NCBI GenBank assembly: GCA_964291415.2 | Contig: OZ219918.1 | Location: forward strand, 1,120,001 to 1,184,000 | Reading direction: 5' to 3' | Length of the DNA stretch: 64,000 nucleotides | Origin: Alphaproteobacteria bacterium | GTDB taxonomy: Bacteria; Pseudomonadota; Alphaproteobacteria; SP197 | Shown: positions 1-64,000 of the stretch, one piece after another | How positions within the stretch are numbered: the first letter of the stretch is position 1 | Layout of the letters: each line of letters opens with the position of its first letter | Made by a program: the position numbers and the translations under genes | The notes under the pieces: model-generated | Database searches by the model: none | Told to the model about the DNA's origin: nothing | What the model saw: only the letters and a program-made list of their open reading frames with translations

Positions 1-267
1 CAAGCGAAACGCACTGCACGGCTCGACTGGCTGCGGGCGATCGACATGAGGACGGATCGCTCGCCCCTGGGGGAGGTTCCGGTAGGCGAAATCGTGGTTG
101 TCGACGAGCCCAGACGCCGGGTGTACACCGGTGTCTACGCTACCCGCATGGTGTGCCTGAGGATTCCGCTGCTGTTTCTCTGCGGGCTCCTACTCTACGT
201 TCCGGGAATCCGAGACCGGATCGGAAGAGCAAAGCCTGGGTGCAACGGTGACGCGTGTGAGGTCTGA
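1..267 (+). CDS. 5'-truncated DUF393/DCC1-like thiol-disulfide oxidoreductase family protein (C-terminal part)
   Basis: Frame 1 is open from base 1: ...RLDWLRAID...IVVVDEPRRRVYTGVYATRMVCLRIPLLFLCGLLLYVPGIR..., resembling the DUF393 C-terminus. The N-terminal DxxCxxC motif would lie outside the window. Confidence 0.5.
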   Translation, partial: QAKRTARLDWLRAIDMRTDRSPLGEVPVGEIVVVDEPRRRVYTGVYATRMVCLRIPLLFLCGLLLYVPGIRDRIGRAKPGCNGDACEV

Positions 268-655
268 CGTCGCGTCCCTCGCCATTGTCGCTGCGCTGCA
301 TCTTGTCATTGGCGGAGCCCACCAACACGCTCATGGCGTTGCCGGAGTGGAGAACTCGCCGCTACAGGTCTTTTTCATCGTGCTTGTCGTCACGATTGCA
401 CCGTGGGCGACGATTTGGCTCGCCTGGAAGAGGAACCTCATGATCGGCGCCGTCCTCTTTTCGGTGTCGATGGCGGCGTCCCTTGTCTTCGGCCTCGTAT
501 TGCACTTCGCACTCCAGGGTCCGGACCTGTACTCGAACGTGATTCCGGAGCACCGCAGGTTGTTCGTCTATTCCGCTCTGGGGCTCGCGCTGATGGAATT
601 CGTCGGATTCGTTCTTGGGGCACGTGTCGCGATCCGAAGTCGCCACACGGCGTAG
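248..655 (+). CDS. Hypothetical membrane protein (about 4 TM segments)
   Basis: 135-aa ORF with GTG start and four hydrophobic stretches; overlaps the upstream gene. Confidence 0.65.
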   Translation: MTRVRSDVASLAIVAALHLVIGGAHQHAHGVAGVENSPLQVFFIVLVVTIAPWATIWLAWKRNLMIGAVLFSVSMAASLVFGLVLHFALQGPDLYSNVIPEHRRLFVYSALGLALMEFVGFVLGARVAIRSRHTA

Positions 656-1108
656 CGACTGCCACCGGGGATACCGACGTGGTGCAACTCGCAGATATTC
701 GAATGTTGAGGAACCCGTCGCAGCTGGCGAACCAACTCTCCCCTGCTTCGTTGCCCGTCGCTCTCGCGATCAGGCTCGCTGCCCGGACAAGATGCGCACC
801 GCCAAGACGTCGGTAGCCCGCTTGACCGAAAGGCGTAGGTATCACCCTCGTCTGAGACTGTGCCAACCCACCTCGTGATTGCCGGCCCGACGGGTGCGGC
901 ACATCTGCTCCGACACACATCGGCGGCTTCAGGAGATTCAAGACAGTCGGCTCCGATACCCTTGGGCGCAGCTCTGCGCGCACGTTGCTGCGCCGCCGGA
1001 ACGCGTTCTTCCGCAGGTCTCCCTGGCCGTGGTATAGGGTTGCCCCGTGAAAGTCCCTGATTAACGACAAGTCGCTGCCAGGTCTGCCTGGATGACCGGA
1101 GGATCCTC

Positions 1109-2584
1109 GTGATGCGTGTCGAATTTGCCCCGTCAATGCCCGATGATGCCGATACCATCGTCGTGGCCACACAGCAGGATGGTCAGCTCTTTGCCTCGGC
1201 CGACGCGATTGACCGCGCTGCCGGTGGAGCCATCAGTCGCGCCATGGAAGTCTCTGCGCGGTTTTCCGGGAAAAAGGGTCAGATCCTCGACATCGTCGCG
1301 CCCGAGACCATGGATGCCAGTCACATCGTCGTCGTCGGCACCGGTGACTACGCGACATTCACCCCCCTCGATCGCCAGAACCTTGGCGGCGGCGTCTACC
1401 GCCATCTCGACAGGCTGGGAGCGCGGCATGTCGCCATTCCGGCAGGCCATCCCCTGGATGTCTGCGAGTTCGTCCACGGCATGATGTTGCGCAGCTATCG
1501 CTTCGACAACTACCGCACGGTGATGAAGGAGGATGCCAAACCGACGGTCGATCGCGTGACCGTGGTCACGCAGGAAGTGGCGGCGAGTGAAGCGAAGGCG
1601 GCGCGCCTGAAATGTGTCGCCGATGGCGTCTTCCTGACCCGCGATCTGGTGAGCGAGCCCGCCAATACGCTCTATCCCGCAGAATTTGCCCGCCGGGCTA
1701 CCGCGCTGCGTGATCTCGGCGTCAGTGTCACCGTGCTTGGCGAGGCCGAGATGGCGGAACTCGGCATGGGGGCGCTCCTCGGTGTCGGCCAGGGCAGCGA
1801 GCGCGAGAGTCAGCTGGTCGTCATGAAATGGAAGGGAGCCGGCGACGATGATCCCTGGCTCGCCGTGGTCGGCAAGGGCGTGTGTTTCGACACCGGCGGC
1901 ATCTCGCTCAAGCCCGGCGCCGGAATGGAGGAAATGAAGTTCGACATGGCCGGGGCAGGCTGTGTCACCGGGCTCATGCACGCGCTGGCCTCCCGCGGAG
2001 CCCGTGCCAATGTTGCCGGTGTCATCGGCTGTGTCGAGAACATGCCGTCCCACAACGCGCAGCGCCCCGGCGACGTGGTGAAGACCATGTCCGGCCAGAC
2101 CATCGAAGTGATCAACACCGATGCCGAGGGGCGTCTCGTCCTTGCCGATGCCCTCTACTGGACCATACAGAACATCAAGCCCGACCAGGTGATCGACCTT
2201 GCGACGCTGACCGGCGCCATCATCATTGCGCTGGGCACCTACAGGGCAGGACTGTTCAGCAACGATGACGACCTCGCCCGTACCCTCGAGGCTGCGGGTC
2301 ATGCGACCGGTGAGGAACTGTGGCGCATGCCGCTTGGCGAGCGCTACAGCGAGGACATCAACTCGGACATCGCCGACATGAAGAATGTCGGCAAGAAGCG
2401 CGAGGCGGGGTCAACTGCCGGAGCCGTTCTCCTGCAGAGATTCGTGGGCGACACCCCTTGGGCCCATCTCGACATCGCCGGCACGGCGTGGGCCCATTCG
2501 GACGAGGCCCTGGCACCCCGGGGCGCCACCGGATTCGGCGTCCGCCTGCTCGACCGCTTCGTCACCGACACCAGGGAAACATGA
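1109..2584 (+). CDS. pepA: Leucyl aminopeptidase (M17)
   Basis: VGKGVCFDTGGISLK, MKFDMAGAG, NTDAEGRLVLAD and DLATLTGA motifs; GGAGG RBS upstream; followed by holC. Confidence 0.97.
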   Translation: MMRVEFAPSMPDDADTIVVATQQDGQLFASADAIDRAAGGAISRAMEVSARFSGKKGQILDIVAPETMDASHIVVVGTGDYATFTPLDRQNLGGGVYRHLDRLGARHVAIPAGHPLDVCEFVHGMMLRSYRFDNYRTVMKEDAKPTVDRVTVVTQEVAASEAKAARLKCVADGVFLTRDLVSEPANTLYPAEFARRATALRDLGVSVTVLGEAEMAELGMGALLGVGQGSERESQLVVMKWKGAGDDDPWLAVVGKGVCFDTGGISLKPGAGMEEMKFDMAGAGCVTGLMHALASRGARANVAGVIGCVENMPSHNAQRPGDVVKTMSGQTIEVINTDAEGRLVLADALYWTIQNIKPDQVIDLATLTGAIIIALGTYRAGLFSNDDDLARTLEAAGHATGEELWRMPLGERYSEDINSDIADMKNVGKKREAGSTAGAVLLQRFVGDTPWAHLDIAGTAWAHSDEALAPRGATGFGVRLLDRFVTDTRET

Positions 2585-3045
2585 CGCAGGTCGACTTCTA
2601 TCACCTGCTTGCGTCTCCTCTGGAGGTGGCACTTCCCGGTCTTCTGGAGAAGGCCCTGGAGAGAGACATGCGCGCCGTCGTCATGACGACCTCGCGTGAA
2701 CGGGCCACCCACCTCGACAGCGCCCTGTGGACATATGGGAAGGAGAGTTTCCTGCCTCATGGCTGCGTCGGGCACGCCCGGAACGTGGAACATCAGCCGG
2801 TCTGGATTGCCGATTCCGATGACAATCCGAATGGCGCCCGTCTTCTCGTGCTCGTTGACCGTGCCGACAGCGACAACATCGATGCCTTCGAGCGCGTGGC
2901 CGACATGTTCGACGGACACGATGATGCGGCTGTTGCCGCAGCCCGCCGTCGCTGGAAGGCGCGCCGTGACGCCGGACACGATCTGAACTACTGGCAGCAG
3001 ACCCCACGGGGAACGTGGGAGAAGAAGGCGTCTACCGCCGCGTGA
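2581..3045 (+). CDS. holC: DNA polymerase III subunit chi
   Basis: MTQVDFYHL start, LDSALWTY..ESFLPHG and ARRRWK motifs; ATGA overlap with pepA. Confidence 0.93.
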   Translation: MTQVDFYHLLASPLEVALPGLLEKALERDMRAVVMTTSRERATHLDSALWTYGKESFLPHGCVGHARNVEHQPVWIADSDDNPNGARLLVLVDRADSDNIDAFERVADMFDGHDDAAVAAARRRWKARRDAGHDLNYWQQTPRGTWEKKASTAA

Positions 3046-3049
3046 CACG

Positions 3050-4705
3050 ATGGCGCGTATCGTTCCCTCGGACGTGGACCGGCTGGCGCTGGCCGGCGGT
3101 CATGCTCCGGAACTCGTGACACTGGAGCGTTTGCGGCGCGAACTCGATCCCGATCTGACTGTCTTCCACTCGGTCCACTGGACGCAGGAAGCGGATCATC
3201 GAACCTTCTGGGGCGAAGCCGATTTCATCATCGTCAACCGCGCCGGCAAGGTCCTGATCATGGAACAGAAGAACGGTTCCCTGGACGAGACAGAAGGCGG
3301 GTTGGTCAAGCGGTATCGCGATGGCGCCTCCAACCCCGTTCTTCAGGTGCGGCGCTCGGTTGACCACATCAAGGGGAAGTTCCGCAGAGTGCACCGGCGC
3401 GAACCCGCGCTTGTCGCCGACTATCTTGTCTATTGTCCGGACCATCGCGTGCGATCCCTCAACGCCGTCGGTCTCGATTCGTCTCGCATCGTCGACGCTG
3501 CAGTCGATCATCTTCTTGTCAGCAGAATCCAGAATCTCCTTGACGGCGAAGAAGATGAACCGGAGAGGCGGGCAACCGTCGAGGCCTTCCTCCGCCAGTC
3601 CTTCGAGATTCATCCCGACATCCATGCCCGCGTGCGCCACGGCGAGCGGCAGTTCGCGCGGTTGAGCGGGCGACTTTCGGATCTGCTTGCCGGTATCGAA
3701 ATGACACCGCTGCGACTGCGCGTCCGGGGAGCAGCTGGATGCGGCAAGACGGTGATGGCCACACGTTTCTTCCAGGGAGCGGTGGAACGGGGACGCAAAC
3801 CGCTGCTGGTCTGTTTCAATCGCCAGCTCAAGGAAAAGATCGCGGCTTCGGTCGACGGCGGTGGTCTGGTCGAGACCTGGCATGGCCTGTGTCACCGCTT
3901 CCTCGAGGACGTCGACAAGGCACCGGACTTTCGCCACCGGGATGACTATGGCCCGTTCTGGTCACACGTCCAGGATCAGGTCATGGCGGCGCCGGTTCCG
4001 GACAGGTGGACCTTCGATGCCCTCATCGTCGACGAGGGCCAGGACTTTGAGTCCGAGTGGTTCGATATCCTCAAACTGTTCGCCCGGGATGACGCCGATA
4101 TCCTCTGGCTTGAGGATGCCAATCAAGGCATTCACAGGAACGAGCCGGTCACACTCGAGGGCTTTGTCGGCTTCAACATCCGTTCCAACTACCGGTCGCC
4201 GGGAACCATCGCGCGGTTCATCGACAGGGCCCTTGCTTTCGACTTCGAACAGGCCAACGGGCTGCCTGGCCTTGATGTGGGCGTCGAGGTCTACGAAGAC
4301 ACCTCTCACCAGGTGAAGCTGGTTTCGCGCACCGTGTCGAGGTTGCTCGCCAACAGGTTCAGACCCGAAGACATCGTCATCCTGTCGATGAAGGGAATCA
4401 GGCGCACCTGCCTGGCGGAGCGCACCAGGGTCGGCAACCACACGCTCAAGAACTTCTCAGGCGCGTACGACCTGCTTGGAAACCAGGTTTTCACCTCGGG
4501 GCAGATCCTTCTCGAGAGCGTCTACCGCTACAAGGGTCAGCAGGCGCCGGCCGTCATCGCCATCGACATCGAGAGCGGCGGTGACGACGAGGAACACCTT
4601 CAACGCCTGCTCTACACGATGTTCAGCCGCGCCACCGTGCGTCTCGATGTCCTCGTGAAGTCCGGCGATCCGCTCGAGAGGCGTTTGGTCGAGGCAGCCG
4701 GGTGA
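3050..4705 (+). CDS. NERD nuclease fused to an SF1 (UvrD-like) helicase/ATPase
   Basis: N-terminal GEADFIIV...LIMEQKNG (NERD); Walker A GAAGCGKT, Walker B IVDEGQD, NYRS, SVYRYKGQ and LLYTMFSRA. Confidence 0.88.
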   Translation: MARIVPSDVDRLALAGGHAPELVTLERLRRELDPDLTVFHSVHWTQEADHRTFWGEADFIIVNRAGKVLIMEQKNGSLDETEGGLVKRYRDGASNPVLQVRRSVDHIKGKFRRVHRREPALVADYLVYCPDHRVRSLNAVGLDSSRIVDAAVDHLLVSRIQNLLDGEEDEPERRATVEAFLRQSFEIHPDIHARVRHGERQFARLSGRLSDLLAGIEMTPLRLRVRGAAGCGKTVMATRFFQGAVERGRKPLLVCFNRQLKEKIAASVDGGGLVETWHGLCHRFLEDVDKAPDFRHRDDYGPFWSHVQDQVMAAPVPDRWTFDALIVDEGQDFESEWFDILKLFARDDADILWLEDANQGIHRNEPVTLEGFVGFNIRSNYRSPGTIARFIDRALAFDFEQANGLPGLDVGVEVYEDTSHQVKLVSRTVSRLLANRFRPEDIVILSMKGIRRTCLAERTRVGNHTLKNFSGAYDLLGNQVFTSGQILLESVYRYKGQQAPAVIAIDIESGGDDEEHLQRLLYTMFSRATVRLDVLVKSGDPLERRLVEAAG

Positions 4706-4716
4706 GCGTCGGGATC

Positions 4717-6777
4717 TCAGACGACAGCGGCGAGCTCGATGATCTCGTCTTTCCAGGGAACATCGTCGCCGATCGTTTCACCGAGTTCGCGGGCGTAGCG
4801 GTAACCGCCAAAGACGGCCGCAGCGATCGGTCCCGGACCGTAGCAGTCGCCGATGCGTGACACACGGCGGATGCCGGCGTCGCGGTTGGCCGTCTCGTCA
4901 GCCATGAGCGCGTGGTAGAGATCGTCCACCGGGTCCTGGGCTGTCACCATGACGACGCTGCGGCAGGCAATCCACTGGCAGTCGCCGGTGTAGACATCCT
5001 CGACCTCGACCCTGCTCCATTCGATGTTCTTCACGGCAAAGCCCAAGTGCCGCTCGATTCCGAGTTCGCGCATGCGGGTCTGGATACGTTCGTGCTCGAG
5101 TGTGTACGCGGTCCACGCCGACACCGAGCTTTCCGGCGTGATGACGCTGACCGTGTGACCGTCCTGCACCAGCTTCTCGGCGATCACGCCGCCCATGTAG
5201 TAGTGATCATCGTCGAACACGACAACGGGTCCCTCTAGCGTGGCGCCTTCCATGATGTCATCGGGAGTGACGATGTTGGCCGACCCGCAGGCGAGGGGAA
5301 AGTCGTGGTATCGACCGCTACCGTCGCGTCGCCATCGGGCGCCGGTGGCCACGGCGACGAGGCTGGCGCCGGTTTCGCGCACGCTGTCGGCCGTCATCTC
5401 TGAATCCATGTAGATCTCGACGTTGGGCAACTTGTGGAGCTGGGTCATGCGCCAGTCGCGCACACGGGCCCAGGCGGCAAGCCCCGGCAGGCGGCACTCC
5501 CGCGCGACCCGTCCTCCGGTTTCGCGGCCGGCTTCGGCAAGCATGACCTCGTAGCCGCGCTGACCCAGTCCCCGCGCCGCCTCCAGTCCGGCAGGACCGG
5601 CTCCGACCACGAGAATGCGCTCATCCGATTCCCGCGGCGGCATCACTTCGGGATGCCACCCGCGACGCCATTCCTCACCCTGCGTCGGGTTCTGCGTGCA
5701 TCTCAGATAGGTCGGCTGGTTGGCAACGCCGACACACATGTTGCAGCCGATGCACTCGCGGATGTCCTCGGGCCGGCCCTCCTCGATCTTCTTCGGCAGG
5801 AAGGGATCGGCAATCGACGGCCGGGCGGCGCCGATCATGTCGAGCACACCGTTCTTGATCAGGGAAACCATGCGGTCGGGGCTGGTGTAGCGTCCGACCC
5901 CCACCACCGGCTTGCTGGTCAGGGACTTGACGAATGAGATGTGCTTTTCCTGGAACCCCTCGTCAGCAAATCTCGAGGTTTCGCTGTCATTCTCCCATTC
6001 GCTGACGTTGACATCCCAGAGGTCCGGCAGTTCGCCGAGCATCTCGATGACGGCACGGCCATCCTCCTCGGGCGTAATGCCCTTCGGTCCGACAAGTTCG
6101 TCGACGGCCAGGCGCACGGCGACCCCGCATGTGTCTCCGACTGCATCCTTGGTGTCCTCGATGACCTCGCGCAGCAGGCGCATCCTGTTCTCGACGGGCC
6201 CGCCGTATTCATCCGTTCGCTGGTTGTGGCGCGCCGACAGGAAATGCATGCACAGCGACAGGCTGTGTCCGGCATAGACATAGACAATGTCGAAACCGGC
6301 CCGCTTGCCGCGCAACGCCGCGTTGCGGTGCCATCGCCGGTAGTTGGCGATATCGGTCCTGTCCATGGTCCGCGCATGGAACGGTTCGATGCCGTGGACC
6401 GGTCGCGCCGTGGGCGCCATCGGAATCTCGCGGCCGATGTAGTTCGAGGTGTAGTAACCCATGTGGGTGAGTTCGAGACCGGCCAGTGCGCCGTGCTCGT
6501 GAACCTGGTCAGCCATGCGCGCGAGGTAGGGAATGTCCCGGTCGTCCCACAACCGGATTTCCCGTTCGGTGTCGGTGGTCACGTGGATGTCGCATTGTTC
6601 GGTGCACACCACGGCCCAGCCGCCCTCCGCCTTGATGCCGCGCATGACCGCCATCGCCGTGGGATGGGCGCGCCCCATGCCATTGCAGTGGGGCACCTGG
6701 TAGAAGCGGTTCTTCGCCGTTACCGGTCCGATGGCGACGGGCTCGAACAGGATGTCGTAGTGCGGGTCTCGCGGCAT
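4717..6777 (-). CDS. Trimethylamine/dimethylamine/histamine dehydrogenase-like FMN and 4Fe-4S oxidoreductase
   Basis: MPRDPHYDILFEP...KNRFYQVPHC (FMN-attachment Cys), ECIGCNMC...CTQN (4Fe-4S), GAGPAG; start reassigned to ATG 6777. Confidence 0.9.
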   Translation of the reverse strand: MPRDPHYDILFEPVAIGPVTAKNRFYQVPHCNGMGRAHPTAMAVMRGIKAEGGWAVVCTEQCDIHVTTDTEREIRLWDDRDIPYLARMADQVHEHGALAGLELTHMGYYTSNYIGREIPMAPTARPVHGIEPFHARTMDRTDIANYRRWHRNAALRGKRAGFDIVYVYAGHSLSLCMHFLSARHNQRTDEYGGPVENRMRLLREVIEDTKDAVGDTCGVAVRLAVDELVGPKGITPEEDGRAVIEMLGELPDLWDVNVSEWENDSETSRFADEGFQEKHISFVKSLTSKPVVGVGRYTSPDRMVSLIKNGVLDMIGAARPSIADPFLPKKIEEGRPEDIRECIGCNMCVGVANQPTYLRCTQNPTQGEEWRRGWHPEVMPPRESDERILVVGAGPAGLEAARGLGQRGYEVMLAEAGRETGGRVARECRLPGLAAWARVRDWRMTQLHKLPNVEIYMDSEMTADSVRETGASLVAVATGARWRRDGSGRYHDFPLACGSANIVTPDDIMEGATLEGPVVVFDDDHYYMGGVIAEKLVQDGHTVSVITPESSVSAWTAYTLEHERIQTRMRELGIERHLGFAVKNIEWSRVEVEDVYTGDCQWIACRSVVMVTAQDPVDDLYHALMADETANRDAGIRRVSRIGDCYGPGPIAAAVFGGYRYARELGETIGDDVPWKDEIIELAAVV

Positions 6778-6929
6778 CGGGTTCTGGTCCTCTTGCTGAC
6801 AATTCCGATTGTGGCACCACAGTGCCGGCAGTGTCGACAATGGGCACCACGCCCTCTAACGCCCCCCTCCCCCGCCGCGTCAACCGGATGTCGCCCCCGT
6901 CGGGGCGACGAATCACGGGGAGGATCTGT

Positions 6930-7118
6930 ATGTCAGTTCTATCGAAGGGATCATCACGGCGCGACTTCATGGGAACCGCGCTAGCGGCTCCGGCAGCGGA
7001 GGCGTTCACGCCGGCGCAGCTTCTGGCCCAGGCGAACGACGGCATGGACGCAAGAAGAAGGGGCAGGGGCAGGGGAAGCCATGCGGATCGCGGAGACGGT
7101 CAGATCGCGGTTGCGTGA
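6930..7118 (+). pseudogene. Short ORF made up mostly of a Tat signal peptide (truncated exported protein or microprotein)
   Basis: GGGGAGG RBS, then MSVLSKGSSRRDFMGTALAAPAAEAFTPAQLLAQA; stops after 62 aa. Confidence 0.5.
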
Positions 7119-7185
7119 CCGCGCAACAGGGTGTCGACGGAAACCGGGGGCGGAATGGTCCTGCGGGGCGTGTCGTTTCTCAATC

Positions 7186-8673
7186 TCAAGGGCCGCGAGC
7201 CAGGCGCGCCAGCGCCTTGCGCAGCGTCACGAGAGCCAGCGTATCCCGGGCGCAATAGGCGCGAAGATCCTCGAACGTGCGTCTGCGATCGTCGGCATCG
7301 GCGCTCGCCAGCGCCGCCGCATAGCGTACCGCCGCAGTCTGTCCGTGCTTGATTGCCAGATCGTCGTAGTTCATCCCGGTGGCCAGCACCGGAAGGACGC
7401 TCTTGATCGAGAACGAGCCGCGGAAGTCCGGGTGGTAGTAACCGTTGCGCACCACCGGGAGCAGGTCGAACAGTCGCGCTTCTATGGAACGAAGGTCTCC
7501 GGCCCGGTCCGGCAACGCCACGCCAAGCTCGCGAATGACCCGCCTCTCGTAACCCGAATACGTGCAGACGCTCCCCGTGCGCCCCAGCGCGTTGATCAGA
7601 CGGTCTGCGAGTTCCGGCCGTGGATCATCGTCGCTCTCGTGCAGGTAGTCCGAATGCAGGATCGACGAGTCCCTGTCCTCAGTGTGAACGGAGAACAGGA
7701 ACGGCACCGCGTCGAAGGGACGGGTGCCGGCAAAGCGCGGGATGGCGGGCGCGAAGGTCTCGAAGTCGAGGTAGCGCACCGGTGATTCGATTTCCGCCAG
7801 CGCGCCGGCCATGTCGCCGTGCACGACTGCGCGATTTTCGTGAATGGACTGGCGGACGACGCTCTGGAGTGCGGTCAGCGGAAGGTGCCCGGGAACATCC
7901 CGGATCTCCTCGATTCCGGCCGCCCGGAGTTCCTGGCGGCGCCACGCGTCGAGCCAGGGAAGCTCGTCGATGCCGTGATCCGGCGGGGTCGCGTCCCGGG
8001 TGCAATGGGTGTGAAAGGGGCATTCGTAGGGTTCGAAACAGTGGTCGCCCGGAGCAATGTCCGGCGCGGACGTCCGGGACAGCATGCTCTGCATTCCGGA
8101 GACCTCGACGCCCACGGTGTCGTGATACGCGTGTGCCTCGTCGTGTACCGGATGAAACCTGAACAGGGCATCGAGATCGAGCGTCACGCCGTCATGGACG
8201 TAGTCCCGGTCGAGCGTCATCACCCCGGCATCGCGTACGTCCAGTCCGGCGCCCTTCAACACCCATAGCTGGACGGCCGCATCGCGCACGAAGACGTCCT
8301 TCAACCGGGTCGACGATTTCACCTCGATGAGGCGCCAGCCCCCTTCGGGAAGACGTTCGATGACGTCGGCGCGGACCAGCACCCCCTGGTGCTCGAACGC
8401 GGCCTCGAAGATTGCCGGTGCGGATCCCGCCTCGAGAACGCTGCGTGTTTCCTCCAGCGCCTCCGGGATATGCCGGTGATCGTGACGGACGGCATGACCG
8501 CCGGGATAGAGCAGGCACGCCGTTCGGCCGACCTCGTGCCCGGCATCGAACACGGCCTGCAGAAGTTCGTCGGGCTCCGAACGGAGATCGGATCGGTGGG
8601 TCTCGTACCAGAGCCGCAGGTGACACTGCGTTCCGGAGATGAACCTCGACTTGGAGAGGCGTGGCCCTCTCAT
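7186..8673 (-). CDS. DUF2779 protein: Cas4/RecB-like PD-(D/E)xK nuclease plus HhH plus RNase H-like domain
   Basis: LSKSRFISGTQC, RADVIE...LIEVKSST, HCFEPYECPFHTHC, YLDFET, DLLPVVRNGYYHPDFRGSFSIKSVLP and YCARD; GGAG RBS before ATG 8673. Confidence 0.88.
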   Translation of the reverse strand: MRGPRLSKSRFISGTQCHLRLWYETHRSDLRSEPDELLQAVFDAGHEVGRTACLLYPGGHAVRHDHRHIPEALEETRSVLEAGSAPAIFEAAFEHQGVLVRADVIERLPEGGWRLIEVKSSTRLKDVFVRDAAVQLWVLKGAGLDVRDAGVMTLDRDYVHDGVTLDLDALFRFHPVHDEAHAYHDTVGVEVSGMQSMLSRTSAPDIAPGDHCFEPYECPFHTHCTRDATPPDHGIDELPWLDAWRRQELRAAGIEEIRDVPGHLPLTALQSVVRQSIHENRAVVHGDMAGALAEIESPVRYLDFETFAPAIPRFAGTRPFDAVPFLFSVHTEDRDSSILHSDYLHESDDDPRPELADRLINALGRTGSVCTYSGYERRVIRELGVALPDRAGDLRSIEARLFDLLPVVRNGYYHPDFRGSFSIKSVLPVLATGMNYDDLAIKHGQTAAVRYAAALASADADDRRRTFEDLRAYCARDTLALVTLRKALARLARGP

Positions 8674-9043
8674 CGTTCTCCCAATTCGTCGTGTGTGGCG
8701 GTTCTGGTCCATCGCCCGGTCATGGCACGCCATCCCTGATGAGGCGGAAACCGCAGTAGTGCAGTCCGCGACCGATTTGAACAGCGATTCCCGAAACGAA
8801 CGGCGTCCGGCGTTGCTGGACGATGTCGCTGGGGCGGGGCTCCCCACCTTGAGGCCCGCGGGCCGGCGCAACCGATGGAAGCCTCGCGGCCGGCCCACGG
8901 GCGGTTCCTTCGAAGAGCGGGCCGAGCTGACTTCCGGCGCCTCGTGCGCCTTGCGGACGGAGGCGACTTGGTGGAGAGTAATCGCCACCTTCCGGACCCT
9001 GTGCCGGGTGGATGCAGTTCGTCGACTTCAGGGAGGACCTGCC

Positions 9044-9802
9044 ATGGCCGTCGTGTCCAGAATTCATCCTGAGAGAACCGGGACCCGGGAGTGGGAGATT
9101 CGCTGCGATCTCGCCGCACTCTACCGGGCGTTCGTCCGTTACGGCTGGACCGATCTCATCTACACCCACATCTCGGCGCGCCTGCCGGACGAACCCGAAC
9201 ACTACCTCATCAACCCCTACGGACTTCTCTTCGAGGAGATCACGGCATCCAGCCTGATCGTCGTCGACTTCGACGGCAATCTGGTGCGCGGCGACTGGCC
9301 GGTGAACGAGGCCGGGCATGCCATTCATCATGCAATCCTCAAGGCGCGCAAGGATGCCAACTGGGTCCTGCATACACACTCCCGCGCAGGCATGGCGGTG
9401 GCGTGCATGAAGTGCGGTCTCCTGCCACTGACCCAGCAGGCCATGTTCTTCCATGGCTGCCTCTCGACCCACACGTGGGATCTCCAGACGTCGGGCCAGG
9501 AGGAATGTGATCGCCTGGTTGCCGATCTCGGAGACAAGAATGCCATGATCCTGGAAAACCACGGACTTCTCACGTGTGGACCGACTCCGGGCTTTGCCTT
9601 CACCCACCTCTACAACCTGGAGGTGGCCTGCAAGGTCCAGGTCGATGTCCTGTCATCGGGTCAGGAGGTCATCCTTCCCGACGCCGACGTCGTGGAGCGC
9701 ACCGCGGCTGCGGGTGCCGATCCCGCGTTTCTGGTCGACGATCTCGCCTGGCAGGCCATTCGCCGGACCCTCGACAACGACCAGAGCGACTACGCCACCT
9801 GA
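9044..9802 (+). CDS. Class II aldolase/adducin family protein
   Basis: RCDLAALYR, THISAR, INPYGLLFEEITASSL, LHTHS and LENHG; GGAGG RBS. Confidence 0.92.
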   Translation: MAVVSRIHPERTGTREWEIRCDLAALYRAFVRYGWTDLIYTHISARLPDEPEHYLINPYGLLFEEITASSLIVVDFDGNLVRGDWPVNEAGHAIHHAILKARKDANWVLHTHSRAGMAVACMKCGLLPLTQQAMFFHGCLSTHTWDLQTSGQEECDRLVADLGDKNAMILENHGLLTCGPTPGFAFTHLYNLEVACKVQVDVLSSGQEVILPDADVVERTAAAGADPAFLVDDLAWQAIRRTLDNDQSDYAT

Positions 9803-9810
9803 TTTCCGTC

Positions 9811-11433
9811 TCAGTTGAGGAAACCGGCGTCCTCGCGCACTTCGACGAGAGTAGGACCGTCGGCGTCAAAGGCCTCCGTGATGACCCCGGTGAGCGCCGA
9901 GAGGGAGGAGGGCCGTTCCGATCGTGCTCCAAAGGCGCCTGCCAGGGCTGCGAAGTCGGGATTGCGTCCCGGAGTGACACCAAGAGGTCCGATTTCGCGC
10001 TCGATCATGTCATCGCGAATCTGACCGAGACCGCCGTTGTTCCACAGCACGATCGGCAGGCCGACCTTCTCGTCGACGGCGGTGGCGAGTTCGCTTGCCG
10101 TGAAGAGGAACCCGGCATCGCCTGCGAGTGCCGCGCCGCGGCGCTCGGGCGAGCCGAGCCTGGCGCCGATGGCCGAAGGCATGGCTGATCCGAGCGTGCA
10201 GTAGCCGTTGGGATGGGTGTAGGTGCGCGGCCTGGAGGTGGGCCAGTACTCGTTGGCAAAGTATGCGATCTGGGTGGCATCGGTAATCAGCCAGCCGTCT
10301 TCGGGAATCGCAGCGCGCATGGCGTCGAGCACGGCCTTGTACCGCGCCGCGCCCGGGTTCGCGAGGAGCTGTTCCATCACCTTCCGGCGGAGATCCGCGA
10401 TGGCACCGGAACCGGTGAAGCCCGGTTGTCCTCGAGCTGCGGGCAGGGCTTCGGTCAGCATGGTCATGGTCAGCCCGGCATCGCCCAGGAGCGCGGCGTC
10501 GGGCGTATAGTCCCGGGCGAGGTTGCCGGCATCGACATCGATACGGATGAGCCGGCCCTTCAGTACGAGAAAGTCGGGCTCCTTCCAGATGTCGGTCTCG
10601 GCGAGTTCGGTGCCGACGGCAATGACGACGTCGGCTTTTTCGATGAGTTCATGCGCCAGCGGAAAGGAGAGGCAGGCGCCGCAGTTGAGAGGATGGGAGT
10701 CGGGCAAGGCACCCTTGCCGGCGATAGTGAGGAACACGGCGGCGCCCAGCCGTTCGGCGAGAGCCCGCAGGGGTTCGCCGTGGTCGATCGTTCCGCCGCC
10801 GGCGATGATGACCGGTTGCCGGGCGCCTGCAGCGATGGCGGCGGCCTTCTCGACTGCCGCCTCATCGGGCGCCAGCGGACCGGTGATGGGCGAGGTTCTC
10901 ACGGCGAACTCCGCCGTTTCGGCGATCTTGTCGATGGGGAGTTCGATGTAGCAGGGCCGGGGGCGGCTGGAGGCGAAGGTGGAGAAGGCGCGATGCACGG
11001 CGCCAGGAATCTGGCGGCCGTCGAGAATGGTCTGGGCATCGGCCGTCAGCGGCCGGATTGTCGCCAGCTGATCGGTGATTTCGTGGAGGCGTCCGCGTCC
11101 GGCGCCAAGGTCGCCGGATCCATTGGTGCTGGCAATCACCAGCATCGGCTGGCTGTCGGCATAGGCGTTGCCCACGGCGGTGGCGATGTTGGTCACTCCG
11201 GGGCCTGTGATGACGCAACAAAGGGCCGGTTTGCCGGAAATCCTCGCATGGCCATCGGCCATGAAACCGCCGCCCTGTTCGTGACGGAACAGCACGTGGC
11301 GCATGCCGGAATCGACGATGCCTCGATAGTATTCCAGGGTATGGACGCCGGGCATGCCGAAGACCGTCTCGATCCCGTAGGCCCGGACAAGCTGCATCAG
11401 CGCCTGGCCCCGGGAAAGGTTGCCACCTGCCAT
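9811..11433 (-). CDS. ThDP-dependent enzyme, 5-guanidino-2-oxopentanoate decarboxylase (AruI)-like
   Basis: FGMPGVHTLE, RHEQGGGFMADG, GRGRLHE and GDAGFLFT...WNN ThDP motif; real start at MAGGNL (11433). Confidence 0.85.
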   Translation of the reverse strand: MAGGNLSRGQALMQLVRAYGIETVFGMPGVHTLEYYRGIVDSGMRHVLFRHEQGGGFMADGHARISGKPALCCVITGPGVTNIATAVGNAYADSQPMLVIASTNGSGDLGAGRGRLHEITDQLATIRPLTADAQTILDGRQIPGAVHRAFSTFASSRPRPCYIELPIDKIAETAEFAVRTSPITGPLAPDEAAVEKAAAIAAGARQPVIIAGGGTIDHGEPLRALAERLGAAVFLTIAGKGALPDSHPLNCGACLSFPLAHELIEKADVVIAVGTELAETDIWKEPDFLVLKGRLIRIDVDAGNLARDYTPDAALLGDAGLTMTMLTEALPAARGQPGFTGSGAIADLRRKVMEQLLANPGAARYKAVLDAMRAAIPEDGWLITDATQIAYFANEYWPTSRPRTYTHPNGYCTLGSAMPSAIGARLGSPERRGAALAGDAGFLFTASELATAVDEKVGLPIVLWNNGGLGQIRDDMIEREIGPLGVTPGRNPDFAALAGAFGARSERPSSLSALTGVITEAFDADGPTLVEVREDAGFLN

Positions 11434-11505
11434 GGTCGATCTCCTTGAAGCGCATGAAACGCGGATGGTAGCCTCCCGCTCTTCGTTCGGGAACGGGAAA
11501 CCGCC

Positions 11506-12417
11506 ATGGCCTCCAATCCTCTTCGCTGCCGCGAGCCGGAAGGAAACACTCCTCAACTCACCGACTGGGGATGCAATTCCGAGTACGGTGTCCTGACCGA
11601 CGTCCTGCTCGGGCCGGCCGACCACTTCCACTGGCTCCCGACGAGTTCCATCTCCAGGGCCACCCTCAAGCGCGGAGACCGGTTCGACGCGCAGCTGGCC
11701 ATGAAACAGCACCGCGAGATGGTCGATGCATACGAGGAAGCGGGTGTGAAGGTGCATTGGCTGGAGGCCGACTCCGAACTTCCCTACCAGGTCTTTGCCA
11801 GGGACTCCTCCTTCATGACGCCCTACGGCGCCGTGGTCACCCAGATGGCCCAGTGGTGGCGGCGTGGTGAATACGGACCGGTCATTCGCTTCTACGTCGA
11901 CAACGGCATTCCGATCTTCGACATGGTGACGGCGGGGTCCTTCGAGGGAGGCGACTTCGACATCATCGAGCCGGGATGCGTCCTCATCGGCTGGTGCGGC
12001 GAACGCACCCAGGAACAGTCGGCGCATCAGGTGGGACAGTGGTTCGAGAGGGAGGGCTGGGAAGTCCGCGTGACACCGATTGCCGAACACTACGTGCACA
12101 TCGATCTCATGGTCTGCATGTTGGCCGAGAAACTCTGCGCGGTCTGTCTCGACACGACCGAACCGGCCACCGTCGACTGGCTGAAGGCCAAGGGAATCGA
12201 GATCGTGCCGGTGAACTATCCCGACACCATGGCGCTGGCCTGCAACGTGGTCTCCCTGGGCAACGACCGGGTCATTGCGCCAGCCCATGCCAGGGATCTG
12301 GTGGACCGTCTGAAGGCCCTCGGTTTCACCGTCTATGACCCCGACGTGGACTGCTTCACCCGTGGCGGTGGCGGCGTCCACTGCATGGCGCAGTCGCTGC
12401 GCCGCGAACCAGTCTGA
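11506..12417 (+). CDS. Amidinotransferase/DDAH/arginine deiminase superfamily (pentein) protein
   Basis: NSEYG, FARD, FEGGD, HID and GGGGVHC (Asp/His/Cys catalytic set). Confidence 0.9.
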   Translation: MASNPLRCREPEGNTPQLTDWGCNSEYGVLTDVLLGPADHFHWLPTSSISRATLKRGDRFDAQLAMKQHREMVDAYEEAGVKVHWLEADSELPYQVFARDSSFMTPYGAVVTQMAQWWRRGEYGPVIRFYVDNGIPIFDMVTAGSFEGGDFDIIEPGCVLIGWCGERTQEQSAHQVGQWFEREGWEVRVTPIAEHYVHIDLMVCMLAEKLCAVCLDTTEPATVDWLKAKGIEIVPVNYPDTMALACNVVSLGNDRVIAPAHARDLVDRLKALGFTVYDPDVDCFTRGGGGVHCMAQSLRREPV

Positions 12418-12430
12418 GCGGAGACCATCG

Positions 12431-13201
12431 ATGTCACAAGCGGTCATGATCGTCACCGGAGGCAGCCGCGGAATCGGTGCGGAGATTGCCCGCCTGGCCG
12501 GCAGGCGGGGCTATGATGTTGCGGTCAACTATTCCGCCTCCAGGGACCGCGCCGAAGAGGTGGCAGAGTCGATCCGGGCTGAAGGCCGCCGCGCCGCCGC
12601 CATCCGTGCCGACGTCTCCCGGCCCGATGACATCGAGTCTCTCTTCGAGGAGACCGACCGCCTGCTCGGCGCGCCGGCGGCGCTGGTCAACAACGCCGGA
12701 ATCTCGGTCGAGACGCCGGTGGCTGATCACGAGGTCGACGCGGTCAGGCGGATCATCGACACCAATCTCCTCGGGCCGGCGCTGACCAGTCGCCAGGCGA
12801 TCCGCCGCATGTCGACGGCAAGGGGCGGCAATGGTGGCGTGATCGTCAACGTGTCATCGATCTCCGGGGTCTACGGCGGATTGCCGGGTGACGTCGTCTA
12901 TGCCGCCACCAAGGGCGGACTCGATTCCTTCACCCTGGGTCTCGCCAAGGAAGTGGCGGGGGAGGGGATTCGCGTGTGCTGTGTGCGCCCCGGCCTCATC
13001 AAGACCGAAATCTGGGACGATGGCATGGGACAGGACGAGGTGATCGAACTCGGCGAGCGTGCCGTTCCGTTGGGCCGCATTGGCGAGGTCGGAGACATCG
13101 CCACGGCGGTCCTGTGGATGTGTTCCGACGAGGCAGCCTATGTCACGGGCGCCATTCTCAATGTCAGCGGCGGCCGCGAGACGTTCGTGCGCGGCGGCTG
13201 A
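12431..13201 (+). CDS. SDR family oxidoreductase
   Basis: TGGSRGIG, NNAG, YAATK. Confidence 0.92.
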   Translation: MSQAVMIVTGGSRGIGAEIARLAGRRGYDVAVNYSASRDRAEEVAESIRAEGRRAAAIRADVSRPDDIESLFEETDRLLGAPAALVNNAGISVETPVADHEVDAVRRIIDTNLLGPALTSRQAIRRMSTARGGNGGVIVNVSSISGVYGGLPGDVVYAATKGGLDSFTLGLAKEVAGEGIRVCCVRPGLIKTEIWDDGMGQDEVIELGERAVPLGRIGEVGDIATAVLWMCSDEAAYVTGAILNVSGGRETFVRGG

Positions 13202-13215
13202 TCAGGGTCTGCGGC

Positions 13216-14013
13216 CTATCGTCCGGTGAACCGGGGCTTGCGCTTTTCTGCAAAGGCGCGCGGGCCTTCCTTGGCATCGTCGCTGGCGAGCATGCGCGAG
13301 TAGATCGGCAGACCGCCTCCACGCAATGTCCGGAAGCAGTCGGGAACCGACATGTGCATGGTGTGGCGTACCGCCTCCTTGGTGGCCTGCAGCGCCAGCG
13401 GCCCGCCCTCGGCGAGGTGATCCGCGGTCTCACGGGCCCTGGTCATCAGTTCTTCCGCCTCCACGATCTCGTTGACAAGACCCCACTTGAGGGCCTCTTC
13501 GGCGCCCATGCGGCGGCCGCTGAGCAGGATGTCCATGGCGACCGAATGAGGCAGGCGCCGGGGCAGGATCTGGATGGCGCCGGCGTCGGCGATGAAGCCC
13601 ATGTGCACGTCCGGGATGAAGAACGTGGCGTGGGGCACCGCGTACTGGATGTCGCTGGCCAGGGCGATTTCCCAGCCGCCGCCCACGGCATACCCATTGA
13701 TGGCGGCAATGACCGGCTTGTAGAGATTCCACATCTCCGTAATGCCGGCGAAGCCACCGTCGACCTCGTCGTCCTCGCCGGCGCCGCCGGCATCGAAGTC
13801 GCGTGCCGCCTCCTTGAGATCCCAACCCGGAGAAAAGAACTTGTCGCCGGCGCCGGTGACGATACCCACCAGAAGATCGGGGTCGTCGCGCAATGTCGCG
13901 AAGGCCCGGGAAAGGCCCGCCGTCACCTTGCGGCCGATGGCATTGGCCGGCGGATTGTCGATGGTGATTTCGAGGACCTTGCCCCGACGTTCGCAATGGA
14001 CCACGTCACTCAT
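13216..14013 (-). CDS. Enoyl-CoA hydratase, carnitinyl-CoA dehydratase (CaiD)-like
   Basis: FFSPGWDLK, GGFAGITE, AINGYAVGGGWE and EGPRAFAEKRKP. Confidence 0.88.
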   Translation of the reverse strand: MSDVVHCERRGKVLEITIDNPPANAIGRKVTAGLSRAFATLRDDPDLLVGIVTGAGDKFFSPGWDLKEAARDFDAGGAGEDDEVDGGFAGITEMWNLYKPVIAAINGYAVGGGWEIALASDIQYAVPHATFFIPDVHMGFIADAGAIQILPRRLPHSVAMDILLSGRRMGAEEALKWGLVNEIVEAEELMTRARETADHLAEGGPLALQATKEAVRHTMHMSVPDCFRTLRGGGLPIYSRMLASDDAKEGPRAFAEKRKPRFTGR

Positions 14014-14016
14014 GGT

Positions 14017-16131
14017 TCAAGTCTCCGTTCCGGTCATTCTCATCAAGCAGTCGGCAACCACGACCCCGCCACCCCGGGGCATGACGAGAAGCGGGTTGAT
14101 GTCGAGCTCCGCGAGGCTTGCAGGATGTTCTGCTGCAAGGGCGGCCACGGCCATGACTGCATCGACGAGGGCCTCCGCGTCACCAGACGGCGCCCCCCTG
14201 TACCCTTCGAGAAGGCGCGAAACCTTCAGGGATCCGATGGCCCGATGCACGTCCTCGCGTTCGAGAGGGAGAAGCAGGACGACAGCATCCTCGACAAGCT
14301 CGACGAAGGTGCCGCCGGCGCCGATGATCAGCACCTGCCCGAAGGTGCTGTCGCGTGTCACGCCGATAATCATTTCGGCCACGTGGCCGGTGACCATGGC
14401 TTCAACCAGGACCTCCCTGACACCGGTGTTGCGGACGATGGTCCCCGCCGCCCGGTCAACCTCGCGGTGATCGGTGAGGTTGAGGGCGACCCCACCGGCC
14501 TCGGTCTTGTGGGCAATCGTGGCTGACAGTGCCTTCACGACCACCGGATAGCCGATACGCTCGGCGGCGGATGCGGCTGCTGCAGGGCGGACGCACTCAC
14601 CGGACGGGATTGTCAGTCCGGAGGCGGCGAGAACCTGCTTGCCTTCCCGTTCATCAAGGGTCCGCACGTCGCCGGCAAGGGTGACCGGCGCGGCAAGGGC
14701 GCGATCACCGGGCGCCGGGCGGGACAGGAACGCGTTCCGCCTGGTGCCGTAGAGGCAGGCCCGCGCCAGGGAGAGCGTGCCCGCCCTGATGCCGTGGGTC
14801 ATGGCGATGCCGGCTTCGTGAAACTGCTTGCGGAGTCTGATGGAGGTGTTGTCGGGAAGCGACGACGTGATGACGCCGGGAATGCCGTGCCGGAGCACCG
14901 ACGTGTGGAAGGCGCGCATGGCCGCCGCGGCGCCATCATCCTGCGAGCGGGCGCGAGGCATCTGTTCCGTATCGGCGATTGCGTCGACCACCAGCAGTCC
15001 GGCGTCGATCCCCTGGCGCAGCATCACGGGAAAGATGGCTTCCAGGACGTCCTGCCGGCCCCAGTTGGAGGTGTTGTAGTCGAGTGGATTGGCAATCGTC
15101 GTGAAAGCCTGCATGTGACGGGCGATGTCGTCGCGCTGGCGCTGGTCAAGTTCCGGCAATTCGATTCCAAGGGGTTCCACGATATCGGCAACACATCCCG
15201 AATCGCCTCCTGAACATGTCATCACGGCAAGCCGGAGTCCTTCGGGAATGCCCGTCACCGACACCACCTTTGCGGTTTCCAGCAGATCCTCCGGAGTCTC
15301 AACCCGGATGATGTTGAGCCGGTCGAAGAGTGCCTGATAGAACCTGTCGTCACCGGCAAGGGATGCGGTGTGACTCATGGCCATGGAAGCGCCTTTCCTG
15401 GAGACGCCGGACTTGAGCACGATGATGGGCTTGCCGGCCTCGAGGGCGCGCACCGCGGCCCGGCTGAAAGCCGCGGCGTCGGGCAGCGTTTCCATGAAGA
15501 GAGCGAAAGAGGTGACGGCGGGATCGTCGACCAGCACCTCGATGTAGTCGGCAAAGTCGAGAACGGCCTGATTGCCGCAGGAAATGACGTGGGAGAGCGG
15601 CGTGCCGCGCCGGCCGTTGGCGACGTTGATGCAGATGTTGCCGCTCTGCCCGATGAACGCGCATCCCCTGGTGGTTCTCTCCCCCAGGGTCGGCGTCGCC
15701 ATCGCCAGGGCGCCGTTGACGAAGTTGTTGAAGCCGTAGCAGTTGGGTCCGATGACCGCGAGATTGCCTGCTCGTTGCCGGAGTTCCCCTTCCAGGGTGA
15801 GGCCTTCTCCGCCGACTTCCGCATAGCCTGCCGCATAGCAGATGGCGCCTCCGGCCCCCATGTCATCGAGTTCGGCAATCAGGTCATTGGTCATCTCCCG
15901 GTTGACCGCCAGGAAGACGACATCGGGCGGCGTATCGAGTTCGTCGATGGATCCCAGGCAACGTTCGCCAGCGATCTCCTGCCGCCGAGGATTGACGACG
16001 CGAATATCACCGGCAAACCCCAGGTTCCGGGTCGCGGCGATGGCCGGTTCGAGGAAGGAGCCGCCGATGTAGCAAATGCTGTCCGGATAAAGGGCGCGTC
16101 GAAGGTTTGCGTGACGGGCCGTGCGGGACAT
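14017..16131 (-). CDS. Acetate-CoA ligase (ADP-forming) family acyl-CoA synthetase
   Basis: GPNCYG, QSGN, SHTASLAG (phospho-His), HKTEAGGV and ELDINPL ATP-grasp domain; start at MSRTAR (16131). Confidence 0.9.
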   Translation of the reverse strand: MSRTARHANLRRALYPDSICYIGGSFLEPAIAATRNLGFAGDIRVVNPRRQEIAGERCLGSIDELDTPPDVVFLAVNREMTNDLIAELDDMGAGGAICYAAGYAEVGGEGLTLEGELRQRAGNLAVIGPNCYGFNNFVNGALAMATPTLGERTTRGCAFIGQSGNICINVANGRRGTPLSHVISCGNQAVLDFADYIEVLVDDPAVTSFALFMETLPDAAAFSRAAVRALEAGKPIIVLKSGVSRKGASMAMSHTASLAGDDRFYQALFDRLNIIRVETPEDLLETAKVVSVTGIPEGLRLAVMTCSGGDSGCVADIVEPLGIELPELDQRQRDDIARHMQAFTTIANPLDYNTSNWGRQDVLEAIFPVMLRQGIDAGLLVVDAIADTEQMPRARSQDDGAAAAMRAFHTSVLRHGIPGVITSSLPDNTSIRLRKQFHEAGIAMTHGIRAGTLSLARACLYGTRRNAFLSRPAPGDRALAAPVTLAGDVRTLDEREGKQVLAASGLTIPSGECVRPAAAASAAERIGYPVVVKALSATIAHKTEAGGVALNLTDHREVDRAAGTIVRNTGVREVLVEAMVTGHVAEMIIGVTRDSTFGQVLIIGAGGTFVELVEDAVVLLLPLEREDVHRAIGSLKVSRLLEGYRGAPSGDAEALVDAVMAVAALAAEHPASLAELDINPLLVMPRGGGVVVADCLMRMTGTET

Positions 16132-16257
16132 GTCAGGCGGACACCATGGAAAACGATTCGGATGGCATCGGGAACGAATGATCCCTCGCGGGCGGGCGCC
16201 GGACAAGGATGAGGGCAACACGCCAGGAGAGGCAATGCCCGTGACCAGGGCAGCGGC

Positions 16258-17514
16258 CTACCATTTGGCTGTGCGTCCCAGATCGCGGTCCATGTGGTCG
16301 CGCAAGGCCGATTCGGTCAGCACCTGGGAGGTTCTCACGACCGTCACGAAATCGCGCTGTTCGTCCATCGGCACCGGTGCGCGCCGCGTCATGCGGTAGA
16401 GGGCGAAAGCACCAAGCAGCATCATGGCCGTCGCCGGGAACCAGAAGTAGCCCGCCGGTCCGGCAATCTGCATCATCGCGCCTGCGGCGGTCGGCCCGAG
16501 GATGCCGCCGATCCCGGCGGCGAGCAGCAGCCCGCTGGAGGCGGCCACCATCTGCTCCGGTTGGAGATGATCGTTCGTGTGCGCGATCGAGAGCGAATAG
16601 AGCGGCGACAGGAAACACCCGACAACCGCCACGGCGATGATCTGAATCAGGGGTTCAGGACCGGCGAAAAGAGCCGCAAGGCTGGCGGCGGCACCGCCCG
16701 CGAATGCCACGATCGTCAGGATCTTCCGGCGATCGAAGCGATCGCTCAGTCGGCCGATCGGCCAGATCAGGATCATGCCGCCGACGATGGTGGCCGCCGT
16801 GAAGAGGGAGACATTGCCGACGTCCATGCCAAGGCCCGTGCCGTAGAGTGACGCCAGCCAGACAAGAGCCCCCGAGGTGGCGCCATTGGTGAAGCAGCCG
16901 GCGACTCCCAGTGGCGATGTTCTCACCAGTTCGACGACTCCGAGTCTGGCCGGGTTCTCGAAGTGTGGTGCGGGATAGGTGGTGAGTGACACCGGCAACA
17001 CGGCCAGGGAGACGAGGATGGAAGCGGTCATGAAGAGTAGAGGACCGGCGGGGTCCGCAACATTGAGGAGCAGAGGACCGACTGCCATCGAGCCGGACAT
17101 GGCGATGATGTAGACTCCGAGCAACTGACCGCGTGTCTCGTTTGTCGAGCGGTCGTTCAGCCAGCTTTCGGCGATGATGAAGAGGCCGATGTTGCAGAAG
17201 CCGGTGAGAATTCGCAGCACGGCCCACGTGGCGGCATCGACGACAACCGCGTGGCCCAGGGCCGAGATCGAGGCCAGCGAGGCAAGCGCCGTGAACACGC
17301 GGATGTGACCCACGCGCTCTACAAGACGGGGCACCGCGAGAGCACCGAGGACAAACCCGAAGTAGTAGCTCGACATGATGATGCCGGTCACAAGATTCGG
17401 AAAGCCGGCCGACGGCGCTCGCAGGCCGAGAAGCGAGCCTTGAAGGGCGTTGCCGGACATCAGCAGGGAGATGCTGACGATGACCGCCCAGACGCCGAAG
17501 ATCGCTGCAATCAA
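16258..17514 (-). CDS. MFS transporter (YcaD-like)
   Basis: 12-TM pattern; RVGHIRVF, ESWLND and GRLSDRFDRR. Confidence 0.9.
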   Translation of the reverse strand: MIAAIFGVWAVIVSISLLMSGNALQGSLLGLRAPSAGFPNLVTGIIMSSYYFGFVLGALAVPRLVERVGHIRVFTALASLASISALGHAVVVDAATWAVLRILTGFCNIGLFIIAESWLNDRSTNETRGQLLGVYIIAMSGSMAVGPLLLNVADPAGPLLFMTASILVSLAVLPVSLTTYPAPHFENPARLGVVELVRTSPLGVAGCFTNGATSGALVWLASLYGTGLGMDVGNVSLFTAATIVGGMILIWPIGRLSDRFDRRKILTIVAFAGGAAASLAALFAGPEPLIQIIAVAVVGCFLSPLYSLSIAHTNDHLQPEQMVAASSGLLLAAGIGGILGPTAAGAMMQIAGPAGYFWFPATAMMLLGAFALYRMTRRAPVPMDEQRDFVTVVRTSQVLTESALRDHMDRDLGRTAKW

Positions 17515-17640
17515 GGGTGTGGGTTCCCGCGCAGATGAGGCTGCCGCCTATGCCCTATCGGAGCGCATGAATCCAGTCCGAAAGTGCCGGTTTCCGGCAT
17601 CGCGCCTGACAGCGACCGGGCCGGGTTCGGGCCGAAGCCG

Positions 17641-19350
17641 TCACATGAGGAAGTAGCGCCTGGAGAGAGCCACGTGATGGATGGGAGGGACGTCGAGGAG
17701 AACGCCGTCGGCATGGACTTCGAAGGTTCCCGGATCGACCCAGATCTGCGGCAGGGCGTCATTGCGAACCATGTCCTTTTTGGAAAGATGCCGTGTACCC
17801 GTTGCCGGCAGCAATGTCCGGCCGAGGCCGAGCCTTCGATCGAGACCGCTGTCGATGGCGAGGGGATGGACGAAGACGAACGACACCCGGTCGGGAGCGC
17901 CGCCGCAGGCGGGCCAGGACTCGCGATACACGAGGGGTTCGCTTATCGACAGCGATGCCGCCGCCGTGCCGGACGGACTCCACACCTCGGCGCCAGCCTT
18001 GAAGACCTGCTGTGCCTTGACCCCGAAGAACTCCGGGCGCCACAGCACGATATCGGCGATCTTGCCGACCTCGATGCTGCCGACATCTCCGGCGATGCCG
18101 AAGGTGATGGCCGGGTTGATGGTCACCTTGGCGAGGTAACGCAGGATCCGGGCATTGTCCGCGTTGTCGAAGGGTTCGTCGCCAAGCGGTCCCCGGCGAT
18201 CCTTCATCGCTGAGGCGAGGCGCCACATGCCAGCGATCACATCCATCACCCGCCCCATCCCCTCGGCGTCGGAGCCGGCCATGGAGATGGCGCCGAGGTC
18301 GTGCAGCACGTCTTCGGCGGCCATGGACTGGGGGCGCAGCCGGCTCTCGGCGAAGGCGACATCCTCCGGCACGTCCCCTCGCAGGGTATGGCACAGCATC
18401 ATCATGTCCATGTGCTCGCCCAGGGCATTGAGGGTGAAGGGGTTCGTGGGTGTGGTGGAGGACGGCAGGCAATGGCGTTCTCCGTTGCAGCGAATGATGT
18501 CGGGCGCATGTCCGCCACCGGCGCCCTCGGTGTGGTACATGTGAATGGTACGGCCCGCGATGGCCTCCATCGTTGCCTCGTAAAACCCCGATTCGTTCAT
18601 CGAGTCGGTGTGCAGCTGGACCTGGAAGTCCAGCTGGTCGGCAACGCCGAGACAGGTGTCGATGAGAGCCGGCGTGGCCCCGAGGTCCTCGTGGATCTTC
18701 ACGCCAATGACACCGGAGGCCAGCTGTTCCTCGATGGCGGCAGGCCGGCTGGCGCCGCCGCGGCTGAAGAGACCGAAGTTCATCGGATAGCGCCGGATCG
18801 CCTGCAGCATGATGGCGTTCGCCCAGCCGCCGCCGCTGTCGGTGGTCCAGCACCCCGCAAATCCACCGCCGATCATCGTGGTGAGGCCGGCAGAAAGCGC
18901 GTGCCACACCTCGGCCGGCTGCAGGTAGTGGGCATGGACGTCGATTCCTCCCGGCGTGGCGATCAGCCCCTGTCCGTTGATGTGCTTGGTTCCCGGACCG
19001 ATCACCATGTCCGGCGAGACACCCGCCATGAAGGCGGGATTGCCGGCCTTGCCGATGGCATGGATGCGACCGTCGCGCACACCGACGTCCGCCTTGTAGA
19101 TGCCGCCGACAGGGCACATGACCACGACATTGCAGAAGACGGTCTCGAGAGCTCCCTCGTCGAGTCTGAGGCCGCCGTGAATGCCGGCGTCGCCACGCAG
19201 GGTCTTGCCGAGGCCCGTGATCCCTTCCTCGCCATGGGTGGCGTGGTCGTGTTCGATGCGGGCAATGAGGCTGGTGTCGCCAAGGCGGATGCGGTCTCCC
19301 GTGGTGGGTCCGAAGAGGGCCGCATAGCGTTCCCGGGTCATCGTTGCCAT
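17641..19350 (-). CDS. ureC: Urease alpha subunit homologue (divergent)
   Basis: GPTTGDRIRLGDT, GGIDVHAH, KIHED, HTDSMNESG, HTEGAGGGHAPDI, MLCH and SDAEGMGR; the substrate loop is divergent. Confidence 0.85.
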   Translation of the reverse strand: MATMTRERYAALFGPTTGDRIRLGDTSLIARIEHDHATHGEEGITGLGKTLRGDAGIHGGLRLDEGALETVFCNVVVMCPVGGIYKADVGVRDGRIHAIGKAGNPAFMAGVSPDMVIGPGTKHINGQGLIATPGGIDVHAHYLQPAEVWHALSAGLTTMIGGGFAGCWTTDSGGGWANAIMLQAIRRYPMNFGLFSRGGASRPAAIEEQLASGVIGVKIHEDLGATPALIDTCLGVADQLDFQVQLHTDSMNESGFYEATMEAIAGRTIHMYHTEGAGGGHAPDIIRCNGERHCLPSSTTPTNPFTLNALGEHMDMMMLCHTLRGDVPEDVAFAESRLRPQSMAAEDVLHDLGAISMAGSDAEGMGRVMDVIAGMWRLASAMKDRRGPLGDEPFDNADNARILRYLAKVTINPAITFGIAGDVGSIEVGKIADIVLWRPEFFGVKAQQVFKAGAEVWSPSGTAAASLSISEPLVYRESWPACGGAPDRVSFVFVHPLAIDSGLDRRLGLGRTLLPATGTRHLSKKDMVRNDALPQIWVDPGTFEVHADGVLLDVPPIHHVALSRRYFLM

Positions 19351-19352
19351 GG

Positions 19353-20048
19353 TCAGGCCCCCCGGAATCCGCGCTCGCGGGCCCGGGCGAGGGCCCGCTC
19401 CCGGACATCCGGATCGTGGATGTTGCCCTCGGTAAGGCGATTGAACCCCTGGATGTCACCGCTTCCGGCGATGGCGGTCAGCATCACAGTGCGGTGTTCG
19501 CCCGGATCGAACCGGGCGCTCGCTCCGGCGGGAAGATCAAGACGCCTGCCGAAGGCCGCAGCACGATCGAACTCGAGGTCGCGGTTGGCCTCGAAGAAGT
19601 GATAGTGGCTGGCCACGTGGATCGGCCGGTCGCCGTGGTTGAGAACAGTGAGTTCGGTCTTGGCGCTGCCGTCGTTGAGAGTGATGTCGCCCTCGCCAAC
19701 CAGCAATTCTCCGGGACGGCAGGCGGTATCCGACGCCTGGATTCCAGGACGAACCGGTTGCCAGACGGTGACTGTCTTCAGGCCGTCGTCGAACTGGGCA
19801 TCGACGTTGACGAGATCGATCATCTCCGCCACGCCGGGGAGTACGTCATCGGTCGTCAGGAGTGCCGCGGCGGCACTGCGGACCTCGGCCAGCGTGCGCC
19901 CGTCACGGGCGGCCTCCATGATTTCGTCGGCGATCAGCGCCACCGCCTCGGGCTGATTCAGCCTGAGGCCACGGGCCCTTCGCTTGCGTGCGAGCTCCGC
20001 CGCCGTGAAGAGGGTCAAGCGGTCGATTTCCGCGGGTGTGAGCATCAT
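19353..20048 (-). CDS. ureAB: Fused urease gamma-beta subunit
   Basis: Gamma domain LTPAEIDRL...RGLRLNQPEA, then beta domain GDRPIHVASHYHFFEAN...RFDPGE. Confidence 0.9.
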   Translation of the reverse strand: MMLTPAEIDRLTLFTAAELARKRRARGLRLNQPEAVALIADEIMEAARDGRTLAEVRSAAAALLTTDDVLPGVAEMIDLVNVDAQFDDGLKTVTVWQPVRPGIQASDTACRPGELLVGEGDITLNDGSAKTELTVLNHGDRPIHVASHYHFFEANRDLEFDRAAAFGRRLDLPAGASARFDPGEHRTVMLTAIAGSGDIQGFNRLTEGNIHDPDVRERALARARERGFRGA

Positions 20049-20104
20049 GGGTCAGGTGTTCTCCGGTGTTGCGAAGTCGGCAGGTGGCGCCATCGCCCTC
20101 TCGC

Positions 20105-20560
20105 TCAGGGGTCGAAAGCACGGTGAACGATGCGGTCGCCAGGTTCGAGACCCAGCCGCCGGGAGGTCCCGGCGAGCACCTCGAGGACACCGGCTGCCGG
20201 GGCGCCGGAAGGGATGGACGTCTCGTCGAGCGGTCGGGCGTCGGCGGCGATGGAGACGATCACTCCGTGACGGTCGAGAAAGATGATGTCGAGGGGAAGA
20301 TAGGTGTTCTTCATCCAGAAGCTGCGCGGAGCTTCCCTGGTGTAGAGAAACAGCATGCCCTCGTCTTCGGCCATGGTCTTGCGGAACATGAGCCCGCGGG
20401 AACGCTGTTGAGGCGTGACGGCGAGGTCCACATGGAATGTCCACGACAGGTTGTCCGCGGTGACGACGTCCAGGACGTCCCTGGCAAATGTGATGTCGTC
20501 CTCCGCGGCGGCCGGGAAGGCGATCGCTACCACCAGAACGCGCAGCAGCCGGGAACACAA
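20105..20560 (-). CDS. DUF192 domain protein (exported)
   Basis: RGLMFR, GMLF, FWMKNTYLPLDIIF and VLEV; signal peptide; TTG start inferred. Confidence 0.85.
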   Translation of the reverse strand: MCSRLLRVLVVAIAFPAAAEDDITFARDVLDVVTADNLSWTFHVDLAVTPQQRSRGLMFRKTMAEDEGMLFLYTREAPRSFWMKNTYLPLDIIFLDRHGVIVSIAADARPLDETSIPSGAPAAGVLEVLAGTSRRLGLEPGDRIVHRAFDP

Positions 20561-20621
20561 GCCTTGTCCCCGCTTCGCTCTTGGGCATACTCGGGCGGGC
20601 CACGTGAATGGAGAGGGTGCT

Positions 20622-21098
20622 GTGGGTCGCATGATCAGCCTCGCGGTCGTGCTCTTGGGCGTATGGTTCGTCCTCAGTGGCTCCACCGACCCGTTTCTTC
20701 TCGCATCGGGTGTCGTCAGCGTGCTGCTTGTCGTGATCATTGCCCATCGCATGGGAATGATCGACGAGGAAGGGTTTCCGATCCAGCTTCTTGGCCGGGT
20801 GATCCTCTACCTGCCCTGGCTCGTCTGCCAGATTGCGATTGCCAACCTTGCCGTGGCACGCACCATCCTTGCTCCGTCGATGAAGCTCGATTCCGGGTCG
20901 GCCTGGGTGCCGGCCAGCCAGAAGACAGCGGTGGGTCTCGTCGTGTTCGCCAATTCGATCACCCTGACTCCGGGCACTGTCTCCCTGTCGGTTCTCGAGG
21001 ACCGCATCCACGTGCACGCTCTTTCCAGGAAGAGTCTCGAAGACCTGCATCAGGGCGAAATGGATCGCCGGGTCAGCGCCGTCGAGGGCCGGCGCTGA
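20622..21098 (+). CDS. mnhE: Mrp/Mnh Na+/H+ antiporter subunit E
   Basis: ANSITLTPGT and HVHAL; start either GTG 20622 or ATG 20631. Confidence 0.92.
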   Translation: MGRMISLAVVLLGVWFVLSGSTDPFLLASGVVSVLLVVIIAHRMGMIDEEGFPIQLLGRVILYLPWLVCQIAIANLAVARTILAPSMKLDSGSAWVPASQKTAVGLVVFANSITLTPGTVSLSVLEDRIHVHALSRKSLEDLHQGEMDRRVSAVEGRR

Positions 21099-21361
21099 TG
21101 TTCGTGGCAGTGACGGCCCTGCTGGTGGCGTCCATGGCCATCACCCTGGTGCGGGTCGTGCGCGGTCCCACGCCCTACGACCGCATTCTCGGGGTCAATG
21201 TTCACGGTACGATGACCGTCCTGCTGATTGCCGTGACGGGCTACCTGACAGGGCGGCCGGATTTCCTCGACCTTTCCATTGCCTATGCCCTGCTCAACTT
21301 TGTCGGCACCCTTGCGGCGTTGAAGTACTTCAGGTTCGGCCACCTTGGAGACGAACCTTGA
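21098..21361 (+). CDS. mnhF: Mrp antiporter subunit F
   Basis: RGPTPYDRIL and YALLNFVGT; TGATG coupling with mnhE. Confidence 0.9.
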   Translation: MFVAVTALLVASMAITLVRVVRGPTPYDRILGVNVHGTMTVLLIAVTGYLTGRPDFLDLSIAYALLNFVGTLAALKYFRFGHLGDEP

Positions 21362-21690
21362 GCATTCTGATCGACGTCGTGAGCTGGGTCGCTCTGGTGG
21401 CCGGCGGTCTGTTGATGGTGACGAGTGCGCTCGGCATGGTGCGCCTGCCGAATCTCTTCACGAGACTTCATGCCGGCAGTCTGGCCGATACAGGCGGCGT
21501 GGGCCTGATCCTGCTGGGCCTCGTCCTGCAGACCGAACCGGGCCTCAATACACTGAAGCTGTTCCTGATCGGTTTCGTGCTGTTCCTGACGACACCGGCC
21601 GCCAGCCACGCCGTGGGGCACGCGGCGCTTCTCGGAGGTCTCTCCCCCGATTCCGGAAATGCGGACGACAGCCAGAGCACGGGTTCGTGA
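21358..21690 (+). CDS. mnhG: Mrp antiporter subunit G
   Basis: RLPNLFTRLHAG and PAASHAV. Confidence 0.92.
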   Translation: MSILIDVVSWVALVAGGLLMVTSALGMVRLPNLFTRLHAGSLADTGGVGLILLGLVLQTEPGLNTLKLFLIGFVLFLTTPAASHAVGHAALLGGLSPDSGNADDSQSTGS

Positions 21691-22232
21691 CGGAAGAGTT
21701 TTCCATTTTCGGACTTGTCGTCCTGCTGATCGTCCTGGCGCTCGCCATCGTCAGGCTGACCAACCTGCTGGCGGTCGCCATTCTGGCCGGCGCCATGAGT
21801 TTCATTCTGGCGACGGCCTACACGCTGCTCGATGCCGTCGACGTTGCCTTTACGGAAGCCGTGGTGGGCGCCGGCATTTCCCTTGCCCTCATGCTCGCGG
21901 CGATCTCGTTGACGACGCGCCAGGAAGCACCGTGGCGGCGACGGTCTTCAGAACGGATCCTGGCGCTCCTGGTGAGCCTCGCATCCGGTGCGGGCCTTCT
22001 CTATGCCACCCTCGACATGCCGCTCCTCGGGGATCCGGCATCCCCGGCCAACCTTCATGTCGCGGCCCGCTACATCGCCGAGAGTCCGGCGAGCACCGGG
22101 GTTCCCAACATGGTGACGGCGATCCTTGCCAGTTATCGGGGCTTCGACACGCTGGGGGAGGTCGCGGTGATCTTCACGGCCGGTATTGGCGTCATTGCCC
22201 TGCTGCGGCACTGGCGCAAGGGTGAGGCATGA
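21687..22232 (+). CDS. Mrp subunit B-like, DUF4040 (corresponds to the MrpA C-terminal part)
   Basis: AVDVAFTEAVVGAG and NMVTAILASYRGFDTLGE; GTGA overlap. Confidence 0.88.
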   Translation: MTEEFSIFGLVVLLIVLALAIVRLTNLLAVAILAGAMSFILATAYTLLDAVDVAFTEAVVGAGISLALMLAAISLTTRQEAPWRRRSSERILALLVSLASGAGLLYATLDMPLLGDPASPANLHVAARYIAESPASTGVPNMVTAILASYRGFDTLGEVAVIFTAGIGVIALLRHWRKGEA

Positions 22233-22654
22233 ACGAGTTCATTCTTGTTCGCGTGGTCGTCAAGATCATGGTGCCGTTCATCCTCCTGTTTGCACTCTAC
22301 GTGCAGATGCACGGCGACTACGGCCCGGGCGGCGGTTTTCAGGCTGGTGTCATCTTCGCCACGGGCATCATCGTCTACACCATCGTCTTCGGAATCGGGA
22401 GAGCCGTCGAGGCTGTGCCCATGTCCGCCGTCATGGCCATGGTGTGTTGCGGGCTGATCCTCTATGCCGGCACCGGTTTTGCGACGATGGCGCTGGGTGG
22501 CGAGTACCTCAACTACAGTGTTCTCGACAGTGACGATCCCGTGCATGGACAGCATGCCGGCATCATCATCATCGAGCTCGGCGTCGGAATCACGGTCGCC
22601 GGTGTGTTGACCGCCGTCTTTCTCGTCTTTGCCGAACGCAGGGCACGGCGATGA
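22229..22654 (+). CDS. mnhB: Mrp antiporter subunit B
   Basis: HGDYGPGGGFQAG and ELGVGITV. Confidence 0.92.
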   Translation: MNEFILVRVVVKIMVPFILLFALYVQMHGDYGPGGGFQAGVIFATGIIVYTIVFGIGRAVEAVPMSAVMAMVCCGLILYAGTGFATMALGGEYLNYSVLDSDDPVHGQHAGIIIIELGVGITVAGVLTAVFLVFAERRARR

Positions 22655-23013
22655 GTCCGGTCGATTTCGTCATCGGACATGCGTTGCAGTGGGGTTCGGT
22701 CGCACTGCTGATGATCGGACTCTACATCGTCATGACCCGCGGCAACCTCATCAAGAAAGTGGCCGGTCTCAACATCTTCCAGGGCGGCGTCTTCCTGTTC
22801 TACATCTCACTTTCCAATGTCCGCGACGGCACGGCGCCAATCGTTCATGGGGACGCGGCGCTCTATACCAACCCGCTGCCACATGTCCTCATCCTGACAG
22901 CCATCGTGGTTGCGGTGGCCACCACGTCACTGGCGCTCGCACTGATCGTGCGCATCCGCGAATCCTACGGTTCCATCGAAGAAGACGAGATGGCCAAGGT
23001 GGACCTGGACTGA
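22651..23013 (+). CDS. mnhC: Mrp antiporter subunit C
   Basis: NLIKK and NPLPHVLILTAIVV. Confidence 0.92.
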   Translation: MSPVDFVIGHALQWGSVALLMIGLYIVMTRGNLIKKVAGLNIFQGGVFLFYISLSNVRDGTAPIVHGDAALYTNPLPHVLILTAIVVAVATTSLALALIVRIRESYGSIEEDEMAKVDLD

Positions 23014-23017
23014 CCGC

Positions 23018-24493
23018 ATGGGTCTGCTCCAGCAGCTTCCCGCACTCCAGGTGGCGGTGCCGCTCATCGGTGCGCCCTTGTGCGCGCTCGTGGGCAGGCC
23101 GCGCCTGGCCTGGATGTTCGCTGTCGCGGTGGCATGGATTACCTTCGCCATCTCCGTCGCGCTTCTGGAGCATGTTCTCGATGCCGGCCCCATCCACTAC
23201 ACCATGGGTGGCTGGCCCGAAATTCTCGGCATCGCCTATGTGATCGATCCTCTCAATGCCCTGGTCCTGGTCCTGGTGTCGGGCATGGCCGCGATCATCA
23301 TGCCGGCAACCCGGACCGGCATCGATGTCGAGGTGGTGCACAGGGCACGGCATCTGTTCCACACGATGGCGCTGCTCGCCCTGGCCGGCATGCTCGGCAT
23401 CGCCATTACCGGCGACATCTTCAATCTCTACGTCTTCCTCGAGATCTCGTCCCTGGCGAGCTACGCGCTCGTGGCCATGGGTATCGACCGGCGGGCGACA
23501 CGGGCGGCCTTCCACTATCTCGTGCAGGGAACCATCGGCGCCACGTTCATTCTCGTCGGCATCGGGCTTGCCTACATGATGACGGGCACCCTCAACATGG
23601 CGGACATGGCCGCCCGCCTTCCGGGCGTCAGTCACACGGCGCCAATCCAGGCCGCGCTGGCCTTCATTCTCATCGGAACGGCCATCAAGGCGGCCATCTT
23701 CCCGGCCCACTCCTGGATGCCCAACGCCTACACCTACGCGCCGTCACTGGTGTCCGCCTTCTTCGGCGCCACGGCAACCAAGATCGGCGCCTACATGCTG
23801 CTGCGCCTCGTCTACAGCGTTTTCGGTGCGGACTACGCCTTCGGGGAGATGAAGATCGGGTGGGTGCTCATACCGCTGGGGCTGGCGGGCGCTGTCGCCG
23901 GTTCCGTCGTTGCGGTGTGGCAGCACGATCTCAGGCGCATGCTTGCCTATTCCAGCGTCGCCCAGGTGGGCTACATCGCCGCCGCCATCGGCTTCGCCAA
24001 TCACGATGGCCTCATTGCCGCCATTGTCCATGTCTTCAACCACGGACTCATGAAGGGTGCGCTCTTCCTCGTCATGGCCTGCGTCATCATGAGACTGGGC
24101 AAGGCGGACATGGAGAGTTTCCGGGGCCTGGGACGGCGCATGCCGGTGACCATGGGCTGCTTTGTCGTGGCCGGCCTCTCGATGATCGGCGTTCCGGCGA
24201 CCGTGGGTTTCGTCTCCAAGTGGTATCTCGTGAGCAGCGCACTTGATGCCGGGCTGTGGCCGCTGGCCCTCGTCATCGTGGCCGCCTCCCTGATCGCGGT
24301 CATCTACATCTGGCGGGTGGTCGACGTTGCCTACTTCACGGACCCGCCTCCGGGAGCGAGAGACGAGGCGCCGGCCATGCTGGTGATACCGGCCGTGGTC
24401 CTGTGCGCGCTCTGCGTCGTGCTTGGCGTGACCACTGACCTCACGGTCGGCGTGGCGGACACCGCGGCACGACTCCTTGGAGGAGCGCCGTGA
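23018..24493 (+). CDS. mnhD: Mrp antiporter subunit D family (NuoN/M-like)
   Basis: GDIFNLYVFLEI, KAAIFPAHSWMP, LAYSSVAQ and HGLMK. Confidence 0.9.
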   Translation: MGLLQQLPALQVAVPLIGAPLCALVGRPRLAWMFAVAVAWITFAISVALLEHVLDAGPIHYTMGGWPEILGIAYVIDPLNALVLVLVSGMAAIIMPATRTGIDVEVVHRARHLFHTMALLALAGMLGIAITGDIFNLYVFLEISSLASYALVAMGIDRRATRAAFHYLVQGTIGATFILVGIGLAYMMTGTLNMADMAARLPGVSHTAPIQAALAFILIGTAIKAAIFPAHSWMPNAYTYAPSLVSAFFGATATKIGAYMLLRLVYSVFGADYAFGEMKIGWVLIPLGLAGAVAGSVVAVWQHDLRRMLAYSSVAQVGYIAAAIGFANHDGLIAAIVHVFNHGLMKGALFLVMACVIMRLGKADMESFRGLGRRMPVTMGCFVVAGLSMIGVPATVGFVSKWYLVSSALDAGLWPLALVIVAASLIAVIYIWRVVDVAYFTDPPPGARDEAPAMLVIPAVVLCALCVVLGVTTDLTVGVADTAARLLGGAP

Positions 24494-25953
24494 CCGGTCA
24501 GGTGCTGCTGTACGCCCTTCTCGTGCCGCTCGTCACCGCCGCAGGGGTCCTGGCGGCTCACCGCTGGCCCAACGTCAGGGAAGCGGTGAGTCTCGCCGGG
24601 GGCACGATCCTGTTCATCACGCTGGCTGTCATCGCGGGGAACAGCGACACGATACCCGAACTGGTCGTCGCGGAACCTGTTGTCGGCCTCGCGCTCAAGT
24701 TCGCCCTCGAGCCGCTGGGCGTCGCCTTCGCGCTCATGGCAAGCGGTCTGTGGGTGGTCACGACGATCTATTCGATCGGCTACATGCGCGGTCATCACGA
24801 AACGCATCAGACCCGGTTCTTCGCCTTCTTCGCCGTCGCCATCGCATCGGCGATCGGCGTGGCCCTCGCCGGCAATCTCTTCACCCTCTTCGTGTTCTAC
24901 GAGGCCTTGACTCTGTCGACTTTTCCCCTGGTCAGCCACACCGGAACGGCCCTGGCGAGAAGGGCAGGGCGCACCTATCTCGGCATCCTCATGGGAACGT
25001 CAATCGGCATGTTCCTGGTGGCGATCATCGTGACCTGGCAGGTGGCCGGGACGCTCGACTTCGTTCCCGGAGGCATTCTCGAGGGCAGGGTGACGGACCT
25101 GACCGCCGGGCTCCTGTTGGCGCTCTACGTCTTTGGCATTGGCAAGGCTGCCCTGATGCCGTTTCACCGCTGGCTGCCGGCGGCGATGGCCGCCCCGACG
25201 CCGGTGAGCGCGTTGCTTCACGCCGTCGCCGTCGTCAAGGCGGGTGTCTTCACCATTCTCAAGATCTCATGGTTCACGTTCGGTTTCGACATGCTGCAGG
25301 GTCTCCACGTCCTGGACATCCTGCAGTGGATTGCCGCCTTCACCATCGTCGCCGCATCGCTGGTGGCCATGACACGGGACAATCTCAAGGCAAGGCTCGC
25401 CTATTCGACGGTGAGCCAGCTCTCCTACATCGTCCTGGCTGCCCTGCTCGCCGGCGAAGCCGGCTTTGTGGCGGGCGGCCTTCACATGGTCACCCACGCC
25501 TTCGGCAAGATCACCCTCTTCTACTGCGCCGGGGCCATTCTCGTCGCGACCATGAAGACCCGGGTCTCGGAGCTCGATGGACTGGGACGCTCGATGCCGC
25601 TCACCATGACGGCCTTCACCATCGCCAGCCTCAGCATCATCGGCCTGCCGCCGCTGGGTGGGTTGTGGAGCAAGTGGCTGTTGTTCGAAAGCGCTCTGGA
25701 TGCCGGCCAGATGCTGTTCCTCGCCGTTCTTGCCATCAGCACCCTGCTCAACATCGGCTACCTTCTGGCCATTCCCCTGCGTGCCTTCCTGCGACCGGCA
25801 CGACAGGGAGAACCGGCCGCCTGGCGGGAGGCGCCCGTCACATGTCTCGCGGCCATGGCCATCACGTCGCTGGGCTGCCTGGCACTCTTCTTCTTCCCCG
25901 ATGCCATCACCATGTGGCTGGACAGGGTCTTCATCATGGCTGAGGTTCGCTGA
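24490..25953 (+). CDS. mnhD: Mrp antiporter subunit D family, second copy
   Basis: KAALMPFHRWLP, APTPVSALLHA and LAYSTVSQL. Confidence 0.88.
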   Translation: MTGQVLLYALLVPLVTAAGVLAAHRWPNVREAVSLAGGTILFITLAVIAGNSDTIPELVVAEPVVGLALKFALEPLGVAFALMASGLWVVTTIYSIGYMRGHHETHQTRFFAFFAVAIASAIGVALAGNLFTLFVFYEALTLSTFPLVSHTGTALARRAGRTYLGILMGTSIGMFLVAIIVTWQVAGTLDFVPGGILEGRVTDLTAGLLLALYVFGIGKAALMPFHRWLPAAMAAPTPVSALLHAVAVVKAGVFTILKISWFTFGFDMLQGLHVLDILQWIAAFTIVAASLVAMTRDNLKARLAYSTVSQLSYIVLAALLAGEAGFVAGGLHMVTHAFGKITLFYCAGAILVATMKTRVSELDGLGRSMPLTMTAFTIASLSIIGLPPLGGLWSKWLLFESALDAGQMLFLAVLAISTLLNIGYLLAIPLRAFLRPARQGEPAAWREAPVTCLAAMAITSLGCLALFFFPDAITMWLDRVFIMAEVR

Positions 25954-25954
25954 C

Positions 25955-26203
25955 ATGAGCGACGGGAAACGCCGTTTTCTGGACAACCCCAGAAACGTCC
26001 GCTGGATCATCCGGACGCTCTACGCTGTGTGCTTTCTGCTTGTGGCAGCCGACTTCGTGGTGCACCGGCACATCAAGCATCCCTTCGAGGCGCTGTTCGG
26101 TTTCCACGCCCTCTACGGTCTTGTCGCCTGCGTCGTCCTGGTGCTGTTGGCGCGTGAACTGCGCAGGCTCGTGATGCGCCGGGAAGATCACTACGATGAC
26201 TAG
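25955..26203 (+). CDS. Small 2-TM membrane protein within the Mrp operon
   Basis: 82 aa, MSDGKRRFLDNPRNV...MRREDHYDD; tightly coupled to both neighbours. Confidence 0.75.
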   Translation: MSDGKRRFLDNPRNVRWIIRTLYAVCFLLVAADFVVHRHIKHPFEALFGFHALYGLVACVVLVLLARELRRLVMRREDHYDD

Positions 26204-27893
26204 CGTGGCGCCCTTCCTGGTGTTTCTCGCCGGCGCCGCCATCGTCGCGCTGTCTCCGGCGCGAATGCGTCCCATCGTCCTCGTCGCCACCCCGGTTGTC
26301 GGTGCTGTCAACCTGTGGTTTCTCGATCCCGCCGCCATTCCGGATGCGGCCGTGATGGACTTCGTTCTTGTCCTCCACCATGGCGACCGGCTTTCGGATC
26401 TCTTTGGCTGGCTGTTTCACCTCGCGGCCCTCATTGCGGCAATCTACAGCCTTCACACGAACGATCGCCTGCAGCAGGTTGCGGCACTCGCCTATGCCGG
26501 GTGCGCTCAGGGCGCTGTCTACGCCGGCGATCTCGTGACACTCTTCCTGTTCTGGGAAGGACTGGCGCTGACGTCGGCGGCGCTGATCCTGGCGCGGCGG
26601 GCGCCGGGCTCAGTCCGGACCACCCTGCGTTACCTCGCTGTCCAGGTGACATCGGGTTTGCTGCTGCTGGCCGGCGTCACGGTGCTCCACGTCGATGGTG
26701 CGGGCACCGGCCTTTCAGTCATGGAACTCGACGGGACGGCCGCCTGGCTCATCTTCCTGGCGCTTGGCATCAAGTGCGGGTTTCCGCTGCTGCACGGCTG
26801 GATCATCGATGCCTACCCGGAAGCGACCGAAACCGGCACCGTCCTGATGAGCGCGTTCACGACGAAGATCGGGATCTATGTCCTCGCGCGGCTCTTTCCG
26901 GGAACCGAGGAGCTGATCTGGATCGGCGCCATCATGACCATGTTCCCCATCTTCTATGCCGTGATCGAGAACGATCTCAGGCGGGTTCTGTCATACAGCC
27001 TGATCAACCAGTTGGGATTCATGGTGGTCGGCATTGGCGTCGGCACCGAGATGGCCATCAACGGCGCTGTCAGTCATGCCTTCAGTCACGTTCTCTACAA
27101 GAGCCTGCTCTTCATGAGCATGGGAGCCGTGCTCTACCGCACGGGCCGCATGGGGGGGGCGGAGCTTGGCGGGCTCCATCGCACCATGCCGGCGACAACG
27201 GGCCTGTGCATTGTCGGTGCGGCGTCCATCTCGGCCTTTCCCCTGTTCTCGGGATTCGTGTCGAAAGCGATGATCATGGTCGCGGTCATCGATGAGGGCC
27301 ATGACTGGGTATGGCTTGCCCTCTTGTTTGCGTCGGCCGGGGTCTTTCACCACGCCGGCATCAAGATTCCCTTCTTCGCATTCTTCGCCCACGACTCCGG
27401 GTTGCGTCCGAAAGAAGCGCCGCCGGCGATGCTGGTGGCGATGACGATCGCTGCCGCAGCATGCATCCTGATCGGTGTGTGGCCAGGCCTTCTCTACTCG
27501 ATACTGCCCTATGGAGTGCACTACGAGCCCTACACCTGGTCTCATGTCCTCGCGCAGTGCCAGCTGCTCTTCTTCTCGGCCCTTGCCTTCACGCTGCTCA
27601 AACTCTACCGGCTCTACCCGCCGGAACTCCCGGGGGTCAATATCGATGCCGACTGGTGCTATCGTTGGCTGCTGCCGAGGCTGGCGCGTCACGCTCTCCG
27701 GCTGGCTGGCGAGGCTGCCGTGCCATTGCGCGCGGCGTCGCTGGCGCTGGTTGCCGGCGCGACCGATGTCGGCCGACGCTGGGGCGGGCCATCGGGCATC
27801 CTGGCGCGTGACCCGGTAACCGGTACCGCGTCACTGGTGGTGTTGTTCGTGTTTGCCCTCGTGCTCGTGCTGCATCTCGTGCACGGATTGTGA
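26196..27893 (+). CDS. Mrp antiporter subunit D/A-like, third NuoL-type subunit
   Basis: FLFWE, FPLLHGW..DAYPE, ENDLRRVLSYS and FPLFSGFVSK. Confidence 0.88.
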   Translation: MTSVAPFLVFLAGAAIVALSPARMRPIVLVATPVVGAVNLWFLDPAAIPDAAVMDFVLVLHHGDRLSDLFGWLFHLAALIAAIYSLHTNDRLQQVAALAYAGCAQGAVYAGDLVTLFLFWEGLALTSAALILARRAPGSVRTTLRYLAVQVTSGLLLLAGVTVLHVDGAGTGLSVMELDGTAAWLIFLALGIKCGFPLLHGWIIDAYPEATETGTVLMSAFTTKIGIYVLARLFPGTEELIWIGAIMTMFPIFYAVIENDLRRVLSYSLINQLGFMVVGIGVGTEMAINGAVSHAFSHVLYKSLLFMSMGAVLYRTGRMGGAELGGLHRTMPATTGLCIVGAASISAFPLFSGFVSKAMIMVAVIDEGHDWVWLALLFASAGVFHHAGIKIPFFAFFAHDSGLRPKEAPPAMLVAMTIAAAACILIGVWPGLLYSILPYGVHYEPYTWSHVLAQCQLLFFSALAFTLLKLYRLYPPELPGVNIDADWCYRWLLPRLARHALRLAGEAAVPLRAASLALVAGATDVGRRWGGPSGILARDPVTGTASLVVLFVFALVLVLHLVHGL

Positions 27894-27905
27894 AGGATCT
27901 GAGCG

Positions 27906-28487
27906 ATGAATCTGTCCGGCGAATACCGCATCAATGCACCACGCGGCGTGGTGTGGCAGGCTCTCAATGATCCTGTCATCCTGCGCCAGGCGATACCGGG
28001 CTGCGAGACGGTGGAACAGGAATCGTCAACTGCCTTCACCGCCCGGGTGAAGGCGAAGATCGGTCCCGTTTCAGCGGTCTTTGCCGGCAGGGTCGAACTG
28101 AAGGACCTTGATCCCCCCAGGGGATGCGTGCTCAGCGCGGAAGGCAAGGGAGGTGCGGCAGGCTTCGCCAGCGGCGATGCGCGAATCACCCTTCGCGAGG
28201 ACGGACAGGATACGCTCCTTGGATATGAGGCCGAAGGGAGGGTCGGAGGCAAGCTCGCCCAGGTGGGAGGGCGCCTTGTGGAGGCCAGCGCCACCAAGAT
28301 TGCCAACACCTTCTTCAGCCGTCTCGACGGCCTCGTTGCGCCTCAGGAGACACCGCCGCCTGCGCCCGCCGAGCAGTCTCCTCCGGCCGGTCACAGAGTG
28401 CGGGATGTTGCTCTGGAGCGGGTGTTCATCGTCCTGGCGGTCGCTGCGGTGAGCGCCCTCGGTATCGTTGCGGCCTTCCTTCAGTGA
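27906..28487 (+). CDS. coxG: CoxG (SRPBCC) protein with C-terminal membrane anchor
   Basis: [15 protein letters not shown] and [12 protein letters not shown]; hydrophobic C-terminus. Confidence 0.9.
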
Positions 28488-28500
28488 GGGAGAATTTCAG

Positions 28501-28980
<480 letters not shown>

Positions 28981-28986
28981 AGACCC

Positions 28987-29775
28987 GTGTACGCCTTCCG
29001 CTACCACCGCGCCGGGTCGATCGACGAGGCCGTGCGCCTCCACGGGAGCTGCGAGGATCCAGGCTACCTCGCCGGCGGTCACACGTTGCTGCCGACGCTC
29101 AAGATGCGCCTCGCCCAGCCAAGCGATCTCATCGACCTGGTGTCCATCGACGCGCTGAGACACACCTCCGCCGATACGGGCGCGCTCACCATCGGAGCCG
29201 GTGTGCGTCACAACGACGTGGCGCGCATGACGCACCCCATTCCGGCACTCGCCGGTCTCGCTGGCGGAATCGGTGACTTCCAGGTGCGCAACCGGGGCAC
29301 GCTCGGCGGTTCGATCGCCAATGCGGATCCGGCCGCGGACTATCCGGCGGCCCTGGTGGGCCTTGGCGCCACAATCGTCACCGACCGTCGGCGGATTGCC
29401 GCAGATGATTTCTTCGTCGACCTCTTCGAGACGGCACTCGAGGAAGGCGAACTCGTCACCTCGGTCGTCTTTCCCGCTCCGCGCCGCGCGGCCTACATGA
29501 AGTTCCCGAATCCGGCGTCACGCTATGCCATTGTCGGTGTCTTCGTCGCCTGGACCGCATCGGGCATACGCGTGGCCGTCACTGGGGCGGGCGCTCGTGT
29601 CTTTCGCGTGGCCGACATGGAGACGGCACTTGCCCGCGACTTCTCCCCCGATGCCGTCGCCGACATCCGGATTCCTGATGACGGCCTCAACAGCGACATC
29701 CACGCCACATCCGATTATCGCGCCCACCTCGTTACGGTGATGGCCAGAAGGGCCGTCGCCTGCGCCAACGCCTGA
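28987..29775 (+). CDS. coxM: CoxM/CutM FAD-binding subunit of a molybdenum hydroxylase
   Basis: AGGHTLLP, QVRNRGTLGGS and DPAAD. Confidence 0.92.
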   Translation: MYAFRYHRAGSIDEAVRLHGSCEDPGYLAGGHTLLPTLKMRLAQPSDLIDLVSIDALRHTSADTGALTIGAGVRHNDVARMTHPIPALAGLAGGIGDFQVRNRGTLGGSIANADPAADYPAALVGLGATIVTDRRRIAADDFFVDLFETALEEGELVTSVVFPAPRRAAYMKFPNPASRYAIVGVFVAWTASGIRVAVTGAGARVFRVADMETALARDFSPDAVADIRIPDDGLNSDIHATSDYRAHLVTVMARRAVACANA

Positions 29776-29859
29776 CGGCCACCCTGCCGCGCAACGGTGG
29801 ATTTCGTCACCTGATCTGCCGTCAGGGGCAGACTCATGCCGGAGGCACAGGCGGTAGGA

Positions 29860-30822
29860 TTACGAGTTGTGGTGTGCGGCGCGCGCTTCCGCGAGCAGGC
29901 AGAGAATCTCGTACATCATGGTGGCTCCGACCAGGGCGGTGTTTCCCGTCTGGTCGAACGGCGGCGCCACCTCCACGACATCGCCGCCGCGAAGGTCCAG
30001 GCCGCGCAGGCCCCTGAGCAGCTTTTGCGCATCGATCGTCGTGATGCCGCCGACTTCCGGGGTTCCGGTGCCGGGCGCATAGACCGGGTCGAGGCCGTCC
30101 ACGTCGAACGAGATGTACGTCGGGCCGCCGCCGACCACGCGGCGCGCCTCCTCGATCGTCGCGTCGACGCCCATGTCGTCGAACTCTTCCATGAAGACCA
30201 CGCGCATCCCCTGATCCAGGGAAAAGTCCCAGCCTTCCGACGTGTTCTGCGCGCCTCGGATACCGATCTGAATCGTTCGCTTCGGATCCAGGAGACCGTC
30301 TTCGACGGCTCGCCGGAAGGGGGCGCCGTGGGTGAACTTGGACCCCTGGAATTCGTCCCAGGTGTCGGTGTGGGCATCGATATGGACCATGCCCAGACTC
30401 TCGTCGGCCGCGATCGCCTTGAAGATGGGATAGGTGATCGAATGATCGCCGCCGGCCGTCAGCGGAAACGCGCGGTGCCGATGCACCTCGCGGTAGAACG
30501 CGGCAATCTCCTCGACGACTGCTTCATCCTCGAAAATCCGGGTGAAACGAACATCACCGAGATCCGCCACCCTGCACAGTTCATAGGGGTTGCAGCGCGA
30601 CACGTGATGGATGGAGCGCATGAGGCTCGACATGTTCCGGATTTCGCGCGGACCGTGACGGGCACCGGCCCGGTTCGTCGTCCCGCCGTCATAGGGCACG
30701 CCGATCAACGCAATGTCGACACCTTCGGCGCTGGCGGCGTATGGCGTGCGCATGAAGGTCGCGATTTCGCCGTAACGAGGCGCAACCATCGGGTCGAATC
30801 CTGTTGCCTGTCGCTCATTCAC
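29860..30822 (-). CDS. Agmatinase/guanidino-acid ureohydrolase
   Basis: GGDHSIT, DAHTD and SFDVDGLDP Mn-binding motifs; GTG start 30822 with GGAG RBS. Confidence 0.92.
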   Translation of the reverse strand: MNERQATGFDPMVAPRYGEIATFMRTPYAASAEGVDIALIGVPYDGGTTNRAGARHGPREIRNMSSLMRSIHHVSRCNPYELCRVADLGDVRFTRIFEDEAVVEEIAAFYREVHRHRAFPLTAGGDHSITYPIFKAIAADESLGMVHIDAHTDTWDEFQGSKFTHGAPFRRAVEDGLLDPKRTIQIGIRGAQNTSEGWDFSLDQGMRVVFMEEFDDMGVDATIEEARRVVGGGPTYISFDVDGLDPVYAPGTGTPEVGGITTIDAQKLLRGLRGLDLRGGDVVEVAPPFDQTGNTALVGATMMYEILCLLAEARAAHHNS

Positions 30823-30977
30823 GGACCGTTCTCCCTCTGTCCGGGCGGTCAGAGTCATGCCGTTCGAGGAGACAAGACACCCGCCTGGCACGGTGAATTC
30901 GACACCACATTCCGATCGCCAAGCAATTCAATACTATGCATAGACTCTTCGATAAATCATCGATGTAGCGTGGCTTC

Positions 30978-32000
30978 ATGCTGCACAACGTGTCGAATCC
31001 CGACCTCCACCTTCTCCGTGTGTTCATGGCTGTGGTCGAGGCGGGCGGTTTCTCGGCAGCTCAAATCAACCTGAACGTTGCGCAATCGACAATCAGCACT
31101 CAGATGACCGATCTGGAAACCCGTCTCGGAATGCGTCTGTGCAATCGCGGACGGACGGGGTTCTCCCTGACCGACGATGGCCGCGCCGTCTACGAAGCAG
31201 CCCAGGAGTTGTTCCGTTCGATGAGCAACTTCAGGACAAGGGTGAACGATCGACGAGGTGGATTGGCAGGCACTCTGCGTGTTGCGTTCGCCGATGCGCT
31301 GCTGAGCAATCCCGACTTCAGGCTTGATGACGCGATCCTGCACTTCATTGCGGATGCTCCGGACGTCGAGTTCGAACTGAAGACCGCCAACCCGCTGGAC
31401 ATCGAGCACGGCGTGCTGGACGGGAGATTTCATGCCGGCGTCCACACGTTTCCGAATCACGCGCCTGGACTGACCTATACCAAGCTCTTCGCGGAACGCC
31501 AGACGCTCTACTGCGGAGAGAGACATCCGCTCTTCGGCGTTCCCGAGTCGGAGCAGAAGCCAGAGGAAATCGAGCGGCTCCCGTTCGTCAGGCGGACCTA
31601 CTACGGGGGAACGCTTCAGACGGGAGCGTTCCGACCCAAGAGAGTCGTCGCCAATGCCGATTCCATGGAGGCGCTGGCATTGCTGGTTCTCTCCGGAGAA
31701 ATGATTGGCCATCTGCCGGCAGAATGGGTCAGGAACAGTTGCATACACGCCAAGCTTCAGGCTCTTGTCGAGGACAGGTTCTCATACGATTCCAACTTCG
31801 AGATCGTCGTCAAGACCGGCGCTCAGCACACCAAGCTGGTGCGGACGTTCCTTCGCGAGGTGTTCTCGCTCTATGGCATCAGCAGTATGGGCATCAAACC
31901 GAAGCGCCGACATCCGGCCCCATCTATTCGCTCCAGTCGGAGCCATTGCACCGCAAGCGGCAAGCCTGTCGCTGCAAATGCGACGTGGTCGGGCAAGTGA
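30978..32000 (+). CDS. LysR family transcriptional regulator
   Basis: N-terminal HTH (GFSAAQINLNVAQSTISTQMTDLE); divergent from the ureohydrolase; C-terminal tail is longer than usual. Confidence 0.92.
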   Translation: MLHNVSNPDLHLLRVFMAVVEAGGFSAAQINLNVAQSTISTQMTDLETRLGMRLCNRGRTGFSLTDDGRAVYEAAQELFRSMSNFRTRVNDRRGGLAGTLRVAFADALLSNPDFRLDDAILHFIADAPDVEFELKTANPLDIEHGVLDGRFHAGVHTFPNHAPGLTYTKLFAERQTLYCGERHPLFGVPESEQKPEEIERLPFVRRTYYGGTLQTGAFRPKRVVANADSMEALALLVLSGEMIGHLPAEWVRNSCIHAKLQALVEDRFSYDSNFEIVVKTGAQHTKLVRTFLREVFSLYGISSMGIKPKRRHPAPSIRSSRSHCTASGKPVAANATWSGK

Positions 32001-32041
32001 CGTATTTCATATCGATAGGCATCGATATGAAATACGTCACT
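31996..32041. repeat. Perfect inverted repeat with 21-bp arms and a 4-nt loop
   Basis: AGTGACGTATTTCATATCGAT-AGGC-ATCGATATGAAATACGTCACT read directly. Confidence 0.95.
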
Positions 32042-32237
32042 CTCGTATTCTTGCAGGTTGCTCCATGCGACACCGTCATGAGTTCATGGGGCTGAAGCAC
32101 ATGGAGAGAGGTTGAGAAACCTCGGGCGGCCAACCTGATTGGGCGACAAGCCGAACGCCAGGTTGGCCCTTGCAGCTTGTCTGCCGGTGCGATCCCTGTG
32201 CGCCGTCATGGGCATGTGTCAATTCAGGAGAGCCAAC

Positions 32238-33299
32238 ATGAGCAACAAGTCAGCCAAGCCCTTTCTTCAGAGGTCGGGCCTTTCCCTGTCGCGGGTCGCT
32301 GCAACCGGTTTGACGTTTTCTTCGATTGTCCTCGCCGGTCTGATTGGATCGGTCCAGCCTTCGACAGCGGACAACGTGGTGCGTTGCGCCTATCCGTTCT
32401 GGTTCGGCTTCGCGCCGGCGCCGGTTGCCAACGAAATGGGTTACTTCGCCGAGGAGGGCATCGAATTCGAGGCCGTCTTCGACAACGATCGCGCCAATGT
32501 CCTTCCGGGCCTCGAGTCCGGTGACATCAACTGCACCATGCGTACGATGGGCGAACATATCTCTCGCCCCATGAGCGCCGATTCGAACTTGGTCGTCATT
32601 GGATTGGTCGACATCTCGGTCGGAGCCGACGGCGTCGTCGGCGCCCCCGGGATCGACTCGGTCGAGGACCTCGTGGGCAAGACCTTCGCGGGCGAGATCA
32701 ACCATCCCGGAACCGTGATGACGGCGCACGCCCTGAAGCAGGCGGGATACAGCCTTGACGACGTCAACCTGCGTCTGATCGCAACCGACGACAGCCCGGC
32801 CGTTTTCGAGGACCCCGAAGTCGCGGCCGTCGCGTCCTGGGAGCCGATGTTGAGCGAGATCGTGGCGAACACGTCGCGCGAAGGATCGAAGATCCTGCTG
32901 TCCTCCAAGGACTTCAACGGCCTGATCACCGATGTGGTCATTGTCAACCGCGACGATTACGAGGCCAACAAGGAGAAGTACGCAGCCTTCATGCGCGGCA
33001 TCTACAGGGCCGTCGATCTCTTCAACTCGGATCCCGACAAGTTCCTGGAACTGGCTGCGCCCGGTTACGACGTGACACCGGAACAGATGGCTGTTGACCT
33101 CGCGGGCGTGTACTACACGTCCTACGAGGATGCCGTCGAGTACTTTGGAACGGACGGTTCGGAACCGAGGCTCAAGCAGATCACCGAAGACCTGACGGCG
33201 ATCAATCTCGATCTGGATCTCATGGACGAGGCCATCCCGTACGAGTTTCTGGTTGACGCGTCCACGACGAAAGACCTGTTCGAAGGTCACACTCGCTGA
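32238..33299 (+). CDS. ABC transporter substrate-binding protein (NitT/TauT family)
   Basis: Signal peptide; WFGFAP, GYFAEEG, DISVGADG, WEP and ITDV; AGGAG RBS. Confidence 0.88.
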   Translation: MSNKSAKPFLQRSGLSLSRVAATGLTFSSIVLAGLIGSVQPSTADNVVRCAYPFWFGFAPAPVANEMGYFAEEGIEFEAVFDNDRANVLPGLESGDINCTMRTMGEHISRPMSADSNLVVIGLVDISVGADGVVGAPGIDSVEDLVGKTFAGEINHPGTVMTAHALKQAGYSLDDVNLRLIATDDSPAVFEDPEVAAVASWEPMLSEIVANTSREGSKILLSSKDFNGLITDVVIVNRDDYEANKEKYAAFMRGIYRAVDLFNSDPDKFLELAAPGYDVTPEQMAVDLAGVYYTSYEDAVEYFGTDGSEPRLKQITEDLTAINLDLDLMDEAIPYEFLVDASTTKDLFEGHTR

Positions 33300-33320
33300 T
33301 CGAATTGCCTGACGACGTTT

Positions 33321-33369
33321 GTGTCCGGGTTTGTGCGCGTTCTCCAACCGCCATTGCAGACCCGGACAC
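33321..33369 (+). terminator. Stem-loop after the SBP gene (mRNA stabiliser or attenuator)
   Basis: GTGTCCGGGT...ACCCGGACAC 10-bp arms; no clear U-tract. Confidence 0.45.
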
Positions 33370-33494
33370 GCCGTCTTTCCGTGCAGGCGGCATGTTGCGC
33401 CTTGTGGAATCCCGGTACCACAGGCTGATGTCGCGCGGCGGCGGTGCGATTCGCCAAGGCTCCGTGGTATGAAGGACTCGAGGGCGGCGGATCA

Positions 33495-34337
33495 ATGGCG
33501 AAGACTGACATAACGGGCTCAGCGGGCCGGGGACGGGCGAGCGGCCCCGGGCAGGCGTTGGGGGCGCTCGTCGCCTATCGCGGCGCGACCGGCGGCCGTG
33601 CGAACCTGACGTTGGGAATCGCCGCGTTCATTCTGTTCATCGCAGTCTGGTACCTCATCGTGTTCACGGGGCTCGTGACGGAGCGGTTTCTTCCGTATCC
33701 GGGCGTCGTCATCGGGACCATGGCGCAGCTTCTGGTGACGGAGAGTTTCCTGAACGACGTCTGGATCTCCGTCGCCCGCGTCTGGGGCGCGTTTCTTCTC
33801 TCGGTCGTCGCCGCCGTACCGATCGGGATCTGGATGAGCAGCTACAGAATCGTCGGTGCATTGGTCGAGCCGATCGTCGACTTCATTCGATACCTGCCGG
33901 TTCCCGCCCTCGTGCCGCTTCTCATCATCTGGTTTGGCATCGGCGAGGCATCCAAGGTGGCGGTGCTCTGGATGGGAACGTTCTTCCAGCTGGTCCTGCT
34001 GATCGCCGATGACGCGAAACGCATTCCGCGGGAGTTCGTCGAGACGGGCTACACGCTGGGTGCCAAGCCCCGCCAGATTACGCGCAGCATCGTCCTTCCG
34101 TCGATGCTGCCCACCATGGTGGACAATCTCAGGATCACGCTCGGCTGGTGCTGGACGTGGATCATCGTTGCCGAGATCGTTGCCGCCAACAGCGGGATCG
34201 GCCACTACATCTGGTCGATGAGGCGCTTCCTGAAGACGCCGGAAGTCATGGCCGGGATTCTGGTGGTCGGCATCATCGGACTGCTCACCGACCAGGCCGT
34301 CCGCATGGCCCATCGGCGGTTGTTCAGGTATCTGTGA
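33495..34337 (+). CDS. ABC transporter permease (NitT/TauT family)
   Basis: RYLPVPALVPLLIIWFGIGE, EAA-like ETGYTLGA and IVAEIVAANSGIG. Confidence 0.92.
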   Translation: MAKTDITGSAGRGRASGPGQALGALVAYRGATGGRANLTLGIAAFILFIAVWYLIVFTGLVTERFLPYPGVVIGTMAQLLVTESFLNDVWISVARVWGAFLLSVVAAVPIGIWMSSYRIVGALVEPIVDFIRYLPVPALVPLLIIWFGIGEASKVAVLWMGTFFQLVLLIADDAKRIPREFVETGYTLGAKPRQITRSIVLPSMLPTMVDNLRITLGWCWTWIIVAEIVAANSGIGHYIWSMRRFLKTPEVMAGILVVGIIGLLTDQAVRMAHRRLFRYL

Positions 34338-34345
34338 GGCCGGCC

Positions 34346-35152
34346 ATGACCGCGAACCAGCCCCGGGCCTTCGTCCAGATCCAAAACGTCTTCAAGGAAT
34401 TCGAGACCGAAGGCAAGGGTGCCGCGCCAATTCCCGTGATCGACGGCGTGTCGATGGAGATCCGGGAGGGAGAGTTCGTCGTCTATCTCGGTCCGTCCGG
34501 GTGCGGGAAGACCACCCTGATGCGCATCGTCGGAGGCCTCGAGACCGCGACAACGGGCGACGTGCTCCTGGGCGGCGAGAGGGTCATCGGGCCGGACCGG
34601 CGAAAGGGAATGGTCTTCCAGGCCTACACGTCGTTTCCGTGGCTCACGGTTCTCCAGAACATCAAGTTCGGGACCAAGTATCGCGACGACATCGGTGAGC
34701 CGGAACGCAATGAGATCGCGAATCACTACCTGCAGCTCGTCGGACTCGGGGACTTCGCCGACTTCTACGTCAACCGGATCTCCGGCGGCATGCGGCAACG
34801 GGTCGCCATCGCGCGGACGCTCGCGGCGGCTCCGGACATCCTGCTGATGGACGAGCCGTTCGGCGCCCTCGACGCGCAGACTCGGGATTTCCTTCAAGAG
34901 CAGCTCCTGGAGATATGCCGCGCGGAACGAAAGGCGGTGATCTTCGTCACACACGATGTCGAAGAGGCGGTCTTCCTTGCGGATCGCGTGTTCATGTTTT
35001 CCGCAAGGCCGGCCCGGGTGATCGAGGAGATCGATGTCAATGGGGTCATCGGTGCCGAACGAACGGCGGACACGAAGGAAACAGATGCCTTCTTTCGTCT
35101 GAGGAATCACGTCCGCGACTTGATGCGGGACCAGGCCAGGGCGATTGCATGA
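34346..35152 (+). CDS. ABC transporter ATP-binding protein
   Basis: GPSGCGKT, ISGGMRQR, MDEPFGALD and VTHD. Confidence 0.95.
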   Translation: MTANQPRAFVQIQNVFKEFETEGKGAAPIPVIDGVSMEIREGEFVVYLGPSGCGKTTLMRIVGGLETATTGDVLLGGERVIGPDRRKGMVFQAYTSFPWLTVLQNIKFGTKYRDDIGEPERNEIANHYLQLVGLGDFADFYVNRISGGMRQRVAIARTLAAAPDILLMDEPFGALDAQTRDFLQEQLLEICRAERKAVIFVTHDVEEAVFLADRVFMFSARPARVIEEIDVNGVIGAERTADTKETDAFFRLRNHVRDLMRDQARAIA

Positions 35153-35955
35153 CGATGCCACGGCCCGGCGAGCCCGGTACGGCGAGCTTCGATTTCTCCG
35201 GCCGCCGCGTTCTCGTCACGGGCGCAAGCCGGGGCATCGGGTTGGGCGTGGCGGAAGGGTTCGTTGCCGCCGGAGCCGACGTCACCATCCTGGCCATTGA
35301 CGACGAAGTCGAGGAAACGGCGAGGATGCTCGCCGGTCTTCATGGCCGGGAGGTCGGCGCGATTGTGTGCGACATCGCAAGTCAGGACGAGGTCCGTGCC
35401 GCACTGGCACCGTTCGAATGGATCGACGTCCTCGTCAACAATGCGGGGTTGGAGCTTGTGACGCCGATGACCGACTGCTCCGAGGAGACGGTCTCGGCCT
35501 TCGAGAGGATCGTCGAGGTCAATGTTCTGGGGACGTACCACGTAACTCGATCGGTGCTCCCCAAGATGGGGCCTGGAGGGCGAATCATCATCACCTCATC
35601 CATGTGGGGAAAGACGGCGGTTGCCGAATTCAGCGCCTATAGTTCGTCCAAGCATGCGAACATCGGATTCATGCGCAGTCTCGCCAGGGAACTCGGACCG
35701 CGCGGAATCAGCGTGAACGCTGTGTGTCCCGGCTGGGTTCGCACCGCGGCGGCGATGCGCTCTCTCTCGGTCATGGCAAGACGCCAGGGAAGGGAGGAAG
35801 GCGAACTCCTTCAGGAGATCGTTGATGCACAGGCTGTCGAGGGGTTGATGGAGCCCGAAGACATGGCCATGACCTACCTCTTTCTCGCTTCCGATGCGGC
35901 GAGGAACATCACGGGACAGGCCATCAGCGTGGATCGCGGAGATTTCATCGGATGA
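35149..35955 (+). CDS. SDR family oxidoreductase
   Basis: TGASRGIG, NNAG, YSSSK; ATGA overlap. Confidence 0.92.
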   Translation: MTMPRPGEPGTASFDFSGRRVLVTGASRGIGLGVAEGFVAAGADVTILAIDDEVEETARMLAGLHGREVGAIVCDIASQDEVRAALAPFEWIDVLVNNAGLELVTPMTDCSEETVSAFERIVEVNVLGTYHVTRSVLPKMGPGGRIIITSSMWGKTAVAEFSAYSSSKHANIGFMRSLARELGPRGISVNAVCPGWVRTAAAMRSLSVMARRQGREEGELLQEIVDAQAVEGLMEPEDMAMTYLFLASDAARNITGQAISVDRGDFIG

Positions 35956-36698
35956 GTGCAGTCCTTGGCGGAAAAGTGGCGTTCGTCACCGGGGTCTCGA
36001 GCGGCATCGGCGCCGCTGCCGCCCACGCCCTGGCCGACGCCGGCGCCCGCGTCTTCGGCTGCGACCTCAAGCCGTCGGAGGGGACGTGTGATGCCGTGCG
36101 TGCTCGTGGTGGCGACATGGTGGGATACCGGGGCGACGTCAGCGTCGAGGACGACGTGGTGAGGGCGATCGGGGCGTGTCTCGATGCCTTCGGCGCACCG
36201 GACATTGCGGTGAACTGCGCCGGTACGGCACACGAGTGTCCGACGCTGGATGAATCCGTGGAAGACTTCGATCGCGTCGTCGCGGTCAACCTGAGGGGAA
36301 CGTTTCTGTCCGGGCGGGAAGCGATTCGCCAGATGCTGTCGCATGGCAAGGGCGGCCGGGTCGTGAACATCGCATCCGATCTGGGCTATCTGGGGCGGGC
36401 CGGATACGGGAGCTACTGCGCTTCCAAGGGGGCTGTTCTGAGCCTGACCCGCTCCTGGGCCAGGGAGTTCGCGCCGCACATCCTGGTCAACTGCGTGGCG
36501 CCAGGTCCGATCGATACGCCGATGCTCGGACCGGAGTTCATGTCGCCGGAAGTCCGGGCAAGCGAAACCGCAATCCCTCTCGCCCGGATCGGTTCGGTCG
36601 AGGAGGTCGCTGCGGCGATCGTGTTCCTGAGCGGGCCCGGCGCCACATTCATGACCGGCCAGACGATCGGCCCGAACGGCGGTTCGGTCATGCCCTAG
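35952..36698 (+). CDS. SDR family oxidoreductase
   Basis: TGVSSGIG, NCAG, YCASK; ATGA overlap. Confidence 0.92.
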   Translation: MSAVLGGKVAFVTGVSSGIGAAAAHALADAGARVFGCDLKPSEGTCDAVRARGGDMVGYRGDVSVEDDVVRAIGACLDAFGAPDIAVNCAGTAHECPTLDESVEDFDRVVAVNLRGTFLSGREAIRQMLSHGKGGRVVNIASDLGYLGRAGYGSYCASKGAVLSLTRSWAREFAPHILVNCVAPGPIDTPMLGPEFMSPEVRASETAIPLARIGSVEEVAAAIVFLSGPGATFMTGQTIGPNGGSVMP

Positions 36699-37014
36699 GG
36701 GCTGTGGATGCAGAACGTCCAGTGTTGGAGAGGACGTTTTCTTCGAATGACCCCGAGCCACCGGCGAACAGCTTCCTCTGGAGCGTCGAGGACAGCGTAG
36801 TGATATGTGAAGGCTCGGCGGAACGCCTGTCGCGTTGCCAGTAGCGACACCCACACAGTGTCTTCAAACGTCGAAACATTCAGAGCGTTAGCCCTGAGTG
36901 CGGCTGGAACGTCGGGTTCGTCCTGGAATCCTGCCCACGGACTCTGCTCGTCCTTTGGACTGAGTGTTGCACATGGGCGAGTATCGAAACCGGACCAGTC
37001 GGTGGGAGCCGATC

Positions 37015-37836
37015 ATGAGCAGGAACCTGGTTGTTGTTGCGACCATCAGTGTGTTGGCGTTGGCGGGTTGCCGGTCCATGGGAGTCATCGAGTCGGACGC
37101 TGGTCAGCATTACACCGCTGGTGACGCGAAGATCCGGTTCACCATGAGGTCACCATCAGGCGAGGGACCCTATCCCGCGGCGATCCTGATGCACGGCTGC
37201 AGTGGCCTTGGCGGCGCCGTGGGACGGGGCATGGCGCTCCATGCCGACCACCTGGTCGACGCAGGCTTCCACGCATTGATCCTGGACAGCTTCACGTCGC
37301 GCGGGATCAATTCGACCTGTACGTCGTTGAGCAGGGCAGCCGAATCATCGCTGTTTCGTCAGTACGACGCGGTTCATGCCTTGCGGCACCTGCAGGGCTT
37401 GCCCGACGTCGATCCGGAGAATGTGTTCCTGATGGGTCAGAGCGAGGGCGGAGGAGTCGCGGCCAAGCTTGCCGCCCACCCCCTGTCCTCGATCGTCAAG
37501 GGTGACTCGCTCGTCGATGCTTCAGGACAGCCCTGGTTTGCGGCGATCGTTGCGTACTACCCGTGGTGTCCGCATGTTCCGATCTGGCTCGACACGCCCC
37601 TGCTCGTACTCTCCGGTGAAGAGGACGACTGGACACCGTCACTGGGCTGCTTCTGGCACAAGGCGGTGGTGAAGGGGGCACCGTACGACGTCAAGATCTA
37701 CGAGGATGCCCATCACAGTTTCGATCTGCCGATGCCGGTGCAGCGCTACGTCGGTTACACCGTCGGAGGGCATCCGGCGGCCGCGGCCGATTCGCGGACC
37801 AGGATGATCGCCTGGTTTCGCGAACACATGCGATAG
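37015..37836 (+). CDS. Dienelactone hydrolase family lipoprotein
   Basis: Lipobox LAGC; HGCSG, GQSEGG nucleophile elbow, GEEDDW and HSFD. Confidence 0.85.
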   Translation: MSRNLVVVATISVLALAGCRSMGVIESDAGQHYTAGDAKIRFTMRSPSGEGPYPAAILMHGCSGLGGAVGRGMALHADHLVDAGFHALILDSFTSRGINSTCTSLSRAAESSLFRQYDAVHALRHLQGLPDVDPENVFLMGQSEGGGVAAKLAAHPLSSIVKGDSLVDASGQPWFAAIVAYYPWCPHVPIWLDTPLLVLSGEEDDWTPSLGCFWHKAVVKGAPYDVKIYEDAHHSFDLPMPVQRYVGYTVGGHPAAAADSRTRMIAWFREHMR

Positions 37837-37969
37837 ATCAGCGTCACAGGACATTCCGGCATTGGCCACGCTCCATCGGGAACGGAGAGCCCGGCAAGTT
37901 GTCGGTGACCATGGGATCCGTTCTTCCGCGCGCTCTTCCTTCCGAAATCGGGAAAAGGGGCGCCATGTG

Positions 37970-38743
37970 TCACCGGAAGAGTGTCTCTTGAAGGCGTCTG
38001 GCGCCCTCGTGGAGTATGTCGACCCGCGCGACCGCGGCCTCAAGAGACAGTCTCTGAACAGGACCGTGAATGGCGATGGCTGCCGTCCAGACGTTGTCAG
38101 GACTGAAGACCGGCACGGCGACGGCATTCATGCCTTCAATGAATTCTTCACGATCAAGAGCATAGTTGTTCCGGCGAATTTCCCTGACATCAGCAAGAAG
38201 CGATGACGGTTCGACACGGGTGTTCGCCGTCAGTCGGGTGAGTGTGAGAGCGTCGACGAAGGCCCTGCACTCCGGTTCCGGAAGGCTGGCCATGAACATC
38301 TTGCCGCTGGCGGTGCAGTGGAAGGGTACGTCGGTGCCGACCGGCAGCTGGATGCGGAGCGGCCAGTCAGCCTCAACGCGGTCGAGATACCGCATGCCCT
38401 GCTCTTCGGCGACGACGAAGTTGACCGTCTCGCGGACCTCCGCGGCGATCCCCTGGAGTACCTGGTGACGTGCGATGTGGGCGCTGGATGCGTGCAGAAG
38501 GCCTGAACTGAGAGAGCGCAAACGCCGACCTGGCCGGAGTCTCCCGCTGCTGCGGTCACGAACCACGTAGCCTTCGGCTTCCAGCGTCTTGCACAACCTG
38601 TGGACGGTCGCCTTCGGCAGGTCGATCTCACGGTTGATTTCGGCCGGTGTCAGCGCTTCGTCGCTCCGTCCGATGATCTCGATGATCCTCAGCATTCGGA
38701 GATTGGTCGGAATGCGTTGCCCGTGTGCATCGGCGTTTGTCAA
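37970..38743 (-). CDS. IclR family transcriptional regulator
   Basis: LPKATVHRL HTH, PFHCTASGK and DREEFIEG. Confidence 0.93.
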   Translation of the reverse strand: MTNADAHGQRIPTNLRMLRIIEIIGRSDEALTPAEINREIDLPKATVHRLCKTLEAEGYVVRDRSSGRLRPGRRLRSLSSGLLHASSAHIARHQVLQGIAAEVRETVNFVVAEEQGMRYLDRVEADWPLRIQLPVGTDVPFHCTASGKMFMASLPEPECRAFVDALTLTRLTANTRVEPSSLLADVREIRRNNYALDREEFIEGMNAVAVPVFSPDNVWTAAIAIHGPVQRLSLEAAVARVDILHEGARRLQETLFR

Positions 38744-38808
38744 GGATCCGACTCTCCGCGATCGCCGCTTGTGCTATCGAACAATGTCATTGTGCTAATG
38801 CCCCAGAA

Positions 38809-38829
38809 ATTGATACGATTGGTCTCAAT
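38809..38829. promoter_or_regulatory. Candidate IclR operator (imperfect palindrome)
   Basis: ATTGATAC-GATTG-GTCTCAAT (7 of 8 symmetric) in the AT-rich divergent promoter between iclR and the GMC gene. Confidence 0.5.
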
Positions 38830-38837
38830 AATCAAGT

Positions 38838-40451
38838 ATGGCAAGCATGGAGTTCGACTTCGTCATCGTTGGAGCCGGTTCCGCCGGTTGCGTCCTTGCC
38901 AACCGCCTCACTGCGGATGGCCGCTACCGTGTTGCTCTCATCGAGGCAGGCGGACGCGACAGCAGTCCGTGGATTCACATCCCGGTGGGCTACTTCAAGA
39001 CCATGGACAATCCCCGGACCGACTGGCGCTACCGCACGGCTCCCGATCATGGTCTCAACGGCCGATCGATTCCATGGCCACGCGGAAAGGTGCTCGGAGG
39101 ATCGAGTTCGATCAACGGTCTTCTCTACGTTCGCGGTCAGGCCGAGGACTACAACCATTGGCGCCAGCTTGGAAACGAGGGCTGGTCCTGGGACGATGTC
39201 CTGCCGTACTTCCGGCGCGCCGAAAGCTGGCAGGGCCCGCGGCTCGGCACCGATGATACCCGTGGCAGAAAGGGCCCGCTCGTGGTCTCTCCTTCGGGAG
39301 TGAGGCGCGAAATTGTCGATTTGTGGATGGAGGCCGCGGTCGCGGCCGGCTATTGCCGCAATCCCGACTACAATGATGGTGATCAGGAAGGCGTCGGCTA
39401 CGTGCAGCAGACGGTCGTGAGGGGACGCCGGTGCAGTACTGCCGTTGCCTACCTGCGTCCCGCCAGGAAGCGGCGGAACCTCGAGATCTTCGTCAAGACG
39501 CTTGTAGAGCGCCTGGTGTTCGTTGATGGCCGCGTGTCTGGCCTGAAGGTGGTGTCGGGAGACAGAAGGCTCGACATCACAGTGCGTCGCGAAGTGGTCC
39601 TGTGCGCCGGTGCGATCGGCTCGCCCCAGATCCTGATGCTCTCGGGCGTCGGCGAGGGCGAAGAGCTTCAACGCCACGGAATTGGCGTCAGGCGCGAACT
39701 CGCCGGTGTTGGCAGGAACCTCCAGGATCACCTGCAGGCGCGCCCCGTGTTTCGGACCGATCTGTCGACGGTCAACGTCGAGACCGACAACATCTTCAGG
39801 CAGGCCAGGATCGCCTTGAGATATCTGCTGAAGCGGGACGGTCCGATGTCGATGGCCGCCAGTCTTGGAACCGGTTTCCTCAAGACATGCTCCGGCCTGG
39901 CCACACCCGATATCCAGTTTCATATCCAGCCATTCAGCGCCGACAGCCTGACCGAAGGAACGCACCGGTTCTCTGCCTTTACGTCATCGGTCACCCAACT
40001 GCGTCCCGAGAGCCGGGGAGAGATTCGCCTCAGCACGCCAAACATACATGATCATCCGGAGATTCATCCCAACTACCTCGCGACCGACAACGACTGTCGG
40101 ACCATCGTCGAGGGCATCCGGATTGCCAGACGGATCAGTCGCTGCGAGCCGCTGAAGTCCCGGATTACCGGAGAACATGCCCCGGGCGACGATGTTCCGC
40201 TCGATGATGATGAGGCCATACTCGAGTGGGCGCGCAACACGTCAACGACGATCTATCATCCGTCGGGAACCTGCAAGATGGGCCGCGACCCCATGGCGGT
40301 GGTCAACCCGCGCCTCAATGTGCACGGCGTCGAAGGACTTCGGGTGGCCGACGCATCGATCATGCCGACCCTGGTCTCAGGCAACACGAATGCACCTGCT
40401 GTCATGATCGGCGAGAAGGCATCCGCCATGATTCTCGAGGATGCAAGTTGA
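38838..40451 (+). CDS. GMC oxidoreductase (choline dehydrogenase-like)
   Basis: GAGSAG, PRGKVLGGSSSING, GRNLQDH, YHPSGTC and GNTNAP. Confidence 0.93.
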   Translation: MASMEFDFVIVGAGSAGCVLANRLTADGRYRVALIEAGGRDSSPWIHIPVGYFKTMDNPRTDWRYRTAPDHGLNGRSIPWPRGKVLGGSSSINGLLYVRGQAEDYNHWRQLGNEGWSWDDVLPYFRRAESWQGPRLGTDDTRGRKGPLVVSPSGVRREIVDLWMEAAVAAGYCRNPDYNDGDQEGVGYVQQTVVRGRRCSTAVAYLRPARKRRNLEIFVKTLVERLVFVDGRVSGLKVVSGDRRLDITVRREVVLCAGAIGSPQILMLSGVGEGEELQRHGIGVRRELAGVGRNLQDHLQARPVFRTDLSTVNVETDNIFRQARIALRYLLKRDGPMSMAASLGTGFLKTCSGLATPDIQFHIQPFSADSLTEGTHRFSAFTSSVTQLRPESRGEIRLSTPNIHDHPEIHPNYLATDNDCRTIVEGIRIARRISRCEPLKSRITGEHAPGDDVPLDDDEAILEWARNTSTTIYHPSGTCKMGRDPMAVVNPRLNVHGVEGLRVADASIMPTLVSGNTNAPAVMIGEKASAMILEDAS

Positions 40452-40651
40452 TGAACGGCCACGTCAGCCCCGCACCGCTTGCCTTCGGCTCGTCGCGATG
40501 CGGGCCTGACCGCGCTGACAGAACACCGGCCGGAGACGTTACTGGCGAACTTGCCGGAAACGACTCCGGGCGACTGTATGCACCGGCTCCTTCGCCTTCG
40601 CAGCCGGCGCAAGACGCAAGAAGAAGGCACCAACTATTGGGGAGCAGTTGA

Positions 40652-41761
40652 ATGTTCGACATGAAAGGAAAGGCGGGAGCAGCGGCTGCAGCCGTTTCGC
40701 TTGCCGCAGTCCTGTGCGCAACCACTGCGGTCGCACAGACAACAATCCGCGTTCAGTCGGTGATTCCGGCCACGGCCGACGAAGTCGTCATGCTGAAGGA
40801 CTTCGGCGCGGATGTGGCCGCCTTGACCAACGGCGAAGTGATCATCGAGGTTCTCCCGGCAGGTGCTGTCGTGGGCGTCAAGGAGACACTGGACGCCGTG
40901 GATGCGGGCCTGATCGAGGGTGGTTTCGCGTGGACCCACTACTGGTCCGGCAAGCATCCGGCCGCCATGCTGTTCGGCTCACCAGTGGCAGGGGCCGGGG
41001 TCGGAATCGACAACATCGCCTTCCTGAGCTGGTTCCAGTTCGGTGGCGGCAAGGAACTCTATGATCGTCTCTGGGACGAGATGGGAGTCAACGTCAAGGG
41101 CTTCATGTTGCAGCCCGTGGGGCCCGAAGCCCTCGGTTGGTTCAAGGAACCGATCAATTCGATGGATGATTTCCGCCAGTACCGCTTCCGTACGCCCCCG
41201 GGTATTCCCGGTCAGACCTACAAGGACATCGGCGTGGCGTCCGTGGCCATGGGGGGCGGCGACATCCTTCCGGCGCTCGAGGCCGGCACCATCGATGCCG
41301 CGGAATGGTGCTGCCCGAAGCCTGATTCCGTGTTCGGATTCCAGAAAGTCCTCAAGCACTACTACCTGCAGGGTCTGCACCAGGTGGTTGTCAATGCGGA
41401 CATCTACATCAACGGCGATGTCTATGATTCATTGACAGAGCATCAGAAGAAAGCGCTGGAAGTAGCGGCAAACGCGTCACTTTCAAAGGCAATGTCGTAT
41501 CGGATCTACGAGAACGGCAAGGCATTGAAGGACCTGGTCGAAAACCATGGCGTGATTCTTCACGACACCCCTGCGGACTATTTCCCCGCGTACATGAACG
41601 CTGCCAGGGCAAGTCTTGAGAAGAACGCCGAGGAGAACGCGTTCTTTGCCGAGGTGTGGCAGAGCCAGAAGGACTTTGCCGCAATTGCAGTTCCATTCTG
41701 GGCAGGGGCCCAGGCGTCGAATGCAAGCCTTGGCAAGGCATTTGCAGACAGTCTGAAGTAG
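40652..41761 (+). CDS. dctP: TRAP transporter substrate-binding protein (DctP)
   Basis: Signal peptide; IEVLPAGAVV, YWSGK, FRTPPG and GTIDAAEW. Confidence 0.9.
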   Translation: MFDMKGKAGAAAAAVSLAAVLCATTAVAQTTIRVQSVIPATADEVVMLKDFGADVAALTNGEVIIEVLPAGAVVGVKETLDAVDAGLIEGGFAWTHYWSGKHPAAMLFGSPVAGAGVGIDNIAFLSWFQFGGGKELYDRLWDEMGVNVKGFMLQPVGPEALGWFKEPINSMDDFRQYRFRTPPGIPGQTYKDIGVASVAMGGGDILPALEAGTIDAAEWCCPKPDSVFGFQKVLKHYYLQGLHQVVVNADIYINGDVYDSLTEHQKKALEVAANASLSKAMSYRIYENGKALKDLVENHGVILHDTPADYFPAYMNAARASLEKNAEENAFFAEVWQSQKDFAAIAVPFWAGAQASNASLGKAFADSLK

Positions 41762-41776
41762 AATCTGTCTGAAGAG

Positions 41777-41807
41777 CATCCGGTCGCGGTGACACCGCGA
41801 CCGGATG
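41777..41807 (+). terminator. 14-bp GC-rich hairpin between dctP and dctQM
   Basis: CATCCGGTCGCGGT-GAC-ACCGCGACCGGATG; no U-tract, so more likely a 3' stabiliser. Confidence 0.6.
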
Positions 41808-41874
41808 TCGCGCCCATCCGTATGCCGCAACAGGCAAACGGGCGCAGTCCACGCGGTCAGGAGGGAACGGCGCG

Positions 41875-44130
41875 ATGGTTGACAAGAATCACTCCGACGG
41901 CCTGGACATTACGGATGAACTGATCGCCGAGCGGCGCTCCGGAACACCCGGACAGACGCCTGAAGACATGACGCCGTGGATGCGCACGGTGGTGCATCAC
42001 ATCGATGTCATGAATCTCTGGGTTGGCCGCATCACCTGCCTGCTGCTGCTGCCCGTCATCTTTGCCATGGTCTACGAGGTTGTCGCGCGCAAGTTGTTCG
42101 TGGCACCGACCCTGTGGGCTTACGAAGTGAGCCGGATGTTCGCCGGCGCGCTGTTCATGCTGGGCGCCGGATATGCCCTGATGCGCGGCGTTCACATTCG
42201 CGCCGACTTTCTCTATCGCCACTGGCCGGTCAGGACCCAGGCGACTGTCGACGCGCTGCTTTATCTCACATTCTATTTTCCGGCCATGCTGTTTTTCTTC
42301 TGGGTGTCGGCGGACTACACGGTTGGCGCCTGGATCAGTGGCGAGCGGTCCATGGACACGACGATGATGGCTCCGCTGGCGCCGGCACGGACGGCCATGC
42401 CTTTGGGCGCCTTCTTCCTGATCCTTCAGGGGATCTCCGAGCTTCTCAAGTCTCTCCACAACATGGGTCCGGCACGACAACGCCGTTTCCTGATGGCGAT
42501 GCCCGTTTACGTTGTCCTGCTGGCCGTGCTCTTCCTGGGAACATTCGCACCACAGACCGTACCCATCGGGGAGTTCTGGTCGACCGTGATTTCCGGCACG
42601 GGACTTTCCGGAATCGCTCCCGAGTGGATCGGGGTGATCATGATCGGTGTCATGCTGTTCGCGATCTTCGTCGGGTTTCCGATCTCGTTCACCCTCGTCT
42701 TCCTCGGCTTCACGTTCGGTGCCTGGGGTTTCGGCGGCAAGCTGGTCTTCTACCTGCAGACGTTCCAGTTCAACAACGTCATGCTCGAGCAGACCCTGGC
42801 TGCGGTCCCGCTCTTCGTGTTCATGGGAATCCTGATGGAACAGGCGGGCCTCATGGAGAGGTTGTTCGCCGCCGTACAGCTCATGTTGTCGCGCACACGC
42901 GGCGCCCTCTACCTGGCGGTCATGTTCGTGTCGACGATCTTTGCCGCAGCGACCGGCATTGTCGGAGCGTCGGTGACCATTCTCGGCATCATGGCGGCCA
43001 AGACCATGAACAGGTCAGGCTACAACGTGCGGCTTGCAGCCGGGACGATCACGGCCGGCGGCACACTGGGCATTCTCATTCCGCCGTCGATCATGCTCGT
43101 GGTGATGGGACCCGTTTTGGAAGTTCCTGTCACCGACCTGTTCGCGGCGGCGATTGTCCCCGGCATCCTGCTTGCCGGCCTCTATGCAGCCTACGCGCTG
43201 TTTCGCTGCTGGCTGGACCCGACGCTGGGGCCCATCCTTCCGCCGGAAGCGCAACCCAAGACATCACCCTACTACTGGCTCGAAGCGGTCACGGTACTGG
43301 GGTCCATCGGCATATTCTTCGTCCTGGTGGTCCTGGCGCTTGCCGGAGAATTGACCGGCCTCTTCCCACTGTCCTGGGCGGTCATTCCGCTTGGCTGGAT
43401 GGGCTTCATGTATCTTGGTGCGGTCGCGATCCGCCGCACCAAACCCGCAGGATTCTATTTCTCGGACCTCTGGTACGAGTTCTTCATGGGACTCGTGCCG
43501 CCTTCGGCCCTCGTGGCGTTTGCGCTCGGCTCGATTCTCTTCGGCTGGGCGACACCTGCCGAAGGGGCCGGATGCGGGGCATTCGGCGCCCTCGTGCTGT
43601 CCGCCGCCTACGGAAAAATCTCGAGCAAGTCGCTGTTCAACGCGCTGGTCAAGACACTCGAAATCACGGTCCTCATCATGTTCCTGGTCGCGGCATCCAA
43701 CTTCTTCGGCGCCGTCTTCTCCAGGCTTGGTACCCCGACAATGCTCACCGAGCTGCTGCTCACGTGGGATCTTTCCGCGACGTTGATACTCATCATCATC
43801 ATGGCGCTGATCTTTCTGCTGGGATGGCCGCTCGAGTGGGTGCCGATCGTTCTCATCATCATCCCGATCCTGATCCCGGCGCTGGACAAGATCGGCATCA
43901 GCCTGACCTGGTTCGGCATCCTGGTCGCCGTCAACCTGCAGACGGCCTGGCTCAGTCCGCCAGTCGCCCTTTCCGCCTATTTCCTCAAGGGCGTGGTGCC
44001 GGAGTGGGATCTCAAGGACATCTACTACGGCATGATGCAGTTCATGGTCATCCAGCTGATCGGCCTTACCCTGATCTTCCTCTTTCCACAGCTCGCGTTG
44101 TGGCTGCCGTCCTACATCTACGGAGACTGA
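41875..44130 (+). CDS. Fused TRAP small and large permease (DctQ-DctM)
   Basis: DctQ-like HIRADF N-terminus; DctM AVPLFVFMG, GGTLGILIPPSI and SPPVA. Confidence 0.9.
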   Translation: MVDKNHSDGLDITDELIAERRSGTPGQTPEDMTPWMRTVVHHIDVMNLWVGRITCLLLLPVIFAMVYEVVARKLFVAPTLWAYEVSRMFAGALFMLGAGYALMRGVHIRADFLYRHWPVRTQATVDALLYLTFYFPAMLFFFWVSADYTVGAWISGERSMDTTMMAPLAPARTAMPLGAFFLILQGISELLKSLHNMGPARQRRFLMAMPVYVVLLAVLFLGTFAPQTVPIGEFWSTVISGTGLSGIAPEWIGVIMIGVMLFAIFVGFPISFTLVFLGFTFGAWGFGGKLVFYLQTFQFNNVMLEQTLAAVPLFVFMGILMEQAGLMERLFAAVQLMLSRTRGALYLAVMFVSTIFAAATGIVGASVTILGIMAAKTMNRSGYNVRLAAGTITAGGTLGILIPPSIMLVVMGPVLEVPVTDLFAAAIVPGILLAGLYAAYALFRCWLDPTLGPILPPEAQPKTSPYYWLEAVTVLGSIGIFFVLVVLALAGELTGLFPLSWAVIPLGWMGFMYLGAVAIRRTKPAGFYFSDLWYEFFMGLVPPSALVAFALGSILFGWATPAEGAGCGAFGALVLSAAYGKISSKSLFNALVKTLEITVLIMFLVAASNFFGAVFSRLGTPTMLTELLLTWDLSATLILIIIMALIFLLGWPLEWVPIVLIIIPILIPALDKIGISLTWFGILVAVNLQTAWLSPPVALSAYFLKGVVPEWDLKDIYYGMMQFMVIQLIGLTLIFLFPQLALWLPSYIYGD

Positions 44131-44273
44131 CAGCGACACAGACATCGGCATTCATGGCGATGAGTGGTGTGGCCCGTGCTCAAGGGGGTGTCGTCGGCGC
44201 CATTTGCCGCGATTGCCGATCTGAACGGCCTTGTGTTCGCGATCCCCGGCCCAGGCCGGCACCGTCTCGGCGG

Positions 44274-44876
44274 TCAGATCCTGTCGGCGAATGAGGCGAT
44301 GCCGAGTTTGTGACGGAGGATCTCGTCGCGGCTCAGACCGTGGAGTTCATGGGGAAAGACCAGCCAGCTCTCGGTCTTGTGGATGTAGTAGTCCGGCACG
44401 CGGCCGGTGCGGTTGCTGTCCGGCTTGTAGTAGACCGTGGCGATCCGCGTGTCGTCAGGCGTGTTGCGGCGGGCCTTGCGGCGAAGATGGGAGATGACCG
44501 CATCGATGCTGAGGCCGGTGTCGAAGACGTCATCGACGATGAGCAGCCCCTGATCGGCGTTCACATTGTCGATGATGTACTGCATGCCATGCACCCGAAC
44601 CTTCTCGTGTTTCTGTGCTATGGACCGGTAGAAGGACGTGCGGATGGCGATGTGGTCGGTCTCCACACCGAAGAAATCGAGCAATTCCTGCACGGCAATG
44701 CCTACGGGCGATCCCCCGCGCCACACGCCGACAATGAAGGTCGGACGGAAGCCGCTGTCGAGGATCTGCATGCCCAGGCGGAAGGAATCCTCAAGCAGGG
44801 ATTCGGCGGTGATGTAGTGCTTGTCCACTGTCGCCGGTTCGGCGGATGATCGGACTGCTGTTGCTGCTTGTGCCAT
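44274..44876 (-). CDS. Type I phosphoribosyltransferase (hypoxanthine/xanthine PRT-like)
   Basis: GVWRGG and LLIVDDVFDTG PRPP motif; WLVFPHE. Confidence 0.88.
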   Translation of the reverse strand: MAQAATAVRSSAEPATVDKHYITAESLLEDSFRLGMQILDSGFRPTFIVGVWRGGSPVGIAVQELLDFFGVETDHIAIRTSFYRSIAQKHEKVRVHGMQYIIDNVNADQGLLIVDDVFDTGLSIDAVISHLRRKARRNTPDDTRIATVYYKPDSNRTGRVPDYYIHKTESWLVFPHELHGLSRDEILRHKLGIASFADRI

Positions 44877-45006
44877 GGCCCACGACCTCAACCTTGGAAC
44901 GTCGGGGAGAGCACAGGTCTCTACCACCCTTGGCAGCGACTATGGTCATGCTCCCGATGTCGTTCAAGGCGATCCATCCACATGCCCGTGGCGGGAAGTC
45001 CAGGTC

Positions 45007-45384
45007 TCAGACCACGCGGTCGCCGGCATGGGACGAGGTGACCGCAAACCGGTAGCCGCCGGGCCCGTCGATGTGGAAGGTGTCGTGTATGCGCCCGCGC
45101 TCTATGTCGGTGGCGGTGACACCGGCGGTCGTGAACTCGTCGTGCGCCGCATCGATGTCATCAACCATGAGATCGAAGGGCGCCCCGGTGCCGGGTTCCA
45201 CCGCGTGGCGGGCCTGGCTCACCACCAGATGGGTACCGCCGCGCAACTCGAGAACTCCGAAGTTGTCGCCGCGGAAGATGTCGCGCATGCCGTGGCGCAC
45301 GAAGAATGCATAAGCCCCGTCGACGTCTTCCACCTCGATGCTTACGTGCCCCACCGCCAGTTTCGGTCTTCCATCGCTGCCCAT
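45007..45384 (-). CDS. VOC/glyoxalase family protein
   Basis: VGHVSIEVED, FDLMVDDID and DGPGGY. Confidence 0.8.
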   Translation of the reverse strand: MGSDGRPKLAVGHVSIEVEDVDGAYAFFVRHGMRDIFRGDNFGVLELRGGTHLVVSQARHAVEPGTGAPFDLMVDDIDAAHDEFTTAGVTATDIERGRIHDTFHIDGPGGYRFAVTSSHAGDRVV

Positions 45385-45458
45385 TGCAGTCTCCTCCCCC
45401 AACGCCCCACAAGCTGGAGATCATACGATACATCGAAGAGTGGAGGCCAATCGGCGGT

Positions 45459-46694
45459 CTACTCGGCCGGTTGCATGACCCGGTTCCGCCGGAACATCGT
45501 TTCCCGGCCCGGCATCGGCCGGGCGGGAATCATGCAGGACAGAACAAGCGAAATGGCTGCCATGCCGGCGCCGACAAGAAACACAATCATGCGCCCGTCG
45601 GTATCGGCAACCCAGATGATGCCCAGCATCCACGGCATGGTCACCGCCGCAATATGGTTGATCGTGAAGGAGACGCCGGCGGTCGAGGCAATGTCTCCGG
45701 TTTCGGCGATCTTGCGGAAGTAGCTCTTGATGGCGATGGCAAGGGCGAAAAAGAGATGATCGAGGATGTAGAGCGCAGCGGCCATCCAGGCGATCTCGAC
45801 AAACGCGTAGGCGACGAAGATGCCGATCAGTCCGACGTACTCCAGTATCAGCGCCGGCCTTTCGCCCCACTGCATGATCAGGCGTCCGACCCGCGGCGCC
45901 AGCCAGATGGCGATGACGTGGTTGGCTGCGAACAGAGCGACGACGGCTTCCGGGCGGTAGCCGAACTCGGCGACCATGAGGAACGCGGCGAAGCCGACGA
46001 AGATCTGGCGGCGTCCCCCGGACATGAACTCCAGCGCGTAGTAGAGCCAGTAGCGCCGGCGCAGGACGACCGTCATGGTCTGGAAGCTGGATTCCCCGAA
46101 ACGCGGGAAGAACATCCAGCAAAAGAGACCGAGCCCCAGAGTGGCCGATCCGGAAATCAGGTAGACGATCCAGTAGGGTGAGTCCAGGAACTCGAATGCG
46201 ACATAAACGAAGGCGTAGGCGACCAGGGATCCGGCGGCAGCCACGGCAGCCATGCGACCCAGCACCAGCGGCAGTTCCTCCTTCGACGTCCACTGCATGG
46301 AGAGCGACTGTTCCATGGTTGCGAGGTAGTGGAAGCCGGTCGACATCACCATGGTCGTGAAATAGAGCCCCCAGACCGTAGGCAACAGGCCGGTCAGGGC
46401 GACTCCCAGGCCCAGGACGCTGAGCGCAAGTATGGCGAAGGTCTGCTGGCGCCAGATAAGCAGCGTGTAGACAACCGTGAAGGCAAGGAACCCGGGTACT
46501 TCACGCACGGATTCGAGAATGCCGCGTTCCAGCCCGGTAAAGTTCACCACGTCGACGGCGAAGTTGTTGATCAGCGCCGACCACGGCTCGAAGGCGATGG
46601 GGATGGATGCGGCGAAGATCAGCAACAGGATCTGGGGACTGCGCCAGCCGTGTTGCAGCACTCCCTGCCAGTCACGGAAAAGGCGGCGGCGCAC
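45459..46694 (-). CDS. MFS transporter
   Basis: About 12 TM segments; REVPGFLAF, RRQIFVGFA and FTINHIAAV. Confidence 0.88.
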   Translation of the reverse strand: MRRRLFRDWQGVLQHGWRSPQILLLIFAASIPIAFEPWSALINNFAVDVVNFTGLERGILESVREVPGFLAFTVVYTLLIWRQQTFAILALSVLGLGVALTGLLPTVWGLYFTTMVMSTGFHYLATMEQSLSMQWTSKEELPLVLGRMAAVAAAGSLVAYAFVYVAFEFLDSPYWIVYLISGSATLGLGLFCWMFFPRFGESSFQTMTVVLRRRYWLYYALEFMSGGRRQIFVGFAAFLMVAEFGYRPEAVVALFAANHVIAIWLAPRVGRLIMQWGERPALILEYVGLIGIFVAYAFVEIAWMAAALYILDHLFFALAIAIKSYFRKIAETGDIASTAGVSFTINHIAAVTMPWMLGIIWVADTDGRMIVFLVGAGMAAISLVLSCMIPARPMPGRETMFRRNRVMQPAE

Positions 46695-46697
46695 GGT

Positions 46698-47501
46698 TCA
46701 GCCGTCGAAGCTGTAGGAGTCCATGTCGAATCGCGGCTGGCCTGTGACACCGGTCAGGCCGCCGTCGCAGACGAGCATGGTGGAGTTGACGAAGCTGGCA
46801 TCGTCGCTGGCCAGAAAGCAGATGGCGGCGGCGCACTCCTCGGGCGTGCCGATGCGCCCGAGAGGGGTCGATCGGGCATAGGCGGCAGCCTGTTCGGGTG
46901 CTGTTTCGAGGCTTCCCAGCATGCGCTTGGTGCCGATGGGGCCAGGGCAGATCGCATTGGCACGGATGTTGTATCGTCCGACTTCCCAGGCAAGGCACTG
47001 GGTGAGATTCCAGATCGCCGCCTTCGCGGCATTGTAGGCACCCCAGCCGGGATCGCCGGCAAGGCCGGAGATTGACGACATGTTGACGATGGCTCCGCCG
47101 CCCGTCGTCTTCATCCGGCGCACCGCCAGGCGGCAGCAGATAACGGTCGACAGCACGTTGAGACGCCACAGGCGTTCCCAGTCGCTGCTGGCCAGATCCT
47201 CGACGGTCCCGAACATGGAGTTTCCGGCAATGTGGATCGAGGCGTCGAGCCTGCCATCCGGCGTGTCGTCGAGTGTCGCAAACGCGGCCTCGATTCCGGA
47301 CTCCTCCATGACATCCGCCACGACCGCCGTCACGTTCCTGCCGGCAGCTTTCAACGGATCGACCGCATCCTCGAGATCGCCGGCCACATGATCGACGGCG
47401 ACGACGGTGGCGCCTTCGCTTGCCAGTCGTTCCATCGTCGCCCTGCCGATGCCGTTGGCGGCGCCCGTCACGAGGGCCACCCTGTCTTCGAACCGGTTCA
47501 T
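46698..47501 (-). CDS. SDR family oxidoreductase
   Basis: TGAANGIG and YNAAK; start at MNRFEDR. Confidence 0.92.
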   Translation of the reverse strand: MNRFEDRVALVTGAANGIGRATMERLASEGATVVAVDHVAGDLEDAVDPLKAAGRNVTAVVADVMEESGIEAAFATLDDTPDGRLDASIHIAGNSMFGTVEDLASSDWERLWRLNVLSTVICCRLAVRRMKTTGGGAIVNMSSISGLAGDPGWGAYNAAKAAIWNLTQCLAWEVGRYNIRANAICPGPIGTKRMLGSLETAPEQAAAYARSTPLGRIGTPEECAAAICFLASDDASFVNSTMLVCDGGLTGVTGQPRFDMDSYSFDG

Positions 47502-47546
47502 GGCCTCGACATAGCGCCTCCGGCTCAGCGACGCCAGACAATCCGC

Positions 47547-47648
47547 ATGGGCAATCCTCGTCTGAATGGCGTGCTCATGGAGAACGGGGGTGCCCGTATC
47601 GTCCCGGTGATCGATCTGGTTTCCGAAGCCGCAGACATGCTGGCCTGA
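47547..47648 (+). repeat. Degenerate copy of the 5' region of the IMPase-ARH gene (48870-48979)
   Basis: ATGGGCAATCCTCGTCTGAATGGC...GGAGAAC...CCGGTGATCGATCTGGTTTCCGAAGCCGCAGACATGCTGG versus ATGGGCTATCCTCGCCTGGATGGC...GGAGAAC...CCGGTGATCGATGCGGTCTCTGAAGCCGCAGACATGCTGG. Confidence 0.85.
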
Positions 47649-47772
47649 AGGCCGCAGAACATCGATCATGCCGCTGGTGGTCCCGCTTCCAACCGTCTTG
47701 TGTCGTACGCCCCTGATTCCAGATGATTGGATCGAGGCGCTAGAATGAGCCCGGTATCGGGGGGGCTCCATC

Positions 47773-48612
47773 ATGTCTGATATCGCAGTGCATCCCTATT
47801 CCACTGCCATCGGCGCAGAAGTGGTGGGAATCGATCTGTCCCGGGCGCTCGACGACAAGACGTGGTCAGTGTTGCACGACGCCTACCTGGATCACCTCGT
47901 CCTGTTCTTTCGCGATCAGAACCTCACACCCGAGCAACAGGTCGCCTTTTCGCGTCGCTTCGGCCGCCTCGAGGAGTATCCCTTCGTGCATGGAATCGAC
48001 GGCTTCCCCGAGCTCATCGAAATCGTCAAGGAGCCAGACGAAGTCATCAATTTCGGCCATCTCTGGCACACGGACATGACCTTTCGCGAACAACCGCCGG
48101 CCGGCGCGGTTCTCTACGCGCTCGAGGTTCCCCCGGTCGGCGGCGATACACTGTTCGCCAACATGTACCTTGCCTGGGACATGCTGTCGGAGGGCATGAA
48201 GACCGTGCTGCGTCAACTCCGCGCGGTCCACGATTCGGGCACACCGAAACGCCATACCGCCACCTTCAAGGGAATGAAGATGCAGCACAGGCGGGGATCG
48301 GAGCAGCAGATCACGGCCCACCCCTTTGTCCGGACGCACCCCGAAACCGGCCGGGAGTCACTCCTCATCTCCCCCAGCTACTGCCACCGCATCGAAGGCA
48401 TGACCGACGAGGAGAGCCGGATGATCCTTGACTACCTCGAGCGCCATGCGACCCGGGACATCTTCACCTGCCGCTTTCGCTGGCAGCCCGGTACCGTCGT
48501 CATCTGGGACAATCGCTGCACCATGCACATCGCCCTCGAGGACGACCTTGCCGCCATTCGCGGCAACCGGGGCTTCCGTCGCGTCATGCGGCGCGCCACC
48601 ATTGGTGGCTGA
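47773..48612 (+). CDS. TauD/TfdA Fe(II)/2-oxoglutarate dioxygenase
   Basis: WHTD, GGDTLFAN, HPFVRTHPETGR and WDNRCTMH. Confidence 0.93.
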   Translation: MSDIAVHPYSTAIGAEVVGIDLSRALDDKTWSVLHDAYLDHLVLFFRDQNLTPEQQVAFSRRFGRLEEYPFVHGIDGFPELIEIVKEPDEVINFGHLWHTDMTFREQPPAGAVLYALEVPPVGGDTLFANMYLAWDMLSEGMKTVLRQLRAVHDSGTPKRHTATFKGMKMQHRRGSEQQITAHPFVRTHPETGRESLLISPSYCHRIEGMTDEESRMILDYLERHATRDIFTCRFRWQPGTVVIWDNRCTMHIALEDDLAAIRGNRGFRRVMRRATIGG

Positions 48613-48911
48613 TGCCACGTGCGACAGTGCTGCCATGCGTGTTCGCAGCAGGTGCCGCGGATCGAGCGCTGCATGTTCATCGCGGGCAAGTTGCATGAAT
48701 TCTCAATGAAATCCAATACCACACTGTAATAGTGAAACAAAATCTCTTCCCCTCAACATCGCATGACGGATGAAGCAGGGCCGGGGACCAAGTCGAGTGT
48801 AGAGTTTCTGCAGATTTTGATGGTGCCCAGTCACCCTGAATGCCCGACCATCCGCAACGGATGCCCCGGATGGGCTATCCTCGCCTGGATGGCAGATTAG
48901 GGAGAACATGG

Positions 48912-50735
48912 GTGCGTGTTTCGTCTCTTCTGGCGCCGGTGATCGATGCGGTCTCTGAAGCCGCAGACATGCTGGTCTGGGAATCACGCCGTCCGGAGGG
49001 ACCGCGTGGTGCCGGTGACAAGGCCGACATCGACGTCGAGATCGAGAATCTTCTCGCCTTGCGGCTCGTGAACATCCTGCCGGCGCGCTTTGTGGGTGAG
49101 GAAACGCCGGCGCGCACCGGTGACGGATCACCCTGGTGCTGGCTTGTGGATCCGCACGACGGCACGTGGGCCTGGCTCCAGGGATATCGGGGTTCCTCGG
49201 TGTCGGTCGCCCTGCTCGACGACGGGGTGCCGGTGCTCGGCGTCGTCTGCGCGCCCTTGAGTCCCGATCGCGGCAGGGACCTCATTGCCTGGGCCGAAGG
49301 ATGCGCCAACCTGCTCCGCAATGGTGCCGATGTGCCGGTCGATCTCGCCGCGGATGAACTCTGCGACAAGGCGCTCGTCTTCGTTGACCACACCGCATCG
49401 GCCAGACCGGTTGCCTGGGGCCGCGCCGTGGCGCCGGCGCGCTTCGTCGCCCTGCCGGGCATCGCCTACAGGCTGGCCCGGGTGGCGGCCGGGGACGGCG
49501 TCGCCACCCTTTCCGTGGGTGGGCCGCGGAGCATCGACTATGCTGCCGGCCACGCCCTGCTGCGCGGTGCCGGGGGAGTGCTTCTCGATGAAACCGGCAG
49601 GGAGGTCGTCTATTCCCGGGATGGCGCCGGCCGCGTCCGGCGGTGTTTTGCCGGGGCGCCTGCCGCCGCACGTGAACTGGCCACCCGTTCATGGCCGCCA
49701 CGGCGATGCGAGGAGCCGTCACGGATGAAAGTGGGGCTGACCTGGCCTGCAACCGTGTGTGACGACGTGCTCGACCGGTCCAGGGGTTGCCTCTTCGGCC
49801 AGGTGGTTGGCGACAACCTGGGCGCGTTGGTGGAGTTCATGAACGAGAGCGCGATTGGACGTCACTGTCCCGGAGGCGTTCGCGATCTCAGAGACGGCGG
49901 GTGCTGGAACATCCTCGCCGGTCAGGCGACAGATGACAGCGAGCTTGCCCTCGCCCTTGCGAGAACCCTCGTCAGCACCGGACGCTATGACGAGGAAACT
50001 GTCGCCGCCGCCTACGGCGCATGGCTGCGGTCCGGTCCCTTCGATTGCGGCAACACCACCGCCCGGGCGCTCGGCCCGGCCTCTTGCGCCGCCGACGGAA
50101 TGAAGGCCGCCGCCGCCAGGTCTTCGGCCAGCAAGGAGAGCCAGGCCAACGGATCTCTCATGCGGATCGCGCCCATCGGCATCTGGGCTGGGAAGCCGGG
50201 TCTCGCCGACCGGACGGCTCGTGAGGACTCAGGATTGACCCATCCACATCCGGTGTGTGTCGACGCCTGCGGAGTCTTTGCAGCCGCCATCTCGGAGGGA
50301 CTGCGTTCCGGCGATCGGGCCGCCATGATCGACGTGGCCCGGGCTCATTGCGCCACGCAGGAAATCGCGGATTGCCTCGAAGATGCCGTCGCCGGCACAT
50401 GGCCGGAAGTCTTCGATGAGGACTCCATGGGCTGGGTTCTCATTGCCTTCCTGAATGCCTTCTGCCATCTCGCCCGAGGCGACACGATCGAGGAAACCCT
50501 GGTGAAGACGGTAGCGAGGGGAGGGGACACCGACACCAACGCTGCCATCGCCGGCGCCCTGACGGGAGCGGCTGATGGACTGAAGTCCTTTCCCCTGCGC
50601 TGGGTTCTGCCGGTTCTGGCCTGCCGCCCGGACGGGGCGCTCGGTGCAGCGAGACCGCGTCCGATGATCTACTGGCCCGATGACCTGGCCGGCCTCGCGG
50701 AGGCCCTGGTCACCGCCCGTCAGAACGTGACGTAG
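48912..50735 (+). CDS. Inositol monophosphatase-family domain fused to an ADP-ribosylglycohydrolase (DraG/ARH)
   Basis: N-terminal DVEIE, GEE, VDPHDGT and DYAAG; C-terminal GDNLG, TDDSE, NGSLMRIAP and GGDTDTNAAIAG; GTG 48912 follows a GGAG RBS. Confidence 0.88.
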   Translation: MRVSSLLAPVIDAVSEAADMLVWESRRPEGPRGAGDKADIDVEIENLLALRLVNILPARFVGEETPARTGDGSPWCWLVDPHDGTWAWLQGYRGSSVSVALLDDGVPVLGVVCAPLSPDRGRDLIAWAEGCANLLRNGADVPVDLAADELCDKALVFVDHTASARPVAWGRAVAPARFVALPGIAYRLARVAAGDGVATLSVGGPRSIDYAAGHALLRGAGGVLLDETGREVVYSRDGAGRVRRCFAGAPAAARELATRSWPPRRCEEPSRMKVGLTWPATVCDDVLDRSRGCLFGQVVGDNLGALVEFMNESAIGRHCPGGVRDLRDGGCWNILAGQATDDSELALALARTLVSTGRYDEETVAAAYGAWLRSGPFDCGNTTARALGPASCAADGMKAAAARSSASKESQANGSLMRIAPIGIWAGKPGLADRTAREDSGLTHPHPVCVDACGVFAAAISEGLRSGDRAAMIDVARAHCATQEIADCLEDAVAGTWPEVFDEDSMGWVLIAFLNAFCHLARGDTIEETLVKTVARGGDTDTNAAIAGALTGAADGLKSFPLRWVLPVLACRPDGALGAARPRPMIYWPDDLAGLAEALVTARQNVT

Positions 50736-51520
50736 CGCCGCGAAGCGTGGGGTGCGAGCAGACGAGCATGCTGGTGGACCGCCTCCCGGGAAAGATCGCT
50801 TGAAGGCGGTTGCTCCAGAATGAGATTGCCCTCGTGGCGCCCCCTCACCGCCATGGCCGATACCGGCGGCCCGCCGGTCCACCTGATGCGTCCCGGGAGA
50901 TAGCGAATGCAGATCCCCGTTCGTGGATTGTCCGTCGTGTTCGCTCCGGAGCCATGAACCAGCAGGGCGTGGTGGAGCGACATGGCGCCGGGTTCGAGTT
51001 CGTTGTCGTAAACCGGCCACGCCGCAGTATCGATCCTCGCAGTCTGGCCGTGAGACAGCATGTTGTCCGCACCCAGGCGTTCGTCGTGGACCACGCGGCC
51101 GAGCCGGTGGGATCCCTCAAGGAAGCGCATGCAGCCGTTGGCGGAGGTCGCCGGCGTCAGAGCAACCCAGGCCGTGACGATGTCGAGCGGATCGAGGTTC
51201 CAGTAGCCGGCATCCTGGTGAAAGGAGATGTGGCGCCGGTCTCGCGCGGGCTTGGTCCAGATGTCTGCGCTCATCACCATGATGTCCGGACCCGTCAGCC
51301 GCTCCACCGCATCGAGGATCGCGGGCCGGCGGACCAGCCGGTCCATCCACGTGAAGAGCAGATAGGACTTGTAGTACCAGGGGTGCGGCAGGTCGACGTC
51401 GACCGCTTCGAGCCAGGCGAGGGTAAGGGCGGCATCATCAGCCGGCATGGCGACGAGCGGCGCCGCAAATCCCGAGGCGCGATAATCCCCGATGTCGTGC
51501 CGTGTTCCCGACGCCGTCAT
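50720..51520 (-). CDS. Phytanoyl-CoA dioxygenase (PhyH) family protein
   Basis: FHQD, NGCMRFLEGSH and HGSGAN...R. Confidence 0.9.
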   Translation of the reverse strand: MTASGTRHDIGDYRASGFAAPLVAMPADDAALTLAWLEAVDVDLPHPWYYKSYLLFTWMDRLVRRPAILDAVERLTGPDIMVMSADIWTKPARDRRHISFHQDAGYWNLDPLDIVTAWVALTPATSANGCMRFLEGSHRLGRVVHDERLGADNMLSHGQTARIDTAAWPVYDNELEPGAMSLHHALLVHGSGANTTDNPRTGICIRYLPGRIRWTGGPPVSAMAVRGRHEGNLILEQPPSSDLSREAVHQHARLLAPHASRRYVTF

Positions 51521-51566
51521 TCTTGCAGTACACTCCGCCCCGACAAGACTACCGCCAGGAGATACC

Positions 51567-52574
51567 ATGGGCAGGTTCTATTTTGATGACGATGCCGATC
51601 CGGCCCTGCTCGACGGCAGGACGGTTGCCGTGATCGGTTACGGCAACCAGGGGCGCAGCCAGGCGCTCAACATGAAGGACCGCGGTGTCGACGTGATCGT
51701 CGGCAACATCGAGGACGAATATGCCGAAAGCGCGCGGGCTGACGGATGGGATCTCCTGACCATCGAGGAGGCGGCCGCCCGGGCCGATGTCCTGATGATG
51801 CTGACGTCCGACGACAGTCAGCCGGACGTCTATGAAAACTGGGTGAAGAAGAGCCTCAAGCCCGGTGACGTCATGTGCTTTGCCCATGGCTTCAACATCC
51901 ATTACGGCGAGATTTCCCCCGACCCGCAGACGGATGTCGTCATGGTTGCGCCACGCATGCTCGGAGAGGGCGTGCGGGCGACGTTCCTCGAGGGGCGCGG
52001 CTTTCCGAGCCTGATTGCCGTGGCTCAGGACGGCAGTGGCAGGGCTCTCGACATGTGTCTTGCGATCTCCTGGGCGATCGGCACGACACGAATGGGGGCG
52101 CTGGAATCGAGTTTCGGTGAGGAGGTCCTCATCGATCTCTTCGAGGAACACCAGCCGGGGCTCTACGCCCTGCGCGCCATGTACACGGCCCTCGTCGAGG
52201 CGGGCTGTTCTCCCGAGGCGGTGATGCTCGATCTCTATGCGTCCGGAGAAAGCGTCAAGTTCGCCGAGTACGGGCGTGACCTCGGCGCCTTCGAGCGCAT
52301 GAAACGAACCAGCGCCACGGCGCAATTCGGCCATCTTGTGTGGTCGAAACAGTACTTCGACGAGGAAGGGACGCTTGAAGGCATGCGCCGGATGATCGCC
52401 AACATCAAGGACGGCAGCTTCATCCGTGCGCTAAAGGCCGAACGGCAGAAGAACCGGCCGGCGGTCGAGGCTGTCTGGCAGGAAAACAACGATCACGATC
52501 TTGTCCGCCGTGAACACGACCTCTATCAGCTACTCGGACGCCGGGAGAAGGGTGCGCCGACCCCCGGAGGCTGA
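51567..52574 (+). CDS. Ketol-acid reductoisomerase-like protein (divergent IlvC paralogue)
   Basis: GYGNQG, FAHGFNIH, MVAPRMLG, DLFEE and LYASGE; AGGAG RBS. Confidence 0.85.
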   Translation: MGRFYFDDDADPALLDGRTVAVIGYGNQGRSQALNMKDRGVDVIVGNIEDEYAESARADGWDLLTIEEAAARADVLMMLTSDDSQPDVYENWVKKSLKPGDVMCFAHGFNIHYGEISPDPQTDVVMVAPRMLGEGVRATFLEGRGFPSLIAVAQDGSGRALDMCLAISWAIGTTRMGALESSFGEEVLIDLFEEHQPGLYALRAMYTALVEAGCSPEAVMLDLYASGESVKFAEYGRDLGAFERMKRTSATAQFGHLVWSKQYFDEEGTLEGMRRMIANIKDGSFIRALKAERQKNRPAVEAVWQENNDHDLVRREHDLYQLLGRREKGAPTPGG

Positions 52575-52640
52575 CGAGGCGCACGGCAGTTTCAGGGGTC
52601 GGTGCCGTCCGGCCTCCAGTGAAGAAACCGGTTCTCATGC

Positions 52641-54707
52641 ATGCCGCACACTACGGACAAGAGCCAAACGATGGGTGAAGACGGCTGGCGTCTTGGCGTC
52701 GATATCGGTGGGACCTTCACCGACTTCCAGCTCATGAACACCCGGTCGGGAGAGGTGATGGCGCTGAAGACGCCGTCGACTCCCGACGACCCGTCGCTGG
52801 CGGTGGCGAGAGGACTCGAGGACATCACCAGCCGGCATGGCATTGACCCTTCCGCCATCCGCTACTTCGCGCACGGCACCACGCTCGCCGTCAACACGCT
52901 TCTCGAGCGCAAGGGCGCGTGCACCGGGGTGCTGATGACCCGGGGCTTCACCGATACGCTCGAACTGCGCCGTCTGCGTCTTTCGAAGGCCAACGATTTC
53001 TTTGTGCCCCGACCCGTTCCGCTGGTGCCCCGCCGGCTGGTCCGTCCGGTCGACGAGAGACTCAAGGCCGATGGAGAGGTCATCACGCCACTGCAGCGCG
53101 AGGACGTGGAGGAGCAGGTCCGGGCCCTGCTGGACGAGGGTGTGGAGACGATTGCCGTGTGCCTTCTTCACGCATATCGCAACCCGCGTCACGAACAACT
53201 GGCAAGACAATGGATCACGGAGAGTTTTCCTCAAGTCTACGTCACCATCTCAACCGATGTGTGGCCTCAGCAGCGGGAGTATGAACGCGCTCTCGTCAGT
53301 GTCATCAATGCCTATGTCGGCGGTCGCATGGAGGCCTACTTCACTACCCTCGAGAAACGGACACGGGACCTTGCCATGCCATGCCGCGTCTTTTCGACGA
53401 AGTCGAACGGCGGCGTGATGACGGCCGCCTCGGCGGCCCGGCGGCCGGTCGAGACCCTGCTCTCCGGTCCGGCCTCGGGGGTGATCGGCGCCCGCCATGT
53501 CGCCAGTTCCATCGGAGACGATCATGTCGTTACCCTCGACATGGGCGGCACCAGTGTCGACGTGTCGATCATCCAGGGAGCCATCGGCCAGGCGACCGAC
53601 AACACGATCGGGGACATCCCGGTCATCATGCCGGCCGTCGACGTGTCGGCGGTCGGTGCCGGCGGCGGTTCGATCGCCTGGACGGACAGCGAAGGCGTGC
53701 TCAAGGTGGGTCCCCGGAGCGCCGGGGCCCGGCCGGGTCCTGCGTGCTATGGACGGGGCGGCACGCAGCCAACCGTGACCGATGCCTACCTCGTGGCCGG
53801 CATCATCGCCGAGGACAGCCTCCTCGATGGCACGATGGTTCTCGATCGTGCGCGGGCACATGCCGCGATCGACCGACTGGCAGCTGTCATCGGCCGCACG
53901 GGAAGCGAGACCGCCGATGCGATACTCCAGGTGACGACAGCCAACATCTACGCGCAGCTGCTGCCCCTGACGGCGCGCCGCGGGATCGACACGACGGGAT
54001 TTTCCATGCTGGCCTATGGCGCCGCCGGTCCGACGCAGGCCTTCATGCTGGCGCGGGAACTGGACCTGCGCCGTATCATCGTGCCGCCGGCCCCCGGGAC
54101 TCTGTGCGCCCTTGGATGCCTTGTCGCGGATTTCCGTGCGGACTTCGTCCAGAGTGTATGGCGTGACCTCGACACCCTCTCGGACAGGGATCTTGGCGAT
54201 ACCTACGCCAGTCTCGAAGCAAAGGCCCGCGCCTGGCTGGCGGAACAGGACGCCGGGGTGGCGGACGTCCATGTCCTGCGTTCGGCGGATCTCTGTCATG
54301 TCGGCCAATCCTACGAGATCAACGTGCCGTTCCCGGACGTACAGGCCTTGTCCACCGAAGACCTCAATCGATGGTTTCTCGAGCGTTATCAGAGAGTCTA
54401 CGGCTATCACGACCCGCATGCGCCCGTGCGGATGCTGGAAGCACGCCTGCAGATTGTCGGTGTGACACCCTCTCCTCCGGTGTTTTCCAGGCCCGCCGGA
54501 GGCGGCGGCCGGCCACGCGGCGTGCGGCGAGTTCACGAAGCGGGCGACGCAGTGGAGGCTCACGTGTGGCGGCGCGAGGATCTGCGGCAGGGGGAGACCT
54601 ATCCCGGTCCCCTTGTGATCGAGCAGTACGACACCACCACGTGGGTGCCACCGGGATTCGTGGCGACGGTTGACGATTTCGGGAATCTCGTCGGGGAGCG
54701 CGGCTGA
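52641..54707 (+). CDS. Hydantoinase A/5-oxoprolinase family ATP-binding subunit
   Basis: GVDIGGTFTD, HGTT, SGPASG, DMGGTS, GAGGGS and PTVTDA. Confidence 0.93.
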   Translation: MPHTTDKSQTMGEDGWRLGVDIGGTFTDFQLMNTRSGEVMALKTPSTPDDPSLAVARGLEDITSRHGIDPSAIRYFAHGTTLAVNTLLERKGACTGVLMTRGFTDTLELRRLRLSKANDFFVPRPVPLVPRRLVRPVDERLKADGEVITPLQREDVEEQVRALLDEGVETIAVCLLHAYRNPRHEQLARQWITESFPQVYVTISTDVWPQQREYERALVSVINAYVGGRMEAYFTTLEKRTRDLAMPCRVFSTKSNGGVMTAASAARRPVETLLSGPASGVIGARHVASSIGDDHVVTLDMGGTSVDVSIIQGAIGQATDNTIGDIPVIMPAVDVSAVGAGGGSIAWTDSEGVLKVGPRSAGARPGPACYGRGGTQPTVTDAYLVAGIIAEDSLLDGTMVLDRARAHAAIDRLAAVIGRTGSETADAILQVTTANIYAQLLPLTARRGIDTTGFSMLAYGAAGPTQAFMLARELDLRRIIVPPAPGTLCALGCLVADFRADFVQSVWRDLDTLSDRDLGDTYASLEAKARAWLAEQDAGVADVHVLRSADLCHVGQSYEINVPFPDVQALSTEDLNRWFLERYQRVYGYHDPHAPVRMLEARLQIVGVTPSPPVFSRPAGGGGRPRGVRRVHEAGDAVEAHVWRREDLRQGETYPGPLVIEQYDTTTWVPPGFVATVDDFGNLVGERG

Positions 54708-56704
54708 TGCACGATCCCGTTCGCCTCGAAATCCTTCTCAACCGCTTCCAGGCCATTGTCGACGAGATGGCAGGCGTGATTTCGCGCACCGCGCACACTG
54801 TCTTCGTCAAGGAAACACAGGACTACGGATCGGTTCTCGTGTCGCGATCCGGCGAGGTGTTCGCCGCGCCGCGCCGCTATGGGGTGCTGATGATGATCGG
54901 CATGCCCATGGCTGGGGCCCTGGAGCGGATCGGTGACGATGTCGAGGAGGGCGACGTCTTCATCTCCAATGATCCGGACGCCACCCGGGGCATGGCGACC
55001 CATCTTTCCGATGTCTACCTCTGGGCTCCGATCCATGTTGACGGCGCCTTGCTGTGCTGGGCGTGGACATTCATCCATGTCTCGGACATCGGAGGCCGGG
55101 TTCCCGGATCGATCGCGCCGTCGAGCCACGAAATCATCCAGGAAGGCCTGCGGATCCCGCCACAGAAACTCTATTGCGGTGGCGAGCTCAACCAGCCCCT
55201 GCTGGACATGATTCTCGCCAATTGCCGGACTCCGGAGGGCAACTGGGGCGACATGAAGGCCTGTCTTGCCGGGCTTGCAACCGCCGAAAGGAGGGTGCGG
55301 CACCTCGTTGATCATTACGGCTGCGAGGTCATCGATCACACGATCGACGAGGCTCTCGACTATGCCGAGACGCAGGCGCGCCGGGTGATCGCCCATGTTC
55401 CAGACGGCAGCTATCGCTACACCGACTACATCGAGGCCGACATGGTGGGCCTCGGACTGGTGCGCATCCATGTCACGCTGACGGTCGAGGGCGATGGCAT
55501 GCTGCTTGATTTCACGGGAACGGCTCCCCAGGTGAGAGCAGCCCTCAACATTCCGACCTACAACCAGGACGGGCACTGGATGCTGATTACCGGCCTGGTG
55601 AACTGGATGTGCACACAGGCGCCGTCCATTGCCTACAACGCCGGGCTGGTGCGACCGCTGAAGGTGACGATCCCGAAGGGAACGATTCTCAACCCCGAGC
55701 CAGGCGCCGCCTGCGGGGCACGCTATTCCACCAGCCACAAGGTGTGCGACGTCACCGTGGGAGCCCTGGCCCAGGCGGTGCCCATGGAGTTGCCGGCAAC
55801 GGATTCGGGCCAGGGGTCCATTCTTCTCGTTTCGGTCCCCGACCTGGCGACCGGCGGCACCAAGGTGTCGGTCATTCAGCCCATCGTCGGTGGTTCCGGT
55901 GGCCGACCGGTGGCGGACGGTGTCGATGGCACCATGGTGATTCTCAACTTTCTCAAGAATATCCCGACGGAGATCTTCGAGAACGAGATGCCGGAAATCC
56001 TCATCCGCCACTATGGACTGAGGGAAGATTCAGGCGGTCCGGGCCGCTACAGGGGAGGTACCGGCATCGAGATCGAGATCGAGACCTCCTCGCACTACAC
56101 CTCGATCACGTCGCGGTGCATGGAACGATATGTCTTCGGCCCGCCCGGCAGACTGGGCGGATACATGGGCGCCACGGGATACACCAGGCTCAATCCGGGA
56201 ACGCCCCTGGAGCGCGATCTCGGCAAGATCGATGTCCTCGAACTGCAGCCCGGTGATGTCCTGAGGATCGGAACCCAGGGCGGAGGCGGCTTCGGTGACC
56301 CTCTCGAAAGGCCGGAAGCCGACGTGGCGTTTGATGTGATGAACGGCGTCGTCAATCGAACCAGCGCGGAGCGCCACTACGGGGTCGTGCTCGATGATGA
56401 AGGCGTCATCGATGCTACGGCAACATCCGGCCGGCGTCAGGCCATCCGCGCGCAGCGGGGTTGGCAGGATCCGCCGCTCTATGGATTCGGTGAAGCCCGG
56501 GAGGCCTGGTCGGTCCTGTGGACGGATGATCTCGAGGACGCCATCTCGGCAGCCACCCGGGACCTGCCGGTGCAGTTGCGGCAATTCGTCCATCAGCAAC
56601 TCGTCGAGGAGATCCGCAAGCGCCTCGAAAGCGGAGAAACCGTGGCGCCGGCGTGCGTTCCCGATCTTCTTGCCATGTTCAGCACGGGCGTACGGCGAGC
56701 ATGA
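54707..56704 (+). CDS. Hydantoinase B/5-oxoprolinase family subunit
   Basis: SNDPD...THLSD, HVSDIGG, QEGLRIPP, DSGGPGRYRGG and GGGGFGDP; TGATG coupling. Confidence 0.93.
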   Translation: MHDPVRLEILLNRFQAIVDEMAGVISRTAHTVFVKETQDYGSVLVSRSGEVFAAPRRYGVLMMIGMPMAGALERIGDDVEEGDVFISNDPDATRGMATHLSDVYLWAPIHVDGALLCWAWTFIHVSDIGGRVPGSIAPSSHEIIQEGLRIPPQKLYCGGELNQPLLDMILANCRTPEGNWGDMKACLAGLATAERRVRHLVDHYGCEVIDHTIDEALDYAETQARRVIAHVPDGSYRYTDYIEADMVGLGLVRIHVTLTVEGDGMLLDFTGTAPQVRAALNIPTYNQDGHWMLITGLVNWMCTQAPSIAYNAGLVRPLKVTIPKGTILNPEPGAACGARYSTSHKVCDVTVGALAQAVPMELPATDSGQGSILLVSVPDLATGGTKVSVIQPIVGGSGGRPVADGVDGTMVILNFLKNIPTEIFENEMPEILIRHYGLREDSGGPGRYRGGTGIEIEIETSSHYTSITSRCMERYVFGPPGRLGGYMGATGYTRLNPGTPLERDLGKIDVLELQPGDVLRIGTQGGGGFGDPLERPEADVAFDVMNGVVNRTSAERHYGVVLDDEGVIDATATSGRRQAIRAQRGWQDPPLYGFGEAREAWSVLWTDDLEDAISAATRDLPVQLRQFVHQQLVEEIRKRLESGETVAPACVPDLLAMFSTGVRRA

Positions 56705-56773
56705 GCCAACGCCCTCGAATGCGGGACAACCATGATAGCGGCGGTCTCGACGACTGAAGTGTCTGCAGGATGG

Positions 56774-57970
56774 TCAGGAAAGGGCGCCGTGGGGGAGGTT
56801 CATGTTGGCCGCATCGCTTCCCAGGGAACTGGCCAGCAGGCGCAGGGTCGAATTGAACTCGTCGGTCTCGATGTTGCATGACCTCATGTAGCGGTCGCTG
56901 TCGGCGACGAACTCCGTCCTCCCGTGGAGCACCCGCTGATTGTTGAAGAACAGCGCTTCGCCGGAGGCACAGGGAAGGGTGATCCGGTATGCCGGATCGA
57001 AGAGCATCTCCTGCAGCAGGCGCATGGCGCGGTAGAAGGAGCGGACCTCACCATCGGGGAGGTCGCCCGGACCGATCGCCCGGTCGAGAAGCCGGATTCC
57101 GGCAATCTCTCCATCCTCATCGAGGCTGAAGGCTGGTGCGCGCATGCGAAAGTCGCGGTCCGGGTTGACCAGGCGCCGATAGAAGGTAATGGGCCGGGTC
57201 GACAGCAGGCGGAAGGCTTCTTCGTCCACTTCCTTGAGACGCATGCCGACATGGAAGCCGTCAGTCAGGGTCGAGGCCCCGCCATGTGCGGATGCCTGGA
57301 CAAAGTGAAAGCAGGTCACGGCCGGCGGATTCTGGCGGTAGGGCTCATCCGTGTGGGGATCGAGCCTGACGTTGAGGTCACCCAGGACGAGAGCGTCCCG
57401 CTTGTAGGTGAACTCGTAGATCCTGCCGTAGTTCGTGGTCCGCAAGGGCCCCGCCAGAGAGGCGATCGCTTCGGTCTGATCCGGGTCGCGCGGCACACCC
57501 CGCACCAGGACAAAACCGTAGTCCCTCAGCGCCTCCAGCATGGCCAGGTGCGCGGCCCCGTCCTTCATGCATGCGTCATAGTCCGCCTCGGGCGGGCGGC
57601 CCTCCAGACCGTTGTCCCAAAGGACCGGTCGGAAGCGCCGCCGGTCCCGTTCGGCGGAACTGTTGCATCGGTTGCGCAGCCACTCGCCGGCAAAGCTGCT
57701 GGCATGACCGTCGCCGGACCAGATGACCTCCAGGGCTCCATGTTCTCTCGCCCGAGTGCTGACAATGCGAATGTCCTCGGGGATATCGACGAGCCGCAGC
57801 GTGCGTATGGCGCTGTGGTAGGTGCCGCACGAGGCGCACTCGCAGGCGTATCTCAGCCAGAGCGCATCAAATCTGCTTCGGTGTCTGTCCTGCCAGTGAA
57901 TGACCAGATGGTCCCCGGCGTTGTCGATATGGGCGATACGGTAACGCGGCGTCGAGGAAACCCCAGTCAT
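56774..57970 (-). CDS. Gamma-butyrobetaine hydroxylase-like Fe(II)/2-oxoglutarate dioxygenase
   Basis: WLRYACECASC Zn domain (DUF971-like), PHTDEPY, DGFH and NNQRVLHGR. Confidence 0.88.
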   Translation of the reverse strand: MTGVSSTPRYRIAHIDNAGDHLVIHWQDRHRSRFDALWLRYACECASCGTYHSAIRTLRLVDIPEDIRIVSTRAREHGALEVIWSGDGHASSFAGEWLRNRCNSSAERDRRRFRPVLWDNGLEGRPPEADYDACMKDGAAHLAMLEALRDYGFVLVRGVPRDPDQTEAIASLAGPLRTTNYGRIYEFTYKRDALVLGDLNVRLDPHTDEPYRQNPPAVTCFHFVQASAHGGASTLTDGFHVGMRLKEVDEEAFRLLSTRPITFYRRLVNPDRDFRMRAPAFSLDEDGEIAGIRLLDRAIGPGDLPDGEVRSFYRAMRLLQEMLFDPAYRITLPCASGEALFFNNQRVLHGRTEFVADSDRYMRSCNIETDEFNSTLRLLASSLGSDAANMNLPHGALS

Positions 57971-58136
57971 GGTGGCACCCCCTGGCGAATCGACACCACA
58001 AAATGTGTCACAACCGTGTTTTGGCGACAAGCGGGAAGTGTTCCGATGAATCCCATGGTCACCTTCTGCAACGATCCTGACAAGAATGCCGGGCCGCTGG
58101 TAGACTTGGCGCATCGTCTGATCGGATTGAAATGCC

Positions 58137-58889
58137 ATGACACAGCCACGAGAGGTTCCCGGCCCCATGTCCGAGGAGGAGTGGCAGGTTCGCTGCGACC
58201 TTGCGGCGTGCTACCAGCTGGTCGATCTCTACGGCTGGTCGGATCTGTCGAGCACCCATATCTCCGCGCGCATTCCGGGGACCGATGACGTGCTCTTCAA
58301 CCCCTATGGCGTGCTCTTCGACCAGATCACCGCAAGTTCACTGGTGAAAGTCGACAGCAGTGGCGAGGGCGACATCAATCCCGCCGGTTTTCTGATTCAT
58401 CGTGCCATCCACGATGCCAGGCCGGACGTTCACTGCGTTCTTCATACCCACACGCGGGCCGGCAACGCCGTGGCCATGCAGGAGGCCGGGCTGCTGCCGC
58501 TCAGCCAGAAGGCCCTCATCCTGATGGGCTGGATCGGCTATCACGACTTTGAGGGTGTCGTTCTCGACGCCGATGAACAGCAGCGCCTTGTCCGCGATCT
58601 TGGCGACAACATGATTCTCGTCCTGCGCAACCACGGACTTCTCACCTGCGGCGACAGCATCGCAGCGGCGTTCGTGTGGATGCACCGCATGGAAGCCGCC
58701 TGCAGGTACCAGGTGGACGGCATGTCGGGCGGCACGCCGCTTCGCTATCCCGATGAGAGTGTCCAGGAGAAGACCATCGAGCAGGGCCGCCGCATTCTTT
58801 CGAACTCGGGCCATGCGCGCTCGGGCATGGAGTGGGCATCCCTTCTCACGCAGCTCGACCGGGAACGAGGGAACGCCTGGCGGACGTGA
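58137..58889 (+). CDS. Class II aldolase/adducin family protein
   Basis: RCDLAACY, THISAR, LHTHT and LRNHG. Confidence 0.92.
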   Translation: MTQPREVPGPMSEEEWQVRCDLAACYQLVDLYGWSDLSSTHISARIPGTDDVLFNPYGVLFDQITASSLVKVDSSGEGDINPAGFLIHRAIHDARPDVHCVLHTHTRAGNAVAMQEAGLLPLSQKALILMGWIGYHDFEGVVLDADEQQRLVRDLGDNMILVLRNHGLLTCGDSIAAAFVWMHRMEAACRYQVDGMSGGTPLRYPDESVQEKTIEQGRRILSNSGHARSGMEWASLLTQLDRERGNAWRT

Positions 58890-58892
58890 AGT

Positions 58893-59654
58893 TCAGGCGG
58901 CGGTCAGGCCGCCGTCGATGACGAATTCGGCGCCAGTCACGAATCGGCTTTCGGCGCTGGCGAGATAGAGAATCATGTCAGCCACTTCGCTCGCCTGGCC
59001 GAGGCGTCCGAGAGGGATCTGCGCCTCGAGTTTCCTGCGGGTGGTCTCCGGGTCGCGGCTGCGCTGGATGAGCGCCTCCACCATCGGTGTTTCGATGAAC
59101 GCCGGATGCACCGAATTGCAGCGGATGTCGTAGCGCCTGCGGGCGCAGTGCAGAGCAACGGACTTGGTGAGCAGGCGCACGGCGCCCTTGCTCGCATTGT
59201 AGGCAGCAAGATTGTGGCCACCGACAAGACCGGAAACCGAAGAGAGATTGACGATCGATCCGCCGCCGGACTGTTTCATGGCGATGACCGCGTGCTTGCA
59301 CCCGAGGAATGTCCCGTCGGCGTTGACGGCCATGACCCGGCGCCAGTCCTCGAGTGTCGTCTCCTCGACATTGGTGGAGCGGCCCGTTCCGGCGCTGTTG
59401 ACGAGAACCGAAATCGGCCCGTTGGCGTTCCCGGCTTCGGCGATAGCCGCCGTCCACGAGGCCTCGCATGTCACGTCATGATGGATGGTCAACACGGACG
59501 ATCCCAGGGGGTCGGCGGCTGCGGCCAGCCCCGCCTCGTCGATGTCGCTCATCGCCACCCGGGCGCCCTCCTCGAGGAGGCGGTGAACGGTCAACAATCC
59601 GATCCCGGAGGCGGCGCCGGTGACCAGCGCCGACGTTCCTGTGAACCGTCCCAT
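58893..59654 (-). CDS. SDR family oxidoreductase (cyclopentanol/3-beta-HSD-like)
   Basis: TGAASGIG, YNASK and RCNSVHP. Confidence 0.92.
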   Translation of the reverse strand: MGRFTGTSALVTGAASGIGLLTVHRLLEEGARVAMSDIDEAGLAAAADPLGSSVLTIHHDVTCEASWTAAIAEAGNANGPISVLVNSAGTGRSTNVEETTLEDWRRVMAVNADGTFLGCKHAVIAMKQSGGGSIVNLSSVSGLVGGHNLAAYNASKGAVRLLTKSVALHCARRRYDIRCNSVHPAFIETPMVEALIQRSRDPETTRRKLEAQIPLGRLGQASEVADMILYLASAESRFVTGAEFVIDGGLTAA

Positions 59655-59793
59655 GATCCTTCAAGCTCCATGCCGCCACAGGCAAAGACGATAGGCGAGG
59701 CCGCGGTAGCGCGGCAACCATCGAGCGTTGCAGCGGCTGCTTCCTGGGCGCACCATGTTCCTTCTGGAGACGGAAAATATGGAGAGCAGACCC

Positions 59794-60552
59794 ATGGCGC
59801 GCGGCATCGATGACAAGGTGGCCCTTGTGACCGGGGGCGGATCGGGGATTGGCGAGGCGACGGCGCAGCGTCTGGCCGCAGAGGGCGCCAGGGTGTTCAT
59901 TGTCGGACGCCGCCAGGAGCGACTCTCGGCTGTCATTGACCGTATCACGGCAGGGGGCGGCACCGCCCATGGCTGCCCTGTCGATCTTTCGACGAGAGCC
60001 GGCGGTGACGAGGCGGTCGTCGCGGCGGTCGAATGGGGAGGCCGGCTCGACATTCTCGTCAACGCCGCCGGAACCTTTCCGGCGACGCCCGTCGACGGTC
60101 TCGAAGATGGCGACTGGGAGGATGCGCTTGCCATCAATCTTGGCGCCGTCATGAGGACGTCGCGCGCCGCCGCACGAGCGATGGCCGGGAGCGGTGGAGC
60201 CATTGTCAACATCTCATCGGTCAACGCCGTCATGGGGGACAAGGTCTCGGTCTGCAGCGCCTACAGCGCCGCCAAGTCGGGGCAACTGGGCCTCACCATG
60301 CAGTTCGCCGCCGAACTAGCGCCCGCCATCCGGGTGAACGCCATCCTGCCCGGACCGGTGAAGACGCCGATGCTGGAGGGGTGGCTCGACGATCCCGAGG
60401 AACGCCGCGCCTGGCTGGAGCGCTTCGTTCCCCTCAACCGCGAGGGACATCCAGAGGAGATTGCCGGCGCCGTTGCCTTTCTCGTTTCGAATGACGGCTC
60501 CTACATCACCGGCGCCGTCCTGCCCGTCGACGGGGGCATGACCATTGTCTGA
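59794..60552 (+). CDS. SDR family oxidoreductase
   Basis: TGGGSGIG, VGRR (NADP-type) and YSAAK. Confidence 0.92.
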   Translation: MARGIDDKVALVTGGGSGIGEATAQRLAAEGARVFIVGRRQERLSAVIDRITAGGGTAHGCPVDLSTRAGGDEAVVAAVEWGGRLDILVNAAGTFPATPVDGLEDGDWEDALAINLGAVMRTSRAAARAMAGSGGAIVNISSVNAVMGDKVSVCSAYSAAKSGQLGLTMQFAAELAPAIRVNAILPGPVKTPMLEGWLDDPEERRAWLERFVPLNREGHPEEIAGAVAFLVSNDGSYITGAVLPVDGGMTIV

Positions 60553-61225
60553 TGTCGGCACGGAACGCCTTGTGCGTGATGATCTGGTAGCCGCTGGAGC
60601 GCCGTGGTCCGGCATTGTCCGTCGCGGCGAAGTGCTGCGCATCATCGATCTCGAGGGACGCCAGGGCGTCGATTTCCTGTGCTACAACGCCGCCGATCCC
60701 GCGGAGCGTTATCACGCGCCCAACACCGTCAAGAAGAGCGGAACGCTGCGGCTGACCCGGGGCCATGTGCTCTATTCCGATCGGGCACGACCACTCTTCA
60801 CCATCATTGCCGACACCTGCGGCTTTCATGACACGATCGCCGGCTGCTGCAGCGAACCCTCCAACGCGATGCTCTATGGCGTCACCGGCATGCCGGGATG
60901 CCGCGAGAACTTTCTGAAAGCGCTGGCGTCCCATGGCCTGGGTTGGCGGGACATCGTCTCCAACGTGAACTTCTTCTGCCACGTTCCTGTCCGCGACGAG
61001 TTCCTGCTGGCGGAACGCACGTTTGTCGACAGTCCGTCCGCGCCAGGCGACCGGGTCGACCTCCGGGCCGAGCGGGATGCTCTCGCCGTCATCTCCAACT
61101 GTCCGCAAGTCAACAACATGGCGGCCGGCGGCCGGCCAACACCGATACGCGTCCGGATCATCGCTTGCCGACAGGGCGATGAAAGGCATCATGACGAAGC
61201 GGAACCGCTCGGGAGTGAGCCATGA
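60545..61225 (+). CDS. DUF1989 urea-carboxylase-associated protein (carboxyguanidine deiminase subunit-like)
   Basis: LRIIDLEG.QGVDF, DTCGFHDTIAGCCS, CRENF, NVNFF and ISNCPQ. Confidence 0.88.
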   Translation: MSDVGTERLVRDDLVAAGAPWSGIVRRGEVLRIIDLEGRQGVDFLCYNAADPAERYHAPNTVKKSGTLRLTRGHVLYSDRARPLFTIIADTCGFHDTIAGCCSEPSNAMLYGVTGMPGCRENFLKALASHGLGWRDIVSNVNFFCHVPVRDEFLLAERTFVDSPSAPGDRVDLRAERDALAVISNCPQVNNMAAGGRPTPIRVRIIACRQGDERHHDEAEPLGSEP

Positions 61226-62004
61226 CCTTCCAGATTGCCGACACCTGGTTCGAGCGCCGACGGATCGATGACGACATCACGCTGGTCTTCGAGCCCCATG
61301 TCGACCCCCTCGGCCGTTGCAACATCTGGCACGTCCGGGGATCCGAAGCGGACCTCCTTGTCGATACGGGCATGGGCATCGCCGAACTCAAGCCGGCGAT
61401 TGCGGATCTCTTCGGTCACGCCGTCGTTGCCTTTGCCACGCACACGCACTTCGACCACGTCGGTAGCCTCCACGAGTTTTCCCAACGCGTGGTATCGCGC
61501 CAGGAGGCCGCCCTCATGGAGGATGGCGACAACCGCTTCTCCCTCTTCAGGGAAGACATGGAACCGGAGGTCGTGGAATGCCTGGAGAATGCGGGCTACG
61601 CGCTTCCGGAGTGCCTCATCGATGCGCTTCCCCATGCCGGTTACGACGCCAGGGCCTACCGGGTCGAACCGGCGCGGGCAACCCGTATCGTCGATGAGGG
61701 AGACGTGGTCTCCATCGGCAACCGGCACTTCGAGGTGCTGCACCTTCCAGGTCATTCGCCTGGCAGTGTCGGCTTGTGGGAAGAGCAGACGGGGACGCTG
61801 TTTTCCGGCGATGCGGTCTATGACGGACCGCTTCTTGACCAGCTGCCGGAATCCGATGTGACCGCCTACTGCCGGACCATGGAGCGACTGATGACACTGC
61901 CTGTGACGGTCGTTCATGCGGGGCATGAACCGAGCTTTGGCAGGGAACGTCTCGTCGAACTGACCCGCGCCTATCTCGACTCGCGGATGCACCGGGGAGC
62001 GTGA
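61222..62004 (+). CDS. MBL-fold metallo-hydrolase
   Basis: THTHFDHVG, PGHSPG, FSGD and AGH. Confidence 0.92.
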   Translation: MTFQIADTWFERRRIDDDITLVFEPHVDPLGRCNIWHVRGSEADLLVDTGMGIAELKPAIADLFGHAVVAFATHTHFDHVGSLHEFSQRVVSRQEAALMEDGDNRFSLFREDMEPEVVECLENAGYALPECLIDALPHAGYDARAYRVEPARATRIVDEGDVVSIGNRHFEVLHLPGHSPGSVGLWEEQTGTLFSGDAVYDGPLLDQLPESDVTAYCRTMERLMTLPVTVVHAGHEPSFGRERLVELTRAYLDSRMHRGA

Positions 62005-63659
62005 CGGCCATGGACGACTACTTCGACCTCGGCGCACTCCACATGCCGGTCACCACAACGTCGCCGCAGGCCCAGACCTGGTTCGACCGCGGTCTTGCCT
62101 GGTGCTACGGCTTCAATCACGAGGAGGCGGTCCACTGCTTCCGCCAGGCGCTTGAACACGACTCCGACTGCGCCATGGCGCACTGGGGCGTCGCCTTTGC
62201 CAGTGGCCCGAACTACAACAAGTTGTGGGTGGATTTCGGTGACGCCGAACGCGAGGAGTGCATGGCCGTGGCCCGCGAGGAGAGCCGCAAGGCGCTTGCG
62301 TGCCTGGCCGGAGCGGGCGATGTCGAACAAGGACTCGCAGGCGCGCTCGTGGCGCGGTTTCCCGATGATCCTGCAGACGACTGGCCGTCCTGGGACGATG
62401 CCTATGCCGCGGCCATGCGCCAGGTCCACGACCTGCACCCGGACCACCCGGATGTCTGTGCCCTCTTCGCCGATGCCCTGATGAACCGCACTCCCTGGAA
62501 ACTCTGGGACATCGAAACCGGTGAACCGGTGGCAGGATCCGACACCCTGGAAGCCATTGATGTGCTCGAGACGGCGTTGTCGGCGATTGACGGCGCCTGG
62601 AGTCATCCGGGGATCCTCCACATGCACGTCCATGTGATGGAGATGTCGCCGCATCCGGAAAGGGCTCTCAAGACCGCTGACGCCCTCTATGGCCTCATGC
62701 CGGATTCAGGCCACCTCAACCACATGCCGACCCATATCGACGTGCTGTGCGGCGACTACCAGAATGTGGTCGAGCGCAACCAGCGGGCGATCGTCTCCAA
62801 TCGCGCCTTTGTCGAGCGCCGCGGCGTCTTCAACTTCTATTCGGGCTACCGCGCCCACGACTATCATTTCAAGGCCTATGGAGCGATGTTCCTGGGCCAA
62901 TTCCGTCCGGCGATCGAGGCGGCGGAAGAGATGGTCTCGACCCTGCCTGCGGAACTTCTCGCCTCGGGCGATCCCCCCCTTGCCGACTGGCTGGAGGGAT
63001 ATGTTCCGGTGAGGCAGCACGTACTCATCCGCTTCGGGCGCTGGCAGGACATTCTCGACGATCCCCTGCCTGACGATCAGGATCTCTACTGCGTCACCAC
63101 CGCGACCATGCACTATGCTCGCGGTGTGGCCTGTTCGGCCACGGGCCGGGTCGATGAGGCGGAGATCGAGCAGCAGCGGTTTCTCGAGGCGCGGGACCGT
63201 GTGCCTGAGACACGCAAGCTGTTTCACAACACCTGCCTGAGCATTCTCCAGGTGGCCGGCGAAATGCTCTGCGGTGAGCTCGAATACCGCAAGGGCAAGG
63301 TCGATGCGGCCTTTGACCACCTCAGGCGATCCGTCGCTCTCGACGACACCCTCGAGTACGATGAACCGTGGGCATGGATGCAGCCCACCCGCCATGCCCT
63401 GGGTGCGCTGCTGCTCGAACAGGGCCGGATGGACGAGGCCGAGGCGATCTATCGCGCCGATCTCGGTCTCGACGACAACCTGCGCCGTGCGTGCCAGCAT
63501 CCCGACAACGTGTGGAGCCTGCACGGCCTCCACGAGTGCCTGTCACGCCGCGGCGAAACCGTCGAGATCCGCCACGTCAGGAGACGTCTCGATCGCGCCA
63601 TGGCCCGCGCCGATGTCGACATCAGGGCCTCCTGCTACTGCCGCCTGAACGGTTCCTGA
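62001..63659 (+). CDS. TPR-like helical repeat protein with a His-rich core
   Basis: AQTWFDRGL...FNHEEA...AMAHWG; HPGILHMHVH and GHLNHMPTH; YDEP; helical repeats. Confidence 0.8.
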   Translation: MTAMDDYFDLGALHMPVTTTSPQAQTWFDRGLAWCYGFNHEEAVHCFRQALEHDSDCAMAHWGVAFASGPNYNKLWVDFGDAEREECMAVAREESRKALACLAGAGDVEQGLAGALVARFPDDPADDWPSWDDAYAAAMRQVHDLHPDHPDVCALFADALMNRTPWKLWDIETGEPVAGSDTLEAIDVLETALSAIDGAWSHPGILHMHVHVMEMSPHPERALKTADALYGLMPDSGHLNHMPTHIDVLCGDYQNVVERNQRAIVSNRAFVERRGVFNFYSGYRAHDYHFKAYGAMFLGQFRPAIEAAEEMVSTLPAELLASGDPPLADWLEGYVPVRQHVLIRFGRWQDILDDPLPDDQDLYCVTTATMHYARGVACSATGRVDEAEIEQQRFLEARDRVPETRKLFHNTCLSILQVAGEMLCGELEYRKGKVDAAFDHLRRSVALDDTLEYDEPWAWMQPTRHALGALLLEQGRMDEAEAIYRADLGLDDNLRRACQHPDNVWSLHGLHECLSRRGETVEIRHVRRRLDRAMARADVDIRASCYCRLNGS

Positions 63660-63743
63660 TCTCCGCGGCAAGGTTCGTACGCGCCGGATACCCCGGGAAG
63701 GCTCTGGCGCGCAGCGACACTCCAGGCGTGGCGGGGGAACGGG

Positions 63744-64000
63744 TCAGGCGACAGAGTCGATCCGCAGCCCGGTGTGCCGCGCCAGCACGTCGAAATCGCG
63801 ATCGCTGTGGAGCACCGCTACACCCGCGCGAATGGCAACCGAGCCGATAAGGCAGTCGATCAGTCTGCGAACGGTCTCTCCCTCGCGACGGCAGGCACGA
63901 TACAGCGCAGCCGCCTCATCGTAGTCGGCGGGATTGGTTGGGAGATGGATTGTCCGTGCGAGCAGCCCGCGCAGGCTGCTCAGGTGGCGTTGGTCCCGGG
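63744..64000 (-). CDS. vapC: PIN-domain VapC toxin (5' end outside the window)
   Basis: Minus-strand translation ...DYDEAAALYRACRREGETVRRLIDCLIGSVAIRAGVAVLHSDRDFDVLARHTGL...; not in the ORF track. Confidence 0.85.
   Translation of the reverse strand, partial: RDQRHLSSLRGLLARTIHLPTNPADYDEAAALYRACRREGETVRRLIDCLIGSVAIRAGVAVLHSDRDFDVLARHTGLRIDSVA

Follow-up and report, generated by a model that had tools for sequence, protein, structure and literature searches.

Ureases combine a near-absolute substrate specificity with an almost invariant active site. Here, we analyse a two-gene urease module, ureAB2-ureC2, from a sponge-associated alphaproteobacterial lineage, in which the catalytic machinery is kept while the surrounding loops are rewritten, and which may thus represent a natural experiment in redeploying a nickel centre. 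The question raised by this locus is whether it encodes a urease acting on urea, a relative with another substrate or another metal, or a decaying copy. If the substrate differs, sponge symbionts and other marine bacteria whose genes of this type are annotated as "urease" would be wrongly credited with urea use, and if the protein is an ordinary urease, the loop around Ala167 tolerates far more change than solved structures suggest. Further, one UreDEFG set may serve several apo-enzymes in these genomes, which makes them a case for study. The analysed stretch of DNA, hereafter the window, comprises 64,000 nucleotides of a genome with an estimated completeness of 100% and contamination of 8.99% (the tool's own figures).

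Gene pair and protein identity

The module consists of two open reading frames.
Positions 19353..20048, minus strand: ureAB2, fused urease gamma/beta, 231 aa (P0004), with Pfam and NCBIfam matches.
Positions 17641..19350, minus strand: ureC2, urease alpha-type catalytic subunit of the GCW clade (defined below), 569 aa (P0003), with Pfam, NCBIfam and structure matches.

Between the end of ureAB2 and the start of ureC2 there are 2 nt, and a fused gamma/beta gene lies directly upstream of ureC in 18/18 loci of the GCW clade. The ureAB2 product carries the Pfam domains Urease_gamma (residues 1-99) and Urease_beta (residues 112-208) and scores 324.9 bits against NCBIfam NF009671, "bifunctional urease subunit gamma/beta" (cut-off 243). 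For ureC2, Pfam identifies Urease_alpha (PF00449, 134.3 bits) and Amidohydro_1 (PF01979, 198.1 bits). The protein narrowly passes the general urease-alpha equivalog TIGR01792 (700.5 vs cut-off 680), falls below three of the four NCBIfam urease-alpha equivalogs (NF009685, 680.6 vs 907; NF009834, 636.4 vs 1001; NF010591, 618.3 vs 1083), and is also far below the cut-off of an H. pylori UreB model, while lying above that of the subfamily model NF009686 (737.2 vs 354).

All of the solved-structure sequences matching ureC2 at E<=1e-50, among the 32 matches listed, are ureases. The AlphaFold model of ureC2 (pLDDT 87.5) superimposes on solved urease alpha chains with TM 0.95-0.97 at 43-49% identity (Foldseek, 39 listed chains), and ureC2 is accordingly predicted to adopt the urease alpha fold. 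In a sponge metagenome, contigs assembled from an RNA library align to both ureC2 and ureAB2 at approximately 96-97% likeness, with DNA carry-over possible, and parts of the stretch left uncovered by these contigs do not mean silent genes.

Active-site residues and loop

Four elements of ureC2 bear on its catalytic site.
Positions 18823..18870, minus strand: active-site loop, residues 161-176, GGG-FAGCWTTDSGGG-W, with Gly166-Cys167-Trp168 (HMMER and MAFFT alignments).
Positions 18679..18699, minus strand: KIHEDLG with K218, H220 and D222, and Leu for the canonical Trp (translation, alignment).
Positions 18385..18393, minus strand: flap Cys320-His321-Thr322 (translation, alignment).
Positions 18253..18273, minus strand: SDAEGMG with the ligand D361, Glu363 for Gln, and Gly364 at the position of K. 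aerogenes Ala363 (translation, alignment).

The metal ligands H139 and H141 (HAH), K218 (the carbamylation Lys), H247 (HTD), H273 (HTEG) and D361 align with K. aerogenes His134, His136, Lys217, His246, His272 and Asp360, and all six are invariant across a 71-row UreC alignment. The substrate and catalysis residues H220, D222, C320-H321 and R337 (ESR) correspond in the same way to His219, Asp221, Cys319-His320 and Arg336, and the GAGGGH stretch is retained in the alignments. The two-gene module with all metallocentre ligands, the flap Cys-His and the ESR Arg, as described in a first-pass annotation, is therefore present in the translation and in its alignment to K. aerogenes UreC. The same holds for the reported EDLG, CHT and SDAEGMG readings and the fused gamma/beta gene (translation, Pfam and NCBIfam), and for a four-residue loop deletion, as 12 residues (FAGCWTTDSGGG) separate GGG from W in UreC2 vs 16 (TGPAAGTHATTCTPGP) in K. 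aerogenes. The canonical loop GGGTGPAxGTxATTCTPGPW with its Ala167 is not present in UreC2. A Trp had also been assigned to the Ala167 position, and this placement is alignment-dependent: MAFFT sets W168 under Ala167, but HMMER sets it under His166 with Ala167 deleted.

What did not survive is the idea that the pocket is special in these respects. Short-loop ureases form a large lineage that shares the deletion, the change of Ala363 to Gly and an aromatic side chain at the place of Ala167, and many of its members are encoded in complete ureEF-AB-C-GD operons. In the alignment, every short-loop type has Gly in place of Ala363. Likewise, CHT is no fixed trait of the GCW clade: Cys-His is constant, but the third flap position can be Thr, Ser, Met or Lys. 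The features that do set the clade apart lie elsewhere. Loop positions 165-168 are clade-specific, position x of KIHED-x-G is L, I or V throughout the clade and Y, F, L or W in other short-loop types, and Glu363 occurs in 31/32 GCW-clade rows vs Gln in 31/39 other rows. In total, 16 positions are clade-specific and by alignment cluster in pocket loops, including Cys167, Trp168, Met251, Met317 and Glu363 beside the ligand Asp361. According to PMC7433671, Ala167 and Ala363 contact urea through their backbone carbonyls, and a side-chain change at these positions therefore need not abolish urea binding.

Conservation and phylogeny of the GCW clade

We define the GCW clade by the loop [FWY][AP]GCW..DSGG.WAN, by KIHED[LIV]G, by Glu at position 363 and by monophyly, and ureC2 has all of these features. 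The UreC phylogeny proposed in the first-pass annotation recovered the loop-sharing proteins as a monophyletic group with FastTree (local support 100; 36 of 134 rows) as well as with IQ-TREE (SH-aLRT 100; 16 of 55 rows). The GCW-type protein is conserved over a range of 65 to 98% identity, and with the loop features recurring in 44/46 of the nearest 90%-identity clusters and in 18 independent loci, chance recurrence is not an issue. A metagenome scan with P0040 gave a single new GCW locus, L146, which is the contig of P0040 itself, the other 79 loci being other urease types. In a representative library clustered at 50%, ureases collapse to a few representatives that are 49-50% identical to the query, and the clade is not resolved at that level.

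Comparison of ureC2 with six orthologues at dS<0.45 gave dN/dS values of 0.059-0.095, and each of the 12 orthologues measured retains the full-length 569-aa frame. Judged by these substitution patterns, ureC2 is an intact paralogue kept under purifying selection and not a decaying gene, in line with the annotation's preference for a paralogue, and the monophyly of the clade and the presence of another ureC in the genome agree with this.

Accessory genes and paralogues

No UreD/E/F/G or NicO homologue was found in the 64-kb window (tblastn at E<=0.01; Pfam scans of called ORFs). The earlier statement that accessory genes are lacking thus stands within the window, but it does not extend to the genome, where the suggested search for a ure operon revealed an intact stand-alone ureE, F, G, D cluster (G000:C2:512671-515308) on the same contig, 622 kb from ureAB2-ureC2. 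This contig also holds a NicO transporter gene (C2:602618-604072). The genome further carries a second short-loop ureC paralogue, whose ureAB1 (G000:C1, about 918.43-918.47 kb) shows a frame change that may reflect either a pseudogene or an assembly error. Elsewhere in the genome, HupE/UreJ had no match, UrtA had sub-cut-off matches only (best 229 vs 493), and no urea carboxylase scored above its cut-off, with biotin-carboxylase-type partial matches only.

This arrangement is shared by the relatives. Besides the GCW-type ureC, this genome and 9 of the 10 genomes of relatives carrying the clade encode another ureC, and ureG exceeds its cut-off in all of these relatives (10/10). In the remaining one, G407, a single metagenome-assembled genome that may be incomplete, the GCW type is the only Urease_alpha match, and ureEFGD is kept at 80-93% identity to the cluster of this genome. 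An accessory gene adjoins none of the GCW-clade loci (0/18, within 10 kb) vs at least one nearby in 58/62 of the non-GCW genome loci and in 14/14 of the LGPITVG-type loci of the class sample. In the lineage studied here, however, the GCW, HGPLF and LGPITVG paralogue types are all detached from the accessory cluster.

Two to three paralogues are retained per genome. Such redundancy would be difficult to understand were urea the substrate of each, and we counted this against the reading that we prefer below. We also counted against it that the clade is never next to accessory genes, that the 16 clade-specific positions cluster in pocket loops, and that ureC2 scores far below three equivalog models and the H. 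pylori UreB model.

Gene neighbourhood

The genes surrounding the module are as follows.
Positions 16258..17514, minus strand: MFS transporter (Pfam MFS_1), 126 nt downstream of ureC2.
Positions 14017-16221, minus strand: ADP-forming acyl-CoA synthetase (ACS; Pfam, NCBIfam), 36 nt from the MFS gene.
Positions 13216-14013, minus strand: CaiD-like enoyl-CoA hydratase (ECH; Pfam, NCBIfam), 3 nt from the acyl-CoA synthetase gene.
Positions 12335-13201, plus strand: SDR, a syntenic neighbour.
Positions 11506-12417, plus strand: DDAH-like (DDAH models at about 79 bits, below cut-offs).
Positions 9811-11460, minus strand: AruI-like TPP decarboxylase (NF005712, "5-guanidino-2-oxopentanoate decarboxylase", 571 bits vs cut-off 500).
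Positions 29860-30891: agmatinase-family ureohydrolase (profile matches), which would release urea.

The MFS gene is likely co-transcribed with ureC2, and its orthologue lies within 10 kb of ureC (<=10 kb) in 15/17 genome loci. Orthologues of the acyl-CoA synthetase and enoyl-CoA hydratase genes accompany the module in 12/17 genome loci, down to 74% UreC identity, and the DDAH-like and SDR genes are syntenic in the same number (12/17). At 68% identity, in L146, MFS is absent, the module context is gone and the pair sits among housekeeping genes, and the synteny among close relatives may therefore reflect common ancestry. The more distant members L022-L024 are again found amid acyl-CoA dehydrogenase, ACS, ECH, SDR, ATP-grasp and MFS genes. 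The neighbours of other short-loop ureases include amidase and AtzE-like genes as well as Urt-like transporters with scores under the urea cut-offs. Scanned against Rfam at gathering thresholds, the window gave no match and no riboswitch, and a promoter/terminator consensus scan of positions 12800-20900 gave no promoters and one terminator-like site, inside the MFS gene, which is fewer than in shuffles. The agmatinase-family gene and the absence of a urea carboxylase above cut-off were counted in favour of urea as the substrate.

Proposed function and alternative explanations

We lean slightly towards the view that ureAB2-ureC2 is a working urease-family enzyme with a two-nickel centre, forming a distinct and maintained subfamily, matured in trans and acting as a specialised isoform on urea or a very close analogue. 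Its nickel, its maturation and its substrate are inferred. Urea itself has about an even chance of being the substrate and a mono-substituted urea or small amide a somewhat smaller one, and between urea and an analogue the balance is roughly even. Under the preferred reading, up to three two-gene structural modules (GCW, HGPLF and LGPITVG) would be scattered in the genomes of this sponge-associated alphaproteobacterial lineage, having become separated from one stand-alone ureE-F-G-D maturation cluster, and this cluster would most likely load nickel into UreAB2C2 in trans. A carbamoyl or amide substrate would then bind Ni1 through its carbonyl oxygen, aided by His220, the bridging hydroxide would attack, and the flap His321 would protonate the leaving nitrogen, as in canonical urease. 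Maturation in trans is proposed from co-occurrence, and in 9/10 relatives ureEFGD may serve the other ureC.

The most serious competitor, credible though short of even, is a neofunctionalised paralogue whose substrate would be a small aliphatic amide, a mono-substituted urea or a ureido acid, with 3-ureidopropionate, 4-ureidobutyrate, hydantoate, N-carbamoylsarcosine and citrulline as examples of the latter two, with the acid product feeding the MFS-ACS-ECH genes and the other ureC being the true urease. In favour of this reading, this genome and 9/10 relatives encode a second or third ureC, and many of the 16 clade-specific positions fall, by alignment, in metal-site loops. Moreover, Gly364 removes a C-beta that in S. 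pasteurii urease touches the Ni2-side water, as given in PMC7433671. The neighbourhood points the same way, with the module on the same strand as and close to MFS-ACS-ECH, the conserved synteny and its partial recurrence around L022-L024, a DDAH-like gene (whose family yields ureido products) beside an AruI-like guanidino-oxoacid decarboxylase, and the amidase, AtzE-like and Urt-like neighbours of other short-loop ureases. Against this, every residue known for urea binding or activation is kept, L146 has none of this gene context, G407 encodes no ureC other than the GCW type, and the ureAB of the other paralogue is frame-shifted in this genome. Full-text literature searches covering urease-like enzymes with another substrate, fused ureAB without accessory genes and urease paralogues of sponge symbionts yielded nothing on the GCW clade, and no member of the urease family for which a physiological substrate other than urea is described. 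The "Urease-like operon" of PMC2680597 is a table entry only. The other substrate suggested in the first-pass annotation is thus a live possibility, because ureC2 is a true paralogue that coexists with another ureC and carries clade-specific loop substitutions, but several of the pocket features on which it was built are not special to the clade, and the apparatus for urea is kept. Tentatively, and with the odds rather against it, the GCW clade could be the first case of a urease-family enzyme that serves a substrate other than urea in the cell, a nickel hydrolase of a mono-substituted urea, ureido acid or small amide taken up by the MFS transporter, within a three-paralogue "urease toolkit" that shares one detached UreEFGD in sponge-associated Alphaproteobacteria.

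An accessory-independent enzyme, or one using another metal, would be analogous to the iron-containing UreA2B2 of H. mustelae or to B. subtilis ureABC, and we regard it as unlikely. The two-gene layout without an accessory gene within 10 kb in any of the 18 loci, the clade-specific Cys167 and Glu363 near the metal site, and the accessory-free ureases on record (UreA2B2 and B. subtilis, in PMC6737895) are consistent with it. However, ureEFGD occurs in 11/11 genomes examined, this one included, and the detachment of all three paralogue types makes it a trait of the genome and not of the GCW enzyme. The H. mustelae-like accessory-free or iron reading of the first-pass annotation is further weakened by G407, which keeps ureEFGD with GCW as its sole ureC, and by UreB2 itself, which is no closer to ureC2 than other ureases (46%) and has the canonical long loop. 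We know of no iron-specific sequence signature for ureases. The presence of ureEFGD and NicO in the genome, the short-loop ureases in full operons and G407 thus favour nickel loading in trans over an enzyme that uses iron or needs no accessory proteins.

Very improbable is a guanidine or guanidino-acid hydrolase, in which Glu363 and aromatic residues would hold the guanidinium and urea would be made for the second paralogue. This reading draws on the AruI-like, DDAH-like and agmatinase-family neighbours and on the Gln-to-Glu change beside a metal ligand, but those neighbours are lost at 68% identity, and the window holds no riboswitch or other RNA family at gathering thresholds. In addition, the equivalent of His220 donates a hydrogen bond to the urea carbonyl oxygen (PMC7433671), and its invariance suits a carbonyl substrate and not guanidinium. 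A decaying or non-catalytic relic under relaxed selection, as the divergent motifs and the marginal general equivalog score might suggest, is hardly credible given a dN/dS of 0.06-0.10, the intact frame in 12 orthologues, the motif in 44/46 clusters and the kept catalytic residues.

Comparison with known systems

As described in PMC6737895, H. mustelae UreA2B2 resembles ureAB2-ureC2 in being a second urease of two genes, a fused gamma/beta and an alpha, with no adjacent accessory genes. It differs in that UreB2 (46% identity; 3qga_C, 561 bits, as other ureases) has the canonical long loop vs the short loop of ureC2, and in that ureEFGD is retained with the GCW type even in G407, unlike the accessory-independent UreA2B2. 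According to PMC6737895, B. subtilis ureABC is likewise a set of structural genes without neighbouring accessory genes, but B. subtilis is without ureDEFG altogether, whereas this genome has them.

With the canonical nickel urease UreABC of K. aerogenes and S. pasteurii, ureAB2-ureC2 shares the alpha-subunit fold (by its model), the six metal ligands, the equivalents of His219, Asp221, Cys319-His320 and Arg336, the gamma and beta parts, and ureDEFG in the genome. Its identity to the UreC proteins of these two species is 48-49% (K. aerogenes) and 45-46% (S. pasteurii). In contrast to these enzymes, its loop, which reads FAGCW, lacks 4 residues, EDLG replaces EDWG and SDAEGMG replaces SDSQAMG, gamma and beta are fused, and a distance of 622 kb separates the structural genes from ureEFGD.

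To our knowledge, there is no biochemistry for short-loop fused ureases. Nor did we find a structure for a member of this group, as the ureases with solved structures are all <=49% identical to ureC2. The short-loop fused ureases encoded in ureE-F-AB-C-G-D operons (the LGPITVG type of many Alphaproteobacteria, and loci of Mycobacterium spp., Kordiimonadales, Limibaculum and Hyphomicrobium) share with the GCW clade the fused ureAB, a loop of 12-13 residues and Gly in place of Ala363, and they fall in the same half of the UreC tree. These operon enzymes keep accessory genes on both sides and mostly EDWG, SDSQGMG and CHH, whereas the GCW clade has PGCW, Glu363, Gln144, Glu147, Met251 and Met317.

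Gene pair and active site

The module comprises two genes separated by 2 nt:

19353-20048, minus strand: ureAB2, fused urease gamma/beta, 231 aa (Pfam Urease_gamma 1-99, Urease_beta 112-208)
17641-19350, minus strand: ureC2, urease alpha, 569 aa (PF00449 and PF01979)

The gamma/beta fusion claimed in the first-pass annotation is borne out by the Pfam domains and by NCBIfam NF009671 (324.9 bits, cut-off 243). UreC2 narrowly passes TIGR01792 (700.5 vs 680) and misses the cut-offs of an H. pylori UreB model and of three further urease-alpha equivalogs by 230-470 bits. Among solved structures, the 32 sequences listed for UreC2 at E<=1e-50 are all ureases with similar scores, and its AlphaFold model (pLDDT 87.5, pTM 0.93) superposes on urease alpha chains of known structure with TM 0.95-0.97 and 43-49% identity; no close relative was present among the solved structures (best 49% identity).

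Residues were read from the translation and from two alignments, one by HMMER to K. aerogenes UreC and one by MAFFT to 15 other UreC sequences. The initial reading holds in all three for the metal ligands, which are all kept (H139, H141, K218, H247, H273 and D361), and for the flap C320-H321 and R337; H220 and D222 are present in KIHEDLG, SDAEGMG surrounds D361, and the GGG-to-W loop has 12 residues (FAGCWTTDSGGG) vs 16 in K. aerogenes (TGPAAGTHATTCTPGP). The placement of Trp168 at the Ala167 position is aligner-dependent, being obtained with MAFFT but not with HMMER, which puts it under His166, and CHT is indeed read in UreC2 (T322) but is no mark of the clade, the residue after the catalytic His being T, S, M or K.

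On our numbering of the HMMER alignment, Ala167 and Ala363 of K. aerogenes are Ala170 and Ala366 of S. pasteurii urease, which, in a passage of PMC7433671, bind the urea nitrogens via backbone carbonyl oxygens, the C-beta of Ala366 contacting the Ni2-side water. Since the backbone carbonyls bind urea, an altered side chain at these positions alone need not end urea binding.

A conserved UreC subfamily

UreC2 belongs to the GCW clade, a clearly delimited subfamily that has a distinctive signature in the pocket loops. The motifs [FWYH][AP]G.W..DSGG.[WF].N and KIHED[LIV]G occur in 44 of the 46 nearest 90%-identity clusters (P0005-P0050; 64-95% identity to UreC2); of the other two, one is a 535-aa fragment and one is still assigned to the clade by clade-position comparison. 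The phylogeny recovers a clade sharing the loop as a single group, both with FastTree (36 GCW rows of 134, local support 100) and in an IQ-TREE quick search (16 of 55, SH-aLRT 100). In these unrooted trees, clusters P0051 and P0052 are its sister and the clade is nested among short-loop types including HGPLF and LGPITVG (names coined from loop sequences); in the 134-row tree, the 40 rows of canonical long-loop ureases group apart. Sixteen positions are clade-specific, i.e. at least 90% conserved inside and at most 10% shared outside (32 GCW rows vs 39 others): K122, H123, Q144, E147, P165, G166, C167, W168, A177, N178, M251, M317, L338, M343, E363 and M369. Several sit in loops bearing or flanking metal ligands. 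UreC2 is a member of a conserved clade rather than a strain oddity.

Decay of the gene is essentially excluded by this motif conservation, by pairwise dN/dS of 0.059-0.095 (six orthologues with dS<0.45) and by an intact 569-aa frame in all 12 orthologues measured. The urease-family enzyme encoded by the module is intact, is maintained by selection and has its full set of catalytic residues.

Among 401 genomes sampled from the class, matches of at least 70% identity were confined to this genome and a congeneric one. The clade's loci are labelled uncultured Alphaproteobacteria or Rhodospirillaceae, and the window or close relatives are present in many runs labelled sponge metagenome.

Features shared with other short-loop ureases

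The pocket described as rebuilt differs from the canonical one, but a 12-13-residue loop, Gly at Ala363 and an aromatic residue at Ala167 (Phe in 28 of 39 non-clade rows) are common to many non-GCW ureases. Many such short-loop ureases sit within ureE-F-AB-C-G-D operons, for example at Mycobacterium spp., Kordiimonadales, Limibaculum and Hyphomicrobium loci. Accessory neighbours accompany all 14 LGPITVG-type loci of the 401-genome sample, and at least one accessory gene lies near 58 of 62 non-GCW genome loci, the other four being contigs of 2.5-6.8 kb. Gamma/beta fusion is found with canonical long loops too.

A further short-loop type (Kordiimonadales, Limibaculum; L026:1756-8133 and L039:1529-8115) has ahead of it an Urt-like ABC transporter well under urea-transporter cut-offs and a PRK07235-subfamily amidase (789 and 807 bits), joined in L039 by an AtzE-like amidohydrolase. 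These neighbours hint at a role for other short-loop 'ureases', too, in broader pathways for amides or urea derivatives.

Gene neighbourhood and candidate substrates

Downstream of ureC2 lie three genes on the same strand, and a ureohydrolase gene lies elsewhere in the window:

16258-17514, minus strand: MFS transporter (gap 126 nt)
14017-16221, minus strand: ADP-forming acyl-CoA synthetase, ACS (gap 36 nt)
13216-14013, minus strand: CaiD-like enoyl-CoA hydratase, ECH (gap 3 nt)
29860-30891: agmatinase-family ureohydrolase, adjoining a LysR regulator and an NMT1/THI5-type ABC transporter

A DDAH-like gene and an SDR are convergent to MFS-ACS-ECH. An MFS orthologue lies within 10 kb at 15 of 17 genome loci, and ACS, ECH, DDAH-like and SDR genes accompany the module at 12 of 17, with UreC identities as low as 74%. 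Clade members at 72-76% have other acyl-CoA dehydrogenase, ACS, ECH, SDR, ATP-grasp, PLP-decarboxylase and MFS genes as neighbours; at 68% (L146), the pair lies amid housekeeping genes (MutL, RsmD, pseudouridine synthase) and none of the MFS/ACS/ECH/DDAH-like/SDR set. A functional link to the neighbourhood is suggestive, and its conservation may be inherited synteny. Contigs of one RNA library, possibly containing DNA, cover ureC2, ureAB2, ACS and ECH with ~3-4 differences per 100 letters.

UreC2 would hydrolyse a carbamoyl or amide group via the canonical bridging-hydroxide mechanism. We put the chance that urea itself is the substrate, the enzyme being a specialised isoform, at about even. 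A small amide, ureido acid or substituted urea is a serious though somewhat less probable candidate, with which the neighbouring acyl-CoA genes are compatible. A full-text literature search, with most subscription journals outside it, found no urease-family enzyme with a non-urea physiological substrate and nothing on the GCW clade. Beyond the DDAH-like gene and SDR, a TPP enzyme passes the NCBIfam model '5-guanidino-2-oxopentanoate decarboxylase' (571 vs 500). A guanidine-type substrate is very improbable.

Other observations concern the surroundings. Besides the agmatinase-family gene, the guanidino-compound genes are this AruI-like TPP decarboxylase and the DDAH-like gene, at 9811-12417, and the DDAH-like protein is 86-98% conserved among relatives, more than UreC2. 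In one relative (L011:10001-19783), the ureC match ends at residue 563, and the 8 kb downstream are without the MFS, ACS and ECH genes of its closest relatives; the locus runs out where the record starts. Small-nitrogen-compound catabolic genes are dense at 47773-61225: three TauD-family dioxygenases (one gamma-butyrobetaine-hydroxylase-like), hydantoinase/oxoprolinase A and B, DUF1989, class II aldolase and several SDRs. At 27906-29775 are molybdenum hydroxylase CoxG-like, [2Fe-2S] and FAD-binding subunits, an adjoining large subunit being absent from scanned ORFs. At 20105-21098 the longest ORFs of a DUF192 gene (minus) and mnhE (plus) overlap by ~340 nt; their Pfam domains are separate (20126-20437 vs 20646-21075), and translation therefore probably begins further in than the first start codon of each ORF.

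Accessory genes, paralogues and maturation

The reported lack of ureD/E/F/G and a nickel transporter is correct inside the 64 kb, where tblastn queried with UreE, UreF, UreG, UreD and NicO from this genome (E<=0.01) and Pfam scans of called ORFs gave no match, but both are present elsewhere in the genome. A NicO-family transporter is encoded, and ureE, F, G and D form one cluster at G000:C2:512671-515308 (L008:7672-10312; G000 is this genome), 622 kb from the module. Its ureF-ureG gap is 16 nt, precisely where relatives hold ureAB-ureC, and the stand-alone cluster looks as if structural genes were moved out of an operon. In the genome, HupE/UreJ was not found, no urea carboxylase scored above cut-off, and UrtA-like proteins were all sub-cut-off.

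Other urease paralogues coexist with the module. The search for a canonical ure operon did yield a second pair, but of HGPLF type (G000:C1:918063-920453, L007:9064-11460; 60% identical) and apart from ureEFGD, with loop HGPLFSIDSGGAW, KVHEDYG, SDSMGMG and a flap AVHH without the flap Cys. Its fused ureAB shifts frame once near L007:9412-9470, either as a pseudogene or through assembly error; orthologues in related genomes have one frame. Nine of ten relatives holding the clade carry one or two further ureC, of type HGPLF (six genomes), LGPITVG (four) or canonical (one).

The clade adjoins accessory genes at none of 18 loci, and ureG scores above cut-off in all ten other genomes holding it. In this lineage, paralogues of the HGPLF and LGPITVG types also stand apart from accessory genes (L089-L093 and L133-L138, no accessory match within 1.5 kb), and detachment is therefore a trait of these genomes, not of the GCW enzyme; in a sister genus of the same family (L107), the LGPITVG type is still flanked by ureF, ureG and ureD.

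In one relative's metagenome-assembled genome (G407), the GCW type is the sole Urease_alpha match, yet ureE, F, G and D are retained (80-93% identical to those here), and chiefly for this reason we regard the GCW enzyme as a probable client of UreEFGD, which would load nickel into UreC2 in trans. Accessory-independent maturation, compatible with any substrate reading, is unlikely.

Comparison with known systems

Documented accessory-free ureases, in a passage of PMC6737895, are H. mustelae UreA2B2 and B. subtilis ureABC. The proposed analogy with UreA2B2 stands for the layout, but the genomic situation differs and neither structure nor sequence matches give UreC2 a specific kinship to UreB2. 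B. subtilis ureABC likewise has the layout of the present module in a different genomic situation.
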